IMG/VR virus record: IMGVR_UViG_3300022741_000070
Location: 1 to 47,725 of that record
Reading direction: 5' to 3' (one strand)
DNA: 47,725 nt
Source of the DNA: a virus
Lineage: Duplodnaviria > Caudoviricetes
Made by a program: the position numbers and the translations under genes
Notes under the pieces: generated by a model
Seen by the model: only the letters and a program-made list of their open reading frames with translations
The model's database searches: none
What the model was told of the DNA's origin: nothing
Shown here: positions 1-47,725 of the stretch, piece by piece
Layout: each line of letters starts with the position of its first letter
Position numbering within the stretch: position 1 is the first letter of the stretch

Positions 1-1386
1 ATGACCCGCGCGCTGATCTACACCCGGATCTCCCAGGACCAGTCCGGCGAGGGCGCTGGCGTGGCGCGCCAGGAGGAGGCGTGCCGCCAGCTCGCGGCAT
101 CGCGAGGCTGGACGGTCGTCGGCGTCGAGTCCGACAACTCGATCTCTGCCTACACCGGCAAGGAGCGCCCCGGCTTCGAGCGCGCGCTCGCCGCGGTGCA
201 GGCTGGCGAGGCTGACGTCCTGGTCGCGTGGGCCATCGACCGGCTCACGCGCTCCATCCGGGACCTCCTGCGCATGATCGACCTGGGCGTGCAGGTGACC
301 ACCGCCAACGGCGAGGTGGACCTGACGACGGCGACGGGGCGCATGGTGGCAACGATCATCGCGGCCGTGGCGGCTGCCGAGGTGGAGCAGAAGGCCGCGC
401 GGCAGGTGCTGGCGAACCGCCAGAAGGCGCTAGCCGGCGGCAGGACGAAGGGCGTGCGCCCGTTCGGCTACGAGGACGACGGCGTGACCGTCAGGGAGGG
501 GGAGGCTGCCGCGATCCGCGAGGCGGCGAGAGATGTGCTCGACGGTGCGACCCTGAGCAGCGTTGCTCGGGCGTGGCGTGAGCGCGGATTCCGCCCGGCG
601 CAGCGGCGGGGCGGGGAGCAGACGGACTGGTCCGTCGGCGGGGTGAAGTACGTGCTGCGCTCCCCGCGATACATCGGGAAGCGCGTCTATCGGGGTGAGA
701 TCGTTGGCGACGCGGCATGGGGGCCGATCCTCGACGTCGACACCTTCGAGCGCCTGCGGCGCAAGCTCGACGACCCCGCGCGCCTGGTCCAGCCTGGGCG
801 CAAGCGCGGCGGCCTGCGGCCGGAGAACCTGCTCTCGTCGTTCGCGACGTGCGGCGCCTGCGGTGGGCGCGTGCGTGCAGACAGCCGCGGTCGGAAGCCG
901 CGCGTCCCGACGTACACCTGTCGAGCCGGGAAGTGCTTCACGGTGGACAGGGCCGACGCTGACGCGATGGTCGCCGCCGAGGTGATCGCATGGGCCAGCC
1001 AGCCAGGCGCTGCGAGCCTGCTCCCTGGCGAGGCGGACAGCGAGGAGCGGGCGCGCCTGGTTGACGAGCTGCGCGAGCTCGAGGCCGCGAAGGGTGCGCT
1101 CGGCCCGGCGCTGGGCCGGCGCGAGATCTCCCTCGCGATCGCGGCGGCCGCGGAGCAGGAGTACGACGCGCGGATCGCCGAGCTCGGCGCTGAGCTCGGG
1201 GCGATGGAGCGCGGGTCTGCGCTCTCCGGCCTGTCGACGGCGGAGAGCGCGACGGCGTGGTGGGCCGGGCTGACGCCGGCGCGACAGCGCCAGGTGGTCG
1301 AGAGTCTCATGCGGGTGCGATTCCTGCCGCGACCGGCCGGGGTGCGCGGCTTCGACGAGTCGCTCGTCGAGATCGAGCCGGTCTAG
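1..1386 (+). CDS. int: Large serine integrase (resolvase catalytic domain + recombinase + Zn-ribbon/coiled coil)
   Basis: N-terminal YTRIS catalytic serine motif, DRLTR motif, RPFGY, CGACG...YTC Zn ribbon; 461 aa. Confidence 0.95.
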   Translation: MTRALIYTRISQDQSGEGAGVARQEEACRQLAASRGWTVVGVESDNSISAYTGKERPGFERALAAVQAGEADVLVAWAIDRLTRSIRDLLRMIDLGVQVTTANGEVDLTTATGRMVATIIAAVAAAEVEQKAARQVLANRQKALAGGRTKGVRPFGYEDDGVTVREGEAAAIREAARDVLDGATLSSVARAWRERGFRPAQRRGGEQTDWSVGGVKYVLRSPRYIGKRVYRGEIVGDAAWGPILDVDTFERLRRKLDDPARLVQPGRKRGGLRPENLLSSFATCGACGGRVRADSRGRKPRVPTYTCRAGKCFTVDRADADAMVAAEVIAWASQPGAASLLPGEADSEERARLVDELRELEAAKGALGPALGRREISLAIAAAAEQEYDARIAELGAELGAMERGSALSGLSTAESATAWWAGLTPARQRQVVESLMRVRFLPRPAGVRGFDESLVEIEPV

Positions 1387-1395
1387 AAACGACAA

Positions 1396-1442
1396 AAGGG
1401 CCCCGGCCCAGCTCCAGGCTACGGAGCTGGGCCGGGGCCCTT
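1396..1442. terminator. Bidirectional terminator-like hairpin between convergent arms
   Basis: 20-bp perfect inverted repeat AAGGGCCCCGGCCCAGCTCC / GGAGCTGGGCCGGGGCCCTT. Confidence 0.8.
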
Positions 1443-1445
1443 GCA

Positions 1446-1604
1446 CTACTTACGGTTGGACAGGACGTACAGCGAGCGGAGGTGCTCGGCCGTGCGCCCG
1501 TCGAGCGGACGTAGCGGACGCTCCTCCTGGCGCCTGCGCGCCCGCTCGATCTGCTCCGCAGTCGGGAGCGCGTTGCCCTTCTCGGCGGCGGGGTTGTCGG
1601 TCAC
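1446..1604 (-). CDS. Small hypothetical protein (52 aa)
   Basis: GTG start overlaps stop of upstream gene (GTGA); ends before terminator. Confidence 0.55.
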   Translation of the reverse strand: MTDNPAAEKGNALPTAEQIERARRRQEERPLRPLDGRTAEHLRSLYVLSNRK

Positions 1605-2209
1605 CGCGTCTGCACCGTCTCGAGGAGCGCCGCGACCTCGTCGAGTGACACGAGACGACTCCAGGCATCCCAGCCGACGTGAATCTGCGGCGCGTACGGG
1701 AGGGTCGACGGCTCCACGGAGAGCCACGTCGTCGAGTGCGTGTGGCCGTGCAGAATCGGGCTGCCGTGGTTGCGGAGCCTCCACTCTTGGTGCCGACCGG
1801 GCGTGGCGTGGTCGCCCACGTACGGGAAGTGCGACAGGAGCACGCTCGCCCCGTTGATGCGCCGTCTCGCCGCCATCTGCGCCGAGACGAACGCGCCGCC
1901 GTTGACCGTGAGGTACTGCGCGCCCTTGCGGTGGGCGTCGCGATACATCGGGTGCCCGGCGTCGTGGTTGCCCCAGACGAGGTGCTTCTCGCCGGGGAGC
2001 TCGCGCAGGATGTCGACCGCGCCCCGCACCTTGCCGGTCGCGGTCGAGCCGGTGACATCGCCGAGCACCCACACCTGATCACCCTTGCGCACCTGGTCGG
2101 CCCAAATGTCGGCGATCCCGGCGTCATGCAGGGAGGCGAGTTCGCCGAGCCGCATCCGTGCGACCTTCTCGTGCCCGAAGTGCAGGTCGGACGTGAACCA
2201 CACGGTCAC
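1601..2209 (-). CDS. Calcineurin-like metallophosphoesterase
   Basis: SDLHFGH, LGDV, WGNHD, SHFP, HGHTH motifs; GTGA-coupled start at 2209. Confidence 0.9.
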   Translation of the reverse strand: MTVWFTSDLHFGHEKVARMRLGELASLHDAGIADIWADQVRKGDQVWVLGDVTGSTATGKVRGAVDILRELPGEKHLVWGNHDAGHPMYRDAHRKGAQYLTVNGGAFVSAQMAARRRINGASVLLSHFPYVGDHATPGRHQEWRLRNHGSPILHGHTHSTTWLSVEPSTLPYAPQIHVGWDAWSRLVSLDEVAALLETVQTR

Positions 2210-2643
2210 TCGGACAGCTCCGCTCGACCGACGACCCTGAACGGGGCGAAGCCGTTGGGGCCGTAGGTCGCCTCGTGGGAGAATGGGCGTCCGCTCACGG
2301 TCATCACCAACCGCGCGGAGCTCGGCGCCCAGACGACCCAGACGTCGCCCTCGCAGTCGGCGGCCAGCGTCCCCACCGGACATGTGAGGAACTCGGCGCT
2401 CGTGAGGTAGACGTCCGGCGGCTCCGGCACCTCAACCTGCTTCGCCTCGGTGTCGTCCGCGTCGACCCGCGCGACCTGCGTCCACTCCCCCGGCGCGAAC
2501 GCTGCGACGAGGCGGCCGTCCGGCGTGGCCGCGTAGAGCAGTCCGAACGGGGTGAAGTCGAAGCGCCCGCCCTCCTCCACCTCCAGGTTGACGTAGTCGC
2601 CCTCACTGTCGTAGACCCTGAACAGGCTGTTGCCGGTCACCAT
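2206..2643 (-). CDS. Hypothetical protein
   Basis: ORF with GAGAGGAG RBS, coupled to downstream gene. Confidence 0.7.
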   Translation of the reverse strand: MVTGNSLFRVYDSEGDYVNLEVEEGGRFDFTPFGLLYAATPDGRLVAAFAPGEWTQVARVDADDTEAKQVEVPEPPDVYLTSAEFLTCPVGTLAADCEGDVWVVWAPSSARLVMTVSGRPFSHEATYGPNGFAPFRVVGRAELSE

Positions 2644-2656
2644 CTCTGCTCTCCTC

Positions 2657-3064
2657 TCAGGCGGCCCGCACGAGGCTGGGCTTGGTGCTGTAGTCGCCGC
2701 GCAGGACGCGCAGGCGCTGATTCTCCGCGTTCGTGACCGGGCGCAGGTGGCTCGGCCGGACGCGGCTCTCGTTGTTGCAGCGGTGGTCGAGCCAGGGCTC
2801 GGAGCTCGGGATGGAGCGGCGGCGACGGGCGACTCGCGGCTCCGCGGCGTTGAGCGCGAGGTGCGTGAACGCGACGCGGTGCGCCGTGTGCCAGTGGCCC
2901 CGCAGCCAGACCCGGCCGTAGCCGAAGCGGTCCCGCTTGCCGGCCCACTCCCAGCACGCCCAGCGCCCGCGGCGCACCGGTCGGATGTGGCCGATGAGGC
3001 GCTCCGCCTCGCCCCCAGACAGGAGCGGCGGCCTGTCCAGGCGTGCGACGACGTCCGTCCTCAC
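2657..3064 (-). CDS. HNH endonuclease (HNH_3-like)
   Basis: CWEWAG..GYG..AHRVAF..LDHRCNN..PSHLRPVTNAEN motifs. Confidence 0.85.
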   Translation of the reverse strand: MRTDVVARLDRPPLLSGGEAERLIGHIRPVRRGRWACWEWAGKRDRFGYGRVWLRGHWHTAHRVAFTHLALNAAEPRVARRRRSIPSSEPWLDHRCNNESRVRPSHLRPVTNAENQRLRVLRGDYSTKPSLVRAA

Positions 3065-3222
3065 TCGCCCGCCTCGCGCTCGACGGTGATCGTGACGTGC
3101 GCCACGGTCGTCACCGTACGGTCGCCCGGCGCCGCCTGGGCGCGGCGCTCCGTCCACACGCCCGGCGCGGGCTCGGGCTCGCGGCCGACCTTCTCGATCT
3201 TGATGCTTGCGACGTGGTGCAT
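3061..3222 (-). CDS. Small hypothetical protein (53 aa)
   Basis: AGGAGG RBS, GTGA coupling to next gene. Confidence 0.6.
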   Translation of the reverse strand: MHHVASIKIEKVGREPEPAPGVWTERRAQAAPGDRTVTTVAHVTITVEREAGE

Positions 3223-3227
3223 CTCGC

Positions 3228-3578
3228 TCAGTCCTCCTTGGTCTCGGTCGGCTCGGTCCATCCGAACCACTTGTTGATCTCGCCGCGCAGCCATGTGTCG
3301 AGCCACGCCTGCACCTCGGCCCGGTCGAAGTCGCCGGTCCACATTGCGAGCGTCTTGCCCTTCCTTGGCATGAGGAACACGAGCGCGAACTCGGGCTCGT
3401 CGTCGGGCTCGGCATACTCGACGTCGGGGCCATCGAAGTGCCATGCGATCGGCAGGTTCAGGCAGTTCGACAGCCCCTCGGCAGCGGCGCGCAGATCCGC
3501 GAAGGCGTCGTACTCCTCGTCGTAGTCCAGGTCGGGCGGGTACATGCCCTCCGGGCAGTTCGGCAGGTTGTTGGTCAT
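3228..3578 (-). CDS. Hypothetical acidic protein
   Basis: AAGGAGG RBS; typical codon usage. Confidence 0.75.
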   Translation of the reverse strand: MTNNLPNCPEGMYPPDLDYDEEYDAFADLRAAAEGLSNCLNLPIAWHFDGPDVEYAEPDDEPEFALVFLMPRKGKTLAMWTGDFDRAEVQAWLDTWLRGEINKWFGWTEPTETKED

Positions 3579-3608
3579 CTGGCTAGCCCTCCTTGAGCGT
3601 CCACGCGG

Positions 3609-3923
3609 TCACCCGACGGGCGCCTCCTTGATGTTGACCTGCGCCCCCTCGGGGAAGGGGTACGGGGCGGGGAGGCCCGGCGCGAACGGCCGGCCCAGCC
3701 CCTTGAGGACAGCGAGCTCGTGCTCGAGTCGACGGATCTTGGCGAGCGCGTCCTCGAGTTCGGCGATAACGCTCGACAGCGCCACCTCGGTCAGGACGGT
3801 GAACCCGCGGCGGTAGGGCGACGCGTCGGCGAGGACCGCGACCTCCCCCTCGCGCGGGCGCAGCGGCACGCCGGTCGACCTGGCCCGCATGAACGACCGA
3901 GCCTGCTCCAGGGCCGCGGTCAC
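3609..3923 (-). CDS. Hypothetical protein with coiled coil
   Basis: GTGA-coupled start at 3923. Confidence 0.6.
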   Translation of the reverse strand: MTAALEQARSFMRARSTGVPLRPREGEVAVLADASPYRRGFTVLTEVALSSVIAELEDALAKIRRLEHELAVLKGLGRPFAPGLPAPYPFPEGAQVNIKEAPVG

Positions 3924-4240
3924 GAGCCGCTCCAGGCGGGCACGAGGCCCGACGTCGGACGCCGCCGCAGGTTCTGCGCCAGCGCGACGGCGCGCATGGT
4001 GAGCTCGGGAGCGAAGGGCGCCCGCTTGCGCCCCTCCCCCTCGATCGCGTACTGGCGCGGGCCGACCTCGCCGTCCATGCGACGAGCCATCTCGCGCGCC
4101 TCGTGGCACCTGGCGCACTCGGCGCCGAGTCCGTCGTGCTGGGCCGGGTCGCGGTTGAAGTCCCTCGGGTCCTTCACCTCGCCGCACGTGAAGCAGAACT
4201 TGCCCGGCAGTGCGGTCTCGATGATCGTGCGGATGCTCAC
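3920..4240 (-). CDS. Zn-finger protein (CxxC...CxxC)
   Basis: KFCFTCGEVK..F..DGL..ECARC pattern; coupled start. Confidence 0.65.
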   Translation of the reverse strand: MSIRTIIETALPGKFCFTCGEVKDPRDFNRDPAQHDGLGAECARCHEAREMARRMDGEVGPRQYAIEGEGRKRAPFAPELTMRAVALAQNLRRRPTSGLVPAWSGS

Positions 4241-4506
4241 GCGACCACCCCCGCTCGGGTGTTGTACTCGCGTCGGCTCATCTCGGTCAGGTGCCAGCCG
4301 CCGCACCCGCCGTCGCAGGGGTAGACCCTCGACTCCAGCTTGATGCCACGACGAGACCCGCGGGCGTCACCCCGGCGGAGGCGATCGGTCTGCGCCTTGC
4401 CGAGCATCCGCTCGGCAGCCTGTCGCGTCGGGTAGCTGCGCTTCCCCGTCGTCGGGCAGCGCAGGTAGGTCAGACGACTCATGCTCTTGGTGCTCCTCTC
4501 GGTCAT
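4237..4506 (-). CDS. Small basic Cys/His phage protein
   Basis: C..GKRSY..YPC..CGGWHLT pattern common in actinophage hypotheticals. Confidence 0.7.
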   Translation of the reverse strand: MTERSTKSMSRLTYLRCPTTGKRSYPTRQAAERMLGKAQTDRLRRGDARGSRRGIKLESRVYPCDGGCGGWHLTEMSRREYNTRAGVVA

Positions 4507-4994
4507 GCGATCAGCGCCTCCTCGATCTCTCTCGGAGGCACCACGTACTCGCGGCAGCCGCAGTTGCCGACGATGCAGCCGGGGCGTCGCGCCCGCGGCC
4601 ACCGGTGGGCGGGCTCCGCGTGGTTGCAGTTCCCGCACGGGCGCTCGATCAGCCCCTCCTGCGCGAGCAGGTAGTCCGACCGGGCGCCGATCCCCTGGAT
4701 CTCCAGGACCGTCGCGCGCCCAACCAGCGCCAGCGTGTTGCTCTCGATCGCCTTCATCGCCGCGCCCTCGGTCGCGAACATCCCGTAGATGCCGTACGGC
4801 GTGGCGCCGCCCCCGTCGTGAACCGCGATCGCATACCAGGTGCGGCGCGACAGGGCGTGCAGCGCGAGCGAGATCGCCTTGCGGGCCATCTGCTTGGCGC
4901 TGTCGAACTCGTCGCGCTCCAGCGCCTCGGCGAGCTCTGCGATCTCGTGGGCCCGCGGCGCGACCGCGGGCATCTTGTACTGGTCCAGATTCAT
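4503..4994 (-). CDS. Hypothetical protein with C-terminal Cys/His cluster
   Basis: 163 aa ORF; CGNCNH..H..C..CGC; ATGA coupling. Confidence 0.7.
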   Translation of the reverse strand: MNLDQYKMPAVAPRAHEIAELAEALERDEFDSAKQMARKAISLALHALSRRTWYAIAVHDGGGATPYGIYGMFATEGAAMKAIESNTLALVGRATVLEIQGIGARSDYLLAQEGLIERPCGNCNHAEPAHRWPRARRPGCIVGNCGCREYVVPPREIEEALIA

Positions 4995-5003
4995 TTACCC
5001 ACC
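4992..5003 (-). promoter_or_regulatory. Operator/stoperator site GGTGGGTAAATG
   Basis: Matches genome-wide polar 12-mer; overlaps ATG of the 4503-4994 gene. Confidence 0.65.
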
Positions 5004-5006
5004 CAT

Positions 5007-5043
5007 GCCGGGCGCTGCCGTGGAGTAGTCGGCAGCGCCCGGC
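5007..5043. terminator. Intergenic GC hairpin (terminator or RNA stabiliser)
   Basis: 14-bp perfect inverted repeat GCCGGGCGCTGCCG. Confidence 0.55.
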
Positions 5044-5049
5044 TCCTTG

Positions 5050-5493
5050 TCACTCGTTGATGTAGGTCACGGCCAGGATGGGGAACGGCGCGGTCCTCGA
5101 GTCGACGAAGTCGGGACCACTCAGGCGCCGGACGCGCCGCGACCCCCCGTCGTCGAGGGCGACGACCCCCTCGCTGCCGGACAGCGAGCGCACGAGCGTG
5201 CCGAGCGGCAGGGCCTCGAGCCCCTCGCGCGAGTCGACGTAGGTGAACTCCTCGTCGGCGGTCGGCGGCGGGGTCCAGGCGGGCGCCGAGTAGGGGGTCA
5301 GGCGCGAGCCGGTGGGCTCCGGCCAGGCGTCCGGGTCGATGAGCCTGGCCCAGCCGACGAGCTCCGCCAGGTCGCGGTTCGGGTCGAGCTGTCTCAGGAT
5401 CACGAGCCCCGCGAAGCGGCGGTTGGTCGCCTCCTCGCTCTCCTCGCTGGCGATGATGTTGGTCATACTGTCGTTGCCTCCAGTCTGTGTCAT
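5050..5493 (-). CDS. Hypothetical protein (possibly leaderless; alternative start 5466)
   Basis: 147 aa ORF directly downstream of a predicted promoter. Confidence 0.7.
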   Translation of the reverse strand: MTQTGGNDSMTNIIASEESEEATNRRFAGLVILRQLDPNRDLAELVGWARLIDPDAWPEPTGSRLTPYSAPAWTPPPTADEEFTYVDSREGLEALPLGTLVRSLSGSEGVVALDDGGSRRVRRLSGPDFVDSRTAPFPILAVTYINE

Positions 5494-5500
5494 GGGCGCG

Positions 5501-5530
5501 AGTCTAGCTGCACTTACACACCGACGTCAA
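5501..5530 (-). promoter_or_regulatory. SigA-type promoter TTGACG-N18-TAGACT with operator GGTGTGTAAGTG (5511-5522) in the spacer
   Basis: Near-consensus -35/-10 and the repeated 12-mer between them. Confidence 0.75.
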
Positions 5531-6165
5531 GCGTTGATGCGCGCTACCTCCAACGCCGCCGCCTGCAGGTCGTCGATCGTGCCGACGTTCAGCACCAGGT
5601 GGGCGAAGCCTCCGAAGTCGTCGAGCTCGGTCTCGGACGCGTGCGCCGCCGCCTCCGGCAACAGCGCGTCGCCACCCTCCGGGCGCTCGATGCGCACGAC
5701 GATGCCGCCCGCGGCGATGACCGCCTCGGCCTCGTTGCGGTAGCGCACGTCCGTGATGACGACCGGGCCCTCGATCTCGGCGGCGCGGCGCATGGCGGCG
5801 TCGAGCCAGGTCGTGCGCCCGAGCACCTCGCGCACGCCGTCGCCCAGGCGGATCAGCGTCCGCCGCAGCTCGCCGTCGATGGTCTCGGTCGGGTGGGACT
5901 TGATGCCCTCCCAGCCGACGGCGTCGTGCAGGTCTGCCAGGCGCACCGGCGCGAGATCCGGCCACGGCCCGCCGCAGCAGTCCGGGTCGCCGCACGAGGT
6001 GTCTCGGTCGACGACGTCGATGACGGGGTCGAGCTTGAGCGCGAGCTCTCGCAGCGGATCGGCGAACGCCACTCGCGTGTAGCCCGCTCCCTGAACGAGC
6101 GCCTCGGCGAAGGTGTCCTTGCCCGAGCGGGCCTTGCCCGACAGGCCGATGATGTTCGTTGCCAC
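5527..6165 (-). CDS. Deoxynucleoside monophosphate kinase
   Basis: IIGLSGKARSGKDT P-loop, FADPLR, ITDVRYRNE, HASET motifs; GGAGG RBS before GTG 6165. Confidence 0.9.
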   Translation of the reverse strand: MATNIIGLSGKARSGKDTFAEALVQGAGYTRVAFADPLRELALKLDPVIDVVDRDTSCGDPDCCGGPWPDLAPVRLADLHDAVGWEGIKSHPTETIDGELRRTLIRLGDGVREVLGRTTWLDAAMRRAAEIEGPVVITDVRYRNEAEAVIAAGGIVVRIERPEGGDALLPEAAAHASETELDDFGGFAHLVLNVGTIDDLQAAALEVARINA

Positions 6166-6230
6166 TGTGTGTTGTCCTCCTATTGGTTGTCGCTTGATCT
6201 TGCTCACGTCGATGCCCTTGTGCGTCTCGC

Positions 6231-6902
6231 TCACGCGACACCCCTCCCCTCGCGGCGGTCCCCGCTGGAGAGCCTGATCTCGCAAGCTAGAGCCTCCCGC
6301 CCCTCCCGCTCGGCCTCATCCTGCCCGTAGAAGCCCCAGGCGGACTCGATCACCCTCCAGTCCTCGTACATCCCGCGCGAGACGGGCTTCCCGTCGGACT
6401 TGCGCACGGTGGTGGTGGTCACCACGGTCGCCTCCTCCAGGACGTAGCCGTAGACCTCACCGTCGGCCCACAGCTCGTACTCCTCGACCTCGCCCCGCGT
6501 GGTCTCGGTGCCCATCGTGGCGCCCCACCGTTCGCACAGCTCCGGGTCGGAGTACCAGAGAATGCCGTCGCTGATGACGACACCGAGGTCCCACCCGTGG
6601 AAGATGCGTCCCCACCGGGCGAAGGCGGTCGCCGCGTCGAAGGGGCGAAGCGCGTGCCCGTTGTGCCAGTGTGCACGCTCGTCGGTCGCCTCGAAGAAGT
6701 AGCGGATCGCCTCGGCGAGGGAGTTGTGGTTGACGACCCCACCATCCCAGGTCTGGCCGGGCTCCATCTTGCGCCAGTCGCGCGAGGGGAGGACGACGTA
6801 GGACGTGCAGATGTTGTCCCGGTCGAGTCGCGGATTGACCGCGTCGGAGTCTTGCTCGATGCGCAGGCGGTAGTCCTGCGTCGCCGCGACGATGTCGGTC
6901 AT
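6231..6902 (-). CDS. Hypothetical protein (223 aa)
   Basis: RBS and ATG at 6902; W.DGEVYGY..ESAWGFYG motif typical of phage early hypotheticals. Confidence 0.75.
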   Translation of the reverse strand: MTDIVAATQDYRLRIEQDSDAVNPRLDRDNICTSYVVLPSRDWRKMEPGQTWDGGVVNHNSLAEAIRYFFEATDERAHWHNGHALRPFDAATAFARWGRIFHGWDLGVVISDGILWYSDPELCERWGATMGTETTRGEVEEYELWADGEVYGYVLEEATVVTTTTVRKSDGKPVSRGMYEDWRVIESAWGFYGQDEAEREGREALACEIRLSSGDRREGRGVA

Positions 6903-6904
6903 GC

Positions 6905-7771
6905 TCAGTCCTCCCTCTCGGTAGTCAGGTTCGTGCTCCACGATGCGACCGTCACGCGCCCGAACTTGCGCAGCGCCTTGTACTGGTCCGTCCACAACCG
7001 CCGCGTTGCGTCGTCCACTCCCCATAGCTTCCGTCGGCGGTTCACCTCGGCCATGAGGGTGTCGAGAGTCCCCGTCCAGCAGCCCACAACGAGGACGTGC
7101 CCGTCCGCGTCCTCCGTGCGTGCGAGCGTCGCGGTGACACCTTCGGACCCGATCGGGCCGATCGAGATCCAATGCGCCCGCGACTCCACCCGCGCCTCGC
7201 CGGACACCTGCGCGTTGCCGTACACCTGCGCCTCGCCGGACACCTGCGCGTTGCCGTACACCCACGCGTTGCCGTACACCCGCGCGTTGCCGGACACCCA
7301 CGCGTTGCCGTACACCTGCGCCTCGCCGGACACCCACGCGTTGCCGTACACCCGCGCGTTGCCGGACACCTGCGCGTTGCCGTACACCCACGCGTTGCCG
7401 TACACCCGCGCGTTGCCGGACACCCACGCGTTGCCGTACACCTGCGCCTCGCCGGACACCCACGCGTTGCCGTACACCCGCGCGTTGCCGGACACCCACG
7501 CGTTGCCGTACACCTGCGCCTCGCCGGACACCTGCGCGTTGCCGGACACCTGCGCGTTGCCGGACACCTGCGCGTTGCCGTACACCCACGCGTTGCCGTA
7601 CACCCGCGCGTTGCCGTCGCGCAGGGTCAGGCTCTCGACCCAACCGCCCAGGTCGCCCGCCTTGACCCCCGCGCTCGGAATGTCCACGAGCGCACGGATC
7701 CGATGGACCGTCACACCCTGCGCGTTGACCTTCGACTCTCCGGTCAACTCGATCTTGATGTCCATGCTCAC
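6905..7771 (-). CDS. Hexapeptide-repeat (left-handed beta-helix) protein
   Basis: RIRAL..GDLGGWVE N-terminus followed by 24 (Y/S)G(N/E)A(R/W/Q)V units. Confidence 0.85.
   Translation of the reverse strand: MSMDIKIELTGESKVNAQGVTVHRIRALVDIPSAGVKAGDLGGWVESLTLRDGNARVYGNAWVYGNAQVSGNAQVSGNAQVSGEAQVYGNAWVSGNARVYGNAWVSGEAQVYGNAWVSGNARVYGNAWVYGNAQVSGNARVYGNAWVSGEAQVYGNAWVSGNARVYGNAWVYGNAQVSGEAQVYGNAQVSGEARVESRAHWISIGPIGSEGVTATLARTEDADGHVLVVGCWTGTLDTLMAEVNRRRKLWGVDDATRRLWTDQYKALRKFGRVTVASWSTNLTTERED
7187..7618 (-). repeat. Coding tandem array of 24 x 18-bp units
   Basis: Near-identical 18-mers such as GCCGTACACCCACGCGTT and GCCGGACACCTGCGCGTT on the + strand. Confidence 0.9.
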
Positions 7772-7774
7772 TCC

Positions 7775-8224
7775 TCAGCCCTCCTTGTCGTAGTAGGCGT
7801 CAGGCCCGGCCCACACCTCGCGGTCGTGGGAGTGCGCGCCCGCGTGCATGTTGGTGAGGACGCAGTCGGCGTCTCGACCGCACCCGAACAGATCCGTCGC
7901 GTCGCGCGCGTCGGCCACCTCGCGGCGCCCGTCCGAGCGCAGTCGCGTCATCCCCGCGCCCTCCGCATGGGCGGCACGGACGAACGACCGGTATGCGTGC
8001 ACGGCGAACGTGCCCAGGTCCGTCGCGACCGTCGTGGTGACCAGGCTGAACGGCGGCGCGAGCGGCGTCTCTCGAGTCGCGACACTCTCGACCGTCGCGA
8101 ACGCGAAGGGCAGGGCGTCGAACTCGTAGCCGATGAACTCGCTCAGCACGGGCTCCAGGTCGATCACCATGCCCGGCGCCAGGTCGCGCGCGTCGACCTC
8201 GTCGTATCGCACGGGGGCGGTCAC
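7775..8224 (-). CDS. Hypothetical protein (possible in-frame fusion of two small genes)
   Basis: GTGA-coupled start; internal GGAGGG-N-ATG near 7950. Confidence 0.6.
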   Translation of the reverse strand: MTAPVRYDEVDARDLAPGMVIDLEPVLSEFIGYEFDALPFAFATVESVATRETPLAPPFSLVTTTVATDLGTFAVHAYRSFVRAAHAEGAGMTRLRSDGRREVADARDATDLFGCGRDADCVLTNMHAGAHSHDREVWAGPDAYYDKEG

Positions 8225-8691
8225 AGCTTCCACACCAGCTTCCAGTCTGCGGGGATGGCCCGCTCCTCGCCGCACGCGTAGCAGACCAGGCGCTCGCCGG
8301 ACCCCTCGTCGGTCACGTCGGCGTCGAAGGCGTCGACGATGATGTCGCCCTCGTCGAAGTCGACCTCGACGCCATGCCACACCTTCGCGTAGCCCTCCTC
8401 GACCACCTCCCAGGCGTGCTCGTGGCCGGTCTCGTCCTCGCGCTCGACCGGCCGCGCGAGCTCCTCCGCGCCTGCCACCTCCCGCTCGATGGCCCGCCGC
8501 AGCGCGTCCGCGCGGATCGCCTGGCCCTTCGCCCGCTCGACGTCCTCGGCGGTGTAGTAGCCCTCCGCGTCGCGAAGGATCGACTCGGCCAGGCGCTCTC
8601 GCTCCGCCTCCGCGTCGGCGATGACCCCCATGAGGGTCTCGACCTCCTCGGCGGTCAGCTGCAGTGTGATCCCGTGCGTGTTCACGGCCAT
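8221..8691 (-). CDS. Hypothetical acidic protein with C-terminal CxxC
   Basis: AGGAG RBS after mini-tRNA and hairpin. Confidence 0.75.
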   Translation of the reverse strand: MAVNTHGITLQLTAEEVETLMGVIADAEAERERLAESILRDAEGYYTAEDVERAKGQAIRADALRRAIEREVAGAEELARPVEREDETGHEHAWEVVEEGYAKVWHGVEVDFDEGDIIVDAFDADVTDEGSGERLVCYACGEERAIPADWKLVWKL

Positions 8692-8731
8692 GCTCGTCTC
8701 CTGTCTCTCGTTTGTGGGGTTCCTACAAAGC

Positions 8732-8778
8732 GCCCGGCCGAGGACTCGAACCTCGGCGCGCTCCACCTGGAGCCGGGC
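8732..8778 (-). ncRNA. Mini-tRNA-like element A (acceptor stem + GGU mini D-loop + T-arm, no anticodon arm)
   Basis: GCCCGG CTCC-AGGT-GGAG CGCG CCGAGG-TTCGAGT-CCTCGG CCGGGC. Confidence 0.75.
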
Positions 8779-8785
8779 CACCACC

Positions 8786-9787
8786 TCAGACGGTGGCGAG
8801 CAGCGCGAGCGTCGCGCGGTCGAGCTTGTCGATGCCGCCCGTGATCGCACGCTCGGCGTTGCGGTCGGCGCGGCTCGCGCCCCTCACCGCCTGCCCGTGA
8901 TGCGTGTACGTGTTGACCGCGGCCAGCACGCCGTACGCCGTCCCCGACCAGGGCGACACGCGCTCGTCGTGACGCCACAGGCGGTTGAGTTCGCCCGCCT
9001 TGTTGTCGGCCATCGTCCGCGCCTGCTTGGACTCGGACTCGGTCTCGGTGTACGCCCGCACGAACCGGGACCACCGCTCGGCGCTCACGACCTCCGCCGT
9101 CAGCCGGTCGACCTGGGCGGCGAACTCATCCGCCACGCCGTGCACGATGCCCAGCGCCTGCCGCACGTCGGCGAGCTTGGACAGCGAGTTGACCGAGTGC
9201 TTGATCCGCACCCGCTCGGTCTCCTCGGACAGCGCCGCGCTCAGGGTGTTGTCGCAGACGACCACCTGAACGCCGACCTGGTACGTCGTCGCCATCGAGC
9301 CGTCCATCGACGTCGCCGCCGTGAGGAACGGGCGGTACTCGACGCCCTCGACGCTCAGGGTGTCCTCCATCTCGACCTGAACCCATGCCTGGGCCCCGTT
9401 GCGCAGGAGCCCGGCCGATCCGATCGCGAGGTCCGCGTCGAGCAGGGACTCGACGTTGCGCACGAGCCAGTCGTCGTACCCGTGCACGCGGTAGCCCTGC
9501 TTGAAGATGCCGAGGATGTCGCCGGTGTCGGACCGCATCACGGCCTTGCGTGTCGGGTCCGTCATCGTGAGCACGCCGGTCGGCGTGAGCGCGGTCGCCG
9601 TGACCTCGCCCTCGACGGCGTCCCAGCCGAACAGCCGTCGGCGCACGTCCTCGACGGGGATGGCCCCGGAGTAGTGGTTGGGCTCGGCGCCCTGCTCCGA
9701 CTCGCGGTAGTGCCACGCCTTGCCGCGCTTGTCGGTGTAGCCGATCAGGGTGTTCGTGTTCAGGTGCTGCATGGTCTCTCGGGACAT
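8786..9787 (-). CDS. DUF932-family phage/plasmid protein
   Basis: SAGLLRNGAQAW, TSMDGS, VVVCDNTL, HSVNS, GTAYG..AVN.Y..H motifs. Confidence 0.85.
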   Translation of the reverse strand: MSRETMQHLNTNTLIGYTDKRGKAWHYRESEQGAEPNHYSGAIPVEDVRRRLFGWDAVEGEVTATALTPTGVLTMTDPTRKAVMRSDTGDILGIFKQGYRVHGYDDWLVRNVESLLDADLAIGSAGLLRNGAQAWVQVEMEDTLSVEGVEYRPFLTAATSMDGSMATTYQVGVQVVVCDNTLSAALSEETERVRIKHSVNSLSKLADVRQALGIVHGVADEFAAQVDRLTAEVVSAERWSRFVRAYTETESESKQARTMADNKAGELNRLWRHDERVSPWSGTAYGVLAAVNTYTHHGQAVRGASRADRNAERAITGGIDKLDRATLALLATV

Positions 9788-9823
9788 GTTGCCTACCTCC
9801 TAGAGTTCGTGTGAATTGGTGTC

Positions 9824-9852
9824 ATCCTACGCGTCATTTACACGCCGCGCAA
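9824..9852 (-). promoter_or_regulatory. SigA-type promoter TTGCGC-N17-TAGGAT with operator GGCGTGTAAATG (9835-9846) in the spacer
   Basis: Consensus spacing; repeated 12-mer; GGAGG RBS downstream. Confidence 0.75.
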
Positions 9853-9857
9853 GCAGG

Positions 9858-10184
9858 TCAGTAGATCGCGGCCGACAGTCCCATCGCCGCATCTGCGACC
9901 GCGTCGAGGTCCGGCTCGTCGCGGGCCTCCAGGAGCGAGATCCGGTTGATGCGCACGCCGCTGCCGGTCGTCACGACCAGGCCGTCGAGGTCCCCGGAGT
10001 CAGCCCCGCGCGGCGCGTGGTACTCGACGGCGTCCTCGACCTCGCCTGCGATGCGGTCGAGAAGCGTCTCGTCGTCACACCCGCCGATGACGTACGCCTC
10101 CAGCATCACCTCGACGGTCGCCACCACCCGCCTTGCACCGCTCCGCGCCAGCGCCTCGCGCATCTCGCGCCCGTCGCTCGTCAT
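9858..10184 (-). CDS. Hypothetical protein
   Basis: Coupled start overlapping upstream stop. Confidence 0.65.
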   Translation of the reverse strand: MTSDGREMREALARSGARRVVATVEVMLEAYVIGGCDDETLLDRIAGEVEDAVEYHAPRGADSGDLDGLVVTTGSGVRINRISLLEARDEPDLDAVADAAMGLSAAIY

Positions 10185-10423
10185 CACTCGCCCGCTCCCA
10201 TCTGCTCGTCCATCACGTAGACCACGCCGTCGATGACGACGAAGCTTGAGCCCCGCCCGTCGCCCTGCCTGTCGGCGTCCCAGCGGCAGTCGATGCCGTC
10301 CGACCCGTCGTCCGTCGAGCACGGCGGCAGGTCGACCCTGACGCCCAGCGTCAGGACGAGCGCGAAGATGCCGACGAGCATGGCGATCACGCCCGCGATG
10401 ACGACGTTCTCGACGTCGCGCAT
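10184..10423 (-). CDS. Small membrane-anchored protein
   Basis: N-terminal hydrophobic helix, then LPPC..D..C.WDA..GDG.G.SF motif. Confidence 0.7.
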   Translation of the reverse strand: MRDVENVVIAGVIAMLVGIFALVLTLGVRVDLPPCSTDDGSDGIDCRWDADRQGDGRGSSFVVIDGVVYVMDEQMGAGE

Positions 10424-10875
10424 CACAGTGCACCTCCCCACGTCACGCGCGCCGCGCTCGCCTTGCGCGTGACGTCCCAGGGGATCTCGCCCATGCGTCG
10501 CGCGCGGTCGCGGCGAAACGCGACCTGGCTCCCGCCTTCGAGCACGTCCTCGACGGCGACCTCCCACTCGACGATGCGGTACCCGCCAGCCTCCAGGTCG
10601 TCCGCGACGTGGCCGAACCACTGCTCCAGCGAGGCCAGGTCGGCGAAGCCGAACCGGTACTGGTCACGCACGCCCCGCGACACCTCGCGCCATTCGGGCA
10701 CGTCCATCTCGGGGACCGGGTGGTGCCGACTGTGGCCGTCGTCAACCTGCACCCACGCCTCGCTCCGCACCACCACGCGCGGCCCCGTGGGGTCGTCGCC
10801 GCAGTTGGGGTTGTACGGTCCGCCGCCGTGCGGCAACTCCACCCGCAGCACGCGGCACGTCGTAGCCTCGACCAT
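10423..10875 (-). CDS. Hypothetical protein
   Basis: RVE..GPY..HP.P..FGF..L..WF motif; follows mini-tRNA B. Confidence 0.75.
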   Translation of the reverse strand: MVEATTCRVLRVELPHGGGPYNPNCGDDPTGPRVVVRSEAWVQVDDGHSRHHPVPEMDVPEWREVSRGVRDQYRFGFADLASLEQWFGHVADDLEAGGYRIVEWEVAVEDVLEGGSQVAFRRDRARRMGEIPWDVTRKASAARVTWGGAL

Positions 10876-10920
10876 CTGTCCGTCCCTATCTCTCAGGGGC
10901 GCCGCTCGTCGGCGCCGCGC

Positions 10921-10968
10921 GTCCCTACTCGGGGTCGAACCGAGTCGCTACCCAAACCGGGGAGGGAC
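10921..10968 (-). ncRNA. Mini-tRNA-like element B
   Basis: GTCCCT CCC-CGGTTT-GGG TAGCG ACTCGG-TTCGACC-CCGAGT AGGGAC. Confidence 0.75.
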
Positions 10969-10976
10969 TGCCGATG

Positions 10977-11078
10977 TCACTCGGCGTTGCCGTTCACGTC
11001 GTCACCGATGGCGCCGACGAGCGCGAGCCACAGGGCGACCAGCACCCACAGGCTCAGGCCGAACGCGAGGCCGCTCAC
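10977..11078 (-). CDS. 33-aa hydrophobic micro-protein
   Basis: VSGLAFGLSLWVLVALWLALVGAIGDDVNGNAE; GTGA-coupled; not in the ORF track. Confidence 0.55.
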   Translation of the reverse strand: MSGLAFGLSLWVLVALWLALVGAIGDDVNGNAE

Positions 11079-11179
11079 AGGCCGACCGTCGCGGCGTACT
11101 TCGCGCGGCGCGCGTCGCGACGTCGCAGCGTCTCGGCGCGACCGGCCGCGGTGGACTTGTGCGTGATGTGCTTCGACAT
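11075..11179 (-). CDS. 34-aa basic micro-protein
   Basis: MSKHITHKSTAAGRAETLRRRDARRAKYAATVGL with GGGAG RBS just after the hammerhead. Confidence 0.6.
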   Translation of the reverse strand: MSKHITHKSTAAGRAETLRRRDARRAKYAATVGL

Positions 11180-11202
11180 GCTGTGTCTCCCATCTCTCTC
11201 GG

Positions 11203-11263
11203 CAGGCTCGTCAGGTCCGGGATGCCAGCCCGGACGACGCCCCTTGTGGGGGCGTTTCGCCTA
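11203..11263 (-). ncRNA. Type II hammerhead ribozyme
   Basis: TAGGC GAAA C GCCCC-CACAA-GGGGC GTC^ GTCCGGG-CTGGCAT-CCCGGAC CTGACGA GCCTG; intact CUGANGA/GAAA/NUH core and all three stems paired. Confidence 0.9.
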
Positions 11264-11557
11264 GTCCTCGTCGTCGACCTCGACCCACACCTCGGCGGAG
11301 CCGTCGAGCCATGCGGCCAGCGCCTCGGCCGCTGCGAGGTCGCCATCGAACCGATCGCACGCGTCGCAGCGTTCGATGCCGTAGTCGGTCGGACCGTTGC
11401 CCGTCGGCGCGAAGTAGCCGCCGTGGCAGTCGCCGCACGTGCCCTCGCCCATTGCCCGGACGTGCGGACCGGGGTCGATGACCTCGCCCGTCGGCCACTG
11501 CAACCACGGGTCGCCGCCGTACTCGACCGCGGTGCCGTCGTACCGTCGCGCGCTCAC
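11261..11557 (-). CDS. Zn-finger hypothetical protein
   Basis: CGDC...CDAC; TAG stop lies in hammerhead stem II. Confidence 0.7.
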   Translation of the reverse strand: MSARRYDGTAVEYGGDPWLQWPTGEVIDPGPHVRAMGEGTCGDCHGGYFAPTGNGPTDYGIERCDACDRFDGDLAAAEALAAWLDGSAEVWVEVDDED

Positions 11558-11868
11558 TCGGCCGCTCCCACGGCCAGCGCCCACGTCGCGAGGACGTCGA
11601 GGTCACGCCCCTCGCCGACCGTCTCGGCCGCGGGTCGCGTCGCCGCGATGTCGTCGAGCAGGTCCGTGAGGTCGACCGCCTGCCCGCGGGACAGCCGTCC
11701 CAGCACCTCGCCCGTGCCGCTCGGCGATGCCCACCAAGACGCGATGGCGCGTGCCGTGCCGCCGTGAATCTCGCGCCCGCTGTCGCGCCAGACAGCCTCG
11801 ATGTCCGCGACCGCGTCGGTCGTCATCGACATCGAGTCGACGACCATGATCGAGCCCGCCGCGTTCAC
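11554..11868 (-). CDS. Hypothetical protein
   Basis: GTGA coupling at both ends. Confidence 0.7.
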   Translation of the reverse strand: MNAAGSIMVVDSMSMTTDAVADIEAVWRDSGREIHGGTARAIASWWASPSGTGEVLGRLSRGQAVDLTDLLDDIAATRPAAETVGEGRDLDVLATWALAVGAAE

Positions 11869-12233
11869 AGTCGCACCGTCCGAACGCCGCCGTGCGGACC
11901 GATCTCGAGCATGTGCGTGCACGTGACGTACGGGTCGGATTCAAGCTCCCACAACGTCGCGCCCGTGCCGACCTTGGCAAGCAGGATGTGCGACCCGACC
12001 GCGACCGCCGGGCAGATGAGGTTGCGACCCTGCTCGCCGGGCACGGGGCGCGCGTTGCCGTCCGCGTCGTCGACCCACTCGGCCGCAAGCGGCACGCCGC
12101 CGAGCACGTAGCCGACCCGGTAGCGCTCCGCGAGCACGCGCGCCGCGTGGCCGATGCTGTCGAACATCTCGGCGTCAATCGCCCACTCGCCATGCGAGTA
12201 GCCGGGTCCGCCGTACCACAGTCCCACGTACAT
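11865..12233 (-). CDS. Hypothetical protein
   Basis: GAAGGA RBS after mini-tRNA C and hairpin. Confidence 0.75.
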   Translation of the reverse strand: MYVGLWYGGPGYSHGEWAIDAEMFDSIGHAARVLAERYRVGYVLGGVPLAAEWVDDADGNARPVPGEQGRNLICPAVAVGSHILLAKVGTGATLWELESDPYVTCTHMLEIGPHGGVRTVRL

Positions 12234-12277
12234 GTTCGTTCCTTCCATCCGCGATGCCGGACCGTCCGGCACCAAGC

Positions 12278-12324
12278 GGCGCGCCGCGGGATCGAACCGC
12301 GCTCGCCCCCGACCGGGGCGCGCC
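12278..12324 (-). ncRNA. Mini-tRNA-like element C
   Basis: GGCGCGC CCC-GGTC-GGG GGCGAG CGCGG-TTCGATC-CCGCG GCGCGCC (7+5 bp). Confidence 0.75.
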
Positions 12325-12345
12325 TGACGCACGCGTGCGTCCCTT

Positions 12346-12855
12346 TCACACCTCGCGACGGCTGACCAGCGCCGAGTGCCCGACGACGAGCGCGATGGCG
12401 TCCTGCCCGAACTCGTCGGCGAGGATCGCGAGCGCGTCGGCGAGACCCTCCAGGTCCCACTCCGCCGAGTCGCCGAACGCGAACACGTAGGCCGAGTCCT
12501 CGCGGACCGTCACGCCCGCATCGTCGACCCACTCGCCCGAGCCGTAGTGCGGCTCGTCGACATGCGTGCCGTCGCCCGTGAGCGCGCCCACGAGCCCGTG
12601 CACGAGCCCGACGAGACGACGCCACCGCCGCTCCGGCATCGGCTCGTCGCCCACGTTCCGGCCGATGTTGACCTGCACCGTCGCGGCCGTCGTCGGCGCG
12701 ACGTTGGTCGGCACGGGCGGACGGGTGAGCGTCGCGGCCGAGATCCGCAAGTAGGCGATGCGCTCCGACTGCGCGAGCGTGTCCCACGCGGCACCGTCCG
12801 CGTACGCCATGTGCCGCGCGTTCGCCACGACGTCCGCGCCCGTGATGTTGTCCAT
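12346..12855 (-). CDS. Hypothetical protein, possible SAM lyase (SAMase)-like fold
   Basis: G.GEW....G..VREDS and LA.EFGQDAI motifs resemble T3-type SAM lyases. Confidence 0.5.
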   Translation of the reverse strand: MDNITGADVVANARHMAYADGAAWDTLAQSERIAYLRISAATLTRPPVPTNVAPTTAATVQVNIGRNVGDEPMPERRWRRLVGLVHGLVGALTGDGTHVDEPHYGSGEWVDDAGVTVREDSAYVFAFGDSAEWDLEGLADALAILADEFGQDAIALVVGHSALVSRREV

Positions 12856-12902
12856 GTTGTGCTTCCTTCCAACGGTCCCGATGCACGTTGCGTCGGGTGA
12901 GT

Positions 12903-12947
12903 GCCCGTGCGCGGATTCGAACCGCACCGTCGCCACCTAGGACGGGC
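12903..12947 (-). ncRNA. Mini-tRNA-like element D
   Basis: GCCCGT CC-TAGGT-GG CGACG GTGCGG-TTCGAAT-CCGCGC ACGGGC. Confidence 0.75.
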
Positions 12948-12954
12948 TGCCGGT

Positions 12955-13155
12955 TCACTGCCCGGCATAGACGTGAATGCCCTCGCGCCAATCCGCGACG
13001 CCATCGCGCCACACCTGCACAACGAGATGAGGCGTGGGGATCGGCTGGACGATGGCGCGCGCTTCCACCATTGCGCGCGCCCTGGCGAGCGCGGCCGCGC
13101 GGTCGACCGTCGCGATGACGACCCCGGTGTGGTCGGTAAGGGTGAAGATGTCCAT
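12955..13155 (-). CDS. Small hypothetical protein, first gene of the early arm
   Basis: GAAAGG RBS before ATG 13155. Confidence 0.7.
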   Translation of the reverse strand: MDIFTLTDHTGVVIATVDRAAALARARAMVEARAIVQPIPTPHLVVQVWRDGVADWREGIHVYAGQ

Positions 13156-13197
13156 TTTGCTACCTTTCACTTGTCCCAAGCGCTAGACACTGGGACG

Positions 13198-13852
13198 ATC
13201 CCCGTGCCAAGGATCGAACCGTCGCGCTCGCGCTGCTCCGATTCGCCGAACCATCCGCGAGCGCCGAACGCGCGGCCGTCACGCGCGCCTTCAAAGAATG
13301 CGCCGAATCCCATTTCTTGCTCCCGATTGCGTGTGGGTGAATGCTGACGAGTGGTCGCGCCCGGTTCCGAACCGTTGTCACCCGACCCGCGCATGGCTCG
13401 TCCGGCGGAATGCTTGGCTACAGATACCCGATGGCGACCATCGTTGCCAGTACCCTGCCAATTCCGCCGCGCCGCTGTGCGCGTGGCTAGTGAAGCGCGA
13501 CCTGACCGCATTGCAGCGGTCCGTGTGTGTGGGTAGGGACGGATCGCTAATCCGCGCGGCTCACCATGTTTGGGTGCCCTACGTGCCGCATTGAATCACT
13601 GGCATTTGCGCCGACGCGTCATGCGCTTATGCCTGCCGGGGGATGCTCACCGCCGGGTGATTCGGCGGGTCGTGGCATTGTGCTCACCCCTTGCTTGAAC
13701 CGCGCCGTTGCCGACGCGTCGTTTGGTGACGCGGATTTGCACCGCGGGGGTGACTTCCAGTGACCGCGGATTCCCATCCGCGGGTGTGTCTCGCCGAACC
13801 GGCGCCGCGTGCGAGCGGGCTCCCGATCCGGGTCGATCCGTCCAACCCGATG
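13198..13852 (-). ncRNA. Candidate ~650-nt structured noncoding RNA / leader
   Basis: No credible ORF; dense nested helices; T-loop-like GGTTCGATCC at the 3' end. Confidence 0.6.
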
Positions 13853-13857
13853 GCTAG

Positions 13858-13886
13858 AACCTATGCCGTGCCGCACGCTTGCGCTA
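13858..13886 (-). promoter_or_regulatory. Putative early leftward promoter TAGCGC-N17-TAGGTT
   Basis: Resembles the TTGCGC-N17-TAGGAT promoter at 9824-9852. Confidence 0.45.
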
Positions 13887-13957
13887 GTCGCGCCGCTGTA
13901 CTCACCCGCCGCCGAGCGCGTTTCCGCAGATCAACGGCCTAAAACGAGTTTCGCGAC

Positions 13958-13976
13958 CGTCTCACAATGTGAGACG
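13958..13976. promoter_or_regulatory. Palindrome CGTCTCACA-A-TGTGAGACG, putative protein-binding site
   Basis: Perfect 9-bp inverted repeat upstream of the early promoter. Confidence 0.45.
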
Positions 13977-14042
13977 CCCATGGGCGGTTTGCCCGGTTCC
14001 TCGCGCGCGCGTGCATGGCGCGCATGGCGCGCGTGACGCGCG

Positions 14043-14125
14043 CTGCCCTGCCCCTGCCCTGCCCCTGCCCTGCCCCTGCCCTGCCCCTGCCCCTGCCCCT
14101 GCCCCTGCCCTGCCCCTGTCCCTGC
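14043..14125. repeat. (TGCCC/TGCCCC)n microsatellite, G-tract array on the minus strand
   Basis: About 15 consecutive C3-C4 runs. Confidence 0.9.
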
Positions 14126-14157
14126 GGGTGAGGTTTGCGTTTCACCCGGCCTGGGCA

Positions 14158-14187
14158 TTGACGCGGCGGCGGTGGTGGGGGTATAAC
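14158..14187 (+). promoter_or_regulatory. Putative rightward promoter TTGACG-N18-TATAAC
   Basis: Near-consensus hexamers pointing toward the HNH/tRNA/terminase genes. Confidence 0.45.
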
Positions 14188-14597
14188 CCGCGCGCGTGTG
14201 ATTCGCGGACCGCTGCGTGTTGGCAGCTACGGTCGCGCCACCATCACAAGGTCAATCATCGGCGGCGGCGAGAGGTGCGTTGCTCGAGCTCGTCCATCGC
14301 TACAGCGCCCTGCGACTGTGCAGGTCACAGCGCATGTGGGGCCCATGAGGGCCCCCAGGTGCCGGGGCTTGCGGGCCCCGAAGGGGGCCCGGCAGAAGCA
14401 GGAGCTAGCGGCCAGCGTTCGCCACTGTTCTGGGTGTGACGCAGTTCACCCGCTGGAGATGAAGCAGGCTTGCCTCGTGCTGCGTAGATACAGAGTGTAG
14501 AGCTCTAGAACGTAGCGGCTGAGCCCCCGAAGGGGGCCCCAACCGTAGCGACTACTCCTAGGAGTAGAGCCCCCTTCGGGGGCCGCTTCCGCTGCGA

Positions 14598-14636
14598 CTA
14601 CGTCTAGGAGCTACGTCTAGGAGCTACGTCTAGGCG
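14598..14636 (+). repeat. 3 x 13-bp tandem repeat CTACGTCTAGG(A/C)G
   Basis: Read directly; lies in the presumed left-end noncoding region. Confidence 0.85.
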
Positions 14637-14802
14637 TAGCTCGCCGCCGCAGCACTCAGACCAATGACTCCTCCGGGTCGGCAGGGCCAACCGCCCTCAC
14701 GCCGCCGGAGCTTCTTCCACCGCGGGGCCCGGAGGCGACCACCCATGCTTCGAGCGCGTTACCAGGGCCCTGCGGTGGCCCCCTGCGCCCAGCCTGCCGA
14801 CG

Positions 14803-15117
14803 ATGCCAGGCTGGGCCGGTAGTGACCGGCGCCAGCGCCTGCCTCCCGATTGGGAGCGGACGCGGCGCCGAGTCCTGATCCGAGACGGCCGCCGTTGCAC
14901 GGCTGTCTCACCCGCCGGCGAGCGGTGCCCTGAGCCCGCGACCGAGGTCGACCACATCCACCCCGGCGATGACCACTCGATGCAGAACCTCCGGGCCCTC
15001 TGCTCGTGGCACCACCAGCGGAAGTCGGCCGCAGAAGGCGCGGAGGCTCAAGCTCGAGCCCGCCGCCGGCACGCGCGGAAGTTCCTACGAGTCGAGGCTC
15101 ACCCCGGCCTCCTCTGA
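14803..15117 (+). CDS. HNH endonuclease (terminase-associated type)
   Basis: W..TR.RVL.RD..RC..ATEVDHI.PGDDHS..NLRALC.WHH..KS. Confidence 0.9.
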   Translation: MPGWAGSDRRQRLPPDWERTRRRVLIRDGRRCTAVSPAGERCPEPATEVDHIHPGDDHSMQNLRALCSWHHQRKSAAEGAEAQARARRRHARKFLRVEAHPGLL

Positions 15118-15233
15118 GGGCTCCGCCGCGGGGGCTGTAGAGCGTCGCCCACGAGGCGCTCCTCACGCTCCAGTCCCCGCCAAGCCTCCCCCTCCCCCTC
15201 CCCCACGCTGGCGCGACTGCGGAGGGGGGTCTA

Positions 15234-15303
15234 GCGCCTGAGCTCATGGTGAGCGCCGCCGGCTCCAACCCGGCGGCTGCGGGTTCGACTCCCGCCAGGT
15301 GTG
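15234..15303 (+). tRNA. tRNA-Trp(CCA), atypical D-arm
   Basis: Anticodon arm GCCGG-CTCCAAC-CCGGC; T-arm GCGGG-TTCGACT-CCCGC; acceptor with two G-U pairs. Confidence 0.65.
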
Positions 15304-15314
15304 CACAGTCTCGG

Positions 15315-15385
15315 TCCCCCGTAGCTGAGTGGTTTAGCCGCCGACTCTTAATCGGCAGAGGCAGGTTCGATTCCTGCCGGGGGAA
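15315..15385 (+). tRNA. tRNA-Lys(CTT)
   Basis: Full cloverleaf TCCCCCG/CGGGGGA; GCCGA-CTCTTAA-TCGGC. Confidence 0.9.
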
Positions 15386-15539
15386 CCGCGCTCGATTGAT
15401 GGCTGCCGCTAGTACATCGAGAGCCCTCGGCGGAGGCGGCATCTGCACGGAGGGTGGGGAAAGGCATCGCCCCAAGGAGGTTAGCCCCTAATGCCTCGCG
15501 CCCTCTCTGGGTACGCGAAAAGGCGAAGGATGCCCACAG

Positions 15540-15612
15540 TGGCCTGTAGCTCAGATGGCAGAGCAGCGGACTGTTAATCCGCCAAGCGCAGGTTCGAGTC
15601 CTGCCAGGCCAG
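15540..15612 (+). tRNA. tRNA-Asn(GTT)
   Basis: Full cloverleaf TGGCCTG/CAGGCCA; GCGGA-CTGTTAA-TCCGC. Confidence 0.92.
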
Positions 15613-15650
15613 CACGCACATAGCCCAAATCCGCCGAGGAGGCGCCCCAG

Positions 15651-15839
15651 ATGCAGACCGTTGAGATGGCCGCGGTGACCGAGAGCACCATCACCATCGC
15701 CCTCGAGGACGGCCGCGAGGTCACCGGCGTCCCGCGTGCTGGCGACGACGGCCGCTACCGACTCCACACCGGCCGTCGCGGCCGCCCCATCGTCATCGAC
15801 GAGAAGCGCGCCGAGACCGCCCGCATCGTCATCGTCTGA
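15651..15839 (+). CDS. Small hypothetical protein
   Basis: GAGGAGG RBS; 62 aa. Confidence 0.75.
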   Translation: MQTVEMAAVTESTITIALEDGREVTGVPRAGDDGRYRLHTGRRGRPIVIDEKRAETARIVIV

Positions 15840-15923
15840 AAATCCGAATAGCGCGCTAGGCGCCGCGCGATCGGTCGTCCAAGGCGCGCTCCGCGCGCCC
15901 GAGCCCCCGAGGAGGTGGCGCAA

Positions 15924-16355
15924 GTGCCTGCGCACACGAAGCGTGAAGATGAGCTCCAGCGCCCGCGCTCGCGGAAGGGCGGGGACGCTGGCAAGGCTGC
16001 GACGCGACTCGACCTGCTCCCGGTCAGCATTCCGCGCGCCGACCCGAACTGGCACCCGATGGCCCTCCGCATCTGGAACGGCCTTAAGACGTCCGGCCAG
16101 CGCGAGCTGCTCCAGAACAGCGATTGGGCCCTGGCCTTCTCCCTGCTCGACGACCTCACCCACTACAAGAACAGCCAGCGCCGCTCCCCCGAGATGCTCA
16201 AGGCCATCCTCGGCGGTCTCGAGAAGCTCATGCTCACCGAGACCGACCGCCGCAAGATCCGCGTCGAGCTACACGCTCCGCAGGTCGAGGAGCGTGGCGC
16301 CGACCTCGTCGCGATCGACGGCTACCGCGCCGCGCTCGCCGCTGGCGGGGCGTGA
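15924..16355 (+). CDS. Terminase small subunit
   Basis: P.ADPNWHP.A..W..L..SGQ...SDWA..L.LTE.DRR..R.EL pattern; precedes TerL; start 15915 also possible. Confidence 0.75.
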   Translation: MPAHTKREDELQRPRSRKGGDAGKAATRLDLLPVSIPRADPNWHPMALRIWNGLKTSGQRELLQNSDWALAFSLLDDLTHYKNSQRRSPEMLKAILGGLEKLMLTETDRRKIRVELHAPQVEERGADLVAIDGYRAALAAGGA

Positions 16356-18034
16356 GCGCCGGCGAGAGCCTGATCCCCTTCCGAGACGTCCCTGACGACG
16401 AGCTCACCGACGAGCAGATCAGGCAGAAGTACGCACCCGTGTGCATCGGCCCGACCTGGAAGCGCGACGCCGCCGGCGGTTGGCTCCTCCCCGAGCGGAC
16501 GCTCGGCTGGGAAATCGCCGGCTGGATGGCGAAGTGGCTGGGCGGGCCGGACGGCTCCGACAGCTTCACGATGACGCTCGAGCAGCTCCGCTTCGTCCTG
16601 TGGTGGTACGCGGTCGACGAGCACGGCGAGTTCATCTACCGGACCGGCGTCCTGCAGCGGCTCAAGGGCTGGGGCAAGGACCCGCTCGCGGCGGCCCTGT
16701 GCCTCGTCGAGCTCGTGGGCCCCTCGCGCTTCTCGCACTTCGGCGCCGACGGCAAGCCGGTCGGCAAGGCGCACCCAGCCGCGTTCGTGCAGATCGCGGC
16801 GGTGAACCAGGAGCAGACGCAGAACACCACGACGATGTTCGCGCTCCTGATGACCGACCGCTTCATGGCCGAGTACCGCGTCGAGGCGGGCAAGGAGCTC
16901 ATCTACGCGATGGGCGGCAAGGTTCGGCTCAAGGCCGTGACCAGCTCGCCTCGCGCGCTCGAGGGCGGGCGCTCGACGTTCATCATCCTGAACGAGACGC
17001 ACCACTGGATTCGCGGCAACAACGGAATCCAGATGTTCGAGACCATCGACGGCAACGCGACCAAGATGGACGGCCGCTACCTCGCGATCACGAACGCGTA
17101 CATGCCCGGCGAGGACTCCGTCGCCGAGCGCCAGCGCGACCAGTGGGACAAGATCGACGAGGGCCGCGCGGCCGACGTCGGCCTGCTCTACGACAGCCTC
17201 GAGGCGCCCGAGCACACGCCGCTCGACCCCGCGATCCTCCCGACGATCATCGAGCTCGTCCGCGGCGACGCGGTCTGGCTCAAGATCGACGCGATCATGA
17301 AGTCGGTCCTGTCGACGACCATGAGCCCGGCGCGCTCGCGCCGCATGTGGCTGAATCAGGTCGTCGCCGAGGCTGACTCGCTGTTCTCGCCGGCCGACTG
17401 GAAGGTGCTCGAGCGGGAGGGGCTGGAGCTCCGCCCTGGCGACCGGATCGTGCTCGGCTTCGACGGTGGCAAGTCCGACGACGCCACGGCGCTCGTCGCG
17501 ATCCGGGTCAAGGACTTCTTCATCAAGCCGCTGCAGGTCTGGGAGAAGCCCGACGGGCCCGCCGGCGACGGCTGGGAGGTGGACCGGGCCGAGGTCGACT
17601 CGATGGTGCGAGACGCGTTCCGCGTCTACGACGTCGTCGCGTTCTACGCCGACGTCGCGCTCTGGGAGTCGTACATCGACACCTGGGCGCTCGACTACGG
17701 CGAGAAGCTCGCCGTGAAGTCGACGGCCCGCAACCCGATCGCCTGGGACATGCGCCGCTCCGAGAAGGAGACGACGCACGCGCACGAGGCGTTCGTCAGC
17801 GCCATCCTCAACGGCCAGCCTGTCCACGACGGCGACCCGCTCCTGCGCCGCCACGTGATGAACGTCAAGCGCAAGGTCAACAACTACGGCATCTCGTTCC
17901 GCAAGGCGCACCGAGAGAGCCCCCGAAAGATCGACGCCTACGCGGCGGCCTTCCTCGCCTTCCTCGCCCGTCGCGACTACCTCGCGAGCTCGGGGAAGCA
18001 GCGTCAGCGCACGGGCCGCGGCTACTTCCTCTGA
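16352..18034 (+). CDS. Terminase large subunit
   Basis: LQRLKGWGKDP Walker A, ILNETHHW Walker B, LGFDGGKSDDAT nuclease, KIDA. Confidence 0.95.
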   Translation: MSAGESLIPFRDVPDDELTDEQIRQKYAPVCIGPTWKRDAAGGWLLPERTLGWEIAGWMAKWLGGPDGSDSFTMTLEQLRFVLWWYAVDEHGEFIYRTGVLQRLKGWGKDPLAAALCLVELVGPSRFSHFGADGKPVGKAHPAAFVQIAAVNQEQTQNTTTMFALLMTDRFMAEYRVEAGKELIYAMGGKVRLKAVTSSPRALEGGRSTFIILNETHHWIRGNNGIQMFETIDGNATKMDGRYLAITNAYMPGEDSVAERQRDQWDKIDEGRAADVGLLYDSLEAPEHTPLDPAILPTIIELVRGDAVWLKIDAIMKSVLSTTMSPARSRRMWLNQVVAEADSLFSPADWKVLEREGLELRPGDRIVLGFDGGKSDDATALVAIRVKDFFIKPLQVWEKPDGPAGDGWEVDRAEVDSMVRDAFRVYDVVAFYADVALWESYIDTWALDYGEKLAVKSTARNPIAWDMRRSEKETTHAHEAFVSAILNGQPVHDGDPLLRRHVMNVKRKVNNYGISFRKAHRESPRKIDAYAAAFLAFLARRDYLASSGKQRQRTGRGYFL

Positions 18035-18048
18035 GCCCTTGGAGTCCG

Positions 18049-19494
18049 ATGACTGCCACGCCCGCCACTGTGCGGCAGCTCCTGGAGGTGCTCGAGCGCG
18101 ACCGCGAGGACTCCACCGCTGGACTCCTTCTCGTGGACCGCTACCTCCAGGGCGATCACGACAAGCCCTACCTCCCCGACAACATCGACGACGAGTACCG
18201 ACTCCTTGCGGACCGGTGCGTCGCGAACTGGATGCCGCTCCTCGTGAGCGCGCCGGCCCAGGCGTGCTACGTGGACGGCTTTCGCCCCGGCACCGAGGCC
18301 GCGACCCCCGCGCTGACCCGAACCCCGCAGTGGGACCACTGGCAGCGCTCGCGCATGGATGCGCGGCAGGCCGCCATCTACCGCGGGGCCCTGGGCTACG
18401 GACACTCCTTCACAGTGACCGAGCTCGATCCCAAGACAGGTCGGTCGCGCACGCGCGGACTGAGCCCGCTGCGGACGGCGGCTCTCTACGAGGACCCCGC
18501 CTTCGACGATGCGCCGGTCGCAGCCCTCACGGTGACGCGCTGGCCTCGCCCTAGCGGGGACGGGAGCGGCCGCGGCCGGGCGACCCTCTGGGACGAGGGT
18601 TGGCGGTACGAGGTCTCCTGGGCGCACGGCGACTTCGAGAGCATCAGCCTCGGCCAGGGCGTCGCCCACGGCGCGAGCGAGTGCCCCGTCACCCGCTTTG
18701 CCGCGCACGTCGACCTCGACGGCCGCACGACCGGTGTCGTTGCCCCGCTCAAGCCGGTGCAGGACCGCATCAATCAGACGCTGTTCGACCTCCTGGTCGC
18801 GCAGACGTACTCCTCGATCAAGGTCCGCTACGTGACCGGCATGGCGCCCCCGCTCCTCCGAGACGACGAGGGCGAGCTGATCCTCGACGCGAACGGCAAC
18901 CCCAAGCCGATCCCGATGAACCACAATGCCCGGCGCTTCCTGTTCGCCGAGGACCCGGACGTGAAGTTCGGCACCCTGGACGAGAGCCCGCTCGGCGGCT
19001 TCATCGAGGCGATCGACCTGTCGATCCGCCACCTCTCGGCGATCTCGCAGACGCCGCCGCATCACCTGCTCGGCCAGATCGCCAACCTGAGCGCCGAGGC
19101 GCTCCAGGCGGCCGAGACGAGCTTCTCCCGCATGGTCGACGAGTTCCGCAAGGGGTTCGGCGAGTCGTGGGAGCGCGTGTTCCGTCTCGCGATGGAGATC
19201 GACGGCGAGTCTGGCGCCGACGACTACCACGGCGAGGTCATCTGGCGCGACATGGAGGCTCGCTCGATGTCGCAGATCGCCGACGCCCTCGGCAAGCTGC
19301 GCGAGCAGCTCGCGATCCCGGCCCGCGGCCTCTGGGCGCGCGTTCCCGGCGTGACGCAGAACGAGATCGACACGTGGCAGGACATGGCCGAGGAGGACGA
19401 CGCGCAGATGCGCCTCGCGTCCAGCCTCGAGCGCGCCACGGCGGCCCCGTTCGTCGACGAGCCCGAGCCGGGGCCTGAGCCGGCGGTCGCGTGA
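18049..19494 (+). CDS. Portal protein (SPP1 gp6-like)
   Basis: NWMPLLV, QDRINQT, ANLSAEAL motifs; synteny. Confidence 0.9.
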   Translation: MTATPATVRQLLEVLERDREDSTAGLLLVDRYLQGDHDKPYLPDNIDDEYRLLADRCVANWMPLLVSAPAQACYVDGFRPGTEAATPALTRTPQWDHWQRSRMDARQAAIYRGALGYGHSFTVTELDPKTGRSRTRGLSPLRTAALYEDPAFDDAPVAALTVTRWPRPSGDGSGRGRATLWDEGWRYEVSWAHGDFESISLGQGVAHGASECPVTRFAAHVDLDGRTTGVVAPLKPVQDRINQTLFDLLVAQTYSSIKVRYVTGMAPPLLRDDEGELILDANGNPKPIPMNHNARRFLFAEDPDVKFGTLDESPLGGFIEAIDLSIRHLSAISQTPPHHLLGQIANLSAEALQAAETSFSRMVDEFRKGFGESWERVFRLAMEIDGESGADDYHGEVIWRDMEARSMSQIADALGKLREQLAIPARGLWARVPGVTQNEIDTWQDMAEEDDAQMRLASSLERATAAPFVDEPEPGPEPAVA

Positions 19495-20585
19495 GCTCGA
19501 GCGCGGTGAGCGAGGCCGAGGAGGCGTCGCTCGCCTTCCAGGCCGCCCTCGCGCGCATCGGCATTGTGGTCGTGGCCGAGGCCCTGGCCGCATGGTCCCG
19601 CGTGGACCCAGGCCGAGCCTCCTCGAGTACGGCTCCGTGGATCTCCACCACCACCCGCATGGTCCTGTCCCGTAGGGGGCAGGCCCGCGAGCTCGCCGTG
19701 GCATACTTCCGCCTCACGCGAGCGCTGCGCACGGGACGCACCGTGCCAGACCCCGACGCCCCGAGCGCCGACGCACCCACTCTGGGGGAGCTGCGTCGGC
19801 GTTTCGCTGAGCTCGCCGACTCGACCTACGTCGAGGTTGGCGCGAGGCCGGCGAACGACACGGACCGCTATCGAGCAACCGGCAGGACCGGGGACTCGAC
19901 GCGAGTCCTGGTCGAGCGCGAGGGGCGCGGAGCGCCCGATGATGACGCGGCCTACGAGCGCGGCGTGCGCGAGTCTCTTGACGAGCTCGCCACGCAGGGT
20001 CTCCTCGACCGCCTCAAGCACATCGACGCGCACGCCGTGACGGGTGCAGAGCTCGACGCCGCTCGGGACGATGCGGCGCGCCTGGCGGGCGCGGAGGCCG
20101 CGGCTCGAGCCGAGCGTGAGGTGCTCAACGGCGCCCGCGGCGAGCTGTTCGCCCGAGCGGCCAGCGACCGTCGCGTGATCGGCTGGGTGCGACTCTCTCG
20201 CACGGGAACGCCGTGCTCGTGGTGCGCCATGCTCATCTCCCGCGGCTTCGTCTACTTCTCGAAGGAGTCGGCGGCCCGCTCGAGCGATGGCGACCTCTAC
20301 CACGACAACTGCCACTGCTACGCAGACCCGGTCTACAGCCGGTCTGAGTACGACACCAGCGAGCGCTACACGCTGAATCGCGAGTACGCGAAGCTCTGGC
20401 CCGAGGTCACCAAGGGCCACTCCGGGCGCGACGCGCAGAACGCGTGGCGCCGCCACTTCTACGACCAGCGACGCGGCGAGATCAACGCCGAACGTCGCGA
20501 ACGCCACGCGCGCAACCGGGAGCTCATCAATGCCCGGCGCCGCGAGGCGACCCAGAAGCGCGGCCGGGCGTCGCGCACCGCCTGA
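19491..20585 (+). CDS. Capsid maturation protease / MuF-like minor head protein
   Basis: GWVRLSRTGTPCSWCAMLISRG..YHDNCHC motif; position between portal and scaffold. Confidence 0.8.
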   Translation: MSSSAVSEAEEASLAFQAALARIGIVVVAEALAAWSRVDPGRASSSTAPWISTTTRMVLSRRGQARELAVAYFRLTRALRTGRTVPDPDAPSADAPTLGELRRRFAELADSTYVEVGARPANDTDRYRATGRTGDSTRVLVEREGRGAPDDDAAYERGVRESLDELATQGLLDRLKHIDAHAVTGAELDAARDDAARLAGAEAAARAEREVLNGARGELFARAASDRRVIGWVRLSRTGTPCSWCAMLISRGFVYFSKESAARSSDGDLYHDNCHCYADPVYSRSEYDTSERYTLNREYAKLWPEVTKGHSGRDAQNAWRRHFYDQRRGEINAERRERHARNRELINARRREATQKRGRASRTA

Positions 20586-20609
20586 GACAGCCCAGGAGGC
20601 GTCTACCCC

Positions 20610-21173
20610 ATGATCCGAAAGCTCCAGACCCCCGCGCGCGTGCGCTTCGTGACCGACCCCGTCACGGGCGAGGACGGCGGCGGCGCTCCCGACCCCGCGC
20701 CGGTGGAGGACCAGCAGCCCGGCGCTGACGACCCCGCGCCGACGGAGGACGAGCAGTCCGCCCCCGACGAGGGCGCCGACAGTGTCGACGCGCTCCCCGC
20801 ATGGGCCCAGGCCGAGATCAACCGCCTGCGCAGCGAGAACGCGCAGCGCCGAACCAAGGCCAAGGAGCTCGAGGAGAAGCTGACCGGAGCGCTGAGCGCC
20901 GACGAGGCGGCCGAGCTGCGCTCGGCCCACGAGAAGCTCGAGCGCGAGCTCCTGCGCGAGCGTGTGGCGCACAAGCACAAGCTGCCGGCGGAGCTCGCCG
21001 AGCGCCTGCAGGGCGCGACCGAGGAGGAGCTCGTCGCTGACGCGAAGAAGCTCCAGCGGTTCGCCGCGGCGCCGGCCCCGAGCGACCCCAAGGGCGGGCT
21101 CAACCCCACCGAGGACGCAGACGCGTTCGACCCGGTGGCTGCCGCCCAGAAGGTGCGCAGCCGCCGCTACTGA
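20610..21173 (+). CDS. Scaffolding protein
   Basis: Acidic N-terminus, LPAWAQ.EI..LR.E.A.RR, RLQG.TEEEL..DA. Confidence 0.85.
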   Translation: MIRKLQTPARVRFVTDPVTGEDGGGAPDPAPVEDQQPGADDPAPTEDEQSAPDEGADSVDALPAWAQAEINRLRSENAQRRTKAKELEEKLTGALSADEAAELRSAHEKLERELLRERVAHKHKLPAELAERLQGATEEELVADAKKLQRFAAAPAPSDPKGGLNPTEDADAFDPVAAAQKVRSRRY

Positions 21174-21192
21174 CACACATCCCTTCCGCCGC

Positions 21193-21204
21193 AGTGGGTA
21201 AGTG
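21193..21204 (+). promoter_or_regulatory. Operator/stoperator site AGTGGGTAAGTG
   Basis: Polar 12-mer upstream of the capsid gene. Confidence 0.55.
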
Positions 21205-21243
21205 ACTCCCGCCGCGGCACCACCTGCCTACGGAGGCAATCGA

Positions 21244-22338
21244 ATGGTGCACCAGGTCGTCAAGCCCGAGAAGATCGCCGCCGTCGCGGCGGTCCTGCTC
21301 GAGCAGAACCTCGTCGTGCCCGGCGTGTTCCAGCGCGAGGGCATCGACCAGTTCAAGGGTGCCGACGACGACACGATCAACGTCGTCGTCGAGGGCATCC
21401 TCCCGTACCGCAGCTACGGATGGCGGAACGACCGCTCCGCGTCGCTGCAGTTCGACGAGTACAAGGAGCGCAAGATCCCCGTCACGTTCGGCGGCGACAT
21501 CTACTCGGGTGTCCGCCTGACGGACGAGCAGAACGACTTCGACCTCGAGGGCTGGACGAAGCTCGCGCGGAAGCAGACCGAGGCGATCGGCAGCGGCCTC
21601 GAGGCCAAGGCCATCGCCCACCTGCTCGGCGCGGACTACGAGGTCATCCTCGGCGTGCCCGAGGAGTACGCGGAGGCTGGCCTCATGCGCCGTGCGCTCA
21701 TCCGCGCGCGCGAGGCGCTGAACAAGCTCCGCGCGCCCGGCGCCACGCGGACGCTGCTCGTCGGCACCGAGTGGGAGGCCGCCCTGCTCGAGGACGAGAA
21801 GCTGAACCTCGCCTCCAACGTGGGCGAGTCCGAGGCGGTCTCCTCGCTGCGCGAGGCCACGATCGGCCGACGCTACGGCTTCGACATCGTGGTCGCGCCC
21901 GAGCTGCCGGCCAACGAGGCGTACGCCCTGGTCGACTCGGCGTTCATCTTCGCGACGGGCGCCCCGTCGGTTCCGCAGTCCGTGCCGTTCGGCGCCACCG
22001 CCTCGCACAACGGCGTGGCGCTGACCTGGCTGCGCGACTACGAGACCGAGAAGCGCCGCGACCGCTCGGTGTTCAATACCTACCAGGGCTTCCGGTCCGT
22101 GACGGACGTCCTCGCGGGCGTCTCGAAGGACGGCTCCGTGGAGGAGGGCGAGTACGAGCACTTCGTGCGCGCCATCAAGCTCGAGCTCGGCGGCGACACG
22201 GTCATCCCGCAGCTCAACGCCGGCACCTCGGACGCCAAGAAGAAGGAGAACGAGATCGCCAAGCTGACGGGCATCAACCAGCTCAAGGCGCTCGCGCCGG
22301 TCGCCGTCGAGGACGACGAGGCCCCCGAGACCCCGTGA
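21244..22338 (+). CDS. Major capsid protein
   Basis: GGAGG RBS; VKPEKIA.., WLRDY motifs; synteny. Confidence 0.9.
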   Translation: MVHQVVKPEKIAAVAAVLLEQNLVVPGVFQREGIDQFKGADDDTINVVVEGILPYRSYGWRNDRSASLQFDEYKERKIPVTFGGDIYSGVRLTDEQNDFDLEGWTKLARKQTEAIGSGLEAKAIAHLLGADYEVILGVPEEYAEAGLMRRALIRAREALNKLRAPGATRTLLVGTEWEAALLEDEKLNLASNVGESEAVSSLREATIGRRYGFDIVVAPELPANEAYALVDSAFIFATGAPSVPQSVPFGATASHNGVALTWLRDYETEKRRDRSVFNTYQGFRSVTDVLAGVSKDGSVEEGEYEHFVRAIKLELGGDTVIPQLNAGTSDAKKKENEIAKLTGINQLKALAPVAVEDDEAPETP

Positions 22339-22393
22339 TCCACGCGGGCGGGGCCGGCTTCGGCGGGCCCCGCCCCTCTCTCGGAGGTGACAC

Positions 22394-22852
22394 ATGACCG
22401 CGCTCGTCGATACTGAGCGCCTGACGGCTCGCCTCGACTGGGAGCTCTCCCCGGCCGAGCTCGCCGACGCCGCGGACACGCTCGAGTACCTGAGCGACCT
22501 GGCGCGCCAACATGGGCGCGCCTGGGAGGACGCGGCTCCGGCCATCGTGAAGTCGACCATCCTCGCTGCGGCGGTGCGCTACATGCGCAACTCCGACGGG
22601 CTGACGCAGTCCCGCGCGGGCGACGAGACGATGGCCTGGGACGGCATCGGAGACAAGGCCGGCGCGCCGTACTTCACAGACGCCGAGGTCGCCACGATCC
22701 GCTCCGCCGCGGGCGTCGGTGGCATCACCGCGGTCCCCACGTACGCGTGGGGCTCGAGCGCGAACCGCGTGCGCGACGTCGTGGGCCTCGTCCCGACCGG
22801 CGCCGACTCCAAGCCCTTCCCGCTGTTCGCCAGCGACGAGAGCCCCTGGTGA
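22394..22852 (+). CDS. Head-to-tail adaptor
   Basis: RYMRN.DG..QSRAGDET motif; synteny. Confidence 0.75.
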   Translation: MTALVDTERLTARLDWELSPAELADAADTLEYLSDLARQHGRAWEDAAPAIVKSTILAAAVRYMRNSDGLTQSRAGDETMAWDGIGDKAGAPYFTDAEVATIRSAAGVGGITAVPTYAWGSSANRVRDVVGLVPTGADSKPFPLFASDESPW

Positions 22853-23187
22853 GCGTGCAGCGTCGTCGCGGGATGCCCGTGACGATCTACCCGGAGACGT
22901 ACGTCACGGACTCGCGGGGCAACAAGCAGAAGGCGCCGGACCGGGGCAACCCGATCCACACCTTCGGGGCCGCGATCCCGCAGCGCTCGAGCAAGGCCGA
23001 GGTGCCGGGACAGGCCGAGGTGGACGTCTACCGCCTCATCCTGCCGGAGACCGTCGGCCTCGGCCTGTGGTCGTTCGTCGAGTGGCGAGGTCGGACCTGG
23101 GACGTCGCGGCCCCCCCGGCCTACCACCACGGCACGCGTCACACGCGCCACATCTCCGTCGACATCCGGCGGAGGCCGGGTGGCTGA
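22849..23187 (+). CDS. Head-to-tail stopper
   Basis: DSRGN, PQRSS.AEVPGQ, W.G..WDV..PP motifs; GTGA coupling. Confidence 0.75.
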   Translation: MSVQRRRGMPVTIYPETYVTDSRGNKQKAPDRGNPIHTFGAAIPQRSSKAEVPGQAEVDVYRLILPETVGLGLWSFVEWRGRTWDVAAPPAYHHGTRHTRHISVDIRRRPGG

Positions 23188-23581
23188 CGTCTACAAGCGC
23201 GCCCAGGGGCGCCGCGCAGGCCAGAAGGTGACCAAGGTCATCGCGGTGACGAGCGAGGCCCAGGATGCCGTCACGCACGCTGCCCGGCAGCTCGCCGAGC
23301 GGGCCAGCGCCGTGCTCTCAGCCCAGCGCCACTCGGGCGACGCCTTTATCGAGGTCGAGAAGGGCAAGGTCGACCGCTATGTCGTGCTCAACGACACCCG
23401 CGGCCAGTCGGCCGCCATGACGATCGAGTTCGGCCGCCAGGGTGGAACGACCGACAGGTACGGCCGCCCCGTGTCGCCGATGGACCCCGTCGCCCCGCTG
23501 CGCCTGGCGGCATCCATGCCGATCCACGGCCTGCAGCCGAGCGGCAAGAAGAAGCGCAAGCGCAAGAAGAAGCGGAGGTAG
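23180..23581 (+). CDS. Neck/tail completion protein (HK97 gp10-like)
   Basis: AAM.IEFG motif; synteny; C-terminal KKKRKRKKKRR. Confidence 0.65.
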   Translation: MADVYKRAQGRRAGQKVTKVIAVTSEAQDAVTHAARQLAERASAVLSAQRHSGDAFIEVEKGKVDRYVVLNDTRGQSAAMTIEFGRQGGTTDRYGRPVSPMDPVAPLRLAASMPIHGLQPSGKKKRKRKKKRR

Positions 23582-23585
23582 CCCG

Positions 23586-24077
23586 ATGGCTGGAGTCCCC
23601 GCAGAGATCCTCGCCCGCGCCGAGTTCCCGCCCGTCGAGGACGTGATCCTCCCGATCCTGCGCTCGGCCCTGCCGGGCGTGGACGTCGGCACGCTCATCG
23701 ACAGCGGCCACCCCGACATGTTCCCGTTCGTCCTCGTGCGCGCGTACAGCGCGATTGGCGGCGGCGGCTGGGGTGGCGACGAGCGCTTCCTCGAGTCGGC
23801 CCCCTTCTCGGTGCACACGTTCACCGATGGCGTCGAGGCGGACCGCGAGGGGGCCCTGCTCTCCGAGGCGGCGCGCTGCGCCCTGCGCGACGCCAGCCTC
23901 GGCCGGCTCGTCATCCCGGACGTCGCCGCGGTCATCAAGATCACGATGACGTCCCGCCCGCGCCGCGTGCCCGATTGGGCGACCTCGACCGGACCCGTCC
24001 AGTACGCAGACCTTCCCGCGGGCACGACCCGCTACGAGTCGATCTACCGGGCCGCGTACCGCAGTCGGCGCCACTAA
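23586..24077 (+). CDS. Tail terminator
   Basis: DWATSTGPVQYADLP motif; synteny. Confidence 0.75.
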   Translation: MAGVPAEILARAEFPPVEDVILPILRSALPGVDVGTLIDSGHPDMFPFVLVRAYSAIGGGGWGGDERFLESAPFSVHTFTDGVEADREGALLSEAARCALRDASLGRLVIPDVAAVIKITMTSRPRRVPDWATSTGPVQYADLPAGTTRYESIYRAAYRSRRH

Positions 24078-24147
24078 CCAACCCCACCCCTAGCCCTCCC
24101 CCGCGACCTCGCGGCGGAGGGCTTCGTCATACACGAAGGAGCACCGA

Positions 24148-24726
24148 GTGGCCCTGAACGACGACGCCACCCTGATCCCGGACACGGGCAACTACTTCAC
24201 CGCGGAGGTCGGCACGGCCTTCCCGGAGGACCTGACCAGCATCCCGTCGCCGTGGACCCCGATCGGCCACACCTCGCTCGAGGACGTCCTGGGCTTCGAG
24301 TCCGAGGGCGGCGACAGCACGGTCATCGCGACCCTGCAGAACAAGACGCTCCGCACCAAGCGGACGCCGCGCACCGACTCGATGAACGTCACGCTGCAGC
24401 AGTTCGACCGCGAGGCGCTCAAGCTCTACTTCGGCTCGAACGCGGTCGACGTCGAGGACGGCAAGCTCATCGGCGTCCCGCAGAACCCGACGCCCACGAC
24501 CGTCGCGTTCCTCGCGGTGTTCTACGACGGCGAGAACGCCTTCGCGGTCTACGCCCCGAAGGCGGAGATCTTCCGCGCCGAGGACATCGACATCACCGAC
24601 ACGGAGACGCTCGCGAACCTCCCGCTCAAGGTCACGCCGCTCATCACGGCCGGCAACGAGTGGGCCTACGCGGTCACGCCGATGGGCGCCCTCGTCGAGG
24701 AGGACGACGACCCCGAGGAGCCCTGA
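24148..24726 (+). CDS. Major tail protein
   Basis: MALNDDATL, W..IGHTS, LQQFD..L.LYFG. Confidence 0.9.
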   Translation: MALNDDATLIPDTGNYFTAEVGTAFPEDLTSIPSPWTPIGHTSLEDVLGFESEGGDSTVIATLQNKTLRTKRTPRTDSMNVTLQQFDREALKLYFGSNAVDVEDGKLIGVPQNPTPTTVAFLAVFYDGENAFAVYAPKAEIFRAEDIDITDTETLANLPLKVTPLITAGNEWAYAVTPMGALVEEDDDPEEP

Positions 24727-24743
24727 CCCTCCCCGCAGCACGA

Positions 24744-24782
24744 CCCCGGCCCTAGCGATGGCGGACCCCGCTAGGGCCGGGG
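24744..24782 (+). terminator. Hairpin after the major tail gene
   Basis: CCCCGGCCCTAGCG / CGCTAGGGCCGGGG inverted repeat. Confidence 0.55.
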
Positions 24783-24837
24783 GCTCCACCCCGGTCCGCC
24801 ACCCAACCCGCACACAATCCTGGAGGTCCGCAACCCC

Positions 24838-25176
24838 ATGTCCAACGTCATCACGCTCGACAGCATCCGCGCCGCCGCCGACCGCAAGTTCGCCTCGAAG
24901 GTCATCGACCTCGGCGACACGCAGGTCGAGCTCCTGAGCCCGGTGCGGCTCGGCAAGAAGGTCCGCGACCGGCTCTCCAACATGAGCGACGAGATCAAGG
25001 GCGGCGCCGACCAGGAAGTCGTGCTCGCCGAGGTGCTCGCGTCCGTCGCCAAGACGGAGGAGCAGGGCGCCAAGCTCCTCGAGGCCATCGGCGACGACCT
25101 CGCCGTGCTCATCGCCGTGTTCGAGGCGTACGGCTCGGAGGTCGAGCTGGGGGAAGCCTCGGACTCGGAGAGCTGA
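24838..25176 (+). CDS. Tail assembly chaperone (G)
   Basis: ITLDSIRAAA..K motif; slippery GGGGGAA at 25149-25155. Confidence 0.85.
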   Translation: MSNVITLDSIRAAADRKFASKVIDLGDTQVELLSPVRLGKKVRDRLSNMSDEIKGGADQEVVLAEVLASVAKTEEQGAKLLEAIGDDLAVLIAVFEAYGSEVELGEASDSES

Positions 25177-25565
25177 TCGACCAGTACGGCGACGGGCTGT
25201 ACCCCGACCTGCTTGAGCACTATGGAGTCGATCTCCGGGACACGCTCGCAGGTCGGGGCCCGGCCCCGTCCCTGATTCTGGCGCTCGTCCGAGCCCTTCC
25301 CGACACGAGCATGACCGTCGCCCTCATGGGCGGCGGCGCCGAACTTCACGGCTGGGGCGTCGACCGCGCCCTCTCCGCCGCGCTCTACGACGCGGTGAAC
25401 CTCAACACGCGCGCGACCGGCCAGTGGGCGAAGGGCAAGGCTCCTACGTTCGACACGTGGCCGCGCCCGGAGCGCCCCAAGCCCGCGCAGGCGAAGAAGC
25501 CCGCAGGCAAGGTCACCGTCGCCCAGCTCTGGGCGCGGTTCAACGCACACAAGAACGGTGGGTGA
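24838..25565 (+). CDS. Tail assembly chaperone (GT), -1 programmed frameshift product
   Basis: -1 frame after GGGGGAA is open: GSLGLGELIDQYGDGLYPDLLEHYGVDL... Confidence 0.8.
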
Positions 25566-25567
25566 CG

Positions 25568-28500
25568 ATGGCTGACGACGCCTCGATCATCGGCAAGGTC
25601 GCCGTCAAGGTCTGGCCCGACACGCGCGAGTTCCAGCGGGACCTCAAGCGCGACCTCGAGCGCATCGAGCGGGCCACCAAGATCCTCGTCAACGTCGAGG
25701 TGGACACCTCGAAGGCCGCAGCCCAGGTCGAGGTGCTCGCCGAGGAGGTCGAGCGGAAGCTCGAGAAGGCCAGCAAGATCGACCTGGAGTTCGACCAGTC
25801 GTCCTACGCCGAGGTCCGCCGCGCGATCGACCAGGTCGACGCCGAGCTGGACAAGCTCAAGGACCGCGTCACGGTCGAGGTCGACCTGGATGAGGACTCG
25901 CTGCGGCGCGCGCGCCGGGAGCTCGAGGCCCGCCTTGACGGCACGACGACCACCCTCAAGATCAACGAGGATCTCGACGGCTGGAAGAAGGCCCGCGACG
26001 AGGTCGACCGGATGCTTCGCGAGCGCGAGCAGATCGACCTGACCGTCGAGATGGACGAGGAGTCCCTGCGGCACACGCGCGACGCGCTCGACGACCTCGT
26101 CAAGAAGCGCGAGGCGGAGATCCAGGCCGAGGCGGAGACCACGCGGGCCGCCCTGGAGCTGGCGCGCGTCGCTCGCGAGCGCCACGCCATCATCGTCGTC
26201 GAAGTGCAGAAGGCCGCGCTCGCGCGGGCCGAGGCAACGCTCGCCGCCCTGTCGGGCGGCCGCCTGCTGCAGTCCACGTTCGACAAGTTCAAGAACTTCT
26301 TCTCGAACCTGGACAAGAACATCCCGATCATCGGCGGGATCGCCGAGGCTGTCGCCGGACTGAGCGCCTGGCTCCTGGCCGCGGCGTCGAACACCTTCGC
26401 ACTGAGCCGCTCGCTGGCGCAGATCGCGGGCATCGGCCTGCTCCTGCCCGGCATGTTCGCCGGCGCCGCGATCGGCCTCGGCTCCGCCTTCGCGGTGCTC
26501 AAGGACATCGACACCATCCTGCCGGAGATCAAGGCCAGCTTCATCGGCCTGCAGGACCGCATGAGCGTGACGTTCTGGAACCGCGCGACGGACGACATCC
26601 GCGCCGCGTTCGCGTCGCTGTGGCCGGACATCGAGGGCGGGTTCCTCGACGTCTCGTCGGCCCTCGGCGGCTACTTCTCCTCGCTCGCGAGCTCCCTCGC
26701 GAACGCCTTCAACGGCCACCTCGCGCCGATGTTCCGCAACCTGTCCGACTCCATCTCGATCGCGAGTGGCGGCACGGACAAGTGGGCTGGCGCGCTCGAG
26801 AAGCTTGGCACCCACGGGTCCAAGTATCTGCCGCGCCTCGCGCGCTGGACGAACGACCTCGGCGAGCGCTTCAACGACTGGCTGACCGAGGCCGAGCGCA
26901 CCGGCCGCCTGGACGAGATCTTCGGCGCGGCGATCTACAACGCCAAGCAGCTCGGCCGCGCAGTCTCGGGCCTCGGCTCGATCCTGACCGGCCTGGGCAA
27001 GGCCGCCGAGCAGGCGGGCGGCTCGACCCTCGCCATCTTCGCCGACACGCTCCACGAGGTCGCCGACGCGGTCAACAGCGACGGCTTCCAGCGCGGCCTC
27101 ATCGACGCGCTCACGGGCGCGCACGTCGCCATGCGGGTCATCGCCACCGAGTCGGGTCCGGCGGTCGAGGAGCTGTTCTCCAACCTCGCCTCCACGCTCT
27201 CGAGCGTGCTGCCCGTCGTCGGCCAGGCGATCGGATCGCTCGTCGGCGGCCTCTCGACCTCCCTTGGGTCCGTGGGCGCGCAGCGCGGCATCGCCGCCCT
27301 GTTCGATGGCCTGCGGGATGGCATTCAGGCGCTCGAGCCCATGTGGGGCCCGCTCGGCGATGCGATCGGCGCGGTCGCGACCATCGTCGGCGACCTCGCC
27401 CGCGACTTCGGCCCCCTCCTTGCGGAGGCGCTGGCCCTGGCGGGCGACGTCATCACCCGCCTGACGCCCGGCGTCCTGCAGCTCGCCGACACACTGTCGG
27501 GCCTCCTGACGCGAGCGCTCGACGACCTCGGCCCGCTGATCTCGGCCGTCGCGTCTGCGATCGGCTACCTGGCCGGCGCGATCGGGAACACCCCCGCCAC
27601 GATCGGCGTCCTCGTCGGCGCCTTCGTGGCGCTCCGGGCTGCGGTCGCCTCAGAGGCTCTCGCCACCGGGCTCGCAACCCTCGCGAAGTTCCTCGGCCGA
27701 GAGATCGCCCCCGCGAAGATCGCCGGGATTGCGAATGGCATCGGCGCCGTCGCCGGCAAGCTCGGCCTCGTCGGGGCGGCCGTCGGAGGAGCCTTCCTCC
27801 TGTTCGATTGGGCGACTGGACTGAGCGTCCACGAGCCCGACGCCACGAAGATGGCGTCGGCGATGGAGCACCTTGCCGCGGCGACCAGCGAGCTGCAGGC
27901 CAACAAGCTCAAGGGCATGGTGGACGAGCAGTTCACCGGTGGCGGGCTGTTCGGAACCTCGGTCGCGCAGATCAACGGGTTCACCGACGCCCTGTCCGTG
28001 CTGCGGTACTACGAGGAGCTCGACAAGTCCCCCGACGGGTGGGCCTGGCTCAATCCTGGCAAGACGACGCTCTGGGGCGTCGAGAAGCTGTTCCCCGACT
28101 CCTGGCACTCCGACCTCGAGCAGGCCAAGACGTCGTTCGCGGCGTTCGACCAGCAGCTCGCGGCGATGGTTAACGGGGGCAACCTCGACGGCGCTCGAGC
28201 GAACGTCGAGGCGTTCGGCCTGAGCGCCGAGGAGGTCGCGAGCCTGCTCCCGAACTACTCCGACGCGCTGGACATCGCCGGCATCGCCGCCGAGCAGGCC
28301 GCGGAGGCGGAGCGTCTGCACGCCGAGGCTGTCGAGGAGGGGATGGCCGCCTACCAGCGCGCCGTCGACTCCGTGAACGGCATCACGCCGACGATGATCG
28401 GGACCATCAACGACGGGTCCAAGTCGTTCATCGACTTCGGCGCCGCGATGGAGGCTGGGACCAGCAAGGGCTCGATCAGCCTCGCCAAGTTCTCGAGCAC

Positions 28501-30292
28501 CCTCGCACAGCAGATCACCGACGCTGCAAACTGGTCCGTCAACCTCGTCACGATCGCACAGACCGCCGGCGAGGGCGTCGCGACCGAGCTTGCGAACCTG
28601 GGCCCCTCTGGGGCTAAGTACGTCGGCGAGCTGGCGAAGGGCATCGAGAGCGGGAGCGCCGAGACGGCCAAGGCCCTCGATACGATCGCCGAGGCGGTCA
28701 AGTTCAAGGCCGAGGGCGCGGCGACGCTTGCGAGCTCGCCGTTCCGGGACGTCGCGGCTGCAGTCTCCGTAGCGATGGGCAGCGTGCCCGACGCGATCGA
28801 GGAGGGATTCGGTGACGCCCACGCCGCGGGCCTCTATGCCGGCCAGATGGCGGCGCAGGGCTTCGCGAACGGGCTCACCAGCCTCTCCGGCCAGGTGCGC
28901 GCCGCCGCCAACAGCGTTGCCGACATCGCCACCAGGAACATGCGCGTCCGCCTGGGCGTGCACTCGCCGTCGCGAGTCTGGCGCGAGATCGGCCAGTGGA
29001 CCTCGAAGGGCTTCGCCCTCGGCGTCATCGACAAGTCGAGCGACGTGATGAAGGCGGCCGACAAGGTCGCTGACGGCGTCACCGACCGGCTCAAGTCGGC
29101 GGTCTCCGGGCTGAACGATCAGATCGGCGACCTCCGCGAGGCGGGCCCGTCGGCCAAGACCAAGGCCCTCCAGAAGCAGTCCGATGACCTCGAGCGGCAG
29201 ATCGCCAAGCTCCAGCTCAAGGTGGAGCAGGCGACCGACGGGTCGAAGAACGAGAAGCGCCTCCGCGACGAGGCGTCGCTCCTCTCGGCCAAGAAGCGCC
29301 TGATCGACCTGGACCTGCGGGCGTCGAAGGACGCAGACGCGGCCAAGGTCGAGAGCCAGCGCAAGACGCTCCAGGCTCAGATCGACTCGCTCCAGGCGTA
29401 CGAGGATGCGGTCGAGAAGGTGCAGGCAAAGTACGCCGACCGTCTCGAGCCGCTCGAGAGCCAGTGGGACGACCTCGCCAGCCAGATCGGCGACGCGACC
29501 CGAGCTCTCGAGGCCGCCAAGAAGGCGTACGCCGACTACGCGGCCACGGTCTCCAAGTCGATCACCGGCGAGGGGAACATCGTCTCGCTCTGGGACGGGC
29601 TCGGCGAGCTCGGCGTCAAGGCTCAGACGATGGGCCGCCTCAACGAGGCCATGCGCGAGACGGTCGACACTGCGAAGAAGTTCCGCAGCGACCTCGAGTC
29701 GCTCGCCAAGCGAGGCGTCGATCAGGACCTGGTCGAGCAGCTCGTGAACGCGGGCATGGGGTCGTCCGCGGACGTCGCGCGGATGCTCTCCGCCGCCACG
29801 GATGCCGAGCTCGCAGAGCTCAACGGCCTGTGGGGGCAGCTCGAGAAGCAGGGCGACGCGGCTGGGGCCAGCCTCGCGAAGCGGTACATGCAGAGCGGGG
29901 TCGACGCGGCCAGCGGCTTCCTCAAGGGGCTCGAGTCCAAGCAGGACGCACTCGAGAAGCAGATGCGCAAGCTCGCTGACGCGATGGTGAACGAGATCAA
30001 GACCCAGCTCGGAATCCACTCCCCGTCGAAGGTGTTCGAGTCGCTCGCCGGCTTCACCGTCGATGGCTGGGTGCGCGGCGTCGACCGCAGCCTCGGCGCC
30101 GTCCGCGGATCCTCCGCGGCGATGGCGATGGCGGCGCAGAGTCACATCGGCTCCCTGCCCTCCGGGGTCGACGCAGGTTCGGGCGCAGCCCCGAGCCGTC
30201 AGTTCAACTACTACGCCGCTCCCGGCACGGGCCTCTCCTCGGAGGAGGAGCTGTTCGCTGCCGTGGGGCGCTCGAGGATGGTGGGTTGGTAA
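25568..30292 (+). CDS. Tape measure protein
   Basis: ~1574 aa, Ala/Gly-rich helical; IGKVAVKVWPDT N-terminus; two HSPS motifs. Confidence 0.95.
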   Translation: MADDASIIGKVAVKVWPDTREFQRDLKRDLERIERATKILVNVEVDTSKAAAQVEVLAEEVERKLEKASKIDLEFDQSSYAEVRRAIDQVDAELDKLKDRVTVEVDLDEDSLRRARRELEARLDGTTTTLKINEDLDGWKKARDEVDRMLREREQIDLTVEMDEESLRHTRDALDDLVKKREAEIQAEAETTRAALELARVARERHAIIVVEVQKAALARAEATLAALSGGRLLQSTFDKFKNFFSNLDKNIPIIGGIAEAVAGLSAWLLAAASNTFALSRSLAQIAGIGLLLPGMFAGAAIGLGSAFAVLKDIDTILPEIKASFIGLQDRMSVTFWNRATDDIRAAFASLWPDIEGGFLDVSSALGGYFSSLASSLANAFNGHLAPMFRNLSDSISIASGGTDKWAGALEKLGTHGSKYLPRLARWTNDLGERFNDWLTEAERTGRLDEIFGAAIYNAKQLGRAVSGLGSILTGLGKAAEQAGGSTLAIFADTLHEVADAVNSDGFQRGLIDALTGAHVAMRVIATESGPAVEELFSNLASTLSSVLPVVGQAIGSLVGGLSTSLGSVGAQRGIAALFDGLRDGIQALEPMWGPLGDAIGAVATIVGDLARDFGPLLAEALALAGDVITRLTPGVLQLADTLSGLLTRALDDLGPLISAVASAIGYLAGAIGNTPATIGVLVGAFVALRAAVASEALATGLATLAKFLGREIAPAKIAGIANGIGAVAGKLGLVGAAVGGAFLLFDWATGLSVHEPDATKMASAMEHLAAATSELQANKLKGMVDEQFTGGGLFGTSVAQINGFTDALSVLRYYEELDKSPDGWAWLNPGKTTLWGVEKLFPDSWHSDLEQAKTSFAAFDQQLAAMVNGGNLDGARANVEAFGLSAEEVASLLPNYSDALDIAGIAAEQAAEAERLHAEAVEEGMAAYQRAVDSVNGITPTMIGTINDGSKSFIDFGAAMEAGTSKGSISLAKFSSTLAQQITDAANWSVNLVTIAQTAGEGVATELANLGPSGAKYVGELAKGIESGSAETAKALDTIAEAVKFKAEGAATLASSPFRDVAAAVSVAMGSVPDAIEEGFGDAHAAGLYAGQMAAQGFANGLTSLSGQVRAAANSVADIATRNMRVRLGVHSPSRVWREIGQWTSKGFALGVIDKSSDVMKAADKVADGVTDRLKSAVSGLNDQIGDLREAGPSAKTKALQKQSDDLERQIAKLQLKVEQATDGSKNEKRLRDEASLLSAKKRLIDLDLRASKDADAAKVESQRKTLQAQIDSLQAYEDAVEKVQAKYADRLEPLESQWDDLASQIGDATRALEAAKKAYADYAATVSKSITGEGNIVSLWDGLGELGVKAQTMGRLNEAMRETVDTAKKFRSDLESLAKRGVDQDLVEQLVNAGMGSSADVARMLSAATDAELAELNGLWGQLEKQGDAAGASLAKRYMQSGVDAASGFLKGLESKQDALEKQMRKLADAMVNEIKTQLGIHSPSKVFESLAGFTVDGWVRGVDRSLGAVRGSSAAMAMAAQSHIGSLPSGVDAGSGAAPSRQFNYYAAPGTGLSSEEELFAAVGRSRMVGW

Positions 30293-30295
30293 GTG
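30284..30295 (+). promoter_or_regulatory. Stoperator-like site GGTTGGTAAGTG
   Basis: Contains the TAA stop of tape measure and the GTG start of the next gene. Confidence 0.5.
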
Positions 30296-31150
30296 GTCGC
30301 ACTCCAGATGGAGAGCGCGACGGACACGATCCCTCTGAATGACCTGCTCAACCTCCCCACGGGGGTCCAGGCTCTCGCCGGCGCGACCGGCCTGGGCCTG
30401 GCCCCCGTGACCCCTCAGTGGATCGAGGGCGCCGGCGACGGCGCCACCTACCGGGGTCGTCGAACCAACGTGCGCGACATCGACGTGCCGCTGCTCATCG
30501 ACGGTGGAGACCGAGCGGGCCTCAAGGCGATGGTGTCGCGCATCGCGCGCATGTGCGCGGGGCCGTTCACGCTCCGCTTCGTCGAGGACTCGGGCGAGAG
30601 CTGGACCCTCGGCGTCGTCCGTGTCGGCGGCGGCGACTACGTCTACGGCTCCGACACGACGGGCGACCGCGACCTGCAGATGGTGCTGACGCTCCGCGCG
30701 GGCGACCCGTACTGGACGTCGGCGACGGCGTCGCAGCGCCGGTACCGGCTCGGCGAGTCGACGGCAGGACTCCTGCCCTACCTCTCGCGCCTCCAGCTCT
30801 CCCCGGACTCCCTGAACGGCGTGGTCGAGGTTGAGAACACGGGCGACGCCGAGACGATGCCAACGTGGATCGTCCGGGGCCCCGGCTCGCGGTTCGAGGC
30901 CAAGCTCCCCGGCCAGCGCGGGTTCGCCTGGTCCGGCACCCTCGCCGAAGGCGAGTCCCTCGTGTTCGACACGCGCGCGGGGACGGTCGTCGATCAGACG
31001 GGCGCCTCGCGCTACTCCGGCCTCGAGCCGGCCCCCCTGTTCTGGGCCCTGCCGCCTGGCGTGACGACGGCAGAGATGACGCTCTCCGGCGCCGGCCCGA
31101 CCTCCGAAGTTGTGTGCACGTGGCGACGACGCAAGTGGGCGGTGGTGTGA
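30293..31150 (+). CDS. Distal tail (Dit-like) minor tail protein
   Basis: A.DPYW, N.GDA...P.W...GPG motifs; follows tape measure. Confidence 0.8.
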   Translation: MVALQMESATDTIPLNDLLNLPTGVQALAGATGLGLAPVTPQWIEGAGDGATYRGRRTNVRDIDVPLLIDGGDRAGLKAMVSRIARMCAGPFTLRFVEDSGESWTLGVVRVGGGDYVYGSDTTGDRDLQMVLTLRAGDPYWTSATASQRRYRLGESTAGLLPYLSRLQLSPDSLNGVVEVENTGDAETMPTWIVRGPGSRFEAKLPGQRGFAWSGTLAEGESLVFDTRAGTVVDQTGASRYSGLEPAPLFWALPPGVTTAEMTLSGAGPTSEVVCTWRRRKWAVV

Positions 31151-32919
31151 TGGGGCTCCAGGACATCACCGTCGAGATCCGCGACGCCAACCTCACGCGC
31201 GTTGCGGCGGTCCCGCACGAGCTCCTCGTTCTGACGGCCACGCGCAAGCGGAACAACGTCGGCGAGTGGTCCCTCTCCCTGCCCGCGGAGAGCCCCCTGG
31301 CGGCACACCTGGCGCAGCCGGGGGCGGGCATCGTGATCTCCGGCCTCGACGACGAGGCGGGCTTCTCGGGCCCGATGACGGCGTACTCCGAGGAGGACAG
31401 CGCCAGCGACCCGACGGGGACCATCACGTTCTCCGGCGTGACTGACGATGTGATCCTCCAGGACATGCGAGCCTGGCCGACGCCGTCGGTCGCCGACGTC
31501 AACGCGCAGACGGCCGAGTTCGACCAGCGCACCGGCGCGGCGGAGACGATCATGCACGCGTACGTCTCCGCCAACGCGGGCCCGAGCGCGGTCGCCGAGC
31601 GGCGCCACCCGCTGCTCGACATGGGCACGAACCTCGGCCGTGGGCCCGTCCTGACGAAGGCGGCCCGGTTCGAGAAGCTCGGGGAGATCCTGAGCGACGT
31701 CGCCAACCTGGCGGACCTGAACTTCGCCATCGTGCAGCGCGGCGACCGGCTCGTGTTCGAGACCGAGGCCGTGCGCGATCGCACCGGCGAGGTGCGCTTC
31801 TCGCTCTGGAACAACACGATCGCGTCGCACTCGTCGACCGTCTCTGCGCCCGTCGTCACGACGGTGATCGTCGGGGGCGGCGGCAAGGGCGCCGACCGGT
31901 GGTTCTACGCCAAGGATGGCGACCCTGCAGAGCGGGCCCGTTGGGGGCGCCGCGTGGAGGCGTTCGTCGACAACTCGTCGAGCCAGGACGACACGGAGCT
32001 CGAGCAGAGCGCGGACGAGCAGCTCGCCCAGGGCGGCATCACCGCGGTTGACGTGCAGCTCGTTCCGATGAACGACACGAGCATGGTCTACGGCCGCGAC
32101 TGGCGCGTCGGCGATCGCGTGACGATCGAGCTCAACGGCCAGGAGGCCGTCACGACCGTCTCGGGCTGGGTGCTCAAGGCGGACAGCGGCGGCACGCGCT
32201 TCGGCGCACTCCTCGGCGAGGTTTCCGACCTCACGACGTCGTGGGCCACGACCACGGAGCAGCGCGTCTCGGCAATCGAGCGGAAGCTCGAGATCGTCAC
32301 TGAGTTCAGCGCCGCCGACATCACGTCCGGCGTGCTCGACCTGGCCCGCATCCCCGCGATGGACGCCGGGCACATCCCGAACCTCGACGCCAGCAAGATC
32401 GCGGCAGGCACGCTCGCCCTCGCGCGGGTTCCGACGATGGACGCTGCCCACATCCCCAGCCTCGACGCCAGCAAGATCGCGTCCGGCACGCTTGCCGCGG
32501 CGCGACTCCCAGTGGCGTCGACCGGCGCCGCGGGCGTGGTCGAGCTCGCCACGCAGGCGGAGGTCAACACCGGAACGGACGCGGCTCGGGCAATCACCCC
32601 GGCCACCCTGCGAAGCGCATCGCACCAGCCCTATGCGATCGCGGCTGGGGTCGTGTCGCGAGGCCCCTCGGCGGCCGACTCCTTCACGGTGGCCGTGACC
32701 TTCCCCAGCGGCCGGTTCTCCGCCGCGCCGGTGGTGAGCGGCATCAACCTCAACTCCGGGTCCGGCGCCACCGCCCGATGGTCCGCGCGAGCGATCAACG
32801 TCACCGCGACCGGCTTCACCCTGTTCGCCTTCGCCTCGGTCGCAGGCGTCACGGCGACCTTCACGGCGGACTGGCACTGGACCGCCACTCAGATGACATC
32901 GACGGCAGGTGCGGGATGA
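31150..32919 (+). CDS. Minor tail protein (Gp37-like hub with C-terminal fibre/lectin-like region)
   Basis: NVGEWSL, YGRDW.VGD.V motifs; LDASKI repeats; VTFP.GRFS.AP.V. Confidence 0.8.
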   Translation: MGLQDITVEIRDANLTRVAAVPHELLVLTATRKRNNVGEWSLSLPAESPLAAHLAQPGAGIVISGLDDEAGFSGPMTAYSEEDSASDPTGTITFSGVTDDVILQDMRAWPTPSVADVNAQTAEFDQRTGAAETIMHAYVSANAGPSAVAERRHPLLDMGTNLGRGPVLTKAARFEKLGEILSDVANLADLNFAIVQRGDRLVFETEAVRDRTGEVRFSLWNNTIASHSSTVSAPVVTTVIVGGGGKGADRWFYAKDGDPAERARWGRRVEAFVDNSSSQDDTELEQSADEQLAQGGITAVDVQLVPMNDTSMVYGRDWRVGDRVTIELNGQEAVTTVSGWVLKADSGGTRFGALLGEVSDLTTSWATTTEQRVSAIERKLEIVTEFSAADITSGVLDLARIPAMDAGHIPNLDASKIAAGTLALARVPTMDAAHIPSLDASKIASGTLAAARLPVASTGAAGVVELATQAEVNTGTDAARAITPATLRSASHQPYAIAAGVVSRGPSAADSFTVAVTFPSGRFSAAPVVSGINLNSGSGATARWSARAINVTATGFTLFAFASVAGVTATFTADWHWTATQMTSTAGAG

Positions 32920-33077
32920 GTGAGCTTGACCTCTCGGCAACGGCGGTCCGCGTCGCGGTGTGCCACTCGAGCGGGTGTGAGAACTTCGACATCCCCATCG
33001 AGCTCCTCGTCCCGCTGGGTGCCGACTCCTTCATCTGCGGCCCCTGCGGCGCGCTCGCCGAGCTGCGCGAGCCGTAG
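32916..33077 (+). CDS. Small Cys-rich protein (53 aa)
   Basis: CH..GCEN...CGPCG; ATGA coupling. Confidence 0.65.
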   Translation: MSELDLSATAVRVAVCHSSGCENFDIPIELLVPLGADSFICGPCGALAELREP

Positions 33078-33092
33078 ACCGCCATCAGCCTT

Positions 33093-33130
33093 GAGAGGGC
33101 CCCGCTCGCCGTTACGAGCGGGGCCCTCTC
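33093..33130 (+). terminator. Intergenic hairpin
   Basis: GAGAGGGCCCCGCTCG / CGAGCGGGGCCCTCTC. Confidence 0.55.
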
Positions 33131-33148
33131 CCTGTCCTTTGGAGACGA

Positions 33149-33961
33149 ATGACCGTCACCTCCTACCCCTTCGATGGGCTCGCCACCACGGAGGGCCAGT
33201 ACAGCACCCTGTTCCGCGAGCTCGGCCAGGGCGTCTCCGGCGACCACACCGGCACGCAGCTCAAGGTCTCCGCCGACTCCACCGGCATGAACGTGAAGGT
33301 CGCGGCTGGCTTCGCGATCGTCCGCGGCCACGCGATCGCGTCGAGCGGCACCGAGACGCTCGAGATCGAGCCCGCCGACTCGCAGCCGCGGATCGACACC
33401 GTCGTCCTGCGCCTGAACCCCGACACCAACGAGATCGCGCTCCTCGTCGTCAAGGGCACGCCCGCGGCGAGCTCCCCGACGCCGCCCGCGCTCGAGTCCA
33501 CGGAGATCGGCCTGTTCGACATGCCGATCGCCAACGTGGCCGTCGCGGCCAACGCCGTGACGATCGCAGCCACTGCGGTCACCGAGCGCCGGACGTTCAT
33601 CGGCCGAGCCGTGCGCTCGTGGCCGACAAGTGAGCGCCCGACCGGCACCGAGCGCCGCGTGCCCACGCTGGGCTTCAACACCACGCTCGGCGCCTTCGAG
33701 TGGTGGAACGGGTCGGCGTGGGCGGGGCTCCTGTCCGACGCCAGCGACATCACGTCCGGCACCTTCTCCGCGGACCGCATCCCCAACCTGAGCGCTGACA
33801 AGATCACGGCCGGAGTGCTCAACGCCGCCCGCGTGCCGGACCTGCCGGCGAGCAAGATCACCGGCGCGATCAACGCCACCACGATCGGCGGCAACAAGAT
33901 CACGGTGTCGTCCTCGGCGCCCTCGAGCCCGACGGTCAACGACCTCTGGGTGGCCCTCTGA
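33149..33961 (+). CDS. Minor tail protein
   Basis: SYPF, V.V.AG.A.VRGH, PRID.VVLRL motifs; ASKI repeats. Confidence 0.8.
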   Translation: MTVTSYPFDGLATTEGQYSTLFRELGQGVSGDHTGTQLKVSADSTGMNVKVAAGFAIVRGHAIASSGTETLEIEPADSQPRIDTVVLRLNPDTNEIALLVVKGTPAASSPTPPALESTEIGLFDMPIANVAVAANAVTIAATAVTERRTFIGRAVRSWPTSERPTGTERRVPTLGFNTTLGAFEWWNGSAWAGLLSDASDITSGTFSADRIPNLSADKITAGVLNAARVPDLPASKITGAINATTIGGNKITVSSSAPSSPTVNDLWVAL

Positions 33962-35022
33962 TGGCGATTGTCTGGGGGACCCCCGAGGGGTCCAGCAACG
34001 AGAAGGTCGGCATCGAGGTCACGATGTCGCCCTCGTCGGTCTCGTCCAGCACGAGCTCGGTGACGCTCAGCGTCAAGGTCTACGCCTACTCGCAGTATTC
34101 GATCTCGGACACGCAGAACTACTCGCTCGGCGGCGCCATCTCCGGCTCGGGCACGTTCAACATGACGAGCTCGGGCGTGAACGTGCTCATCGCGTCGCGG
34201 TCGATCTCCGTCGACACCGTCTACGGCAGCTCCGTCTCGCGGTCGTTCTCCGCCTCGATCTCGGGGCACTACGGCGGAGCGACGCCGAGCGTCTCGACGT
34301 CCTTCACCGTGCTTGCGCGTCCGGCCAGCGCCCCCGGCGCCTCCCCGGCGCCCACGATCTCGTCGATCACCGCAACCTCTGCGCGCGCGGCCTGGACGTC
34401 CACCCCGGCGCAGGCGAACGGGTCGTCGATCGACCAGTGGCAGGTTCAGGCGTCGGCCTACTCCGACTTCCGGTCGACGACCTACTCGAACAGCGATGCC
34501 AGCACGCCGCAGACGATGACCGGCCTCGCCCCGGCCACGACCTACTACGTCCGCGTCCGCGGACACAACACGGCAGGGTGGGGCGCCTGGTCTGGCTCGC
34601 GCAGCTTCAAGACGACCGCAGACACGCCCGCAGCGCCGTCGACCCCGACAGTCTCCGCCGACGTCGTGTCCGCATCCGCGAGCTGCAGCGCGCCGAACAA
34701 CGGGGGCTCGTCGATCACGGGCTACACCTTCCAGATCGCGACCAACTCGAGCTTCACGTCGGGCGCGCGCACGTTCTCCTCGCCCTCGACGAGCGTGACG
34801 CTGTCGGGCCTGGACCCCGCCACGACGTACTACGTCCGCGTCCGCGCTACCAACGCGATCGGCGCGGGCGACTGGTCGGGTGCGCGGTCGTTCACGACCC
34901 TCTCCGGCGTCCGCGTCTGGAGCGGGAGCTCGTGGGTCGACAAGCCGCTGCGGCGCTGGAACGGCTCGCAGTGGGTGGTCGTCGTGCTGCGGCGCTGGAA
35001 CGGAACGGCGTGGGTGAGCTGA
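33961..35022 (+). CDS. Minor tail protein with two fibronectin type III domains
   Basis: Two NGGS.I..Y/W...GL.PATTYYVRVR..N..G.G.WS units. Confidence 0.85.
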   Translation: MAIVWGTPEGSSNEKVGIEVTMSPSSVSSSTSSVTLSVKVYAYSQYSISDTQNYSLGGAISGSGTFNMTSSGVNVLIASRSISVDTVYGSSVSRSFSASISGHYGGATPSVSTSFTVLARPASAPGASPAPTISSITATSARAAWTSTPAQANGSSIDQWQVQASAYSDFRSTTYSNSDASTPQTMTGLAPATTYYVRVRGHNTAGWGAWSGSRSFKTTADTPAAPSTPTVSADVVSASASCSAPNNGGSSITGYTFQIATNSSFTSGARTFSSPSTSVTLSGLDPATTYYVRVRATNAIGAGDWSGARSFTTLSGVRVWSGSSWVDKPLRRWNGSQWVVVVLRRWNGTAWVS

Positions 35023-35023
35023 C

Positions 35024-35317
35024 GTGATCGACCTGACCCCCTTCGCCACCCCGGCGGGCGTAGTCCTCGCCGGCATCGTCGGCGCCTGGTCGCAGCGCTT
35101 CGTCGCGCGCCGCCAGGCCCGGCTTGATGCGCGCCGCGTCGACACCGACGACTGGCGCGCCGTGACCGACGCCCTGCGCCAAGACCTCGACGCGGCCCGA
35201 ACCCGCCTCGACTTCGTCGAGCGCGAGCGCGGCCTTGACCACGCATGGATCGACCTCCTCCGGGAGCACATCTCCCTGGGCAAGCCGCCGCCGCCGCCAA
35301 CTCGACCCACCTCCTGA
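35024..35317 (+). CDS. Membrane protein with coiled coil (lysis-associated)
   Basis: N-terminal TM helix, Pro-rich C-terminus. Confidence 0.65.
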   Translation: MIDLTPFATPAGVVLAGIVGAWSQRFVARRQARLDARRVDTDDWRAVTDALRQDLDAARTRLDFVERERGLDHAWIDLLREHISLGKPPPPPTRPTS

Positions 35318-35343
35318 ACCCGACAAGAAGGGACCGCCGCCAG

Positions 35344-35457
35344 GTGACCATCTCGACGGACGAGCTCGTGTTCAACCCCGAGTCCACCGTCCCCCAGCCC
35401 ATCGACAACGACAACGCGATCCAGGACGGCGAGGCCGTCCTCGAGGAGGGCGAGTGA
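35344..35457 (+). CDS. 37-aa acidic micro-protein
   Basis: GTG start; GTGA-coupled to endolysin. Confidence 0.45.
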   Translation: MTISTDELVFNPESTVPQPIDNDNAIQDGEAVLEEGE

Positions 35458-36137
35458 CCAAGACTGCGGCCCAGGCCCTCGCCTGGGCCAAGACCCAGAA
35501 GTCCGGCTACAGCGGCATGTGCCTGCAGTTCGTGCGCACGGCCTTCGGCGTGCCGGCGAAGTACGTCAGTGCGATTGCGGCGTGGAACAACGCGAAGGCG
35601 AAGCACGCCACGACCAACGTCGCCGAGATCCCGGTCGGCGCGCCGATCTTCTTCGGCGGTAGCACCTACGGCCACGTCGCGATCTACGCGGGCAACGGCC
35701 TCATGGTGACCACCAACTCCGGCCTCGGCCGACCGACGACCCAGGCCGTCGCCCTCTGGCAGGGCTGGGGCTACAAGCTCCTCGGCTGGTCGGAGGACAT
35801 CAACGGCGTGAAGGTGATCTCGAAGCCCACGCCCAAGCCGGTCGCGGCTGGCGCGAAGCTCGTGGTCGACGGCTACCTCGGCCCCAAGACGATCACTGCG
35901 TGGCAGAAGGCGACGCGGCAGACGCAGACGGCCAAGCTCACCCCGACGTTCGTGAAGGCGTGGCAGCGCATCCTCAAGGATCGCGCGCTCTACACCGGCG
36001 CGATCGACGGCATCCTCGGCCCGCACACGATCCGCGGGACGCAGCGCTACCTCGGCACGCCGGTCGACGGCGTGATCTCCTCGCCGAGCAAGATGGTCAA
36101 GGCGCTCCAGACCCGGCTGAACGCGGGGACGATCTGA
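35454..36137 (+). CDS. Endolysin (CHAP/NlpC-P60-like peptidase + peptidoglycan-binding domain)
   Basis: GMCLQFV..GHVAIY catalytic Cys/His; VDG.LGP.T..A.Q repeats. Confidence 0.85.
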   Translation: MTKTAAQALAWAKTQKSGYSGMCLQFVRTAFGVPAKYVSAIAAWNNAKAKHATTNVAEIPVGAPIFFGGSTYGHVAIYAGNGLMVTTNSGLGRPTTQAVALWQGWGYKLLGWSEDINGVKVISKPTPKPVAAGAKLVVDGYLGPKTITAWQKATRQTQTAKLTPTFVKAWQRILKDRALYTGAIDGILGPHTIRGTQRYLGTPVDGVISSPSKMVKALQTRLNAGTI

Positions 36138-36388
36138 TGGAGACGACGCAGACCAAGCAGCCGTGGCGGACGACCGCCCGGACCGTGTTCCAGGCCGCTG
36201 TCGCACTCGCTGCGGCGGCTCCCCTGATCTACGAGGCCGTGTCGAGCCAGGACGCCTCCGCCGCAACCGGCGCTGGGGCGATTGTCCTGGGCGTCTCCGG
36301 CGCGATCACCCGCGTCATGGCACTCCCGGTGGTCGAGGATCTTCTGCGGCGCTACGCGCCGTTCTTGGCGGCCGACACCGACGCCTGA
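36137..36388 (+). CDS. Holin
   Basis: PWR..ARTVFQ..TRVMALP.VE; two TM segments. Confidence 0.8.
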   Translation: METTQTKQPWRTTARTVFQAAVALAAAAPLIYEAVSSQDASAATGAGAIVLGVSGAITRVMALPVVEDLLRRYAPFLAADTDA

Positions 36389-36390
36389 CG

Positions 36391-36431
36391 AAAAGCCCCC
36401 CCTCCAGTCCATCGCTGGGGAGGGGGCTTTT
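36391..36431. terminator. Bidirectional intrinsic terminator
   Basis: AAAAGCCCCC...GGGGGCTTTT. Confidence 0.8.
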
Positions 36432-36439
36432 CTGTCGTC

Positions 36440-36670
36440 TCAGGACTGCTCGCGCTTGCGCCGCTCGAGCTCCTCGAGTGTCGTCACGCGCTCCGTCCAG
36501 TCGTGCCGCGGCTTGCGCTCGACCGACTGCACGATGGCCTCGAGCTCGGCGCCGTGCTCCTCGCACCGGTCCGTCTGCGCCGAAGCTCCGCGGCGCGCGA
36601 CCCGGTATCGAGTCGTGCTCCGGTCTGGCGCTTGGCAGATGTCGCACACCGTGATCGTCACCTGGGCCAT
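36440..36670 (-). CDS. Lsr2-like N-terminal domain protein with Zn-binding Cys/His
   Basis: MAQ.T..VCDIC...Y......DRCEEH..EL; GGGAGG RBS. Confidence 0.6.
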   Translation of the reverse strand: MAQVTITVCDICQAPDRSTTRYRVARRGASAQTDRCEEHGAELEAIVQSVERKPRHDWTERVTTLEELERRKREQS

Positions 36671-36836
36671 CCTCGCCCACCTCCCTCCGGTCGTCGCTCA
36701 GCGTCGCATTGAGTGTACGTGACGCGCACCGAGATTGCACGCACGCCTGGGCGCGTGGTCACACTTGCACTTTGGGCTCGCGCGGACCAAAATGGGCACG
36801 TCACAGGCGGATAGCAGACCCATGAGAGGAGGTTCG

Positions 36837-37265
36837 ATGCCTGCTTCAAAGATCCAGAACCACACCGAGGTTGCGCGGTGGTTTCGCGAGGGGCGGACGT
36901 ACCGGTGGATGGTTGACCAGTATCGCGAGAAGTACCACATCGAGACGACACCCTCGATGTGGGGCAACTATCGTCGCCGACAGGCGATCGAGCCGCGCCA
37001 TGCGCGGGAGAGCATGGTCCCCTGGCGGCTGCGCGCCGAGCACCGCACGAACTACATGGCCCAGATGCTCCGCGCTGAGGGTCGGCGCCGGGCTGGACTG
37101 CCCAACCCGCCGGCCACGGAGCGGCGCCTGGACGCGTTCATTGCCCGGCTCGACAGGGAGGGACTGGTCGTCCACTACGACGCCGACCTCCCGGAGGGCT
37201 TCTTCATGGTGCCGGCGCGCGAGGGGGTCGACGTCGATCTGATCCGAGAGCCCGACGCGCCGTAG
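36837..37265 (+). CDS. Immunity repressor (L5 gp71 / R4-like)
   Basis: MPASKIQ..EV.RWF.EGRTY HTH; PW.L..EH; VVHYD....EGF..VP pattern. Confidence 0.8.
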   Translation: MPASKIQNHTEVARWFREGRTYRWMVDQYREKYHIETTPSMWGNYRRRQAIEPRHARESMVPWRLRAEHRTNYMAQMLRAEGRRRAGLPNPPATERRLDAFIARLDREGLVVHYDADLPEGFFMVPAREGVDVDLIREPDAP

Positions 37266-37295
37266 CTCGTCTCGAGCGAGCCGCCCTTCCCCGAC

Positions 37296-37337
37296 GACAA
37301 GCCCCTGCCCACACGCCTGGTGAGCAGGGGCTTTGTC
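37296..37337 (+). terminator. Terminator after the repressor
   Basis: GACAAGCCCCTGC / GCAGGGGCTTTGTC. Confidence 0.7.
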
Positions 37338-37487
37338 GCGCCCAGCCTCTCACCTGTGTCGGCGCGTCGCCGAACGAGGTGTGTGACTGTCGGCGACGTG
37401 TGGTGGAATCCTCCCGCCCCTCCAGGGGCACGCTCGCGACGAGAGGGCGAAGGGCCCTCCGCACGCGCCATCGCAAGGAGACCCCCA

Positions 37488-37826
37488 ATGACCCCCGTTG
37501 ACCTTCGCCCGCTCGCGCCGCGGGCTGTTGCATTTGCACGGAGCATCTCCAAGGGTGTAGACATGACGCACCCGACCGCGACCCCCTGGAGGGCAAGGCA
37601 CGTGACACTGACACCTCGAGTGCGTCTGCACCTCGACGACGAGGCGTTCGACTACCACATGGATGTCGACGAGGACGCAACCCGCTACGACATCGAGCGA
37701 GCGGAGGGCGAGGCCGCTAGCCTCGGCTTCGAGCTCGTCGACGAGGACGAGGCACCCGCCGACCTCCTCGAGAACGGCACGACGATGCGCTACTGGCTCG
37801 TCCCGATCATCCCCGTGGAGGTCTGA
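37488..37826 (+). CDS. Hypothetical protein
   Basis: AAGGAG RBS before ATG 37488; acidic C-terminal half. Confidence 0.7.
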   Translation: MTPVDLRPLAPRAVAFARSISKGVDMTHPTATPWRARHVTLTPRVRLHLDDEAFDYHMDVDEDATRYDIERAEGEAASLGFELVDEDEAPADLLENGTTMRYWLVPIIPVEV

Positions 37827-37827
37827 C

Positions 37828-38760
37828 ATCAAGATCCCGTCCCGACTCAGCTACAGCGCGCTCAGCTCCTACGCCGAGTGCGGCGAGCGCTACCGCCTCG
37901 AGCGAGGCCACAAGCTCAACAACAGCACCTGGTGGGCGACCGTCGCCGGCACCGCGGTGCATCACCTCACCGAGCTCTATGACCTGGGCCGGCGCGCCGA
38001 GCGGCTACTCGACACGGGCAAGGTCGAGGAGTGCGCCGTCACCGACCCTGGCGCATTTGAGTACGCCCTCGACGCCGCCGTGAAGGAGGCGAAGGCGAAG
38101 GGCGAGACGAACATCGTCGCGTCCGGCAAGACGCTCCAGAAGCACGGCAAGGGCGGTGGGCCGAACAAGAAGGACCGTGACTGGTGGCTCGTCGAGGGCC
38201 CGGCGATGGTCCAGGCGTACATCGACTGGCGCAAGCTCACCAAGTGGGGCATCGCCGTCATGCCGGACGGGCAGCTCGGGGTGGAGGTGCGCGTCCAGGT
38301 GGAGCTCGGCGGCCGCCCCGTCCTCGGCTACATCGACCGCGTGTTCCTGGACCGCCAGGGTCGCATCATCATCGTCGACCTCAAGACAGGCAAGGAGCCG
38401 ACGTCCAAGCTGCAGCTCGGCACCTATGCCGTTGCGCTCCTGCGCGAGTACGGCCTGCAGGCCGACCGCGGGGCGCTGTGGATGGGCGCGACGGGTGAGC
38501 TGACCGACCTCAAGGACATGACCGCGTACACCGAGGAGTACGTGGACCACCAGTTCGCGATGGCCGCCAAGGGCATCGAGGCTGGCGTGTTCCTGCCCAA
38601 CCCCGGCAACTTCTGCGGCTCGTGCGGCGTCAAGGACTACTGCCGCGCGATGGGGGGTCGACTCGCTGGCTCGATCCCCGTGGTCGAGGTCATGGAGCCT
38701 GCCATCGCCGACGGCCAGGGCCCTCGCCAGAGGGGTGTGGCGCAGGTCACGCCGGAGTAG
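37828..38760 (+). CDS. Cas4-like PD-(D/E)XK exonuclease (start uncertain, possibly ATC)
   Basis: LSYS..C..RY.L, G.AVH, GYIDR, IVDLKTG, QL.TY, C..C....C. Confidence 0.9.
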   Translation: MKIPSRLSYSALSSYAECGERYRLERGHKLNNSTWWATVAGTAVHHLTELYDLGRRAERLLDTGKVEECAVTDPGAFEYALDAAVKEAKAKGETNIVASGKTLQKHGKGGGPNKKDRDWWLVEGPAMVQAYIDWRKLTKWGIAVMPDGQLGVEVRVQVELGGRPVLGYIDRVFLDRQGRIIIVDLKTGKEPTSKLQLGTYAVALLREYGLQADRGALWMGATGELTDLKDMTAYTEEYVDHQFAMAAKGIEAGVFLPNPGNFCGSCGVKDYCRAMGGRLAGSIPVVEVMEPAIADGQGPRQRGVAQVTPE

Positions 38761-38790
38761 TTGTGTAAGTGCCGCGCGCTGTGCTACGGT
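38760..38790 (+). promoter_or_regulatory. Promoter TTGTGT-N18-TACGGT (TGn extended) overlapped by operator GTTGTGTAAGTG
   Basis: Hexamer spacing; repeated 12-mer at 38760-38771. Confidence 0.6.
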
Positions 38791-38822
38791 TACACCACAC
38801 CGATCGAGAGGAGACAAGAACG

Positions 38823-39329
38823 GTGTCTGAGAACGAGGGTCGCCACGTCGCGACCATCAAGTTCGGTCCGGGGTACGACGCCCCGTGGCTGGTCGTCCGG
38901 GCCGACTCGCAGGAGGCCCTCATCGGAGAGCTGGCTGAGGCGTTCGCCATCGAGCCGGCCGAGGACGCGACGCTGGGCCAGGTGATCGTGACCGCCTCGG
39001 CAGCGGCCCGCGGCCTGCACGGCGCTGTGGCAACGCTCGGCGGCAAGATCGAGTCCGCGCCGGTCAAGCCCGCAGCGCGTGGGCGCGCCAAGTCCGCAGC
39101 GTCCAAGCCGGCGAACGACACGCCCGCCCCGACGGCCACACCGGCCACGGCCACGCCGGACGTGGAGCCTGCGGCGAGCGAGGCCGACCCGGTCATCGCG
39201 GCGCTCGACGCGGTCACGTCGATGGACGGCTTCCGCAAGGTCTGGGCCGCGAACCAGGAGGCGTTCAAGCGCCCGGAGGTGGCCGAGCACGCCAAGCTCA
39301 CGCGCGCCCGCCTGGACTCCAGCTCGTGA
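38823..39329 (+). CDS. Hypothetical protein (follows Cas4 in cluster A/BD-like phages)
   Basis: TIKFG.GYDAPWLVVR motif. Confidence 0.75.
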   Translation: MSENEGRHVATIKFGPGYDAPWLVVRADSQEALIGELAEAFAIEPAEDATLGQVIVTASAAARGLHGAVATLGGKIESAPVKPAARGRAKSAASKPANDTPAPTATPATATPDVEPAASEADPVIAALDAVTSMDGFRKVWAANQEAFKRPEVAEHAKLTRARLDSSS

Positions 39330-39652
39330 GCGCGTCCGCCGCGCTCGAGCCGGACGACGGACGGCCCAAGCCCGTCGAGTCCCGGCCCCTGACGCCGGAG
39401 CAGGAGGCCGAGTATGCCCAGATCGTCGGGCTGTTCCGCAACTCGACGCCCGACCCCGAGGTGGTCGTCAAGGGCTCGTTCCTGGCGATCCCGCAGGACG
39501 GCTTCATGGTGGCGATCCCGGAGATCGTCGCCGTGTTCCCCGGAGACGAGGGCTACGCCTCGATCCTCACCCGCGCCGGCGTTGTCGACGCGCGGATCAG
39601 CGCCGAGGGCCTGGTGCGCCAGCTCGGCTTCGGGTCCGACGACAGCGCCTGA
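39326..39652 (+). CDS. Hypothetical protein
   Basis: GTGA coupling. Confidence 0.65.
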   Translation: MSASAALEPDDGRPKPVESRPLTPEQEAEYAQIVGLFRNSTPDPEVVVKGSFLAIPQDGFMVAIPEIVAVFPGDEGYASILTRAGVVDARISAEGLVRQLGFGSDDSA

Positions 39653-39701
39653 CCCACACCACTTCACCGCAACACCGCAACACTCGGAGGTACACAGACA
39701 G

Positions 39702-40142
39702 ATGGGCTTCAACGTCCAGGACATCAAGATCGGCGGCTCCTACTTCAAGGGTGAGGACTTCGTCGAGAACGTCGCGCTCCTGATCGAGGTGACGAACTTC
39801 GAGCGGCAGCTCCCGACCAACTACGGCCCGAAGGACACGGTCACGGCGGACATCACCGCCTTCGCGTCGGTCGACGACATCGACAACGACAACGGCTCGC
39901 TGTCGTCGGGGGTCAAGATCCAGCAGGTCGACCTCGCGCGGCGACTCGCCGACCTGGTCGGCTCGGCCGCGGTCGTTCGCCTCGAGAAGCTGGCGCCGAC
40001 GGCCAAGCTCCCCAACGGCGCCTGGGTCTGGCGCCCGGTCGACGCGGACGTGCGCTCGAAGGTCGTCGCCTTCGGCGAGCGCCGCGAGGCCGCCCTCAAC
40101 GAGGCCCTCTCGGGCGACGACGTCCCGGACTACCTCAAGTAG
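39702..40142 (+). CDS. Putative ssDNA-binding protein
   Basis: GGAGG RBS; OB-like size; acidic DDVPDYL tail; upstream of helicase. Confidence 0.55.
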   Translation: MGFNVQDIKIGGSYFKGEDFVENVALLIEVTNFERQLPTNYGPKDTVTADITAFASVDDIDNDNGSLSSGVKIQQVDLARRLADLVGSAAVVRLEKLAPTAKLPNGAWVWRPVDADVRSKVVAFGERREAALNEALSGDDVPDYLK

Positions 40143-40167
40143 CAGACGCCGTCCTTCCGCCGGGCCA

Positions 40168-40179
40168 GGTGTGTAAATA
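40168..40179 (+). promoter_or_regulatory. Stoperator-like site GGTGTGTAAATA in the loop of an inverted repeat
   Basis: Flanked by GCCGGGCCAGG / CCTGGCCCGGC. Confidence 0.6.
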
Positions 40180-40223
40180 GCGCGCGCCTGGCCCGGCACG
40201 AGCCCCGGAGGGAGGGGTTTCGG

Positions 40224-41042
40224 ATGCTGACCGCATCCCGCGCGCTCACGCTGAGCTCGCAGTCGTCACCCGAGCTGCCGCATGTGGCTGCACTCGATCC
40301 GCTCTACCGCCTGGGCGTCCGGCCGCGCGTCGGCGAGGTCATCATGATCGCCGGACGCTCGGGCACGCAGAAGTCCGGCTTTGCCCTGTGGTGGGTCCTG
40401 AACATGAAGGCGCCCACGCTCTACTTCTCCGCCGACATGTCGCCCTTCCAGGCGTCGGTTCGCATCGCCTGCTCGGTCACCGGGCAGCGCACGGACCAGG
40501 TCGAGGCGGGGATGCAGGACCCGGCGCTGCGCCGCTCGTACCAGCAGGCCACCGCGGACCTGCCGATCACGTTCAGCTTCGGGTCGCCGATCCGCTGGCA
40601 GTCCGTGGAGGACGAGCTCGACGCCTACGTGGAGCTCCACAACGAGCACCCGCAGGTCATCGTCATCGACAACCTCATGGACATCGACGGGTCGTCGGCC
40701 GACTACACCGCCCAGATGGAGGCGATGCAGTCGATCTCCGACCTGAGCCGCGACATCGGCGCGACGGTGATCGTCCTGCACCACGCGAGCGACAAGACCT
40801 GGGAGGCCAAGGCCGACCCGTGGAAGCCGCCCTCGCGCGATCAGATCAAGGGCGGCATGAGCGAGAAGCCCGAGCTCGTGCTGTCGGTGGCGATCGACCC
40901 GCAGTCCTTCGCCTACCGGATCGCCTGCCTCAAGCAGCGCATGGGCCCGAGCGACCCGACCGGCAACACGACCGCGCTGCTCCGGGCCGACCCCGAGCGC
41001 ACGCAGTTCTTCCCGTACGACTACGGCCTGACGGCCATCTAG
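40224..41042 (+). CDS. DnaB-like / AAA helicase
   Basis: GRSGTQKS Walker A, YFSAD, IVIDNLM Walker B, VLHH, KQRMGPSD. Confidence 0.88.
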   Translation: MLTASRALTLSSQSSPELPHVAALDPLYRLGVRPRVGEVIMIAGRSGTQKSGFALWWVLNMKAPTLYFSADMSPFQASVRIACSVTGQRTDQVEAGMQDPALRRSYQQATADLPITFSFGSPIRWQSVEDELDAYVELHNEHPQVIVIDNLMDIDGSSADYTAQMEAMQSISDLSRDIGATVIVLHHASDKTWEAKADPWKPPSRDQIKGGMSEKPELVLSVAIDPQSFAYRIACLKQRMGPSDPTGNTTALLRADPERTQFFPYDYGLTAI

Positions 41043-41053
41043 GAGGTTGGCAG

Positions 41054-41731
41054 GTGATCGAACGCTGGGAGATCGAGGACATCCCCGGCTTCGGCCGAGT
41101 CTCGGCCGACAGGGTGCTCGCGGCCGTCGCCGCCCACCCCGCGGCGGAGGACGCAATCAGCCGGCTCCTCAGCAGGCTTCGCAGCCTGGAGGCGACGCTT
41201 AACGAGGACCAGGCCGCGCGGCGCATCGCCCGGCTCGAAGCGGAGCGCAACGAGCTCGAGGCCCGCCTGTCCGAGAGCGGCGTCCGGGCGCTAGAGCTCG
41301 AGCGTCGCCGCCTCGCCGAGCGCGTGGCCTGGTGCGAGGCGTCGGCCGACTCGCGCCCCGGCTCGTCGACGCCACTGTGCCCCGGAGCTCGCTCCAAGGT
41401 CGCGGCCCTGTCGGCCGCGCGGCAGCAGCTCAAGCGGCTACAGGATCGCGAGGCCCAGGGCGGCTCCGTCGTCTACTTCATGGACTTCGGGGAGACGGTC
41501 AAGATCGGCCGGACGGTGAACCTCCCGAGGCGCGTGGCCCAGCTCGGCCCTCGCTCGGTCCTAGCCCAAGTGCGCGGCGGGTCCGCACTCGAGACTGAGC
41601 TGCACGCCCGCTTTCGGCACCTGCACTCGCCGATCCCCGGCGAGGGCGGGACCGAGCACTTCCGCAAGACGCCGGAGCTCATGCGCTTCATCGCGTCCAT
41701 CGAGAACGACTACGCCGCATCAGCGGCATGA
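41054..41731 (+). CDS. Coiled-coil + T5orf172/GIY-YIG domain protein
   Basis: VVYF..VKIG.T.NL.RR..L...E.ELH.RF...EHF. Confidence 0.75.
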   Translation: MIERWEIEDIPGFGRVSADRVLAAVAAHPAAEDAISRLLSRLRSLEATLNEDQAARRIARLEAERNELEARLSESGVRALELERRRLAERVAWCEASADSRPGSSTPLCPGARSKVAALSAARQQLKRLQDREAQGGSVVYFMDFGETVKIGRTVNLPRRVAQLGPRSVLAQVRGGSALETELHARFRHLHSPIPGEGGTEHFRKTPELMRFIASIENDYAASAA

Positions 41732-41746
41732 GGTAGGTGTCAACTC

Positions 41747-42142
41747 TTGCCCACCCCCGAGGCAACCCGACGAGCCCGCGCATCCAAGCGCAAGGGCTCC
41801 CAGCACGAGACCGACGTCCGAGACTTCTTCCGCCACGCCGGTGCCGACATCGAGCCGCTCAAGCTGAACGGCGCCGAGGATGAGGGCGACCACGTCGTCC
41901 GCCTCGCCGACAACAGCCGCGTCGTCATCGAGGCGAAGAACGAGCAGAAGATCAACCTGGCCGGCTACATGAACGAGGCCGACCTCGAGGCTGCGAACTA
42001 CGCGCGCCACCGCGGCCTCGAACGGCACCGCGTGCTGCCCGTCGCGATCGTGAAGGCGCGCGGCAAGAGCATCGCCGATGCGTACGTGGTCATCCGCCTC
42101 GCCGAGTTCGTGGCGTTCCTGCGCCGGACGGTCGGCCTGTGA
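41747..42142 (+). CDS. Holliday junction resolvase (Hjc-type PD-(D/E)XK)
   Basis: KRKG..HE, G.EDEGD, VIEAKN motifs. Confidence 0.8.
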   Translation: MPTPEATRRARASKRKGSQHETDVRDFFRHAGADIEPLKLNGAEDEGDHVVRLADNSRVVIEAKNEQKINLAGYMNEADLEAANYARHRGLERHRVLPVAIVKARGKSIADAYVVIRLAEFVAFLRRTVGL

Positions 42143-42642
42143 AGGCCGGCGAGCTCCGCAGCCACGCGTACGACCGGTACGCCGAGATCGCCAACGAGGA
42201 GCTCGGGGACGAGTTCGCTGACCTCCCCGTGACGTGGGAGCTGGCGGAGCGCATCCGCCTCGACCTGACCGAGGACTTGGGCGACGAGGCGGGCGACGTC
42301 GGGCCGTCCATGTACTTCCGCTGGCTCTCGGTGCCGGAGGTGTTCTCGCCGCACGTCGACCGGGTCGCGATCGGCCGCGCACTGGACTTCGACTGGCCGG
42401 TGATCGAGCAGCTCACCAACAAGGAGAGGAAGCTGTTCGTCGCCGCCCTGGCGGAGATGGATGACCCGTGGGGCCGGGGGGACGGCGACCTCCTGACGGA
42501 GATCCTGCGCGAGGCGTCGCCCAACGGGAACATCGGGCGGGTCGTGAGCGATCGGAGCCTCGCCTGGGCGCGGGGCACGGCCACTCAGCGAGACACGATC
42601 GTCAGCGCCGTCCGCCGGGCCCGCGAGCGTGGGCGGCGCTGA
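42139..42642 (+). CDS. Hypothetical protein
   Basis: GTGA coupling; 167 aa. Confidence 0.65.
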   Translation: MKAGELRSHAYDRYAEIANEELGDEFADLPVTWELAERIRLDLTEDLGDEAGDVGPSMYFRWLSVPEVFSPHVDRVAIGRALDFDWPVIEQLTNKERKLFVAALAEMDDPWGRGDGDLLTEILREASPNGNIGRVVSDRSLAWARGTATQRDTIVSAVRRARERGRR

Positions 42643-43021
42643 CGGGGAGCGCCCCGACCTGACGGCCGTCCTCGAGCACTACGGGTCCCACCCGCGGCCG
42701 GGGCGCAACGCTCAGATGCTCTCGTGCCCACTGCACGACGACCGAACCCCCAGCATGTCCGTCCATCTCGAGCGCGGCCTGTGGCGCTGCCACTCCTGCG
42801 GCGCTGGCGGTGACGCATGGACTCTCATCATGAAGAAGGAGGGCATCACCTTTGCCCGAGCGCGAACCTTTGCTGCCGGTCTCGGACTCGCGACTGGAGG
42901 AGCTGGAAGCGGCGACGAGCCAGTACGAAGCGGCGGTTACCGAGGACGTCAGCATGTATCTGGCGCTCCGGGGGATCGACGAGCCGGATCGACGTACGTT
43001 CCGCGTTGGCGTCGTGGCTGA
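42629..43021 (+). CDS. DNA primase Zn-finger (CHC2) subunit
   Basis: CPLHDDRTPS..WRCHSCGAGGD. Confidence 0.85.
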   Translation: MGGADGERPDLTAVLEHYGSHPRPGRNAQMLSCPLHDDRTPSMSVHLERGLWRCHSCGAGGDAWTLIMKKEGITFARARTFAAGLGLATGGAGSGDEPVRSGGYRGRQHVSGAPGDRRAGSTYVPRWRRG

Positions 43022-43526
43022 CCCGTTCCCCGAGCACCAGGGCCTCGACGGCTGGCTCGTCATCCCCTACCTGGGGCGCCACGGACAGCCGCTGCAGCTC
43101 CGCTTCCGGTGCATCGCCGACCACGACCACAAGGCGATGGGGCACGGTAAGTACAAGTCCATGCCGGGCGAGTCTGGGCGGATGTTCAACGTCGGGGCCG
43201 TTCACCGCGCCATCGACGAGCTGCACGTCACCGAGGGCGAGTTCGACGCGATGATCCTCAACAAGATCGGCCTGCCGGCCGTTGCAATGCCGGGCGCGCA
43301 GTCCTGGATGCCGCGCCACCGGCGCATGGTCGCGGGCTTCTCCCGCGTCTACGTCTGGGGCGACCCGGACAAGGCGGGCTCGGAGTTCGTCAGCAAGATC
43401 ACGGGCTCGGTTCGCAATGCCCGCGGTGTGCGCCTGCGCGCCGAGGACGGCGACGTGTCCGAGCTGTTCGTCAAGGAGGGCGCCGCGGGCCTGCTCGCGC
43501 GCCTCAACCCCGGAGGTGGTGAGTAA
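42852..43526 (+). CDS. DNA primase TOPRIM subunit
   Basis: YL..RGI, IPY, VTEGEFDA, GDPDKAG; GAAGGAGGG RBS before TTG. Confidence 0.88.
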   Translation: MPEREPLLPVSDSRLEELEAATSQYEAAVTEDVSMYLALRGIDEPDRRTFRVGVVADPFPEHQGLDGWLVIPYLGRHGQPLQLRFRCIADHDHKAMGHGKYKSMPGESGRMFNVGAVHRAIDELHVTEGEFDAMILNKIGLPAVAMPGAQSWMPRHRRMVAGFSRVYVWGDPDKAGSEFVSKITGSVRNARGVRLRAEDGDVSELFVKEGAAGLLARLNPGGGE

Positions 43527-43529
43527 ATG
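43518..43529 (+). promoter_or_regulatory. Stoperator-like site GGTGAGTAAATG
   Basis: Contains the primase TAA stop and the next ATG. Confidence 0.6.
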
Positions 43530-43769
43530 ACGCAGCCCCTGTGGCGCGAGCTCGTGGCCGTCCTGCGACGGCACGGCGTCGCCGACAACGTCATCGCGAT
43601 CGAGGCGACGTCGACCAGCGTCCTCGTCGAGCGGTTCGTGGAGGTGACCCCGAGCGGCGAGGAGCGCTTCGAGTGGGTCCGCCTCGACGGCCAGGACGAC
43701 GGAGGCGAGGCGCGGCGCGTGGAGCGGGCCGAGTTCTTCCTCGACTCACTCGAGTGGGACTGCTCGTGA
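43527..43769 (+). CDS. Hypothetical protein
   Basis: GGAGG RBS; coupled. Confidence 0.65.
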   Translation: MTQPLWRELVAVLRRHGVADNVIAIEATSTSVLVERFVEVTPSGEERFEWVRLDGQDDGGEARRVERAEFFLDSLEWDCS

Positions 43770-43987
43770 TGGCCGTCGTCGTCGCGGGTCAGCGCTTCCG
43801 CTCGATTGAGAAGGCGCTCGAGCTCGCCGGTGACGGCGCGCCGGAGGCTCTCGCGATCATCGCCGACCCCAACCGCCCGGCGGAGCAGGTCGCGCGCGCG
43901 CTGACCGCGCACGGCGCCCCGATCTCCCCCAGCTCCATCCGAACGTACCGGCGCCTCGTGCGCCAGACCGGAGACATCGACAAGTGA
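43769..43987 (+). CDS. Small HTH-like protein
   Basis: AEQVARAL..G..IS.SSIRTYRR. Confidence 0.6.
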   Translation: MAVVVAGQRFRSIEKALELAGDGAPEALAIIADPNRPAEQVARALTAHGAPISPSSIRTYRRLVRQTGDIDK

Positions 43988-45174
43988 CCGACTCCCCGCT
44001 TCTGGACAGCCTCTTGGCCGTCCCCACCGCGCCCCCCGTCGCGCCGCGCCCGGCGCAGGGCCCGACACAGCAGCTCGAGGTGAAGGGCGACGTCGCCGAG
44101 GCGACCGTCGGCCTGGCTGGCGCTCCCTCGCGAGACGAGCTCGACGGCAGGGCGCGTGACCTGCTCGAGCGCAACGACCTGGACCCTGCCGAGTGGCAGG
44201 TGGTTGGCTTCCGCACCTCCGAGTGGACGATGGCGAACGGCGTCGAGGGCGTGTCGGCGCGCTTCTCCTTCGCCCGTGTCGGCACCGCCGCGGCGGGGCG
44301 CGAGTCGCTGCCCATCGACGAGATCGTGGAGCGCGTCCGCCTGGCCGGGCCGCTGACGAGTCCTGGTCGCGGGCAGTACGGCCTGGTCGTCGCGCTCGGC
44401 GACATGCAGTACGGCAAGGTCGACGGGGACGGCGTCGAGGGCACGGTCGAGCGCACGTTCCAGGGCCTCTCCCGCGCCGCTGCGGCGCTCGACGAGCTGC
44501 GCGAGCGCTTCCCGGTGGGCCACGTCCACATCGGCTTCCTCGGCGACCACATCGAGGGCTTCGTCCCCCAGGGCGGGGCGAACGCCTGGCGCACGCGGCT
44601 CACGCTGAACGAGCAGATCCGCCTCACGCGCCTGACGATGCTGCACGCGATGGAGCAGTTCGCTCCGCGCGCCGCGCGCCTGTCGATGGTCGCCGTTCCG
44701 GGCAACCATGGCGAGCCGCAGCGCTTCGCCGGCAAGGGCGTCACCCGCTACGACGACAGCCACGACACGGAGGCGCTGGTCGCCGTGCGCGAGGCCGCGG
44801 CGATGAACGCGCGCGCGTACGGCCACGTCGAGTTCTACGTCCCTGACACGGACGAGATGACGGTCACGCTCGACGTCGCAGGCACGCGCATCGGCCACGC
44901 TCACGGCCATCAGTGGCGCCCCGGCAAGCACTTCGACTGGTGGGAGGGCCAGGCGTTCGGCGGCTCGCCGCTGCGCGACGCGGACCTGCTCATGGCGGGG
45001 CACCTGCACCACTTCCACGTCGACACCAAGGGTCCGCGGATGTTCCTGCAGCCGCCGGCGCTGGAGTCGGAGTCGACGTGGTGGCGCCACGCCACGGGCG
45101 ACAGCGGCCACCCCGGCATCGTCGTGGCGATCACGCGCGACGGCCTGACGTCCCCGATCGAGGTGATCCGATGA
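43984..45174 (+). CDS. Mre11-like metallophosphoesterase / nuclease
   Basis: GDMQYGK, LGDHIE, PGNHGE, AHGHQ, GHLHH. Confidence 0.85.
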   Translation: MTDSPLLDSLLAVPTAPPVAPRPAQGPTQQLEVKGDVAEATVGLAGAPSRDELDGRARDLLERNDLDPAEWQVVGFRTSEWTMANGVEGVSARFSFARVGTAAAGRESLPIDEIVERVRLAGPLTSPGRGQYGLVVALGDMQYGKVDGDGVEGTVERTFQGLSRAAAALDELRERFPVGHVHIGFLGDHIEGFVPQGGANAWRTRLTLNEQIRLTRLTMLHAMEQFAPRAARLSMVAVPGNHGEPQRFAGKGVTRYDDSHDTEALVAVREAAAMNARAYGHVEFYVPDTDEMTVTLDVAGTRIGHAHGHQWRPGKHFDWWEGQAFGGSPLRDADLLMAGHLHHFHVDTKGPRMFLQPPALESESTWWRHATGDSGHPGIVVAITRDGLTSPIEVIR

Positions 45175-45416
45175 CGGCGCGCACGTTCCTCACGCTCACC
45201 GACCCTGACGACGGGACGCCCGTCCTGGTCGACCCTCGCCGCATCATCGCCATCCTCGAGGCGACAGCCAAGCGCGAGGTGTGGCCGATGGTGAACGGCC
45301 CGAGCCTCGAGGTGTGGGGGCCCGACGCCCGCACGCGGGTGTTTCTCGACTCGGGCTTGATGGTCGAGGTCTCCGAGAGCGTGGCCGAGGTCCGGGCGGG
45401 TGCCGAGCATGGCTGA
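45171..45416 (+). CDS. Hypothetical protein
   Basis: ATGA coupling. Confidence 0.65.
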   Translation: MTARTFLTLTDPDDGTPVLVDPRRIIAILEATAKREVWPMVNGPSLEVWGPDARTRVFLDSGLMVEVSESVAEVRAGAEHG

Positions 45417-45624
45417 GCTGATCGAGATGACGGTCCTCGTGGCGTTGACCTACGAGGACGACGAGGGCGAGCGCCACCAGGTGCACGGGCGGCACAACAG
45501 GCCCGTCGTCGGCATGGCCCTGGCCGAGTTCGAGGCCGAGGCCGGGTTTCACGCCTGGCGCTTGCTCGAATCGAACGCGGGATACCTCGAGCGGACGTTC
45601 GGGCCGGGGGTGCTGGGCCGATGA
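45409..45624 (+). CDS. Hypothetical protein
   Basis: Overlapping start; 71 aa. Confidence 0.6.
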   Translation: MAELIEMTVLVALTYEDDEGERHQVHGRHNRPVVGMALAEFEAEAGFHAWRLLESNAGYLERTFGPGVLGR

Positions 45625-45716
45625 GACCGCGACTGACTGACGACCAGGCCGCGCAGGTGGTGTTCCTTGCGGCGGGGCTTCTGGCCCTGCTCGTGATCCG
45701 GTGGATGGGGTGGTGA
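45621..45716 (+). CDS. 31-aa membrane micro-protein
   Basis: MRPRLTDDQAAQVVFLAAGLLALLVIRWMGW; ATGA coupling. Confidence 0.5.
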   Translation: MRPRLTDDQAAQVVFLAAGLLALLVIRWMGW

Positions 45717-45719
45717 CGA

Positions 45720-46472
45720 GTGGCTGAGATCGACTGGAGCCTCGTCAACGAGGACGGCTTCTGGGCCGCGGAGCGCGCAGCGCTCAACGTGTCCCGGTCG
45801 TTCCCCGATGTCGAGGAGGACGACGCCTACCAGGATGCGATCGTTTACATCGCGACCCACCCGGCCGAGGTGCGCGAGGTGCTGGACTACGGCTTCGCGC
45901 AGCCCGGCACCAAGGGCGGGGTGCGCGGCGCGCGGAAGTGCCTCGCCGGACGCCTGGCAATGCGCCTGCGCGAGCGGGCGAGCCGGCGGGCCGAGGTGCG
46001 AGCGCTCGAGCGCGTTGCCGCGGAGGCCGCGCTCAAGTCCAACCCGGCGCCCGACATGGGGTATTGGGGGTCGCGCCCGACGCCGCAGGCGTACGCGGGA
46101 CTGTCCTACACCCCGGCGCTGATCGAGTTCGTGCTGTCGGTCATGTGGGACGAGCACGCCTGGTCCGGCGTCGCAGCGCCGGGCGCCCCCGAGCGCGGGA
46201 TGCCTCGCGCCAAGTCCGACCCGAGCCACAGCGGCAACCTCATGGCTCACATGGCCGACGTGCGCCGCGCGTGGGGGGAGGCCGGGCTCGGCCAGACCGA
46301 GGCGGGCGCCCTGTTCCTCATCGCCGTCTGCCGCATGACCGAGCGCGGCGCGGCGGATGAGCTCGGGATCTCGGACTCCACCGTACGCCGCCACGCCGAG
46401 AGCGGCATGAACAAGCTTGCAACCCATCTGAACGGAAAGGAGGCGCTTTTCGATGAAGCCCTCGCAGCGTGA
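45720..46472 (+). CDS. Sigma-factor-like HTH DNA-binding protein
   Basis: VE.DD.YQ.A region-2-like segment; DP..SGNLMA.MADV; C-terminal AADELGIS.STV HTH. Confidence 0.75.
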   Translation: MAEIDWSLVNEDGFWAAERAALNVSRSFPDVEEDDAYQDAIVYIATHPAEVREVLDYGFAQPGTKGGVRGARKCLAGRLAMRLRERASRRAEVRALERVAAEAALKSNPAPDMGYWGSRPTPQAYAGLSYTPALIEFVLSVMWDEHAWSGVAAPGAPERGMPRAKSDPSHSGNLMAHMADVRRAWGEAGLGQTEAGALFLIAVCRMTERGAADELGISDSTVRRHAESGMNKLATHLNGKEALFDEALAA

Positions 46473-46683
46473 CCTTCGCAACGAGCCGATCGACCTGCGC
46501 GCCCGCGCCGAGGCGATGGCGATCGACCTGACGAACATCGCCGAGAAGCAGGAGTCTGACGCCGCAGTCCTCGAGCACCTGTCCGAGGACGGCAAGGCCG
46601 TCGCCGAGCAGGTGCTCGAGGGGGCGAACTACCTGCGCGCGATCGCGGCGCTGCTCGACCTGCTCGCCGCCGAGATCGCCTGA
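46453..46683 (+). CDS. Hypothetical protein
   Basis: AAAGGAGG RBS. Confidence 0.7.
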   Translation: MKPSQRDLRNEPIDLRARAEAMAIDLTNIAEKQESDAAVLEHLSEDGKAVAEQVLEGANYLRAIAALLDLLAAEIA

Positions 46684-46701
46684 CTGGAGCCCCACCCGCA
46701 C

Positions 46702-46944
46702 GTGAACGTCACGCTCTACAGCCAGCCCAACTGCCAGCCCTGCCGCGCGACCAAGCGGCAGCTCGAGAATCTCGAGATCCCCTACGAGGAGATCGACGTG
46801 AGCGAGGACGGCGACGCGCTCGCCTTCGTTCTGAGCCTCGGGCACCAGCAGTCCCCCGTCGTCTACGTGGACGACGTGACCCACTGGTCGGGCTTCCGCC
46901 ACGACCTGATCCGCAACCTCGCCAAGGAGATGAGCGCCGAGTGA
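46702..46944 (+). CDS. nrdH: NrdH-like glutaredoxin
   Basis: VTLYSQPNCQPC.ATKR..PVV...WSGFR. Confidence 0.9.
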   Translation: MNVTLYSQPNCQPCRATKRQLENLEIPYEEIDVSEDGDALAFVLSLGHQQSPVVYVDDVTHWSGFRHDLIRNLAKEMSAE

Positions 46945-47372
46945 CCACGACTGCCGAGATGGTGCGCGAGTTCCACGAGACCTACGACTGCCCCATCGCC
47001 GACGAGCCCACGACCGGCCCGGCGGAGCTCGCCCTCCTCCGCTACGACCTCATCCACGAGGAGCTCGCCGAGTTCTGGCGGGCGATCGGACAGCCGATCG
47101 TCTACGGCCGCGGCGACGTCCGCAGGGTCGACGAGGCCGACCTCGTCGAGATCGCAGACGCGCTGGGCGACATCGTCTACGTCGCTTACGGAGCGGCCCT
47201 CGCGTTCGGTATCGACCTCGACGCCGTGCTCGCCGAGATCCACCGGTCGAACATGAGCAAGCTCGGCACCGACGGCAAGCCGATCTACCGCGCGGACGGC
47301 AAGGTGCTCAAGGGCCCGAACTACTCGCCGCCGAACCTGGCCCCGATCGTCCACAAGGCCGACGCCTCGTAG
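46941..47372 (+). CDS. MazG-like nucleotide pyrophosphohydrolase
   Basis: V.EFH, LI.EE..E, DAL.D..YV, H.SNMSK, DGKVLKGPNY. Confidence 0.88.
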   Translation: MTTTAEMVREFHETYDCPIADEPTTGPAELALLRYDLIHEELAEFWRAIGQPIVYGRGDVRRVDEADLVEIADALGDIVYVAYGAALAFGIDLDAVLAEIHRSNMSKLGTDGKPIYRADGKVLKGPNYSPPNLAPIVHKADAS

Positions 47373-47380
47373 CGCATCAC

Positions 47381-47418
47381 ACAAGCCCCCGGCTCCCATC
47401 GCGGAGTCGGGGGCTTGT
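47381..47418. terminator. Intrinsic terminator
   Basis: ACAAGCCCCCGGCTCC / GGAGTCGGGGGCTTGT. Confidence 0.75.
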
Positions 47419-47485
47419 CGTGTTTCCGGGGCCGCCCAGCATGGTAAGCTGGAGGGTTCGTTCGCCGAGAGAGGGAGGTAGCGCG

Positions 47486-47725
47486 TTGTCTCAGGAGATC
47501 GTGAATCAGGTGCCGCAGGCTCAGGAGGCGGGGTCGGCGGTGTCGATGATCGCTACGTCGATCTGGACCGCGATCGCCGCGGTCGTGCTCGCCGGTGCAG
47601 GTGCCGGTACCGGCTTCCCACTGTTCGCGCTGGGCGCCGTGGCGTTCGGGCTCATCTCGCTCTGCTCGGGGGCGTCCGGCTGGATCAGCCTGCTCCGCAA
47701 GCTCGAGGCCCGGCTCGACCGATGA
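47486..47725 (+). CDS. Two-TM membrane protein immediately upstream of int in the circular map
   Basis: GGGAGG RBS before TTG; two hydrophobic helices; final ATGA equals the first 4 bases of the window. Confidence 0.65.
   Translation: MSQEIVNQVPQAQEAGSAVSMIATSIWTAIAAVVLAGAGAGTGFPLFALGAVAFGLISLCSGASGWISLLRKLEARLDR

Follow-up and report, generated by a model that had tools for sequence, protein, structure and literature searches.

What a self-cleaving ribozyme does for a phage has been an open question since 2011, and it is raised anew by a type II hammerhead lying between two genes of a provirus. The DNA analysed here, hereafter the window, is a whole 47.7-kb provirus record (47,725 nucleotides). 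It encodes a serine integrase, its small genes form a leftward block and its terminase, portal and capsid genes a rightward one, and it has three tRNAs. Judging from the layout of related Streptomyces phages, the leftward operon would be the early region, and it holds five intergenic RNA elements, namely the hammerhead and four tRNA-like elements devoid of an anticodon arm. The operon and the genes around the hammerhead are as follows.

1442-13155, minus strand: leftward operon, in a temperate siphovirus-like actinobacterial provirus, of small genes that include a dNMP kinase and phrog_1221
1396-1442, minus strand: intrinsic-terminator-like hairpin closing the leftward operon at its distal end
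11261-11557, minus strand: upstream gene of 98 aa, with its TAG at 11263-11261 and a GC3 of 0.89 for the open frame
11191-11187, minus strand: Shine-Dalgarno-like GGGAG preceding the 34-aa gene
11179-11075, minus strand: basic 34-aa gene, starting 56 nt past the predicted hammerhead cut
10977-11078, minus strand: hydrophobic 33-aa gene with a GC3 of 0.97, which overlaps the 34-aa gene at its stop

The hairpin at 1442-1396 is the sole minus-strand terminator site detected within 1300-14800, which is consistent with long transcripts. A PHROG search with the 98-aa upstream gene returned no family, and a homolog of this gene is present in L006 (54% over 83 aa, E 2e-28). The two downstream genes gave weak matches, the 34-aa gene to phrog_4275 (E 3.2e-5) and the 33-aa gene to phrog_32780 (E 7.4e-5). 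When an HMM of 7 Streptomyces-phage members of phrog_4275 was run against 871 window segments, the 34-aa gene was the top match (E 4.5e-4).

An earlier note, made from the letters of this DNA, had described a type II hammerhead with a loop I-tail pseudoknot, and every motif that it named is present on the minus strand, with the cut predicted at the same place. The parts of the ribozyme are as follows.

11197-11263, minus strand: type II hammerhead motif (Rfam RF02276 match at 11262-11197)
11258-11255, minus strand: GAAA
11255-11249/11243-11237, minus strand: stem III, 7 bp (A-U, C-G, then GCCCC/GGGGC), with loop CACAA
11238-11236, minus strand: GUC cleavage triplet, with the predicted cut between 11236 and 11235
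11235-11229/11221-11215, minus strand: stem I, 7 bp, with loop CUGGCAU
11214-11208, minus strand: core CUGACGA, in the correct register and with all core bases intact
11261-11259/11207-11205, minus strand: stem II, 3 bp, open (GGC/GCC; the G10.1-C11.1 pair is G11207-C11259)
11200-11227, minus strand: predicted pseudoknot between loop I and the 3' tail (UGGCA at 11227-11223 with UGCCG at 11204-11200; 5 possible pairs)

The Rfam search that the earlier note had suggested confirmed this identity: RF02276 (Hammerhead_II) matched at 53 bits against a gathering cut-off of 37 (E 3.3e-8), and the same search on control genomes gave a hammerhead match in 0 of 14. The core pattern occurs once in the window, whereas 0.04 occurrences are expected from shuffles. 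The motif has the features that define RF02276, that is, a CUGANGA/GAAA/NUH core, closed stems I and III and an open stem II.

Two parts of the proposed structure turned out to compete. The earlier note had drawn an open 5-bp stem II (UAGGC/GCCUG) together with the 5-bp pseudoknot, and both use U11204 and G11203, so that they are mutually exclusive. We examined pairing in 217 distinct hammerheads gathered with a descriptor whose search pattern biases the sample towards this subtype. Of these relatives, 210 have position 3 of stem II paired, 62 have position 4 paired and 38 position 5, which argues that stem II is the 3-bp GGC/GCC helix, with the pseudoknot following directly; the 5-bp stem II was rejected on these counts and on the clash with the pseudoknot. 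The pseudoknot itself held up. Its duplex in the window hammerhead is worth -5.7 kcal/mol, and about 70% of the 217 relatives have a pseudoknot helix of at least 4 bp starting 3-4 nt past the core. Loop I can form a helix of at least 4 bp with its own tail in 0.825 of the relatives versus 0.72 with a shuffled partner (maximum 0.779), a modest margin. With a 3-bp stem II, the claim that the TAG of the upstream gene lies within stem II is true only of its last G (11261), the first base of the stem; the other two stop-codon bases lie outside.

Type II hammerheads with a loop I-tail pseudoknot, a short stem II and gene-flanking sites in prophages were published in 2011 (Perreault et al., PMC3088659), and the window ribozyme is the same as the RF02276 ribozymes of that paper in stems, core, pseudoknot and prophage intergenic place. 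Taken by itself, it is an unremarkable representative of a known family. The context is what differs from the published cases (PMC3088659), given that a single hammerhead stands here among four tRNA-like elements, which the earlier note had missed, and that sister phages use a single kind of element throughout.

The four elements are as follows.

12899-12947, minus strand: element A, 6-bp acceptor and 6-bp T stem, T-loop UUCGAAU, short GGU-loop insert, then ACUC, with no anticodon arm
12274-12324, minus strand: element B, 7-bp acceptor and 5-bp T stem, then GCUU; found with the 12-bp descriptor
10917-10968, minus strand: element C, 6+6 bp, then GCGC; closes the two-gene unit opened by the hammerhead
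8728-8778, minus strand: element D, 7+5 bp, then GCUU

Each consists of a 12-bp stack of acceptor and T stem with R-C directly after it, and a GGU-containing insert of 14-17 nt between the acceptor and the T stem replaces the D and anticodon arms. All four are placed in the same way, 7-21 nt past a stop codon and 87-93 nt ahead of the next start. The 12-bp descriptor finds 4 elements in the window, compared with a mean of 0.01 and a maximum of 1 in 100 resamples. The T-loop pattern occurs 9 times versus 0.6 expected; 3 of these occurrences are in tRNAs, 2 elsewhere and 4 in the leftward operon, on the minus strand. Plain folding z-scores are not significant for three of the four elements, and that of element D is -2.26.

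Neither ARAGORN nor Rfam calls elements A-D, and both find only the three tRNAs at 15234-15613. These genes, on the plus strand, are Trp(CCA), Lys(CTT) and Asn(GTT), the Trp gene being low-scoring (34 bits). Elements A-D lack the anticodon arm and the full cloverleaf of tRNA (RF00005), and they have the T-loop on a 12-bp acceptor/T stack that characterizes RNase P substrates. The Rfam C4 and tmRNA families gave no match to them; mascRNA-menRNA (RF01684) had no match in the window up to E 5, and a scan of the window up to the same E value revealed no other ribozyme or Rfam family. A comparison with other phages recovers some of the elements: model R1, built from 61 phage elements without any window sequence, ranks element D first in the window (E 1e-4) and element A second (E 0.0025), both above the real tRNAs; elements B and C give weak matches that are not significant (E 2.3 and 3.8, respectively). 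Over 34 nt, element D shares 94% identity with an element lying between genes of mycobacteriophage Rockstar, and BLAST with element C gave no useful match.

To define the motif beyond the window, we assembled a set of 82 distinct elements, part of which was selected for ACT by the search pattern; the strict 12-bp detector missed the 11-bp form found in phages, and a widened version was used for this set. A stack of 6+5 bp (11 bp) is the commonest form (66 of 82). G occupies +1 in 80 of the 82 elements, R-C follows the stack in 78 and RCC in none, and the base after R-C, in the window four as in the 82, is U or G, never C. No selection for ACT was applied in phiScoe10, Endor2 and Yosif, and their distinct elements all end in ACU (25/25). 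For the alignment, 61 of the 82 elements (6+5 bp, 11-nt insert) were used and 21 excluded, the window's four among them. The stems of the aligned elements pair by construction, and an unselected pair, between columns 13 and 19, holds in 61 of 61 elements with four pair types. The conserved bases of the motif are those of the tRNA elbow (a GG loop and a UUCRA loop) together with G+1 and R-C.

The motif is widespread. A query with one element returned 142 phage records and 775 places, of which 113 records are from phages of Streptomyces, 25 of Mycobacterium and 4 of Gordonia, duplicates included. In Konstantine (L271), a cluster H mycobacteriophage, the descriptor finds 7 elements in one gene block, and at 4800-10800 of this genome a tRNA-like element is accompanied in most gaps by a hairpin and a common leader. 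A variant T-loop, UGCAAG, was seen in elements at 11749-11800 and 12809-12860 of L078 and near 4030 of L118; R1 detects the L078 pair and the GTTCRA descriptor does not, and descriptor counts are thus lower bounds. An annotated 'tRNA-Arg' of Endor2 (L116), at 7379-7461, overlaps an anticodon-less element and a gene end, and is probably a mis-call.

The motif is absent from Rfam 15, where its best matches are to mascRNA (RF01684) and remain below threshold (26.5 and 26.3 bits versus 42.5, in two phages). No description of it was found in the literature searched, mostly open full texts, including the available parts of PMC5737381, PMC5311408, PMC7302621, PMC5712189 and PMC10690425. The main text of the phiScoe paper contains neither 'tRNA' nor 'ribozyme' (PMC10276819). 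The motif may be listed, unnamed, among the 10,006 candidate viral RNAs of PMC10690425.

The relationship between the two kinds of element became apparent from the phages in which they recur. BLAST with the hammerhead retrieved Streptomyces phages of the Arquatrovirinae, and BLAST with element D retrieved other Arquatrovirinae along with Rockstar. We compared 11 cultured Streptomyces phages of this subfamily, chosen by their match to either the hammerhead or the element query; given that choice, what is informative is that the other kind is missing. Hammerhead matches in the right arms number 9 in Andris, 9 in Daudau, 10 in VieEnRose and 8 in Amethyst (29 of these 36 above the cut-off), as well as 9 each in Thestral and Sentinel, and no tRNA-like elements were found in the right arms of these six phages. 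Conversely, phiScoe10 has 11 tRNA-like elements, Endor2 7, Yosif 9, Zemlya 7 and Aaronocolus 10, and no hammerheads were found in these five. Across the 11 phages, 85 of the 102 gaps of at least 55 nt hold a hammerhead or a tRNA-like element.

Furthermore, the two kinds occupy the same slots. Among the 38 gene families with at least 3 members, 8 are preceded by a hammerhead in one set of phages and by a tRNA-like element in another; they include an acetyltransferase with 60-75% identity across kinds and an Ocr-like gene with 32-61%. The phrog_4275 family, also one of the 8 and the one weakly matched by the 34-aa gene behind the window hammerhead, is found behind a hammerhead in five phages and behind a tRNA-like element in five, and the seven scanned Streptomyces-phage members match phrog_4275 strongly. 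Spacing to the next gene is likewise maintained: the hammerhead cut lies 56 nt from the start codon in the window, versus a median of 57 in 21 annotated relatives, and the 5' ends of the tRNA-like elements lie 87-93 nt from it in the window, versus a median of 88 (n=25). Mixed phages are represented by the window provirus, G001 (2 hammerheads and 1 element) and G002 (1 hammerhead and 2-3 elements). Neither kind was found in the near-complete relatives G003 (95%) and G004 (98%), the former of which carries the best homolog of the 98-aa upstream gene. Trees of the dNMP kinase and the acetyltransferase are compatible with one ancestral swap (p-AU 0.38 and 0.41), and the eight families may thus record one event. 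The Ocr-like tree (p-AU 0.03) was set aside, its Sentinel row being probably no homolog (branch 6.5; outside the gene family).

Other arrangements were also seen. Tandem hammerheads stand back to back, about 70 nt apart and with no gene between them, at 11000-11134 of L273, at 8287-8419 of L275 and at several IMG/VR loci. In FlowerPower (L117), a weak BLAST match, the gaps of the leftward block examined (10000-16700) contain neither a hammerhead nor a T-loop element; they carry repeated hairpins with GGGT/ACC-like flanking arms before a common ribosome-binding sequence, possibly a third kind of cassette.

Our reading of these observations, to which we give a probability of roughly 0.6, is that the hammerhead and the tRNA-like elements both cut a probably early leftward transcript into short mRNAs with protected 5' ends. 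The hammerhead would cleave itself within the long leftward message between 11236 and 11235, and the tRNA-like elements would be cut at G+1 by host RNase P, possibly also after the discriminator by RNase Z. Each cut would leave a downstream mRNA of one or two genes whose 5' end is sequestered in a helix, namely stem I following a 5'-OH for the hammerhead and the acceptor stem following a 5'-phosphate for a tRNA-like element; the hammerhead and element C together would release the two-gene unit for the 34-aa and 33-aa proteins. Decay that depends on the 5' end, by RNase E and RNase J, is established. A helix-locked end would shield the mRNA from it, and the gain for the phage would be that each unit decays at its own rate. 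In its wider form, which we consider only slightly better than an even bet, this reading holds that an anticodon-less mimic of the tRNA elbow recruits host RNase P/Z to dice early transcripts of actinophages, that it is interchangeable with hammerheads, that whole operons have been converted from one kind to the other, and that the present prophage is a mixed intermediate. The role in mRNA maturation that the earlier note had suggested is supported by the exchange of slots across phages. What is new here is the tRNA-like motif exchangeable with hammerheads; the hammerhead itself is of an already known kind.

Reduced tRNA-like elements have precedents. Transcript ends are made by RNase P and RNase Z at mascRNA/menRNA (RF01684), at the t-elements of plant mitochondria and in mitochondrial tRNA punctuation. 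The phage elements resemble these in being reduced and tRNA-like, but mascRNA/menRNA and t-elements are eukaryotic or organellar, and the phage motif is without any anticodon arm and far under the family cut-off. In the early operon of T7, intergenic RNase III sites let a host nuclease divide one early transcript; those sites are long irregular hairpins, unlike tRNA-elbow mimics or ribozymes. Among bacterial and phage RNAs, the non-tRNA substrates of RNase P (P1/P7 C4 antisense RNA, phage M3 RNA, tmRNA and polycistronic mRNAs; PMC11143913) are comparable, a tRNA-like shape having been proposed as the recruiter. Unlike them, the elements described here are 45-55 nt long, occur in 4-11 copies at gene junctions and are exchanged for ribozymes.

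For phage hammerheads, processing into operon- or gene-length mRNAs was already proposed in PMC3088659. That paper shows cleavage of three tandem arrays, reports activity of tandem prophage hammerheads both in vitro and in vivo, and notes a halovirus transcript whose 5' end lies within 3 nt of the hammerhead site. The GenBank-annotated hammerhead of haloviruses HF1/HF2 is 80% identical to that of the window over 57 nt. It precedes an early gene and has its cut site within 3 nt of that transcript end (PMC3088659), but belongs to an archaeal virus, has a variant core according to the same paper and stands at one site, with no tRNA-like partners reported.

The alternative that survives best, although we regard it as unlikely, is that only the hammerhead cuts, and that the tRNA-like elements are uncut elbow mimics which stabilise the message or bind a host factor, sharing the slot as another intergenic cassette. 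RNase P gauges a stack of 12 bp counted from the T-loop, base-pairs with RCCA and still acts when the D-loop is lost, and its substrates include phage C4 and M3 RNAs and mRNAs (PMC11143913); CCA is an antideterminant for RNase Z (PMC4919913). Against the RNase P rules, the commonest element has 11 bp rather than 12 and ends in ACU rather than ACC, and strong covariation, for its part, shows the fold and not the cut. However, the nearly invariant G+1 (80/82) and R-C (78/82) are features that processing enzymes read, and the either-or distribution across the 11 phages fits one shared job.

The other alternatives concern the hammerhead as much as its neighbours. The earlier note had proposed that cleavage is possibly modulated by terminating ribosomes, and in its full form this would make cleavage depend on whether the upstream gene is translated, with stem II kept open by the ribosome that terminates at the TAG. 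In a fold model, stem III and the core indeed cannot form if the stop region is held unpaired, and the TAG-GC-GAAA join of the window is repeated in relatives L041, L058 and L078, the last an extra case of a 2-nt stop distance. We scored the distance from the stop codon to G12 in the 167 of 229 distinct hammerheads with a callable upstream frame. The distance is 2 nt in the window, as in 3 of the 167 (the window element included), at most 4 nt in 27, at most 8 nt in 76 and more than 12 nt in 86, and part of the stop codon falls within stem II in 3 of the 167, one of them the window element. In four annotated phages, 36 hammerheads have stop distances of 3-274 nt, with 8 of 36 within 4 nt and 0 of 36 overlapping stem II. 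Closeness within 8 nt in 76 of 167 speaks for such a control, but short distances are expected anyway in gaps of 80-100 nt, the distance at the corresponding phrog_4275 slot is 3 to 8 nt in Daudau, Andris and Amethyst, and just one base of the stop codon is paired in the 3-bp stem II. With overlap in 3 of 167 relatives and more than 12 nt of separation in 86, a termination switch is unsupported as a selected feature, and we rate it as decidedly unlikely. A ribosome on the stop codon would at most block folding of the hammerhead briefly, without acting as a switch.

Less probable again is that both kinds are neutral or selfish repeats spread by recombination, the window hammerhead being a slow or decayed copy. 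Copies within one phage are alike, G003 and G004 do without either element, and the window hammerhead has a predicted competing fold; the last two points also weigh against our main reading, the competing fold in that it speaks against fast cleavage. In a pseudoknot-free model, its stem I forms with a probability of 0.12-0.13 in short constructs and 0.70 in long ones; the value of 0.13 in the minimal construct is the 13th lowest of 153 hammerheads (median 0.93), because CGUC, at the cut site, can form a helix with the core's GACG. Reaching the active fold takes 4.4-6.9 kcal/mol, with the pseudoknot (-5.7) left out, and the plain folding z-score of the hammerhead, -1.46, is not significant. Yet all core bases of this hammerhead are intact, and across phages the cores are fixed while the stems vary with compensation; moreover, the elements lie on a single strand, between genes and at a near-constant distance from start codons, which argues against neutral spread. 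Finally, that the tRNA-like motif is an undescribed self-cleaving ribozyme is highly improbable: it occupies hammerhead slots, and other ribozyme classes are found in such contexts, but its conserved bases are all accounted for by the tRNA elbow, G+1 and R-C, with no leftover cluster resembling a catalytic core.

We also considered whether cleavage would expose the ribosome-binding site of the 34-aa gene. In the pseudoknot-free model, making the ribosome-binding region accessible takes 8.3 kcal/mol in the uncut RNA and 9.0 kcal/mol in the cut one, so the site is not unmasked by cleavage in the model, and this candidate function was dropped for want of support.

If a substrate of a host enzyme replaces a ribozyme at the same genes, the selected property would be the cut together with the protected 5' end, rather than ribozyme chemistry, ligation or regulation. 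The reading of both kinds as cutters of the leftward transcript would also mean that a widespread RNA motif is missing from Rfam and that tRNA punctuation has a counterpart in bacterial viruses. Because cultured Streptomyces phages of both kinds are available (Daudau, Andris and Amethyst versus phiScoe10, Endor2 and Zemlya), the role of the hammerhead is testable.

Transcript sequences were sought in metatranscriptome run X6, where 0.83 of the words of 8600-13200 are present, as contigs only; one contig (11097-11528) crosses the predicted hammerhead cut and another (9014-11000) crosses element C, and since the tRNA and terminase region is covered to a similar depth, the library may contain DNA.

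Several other observations were made in the window. The gene at 6905-7765 (minus strand; phrog_7964, phrog_5070) contains long imperfect six-residue repeats of the type VYGNA(Q/W/R), and assemblies break at it. Between the two gene blocks, 13200-14800 is a long stretch with few coding signals, a tandem run of GGGGCA at about 14038-14133 and short repeats near 14600; it is likely the genome-end and promoter region. The motif GTGTAARTG has 13 matches in the window versus 3.1 expected, at 5511-5519 (minus strand), 9835-9843 (minus strand) and 38763-38771 (plus strand), plus ten with one mismatch. Two copies lie between promoter-like hexamers, at 5530-5501 and, by eye, near 9852-9824, and a similar motif is found 5' of several hammerheads in Andris and Daudau. 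GTGTAARTG is probably a site of the repressor/stoperator type, as reported for R4-like phages (PMC10276819).

Follow-up and report, generated by a model that had tools for sequence, protein, structure and literature searches.

A probable structured leader RNA at the head of the early arm of a BD-like actinophage

What does the long non-coding head of an actinophage's leftward early arm hold: a structured RNA, a regulatory leader, or spacer DNA? We address this question in the window, the whole 47,725-nt stretch of DNA analyzed here, a 47.7-kb record that represents an entire temperate actinophage related to Streptomyces cluster BD. Its terminase is ~62% identical to those of Streptomyces cluster BD phages, and all 172 records matching its repressor are Streptomyces phages. 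To the left of the feature, a leftward arm of small genes extends up to 13155; on the other side lie an HNH gene and three tRNAs, followed by rightward structural, repressor, and replication genes. The feature is thus the non-coding head of the leftward early arm (Table 1). The non-coding stretch before the HNH gene carries a CTACGTCTAGG-type repeat three times and several hairpins (14600–14640), and the gene at 6905–7771(−), assigned to PHROG 5070/7964, contains ~30 copies of an 18-nt (6-aa) repeat at 7097–7725.

Table 1. Positions of the features described, in the window unless another record is named
Feature	Position	Strand	Details
Serine integrase	1–1386		
Intergenic acceptor+T-arm minihelix	8732–8778	−	38.1 bits, E 5.7e-6
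Intergenic acceptor+T-arm minihelix	10921–10968	−	13.3 bits, E 1.8
Type II hammerhead ribozyme before a gene start	11197–11262	−	Rfam RF02276, 53 bits
Acceptor+T-arm minihelix before a gene start	12278–12324	−	15.3 bits, E 0.68
Intergenic acceptor+T-arm minihelix, then ACTC	12903–12947	−	21.9 bits, E 0.023
First early gene, 66 aa, with GAAAGG ribosome-binding site	12955–13168	−	No PHROG match
3′ domain or 5′ UTR of first early gene	13170–13348	−	GCGCTCGCG/CGCGAGCGC stem, degenerate T-loop, two short hairpins
Core three-way junction, tRNA-like geometry	13349–13502	−	P1 GGTCGCGC/GCGCGACC, P2 TCACT/GGTGA, P4 CGGT-TCGGA-ACCG, trailer ACTC
Long inserted arm of core	13388–13483	−	CGCGCA/TGCGCG, CGGCGGAAT/ATTCCGCCG, TTGGC/GCCAA, CGATGG/CCATCG; absent from L089
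GACCGC/GCGGTC hairpin	13504–13521	−	Directly 5′ of core
5′ domain, ~320 nt	13531–13848	−	Holds CCGCGGAT and GGCAT-GCGC stems; pair probabilities >0.8
Degenerate acceptor+T-arm minihelix, UGCAAAU loop	13724–13765	−	17.6 bits (model R1), E 0.21 genome-wide
Predicted Pleft-type early promoter	13849–13886	−	TAGCGC 13886–13881, 17-nt spacer, TAGGTT 13863–13858, ATC
Upstream box CTGCGGAAACG..GCGGGTGA	13902–13929	−	Common to orthologue L089; candidate regulator site
Cluster A tRNA-like domain	L017:1136–1227 = L5 51,135–51,226	−	Also L166–L170, L172–L174
Kribbella-type ~105-nt three-way-junction domain	L020:2173–2279	−	
Kribbella-type domain	L201:7303–7408		
Kribbella-type domain	L203:6137–6261		
Kribbella-type domain	L207:12264–12369	−	

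An initial annotation had read this region as a densely structured non-coding RNA of ~650 nt. All 12 of its motifs and motif pairs lie where it placed them on the minus strand, and its judgment that no credible ORF is present agrees with codon composition: seven ORFs of at least 60 aa (six inside the region, one partly overlapping it, with 13760–13942 and 13809–14036 on the plus strand, both touching the 5′ end, left out of the test) have GC3 values of 0.59–0.68, vs. 0.85–0.97 in four neighboring or reference genes. None of the seven matches PHROGs at E 0.1. ARAGORN and Rfam report nothing within 13170–13852 (tRNA, tmRNA, Y RNA), and no Rfam family model of known self-cleaving ribozymes, group I/II introns, or riboswitches matches inside the feature; the sole Rfam match at E up to 10 in 12700–14200 is a chance 2dG-II match (16.6 bits) outside it. 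Likenesses to group II intron D5, a cobalamin riboswitch, and twister-sister were rejected, as Rfam shows none of them. By blastn, neither the region nor the leaders of L015, L025, L020, and L089 match any of 50,697 phage records. Exact-pattern scans of IMG/VR returned 10, 1, 11, and 4 loci, all in chance-like contexts except the self-match of the L015 record.

The predicted early promoter lies where the initial annotation had put it, with a predicted +1 at 13851 (ATC). Its layout, compared by eye, is common to L089, L088, L015, L014, and phage L5; a strict sigma-70 consensus scan returned no promoter site. CTAGCGC occurs at the −35 element and again before the first gene (six copies in all), and a repressor operator search gave no clear stoperator word. 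Upstream of the promoter are GGGCA-type tandem repeats (14046–14125), which L088 and L014 also have and at which assemblies break. In A/BD-like phages, a Pleft-type leader is marked by ~500 nt of non-coding sequence that separates the first leftward gene from the early promoter, and the window has such a stretch. Position, the shared promoter layout, compensatory changes relative to L089, and a published RNA at the same position in L5, D29, and StarStuff together support the proposal that a large structured non-coding RNA or leader heads the early arm.

How structured the stretch is depends on the measure. The folding energy gave z −1.96, with 0 of 20 shuffles as stable, and z −2.37 in a second run (1/30). 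Perfect helices of at least 7 bp number 38, against 22.6 ± 5.1 in shuffles (2 of 300 reach 38); for helices of at least 6 bp, 53 of 300 shuffles reach the observed count. Coding 680-nt windows of the same phage range from z −3.1 to +1.5, and a single 150-nt window of the region stands out (13500–13351, z −3.5). The dense structure claimed at the outset therefore survives in part: the helices are present, but the folding energy is unremarkable and only modestly beyond chance.

These values invite the reading that the region is ordinary GC-rich spacer DNA near a genome end, with helices arising by chance. Three of 14 coding windows equal z −2.4, the searches above yielded neither an Rfam family nor a blastn match, and expression is uninformative: X6, the sole RNA run with the locus, has it as contigs at a depth of 35 (~5–68 in the other bins of 18 kb) and covers the phage evenly, showing neither enrichment nor absence of leader RNA (the locus is absent from runs X7 and X8). 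Against chance helices, all seven positional leaders that we tested are more stable than their own shuffles (z −2.4 to −5.0), and the comparison with L089 described below, at the expected place and orientation, found four double changes and no broken pair. We consider spacer DNA very unlikely.

The pairing ensemble divides the RNA into three domains: a 5′ domain, a core, and a 3′ domain reaching the ribosome-binding site. A perfect helix of 10 bp, GGACGGATCG (13843–13834) with CGATCCGTCC (13546–13537), together with GGGT/ACCC, closes the 5′ domain, a domain that the initial annotation had missed. Because these strands close the domain, the GTAGGG/CCCTAC multi-way junction proposed earlier is lost (pairing probability 0.00). 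The T-loop-like hairpin CGCGG-TGCAAAT-CCGCG scores as a degenerate minihelix, yet it competes with other pairings and has p = 0.07 in the ensemble. No homologue of the 5′ domain was found, and hence no covariation. The hairpin that L089 carries at the position of GACCGC/GCGGTC is unrelated to it. Both the window and L089 could form a CGCAUG/CAUGCG pseudoknot; in the window, CAUGCG also has a local partner.

The core can be read as an acceptor-like helix of 8 bp, then a D-like arm and a hairpin of 4 bp whose loop is UCGGA, then a single G before the closing strand and the trailer ACUC; its end lies ~503 nt from the predicted start. Folding of the window sequence on its own predicts P1, P2, and P4 at p > 0.8. 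A tRNA-like RNase P/Z substrate has a coaxial acceptor+T stack of ~12 bp and a single-stranded 3′ trailer; in the core, the acceptor-like and T-like helices, which covariation supports, would stack as 8+4 bp with one unpaired G and the ACUC trailer. The loop is non-canonical, without the canonical A58, the T-like stem has only 3–4 pairs, and a minihelix model found no full match to the core. The most conspicuous helix of the window, CGGCGGAAT with its neighbors, belongs to an insertion missing in L089.

Related loci were collected through a nearby PHROG 1221 gene, which we take to be DUF932-like. With nhmmer, one of 138 loci matches the leader: L089, weakly (E 0.54), in the expected place and orientation. 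It has the same promoter tail, the common upstream box, and a 620-nt leader. Local alignment of the two leaders gives z 5.0 (1 of 500 shuffles), and a 3′ block aligns without gaps at 39 of 57 positions. Over the 17 pairs of P1, P2, and P4, eight substitutions form four double changes and break no pair (P 1.3e-4 under random placement); P3, which is out of register between the two sequences, was kept outside the count. When a model based solely on L089 is run on the window, the best of its 55 matches is the 3′ half of the core (18.4 bits, rough E 0.021). The same model matches L088:10191–10236(−) weakly (17 bits, E 0.48), off the leader, on the other strand, and probably by chance. Three samples of 401 genomes each led to BD-like prophages, and none of the 10 regions examined there matches the window core.

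The compensatory changes and the L089-model match argue for selected RNA structure over ~60 nt of the core, and the feature is very probably a selected RNA structure. Covariation, in the form of compensatory changes against a single homologue, covers ~60 of 680 nt; comparative support for the leader is confined to this part.

The accessible text of PMC5712189 offers a functional parallel. Directly behind Pleft in L5, D29, and StarStuff, a ~500-nt RNA is described as the most abundant transcript, and the L5-type RNA as processed into at least four pieces; ~90% of L5 Pleft transcripts stop at the leader end, and the published 3′ end of the L5 RNA is 51,140–51,190 (PMC5712189). The L5 region was toxic when cloned, in a clone that included gene 89; deletions 51,195–51,619 and 51,195–51,407 could not be purified, whereas 51,407–51,619 could, and the same accessible text treats the RNA as apparently essential and suggests a role in lytic growth (PMC5712189). 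For D29, the accessible part of a 2025 preprint has a corresponding transcript peak and lowered VapC target genes upon infection (10.1101/2025.11.21.689395).

In the nine cluster A phages that we viewed, the leader terminates in an acceptor+T-arm domain. Counted over eight phages, with Snape and Adzzy outside because of poor alignment, double changes affect 12 of its 19 pairs, and 96% of cells are paired (0 of 500 shuffles). The domain combines a GGGTAG/CTACCC acceptor, an expanded D arm, an invariant GGTTCGATTCC, and an ACT-type trailer. Rfam leaves it uncalled in L5, D29, and Timshel, and the stretches of Bxb1 and RGL3 examined have no module at the genome end. In L5, the published 3′ end falls inside this domain; the two non-viable deletions cut into it, and the viable one leaves it intact. 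The assignment is not unique, because those deletions also remove a conserved middle domain.

At the sequence level, the leaders of L5, D29, L015, L020, L088, L025, and Aaronocolus have no significant similarity to the window leader; for five leaders other than L089, 31–244 of 500 shuffles score as well (L5 31/500, D29 244/500). Since L5 and D29 lack sequence homology to it, the window leader is best read as a positional and functional counterpart rather than a sequence homologue: by analogy, it is likely the counterpart of the abundant L5 leader RNA, the homology being positional only. Two resemblances seen by eye were discarded: that to L020 (GACGAGCCA..CAACGG..CGGAA) is equaled in 10 of 200 shuffles and is not conserved in L020's three relatives, and that to L015 (ACGGACCG..) is not significant in shuffle tests.

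Four Kribbella-type prophage leaders end in a 3′-terminal domain with the topology of the window core, followed by ACU or GCU. These domains share CGGGUG and have double changes in 3 of 27 pairs; the L020 domain is without an Rfam match. The model derived from the four does not detect the cluster A domain. It also misses the window core at E 2 and needs a cutoff as loose as E 1.2 to reach that of L089; common descent is therefore not demonstrated. A topology descriptor, devised post hoc, gave five matches in 202 records and none in reversed sequences, and missed L207. In 49.5 kb, the sole Kribbella-type model match is L018:3254–3324(−), in the Aaronocolus leader, ending in ACU (E 0.45). Two further leaders were observed: L088:345–1030(+), a different one of ~680 nt (z −3.5) with a near-perfect long inverted repeat and a canonical minihelix at its end, and L025:4160–5020(−), ~850 nt, non-coding and structured-looking, in a Streptomyces prophage, with no blastn match in the phage collection.

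Where would the RNA end? The initial annotation had it released at a degenerate tRNA-like 3′ GGTTCGATCC (13220–13211). This element is only a degenerate T-loop with no proper T-stem (E 2.7), and its 4.6 bits in the minihelix model do not support release there. The tRNA-shaped core ending near 13349 is the better candidate RNA end, which would give ~500 nt rather than 650 nt.

An end at this place could also reflect a purely cis-acting leader, whose domains attenuate or terminate most early transcription and so tune read-through into the early genes, with accumulated RNA as a by-product. The ~90% of L5 transcripts reported to end at the leader's end (accessible text of PMC5712189) fit such a leader, as do the 180 nt of further structure between the window core and the ribosome-binding site, and in L020, L201, and L203 (three of the four Kribbella-type leaders) a U-rich run comes after the closing helix of 8 bp. 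The window core, however, has no U-run, and a terminator scan found none; moreover, a phage that loses an attenuator would be expected to grow with increased early expression, whereas two L5 deletions were not purifiable in the account given there. We regard a purely cis-acting role as unlikely.

The early arm contains further candidate processing signals. Hammerheads self-cleave, and acceptor+T-arm minihelices are RNase P substrates. Four minihelices of ~45 nt and one hammerhead each lie shortly before a gene start in the window; the minihelix model was built without window sequences, and only two of the four fall below E 0.05. Aaronocolus has four such minihelices and phiELB20 four hammerheads in early gaps. 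The early intergenic gaps that contain minihelices in the window and Aaronocolus are equivalent to those that contain hammerheads in the window, L089, L015, and phiELB20. As hammerheads cleave themselves and minihelices are RNase P substrates, both are most simply read as cutting signals; their equivalent placement suggests that early mRNA is processed by RNA structure alone in these phages. Covariation of 15 minihelices is unusable as support, because a pairing descriptor picked them and the argument would be circular. Minihelices of ~40–50 nt also occur in early gaps of the actinophage records L018, L020, L088, L055, L081, L145, L067, L014, and L015, and type II hammerheads between early genes in L015 (6472–6537), L089 (2317–2379), and L177 (four copies). 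A literature search, with most subscription journals outside its reach, found no description of the tRNA-like domain in these leaders or of minihelix/hammerhead punctuation.

We therefore weigh a processing model in which a Pleft-type abundant leader RNA has its 3′ end set and protected by a tRNA-shaped core; as a whole, we give it an even chance. After repressor release, the promoter (13886–13851) would fire strongly. The RNA is predicted to fold into the 5′ domain (13848–13531) and the core (13502–13349), the latter backed by covariation and comprising the 8-bp acceptor-like helix, the D-like arm with its insertion, the T-like hairpin, and the ACUC trailer. Host nucleases of the RNase P/RNase Z type, or exonucleases halted at the stacked helix, may then liberate smaller pieces and a stable RNA ~500 nt long. 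In read-through transcripts, cleavage at the minihelices and the hammerhead before downstream genes would yield short, stable mRNAs. By analogy with the suggestion made for L5, lytic growth probably involves the released RNA.

A more specific role for the released core would be that of a trans-acting tRNA mimic, with an NCU end replacing CCA, that binds or distracts a putative host tRNA-handling factor (RNase P/Z, the CCA-adding enzyme, a tRNA-cutting toxin, or a defense nuclease) during takeover. We think this improbable. The toxicity of the cloned L5 region and the extreme abundance of its RNA (accessible text of PMC5712189) would accord with it, as would the conservation of a tRNA-like domain with an invariant T-loop in eight cluster A phages and the lowered VapC target genes upon D29 infection (accessible part of 10.1101/2025.11.21.689395). 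The T-loop of the window core nevertheless deviates from tRNA, there is no anticodon arm, and toxicity is known, from that L5 account, only for L5 and a clone containing gene 89. A broader conjecture, to which we assign a low probability, is that cluster A and BD-like leader RNAs form an unrecognized large phage RNA class with a tRNA-mimic domain and an NCU end; this domain would be the essential and toxic element of L5 and act in trans on host tRNA processing or tRNA-targeting defense, and the early operon would be cut by interchangeable minihelices and hammerheads.

Among known systems, GOLLD and ROOL were the comparison first proposed, and it fails: a covariance-model search against Rfam gave no match at E up to 10. 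The leader resembles them in being large (500–680 nt), phage-encoded, and near tRNA genes, three of which lie 1.4 kb away, and the accessible text of PMC12286853 places GOLLD and ROOL often close to tRNA islands. Those three genes, however, lie on the opposite strand, past a non-coding genome-end region; the leader is promoter-proximal in an operon, no universally conserved region was found, and sequence turnover between clades is near complete. GOLLD is recognized by a covariance-model match, a conserved 3′ region, and a length often >800 nt, and ROOL by a covariance-model match; the window leader shows none of these and is neither GOLLD nor ROOL. A similarly ornate RNA forming an RNA-only cage is, on the same evidence, extremely improbable.

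tRNA-like processing signals, such as RNase P minihelix substrates and the tRNA-like domain of tmRNA, resemble the core in that an acceptor-like helix is stacked on a T-like hairpin and the 3′ trailer is single-stranded. The trailer of the core is ACUC rather than NCCA, its loop is non-canonical, and ARAGORN and Rfam are silent. The Y RNA YrlA has a circularly permuted layout and a link to Ro60. It is likewise a tRNA mimic, reported from bacteria and mentioned with mycobacteriophages (PMC4201824), whereas the window has neither an Rfam match nor the permuted layout.

The nearest known system is the L5/D29/StarStuff leader. Its L5 module has a canonical GGTTCGATTCC T-arm and a 6-bp acceptor; the window instead has a UCGGA loop and a helix of 8 bp, and in addition an insertion of 95 nt and another domain of 180 nt. 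Only for L5 have expression and toxicity been shown. Shared by both are a leftward early arm with a non-coding head, the promoter layout as compared by eye, a hairpin with a T-loop close to the 5′ end, a trailer of the ACU type, and a similar distance from the start to the tRNA-shaped 3′ module (~503 nt in the window, ~537 nt in L5). The window extends the Pleft-type leader arrangement to BD-like phages. It also draws attention to an element that lends itself to testing, the tRNA-shaped 3′ module, which shows covariation in cluster A and is hit by precisely those L5 deletions that were non-viable.
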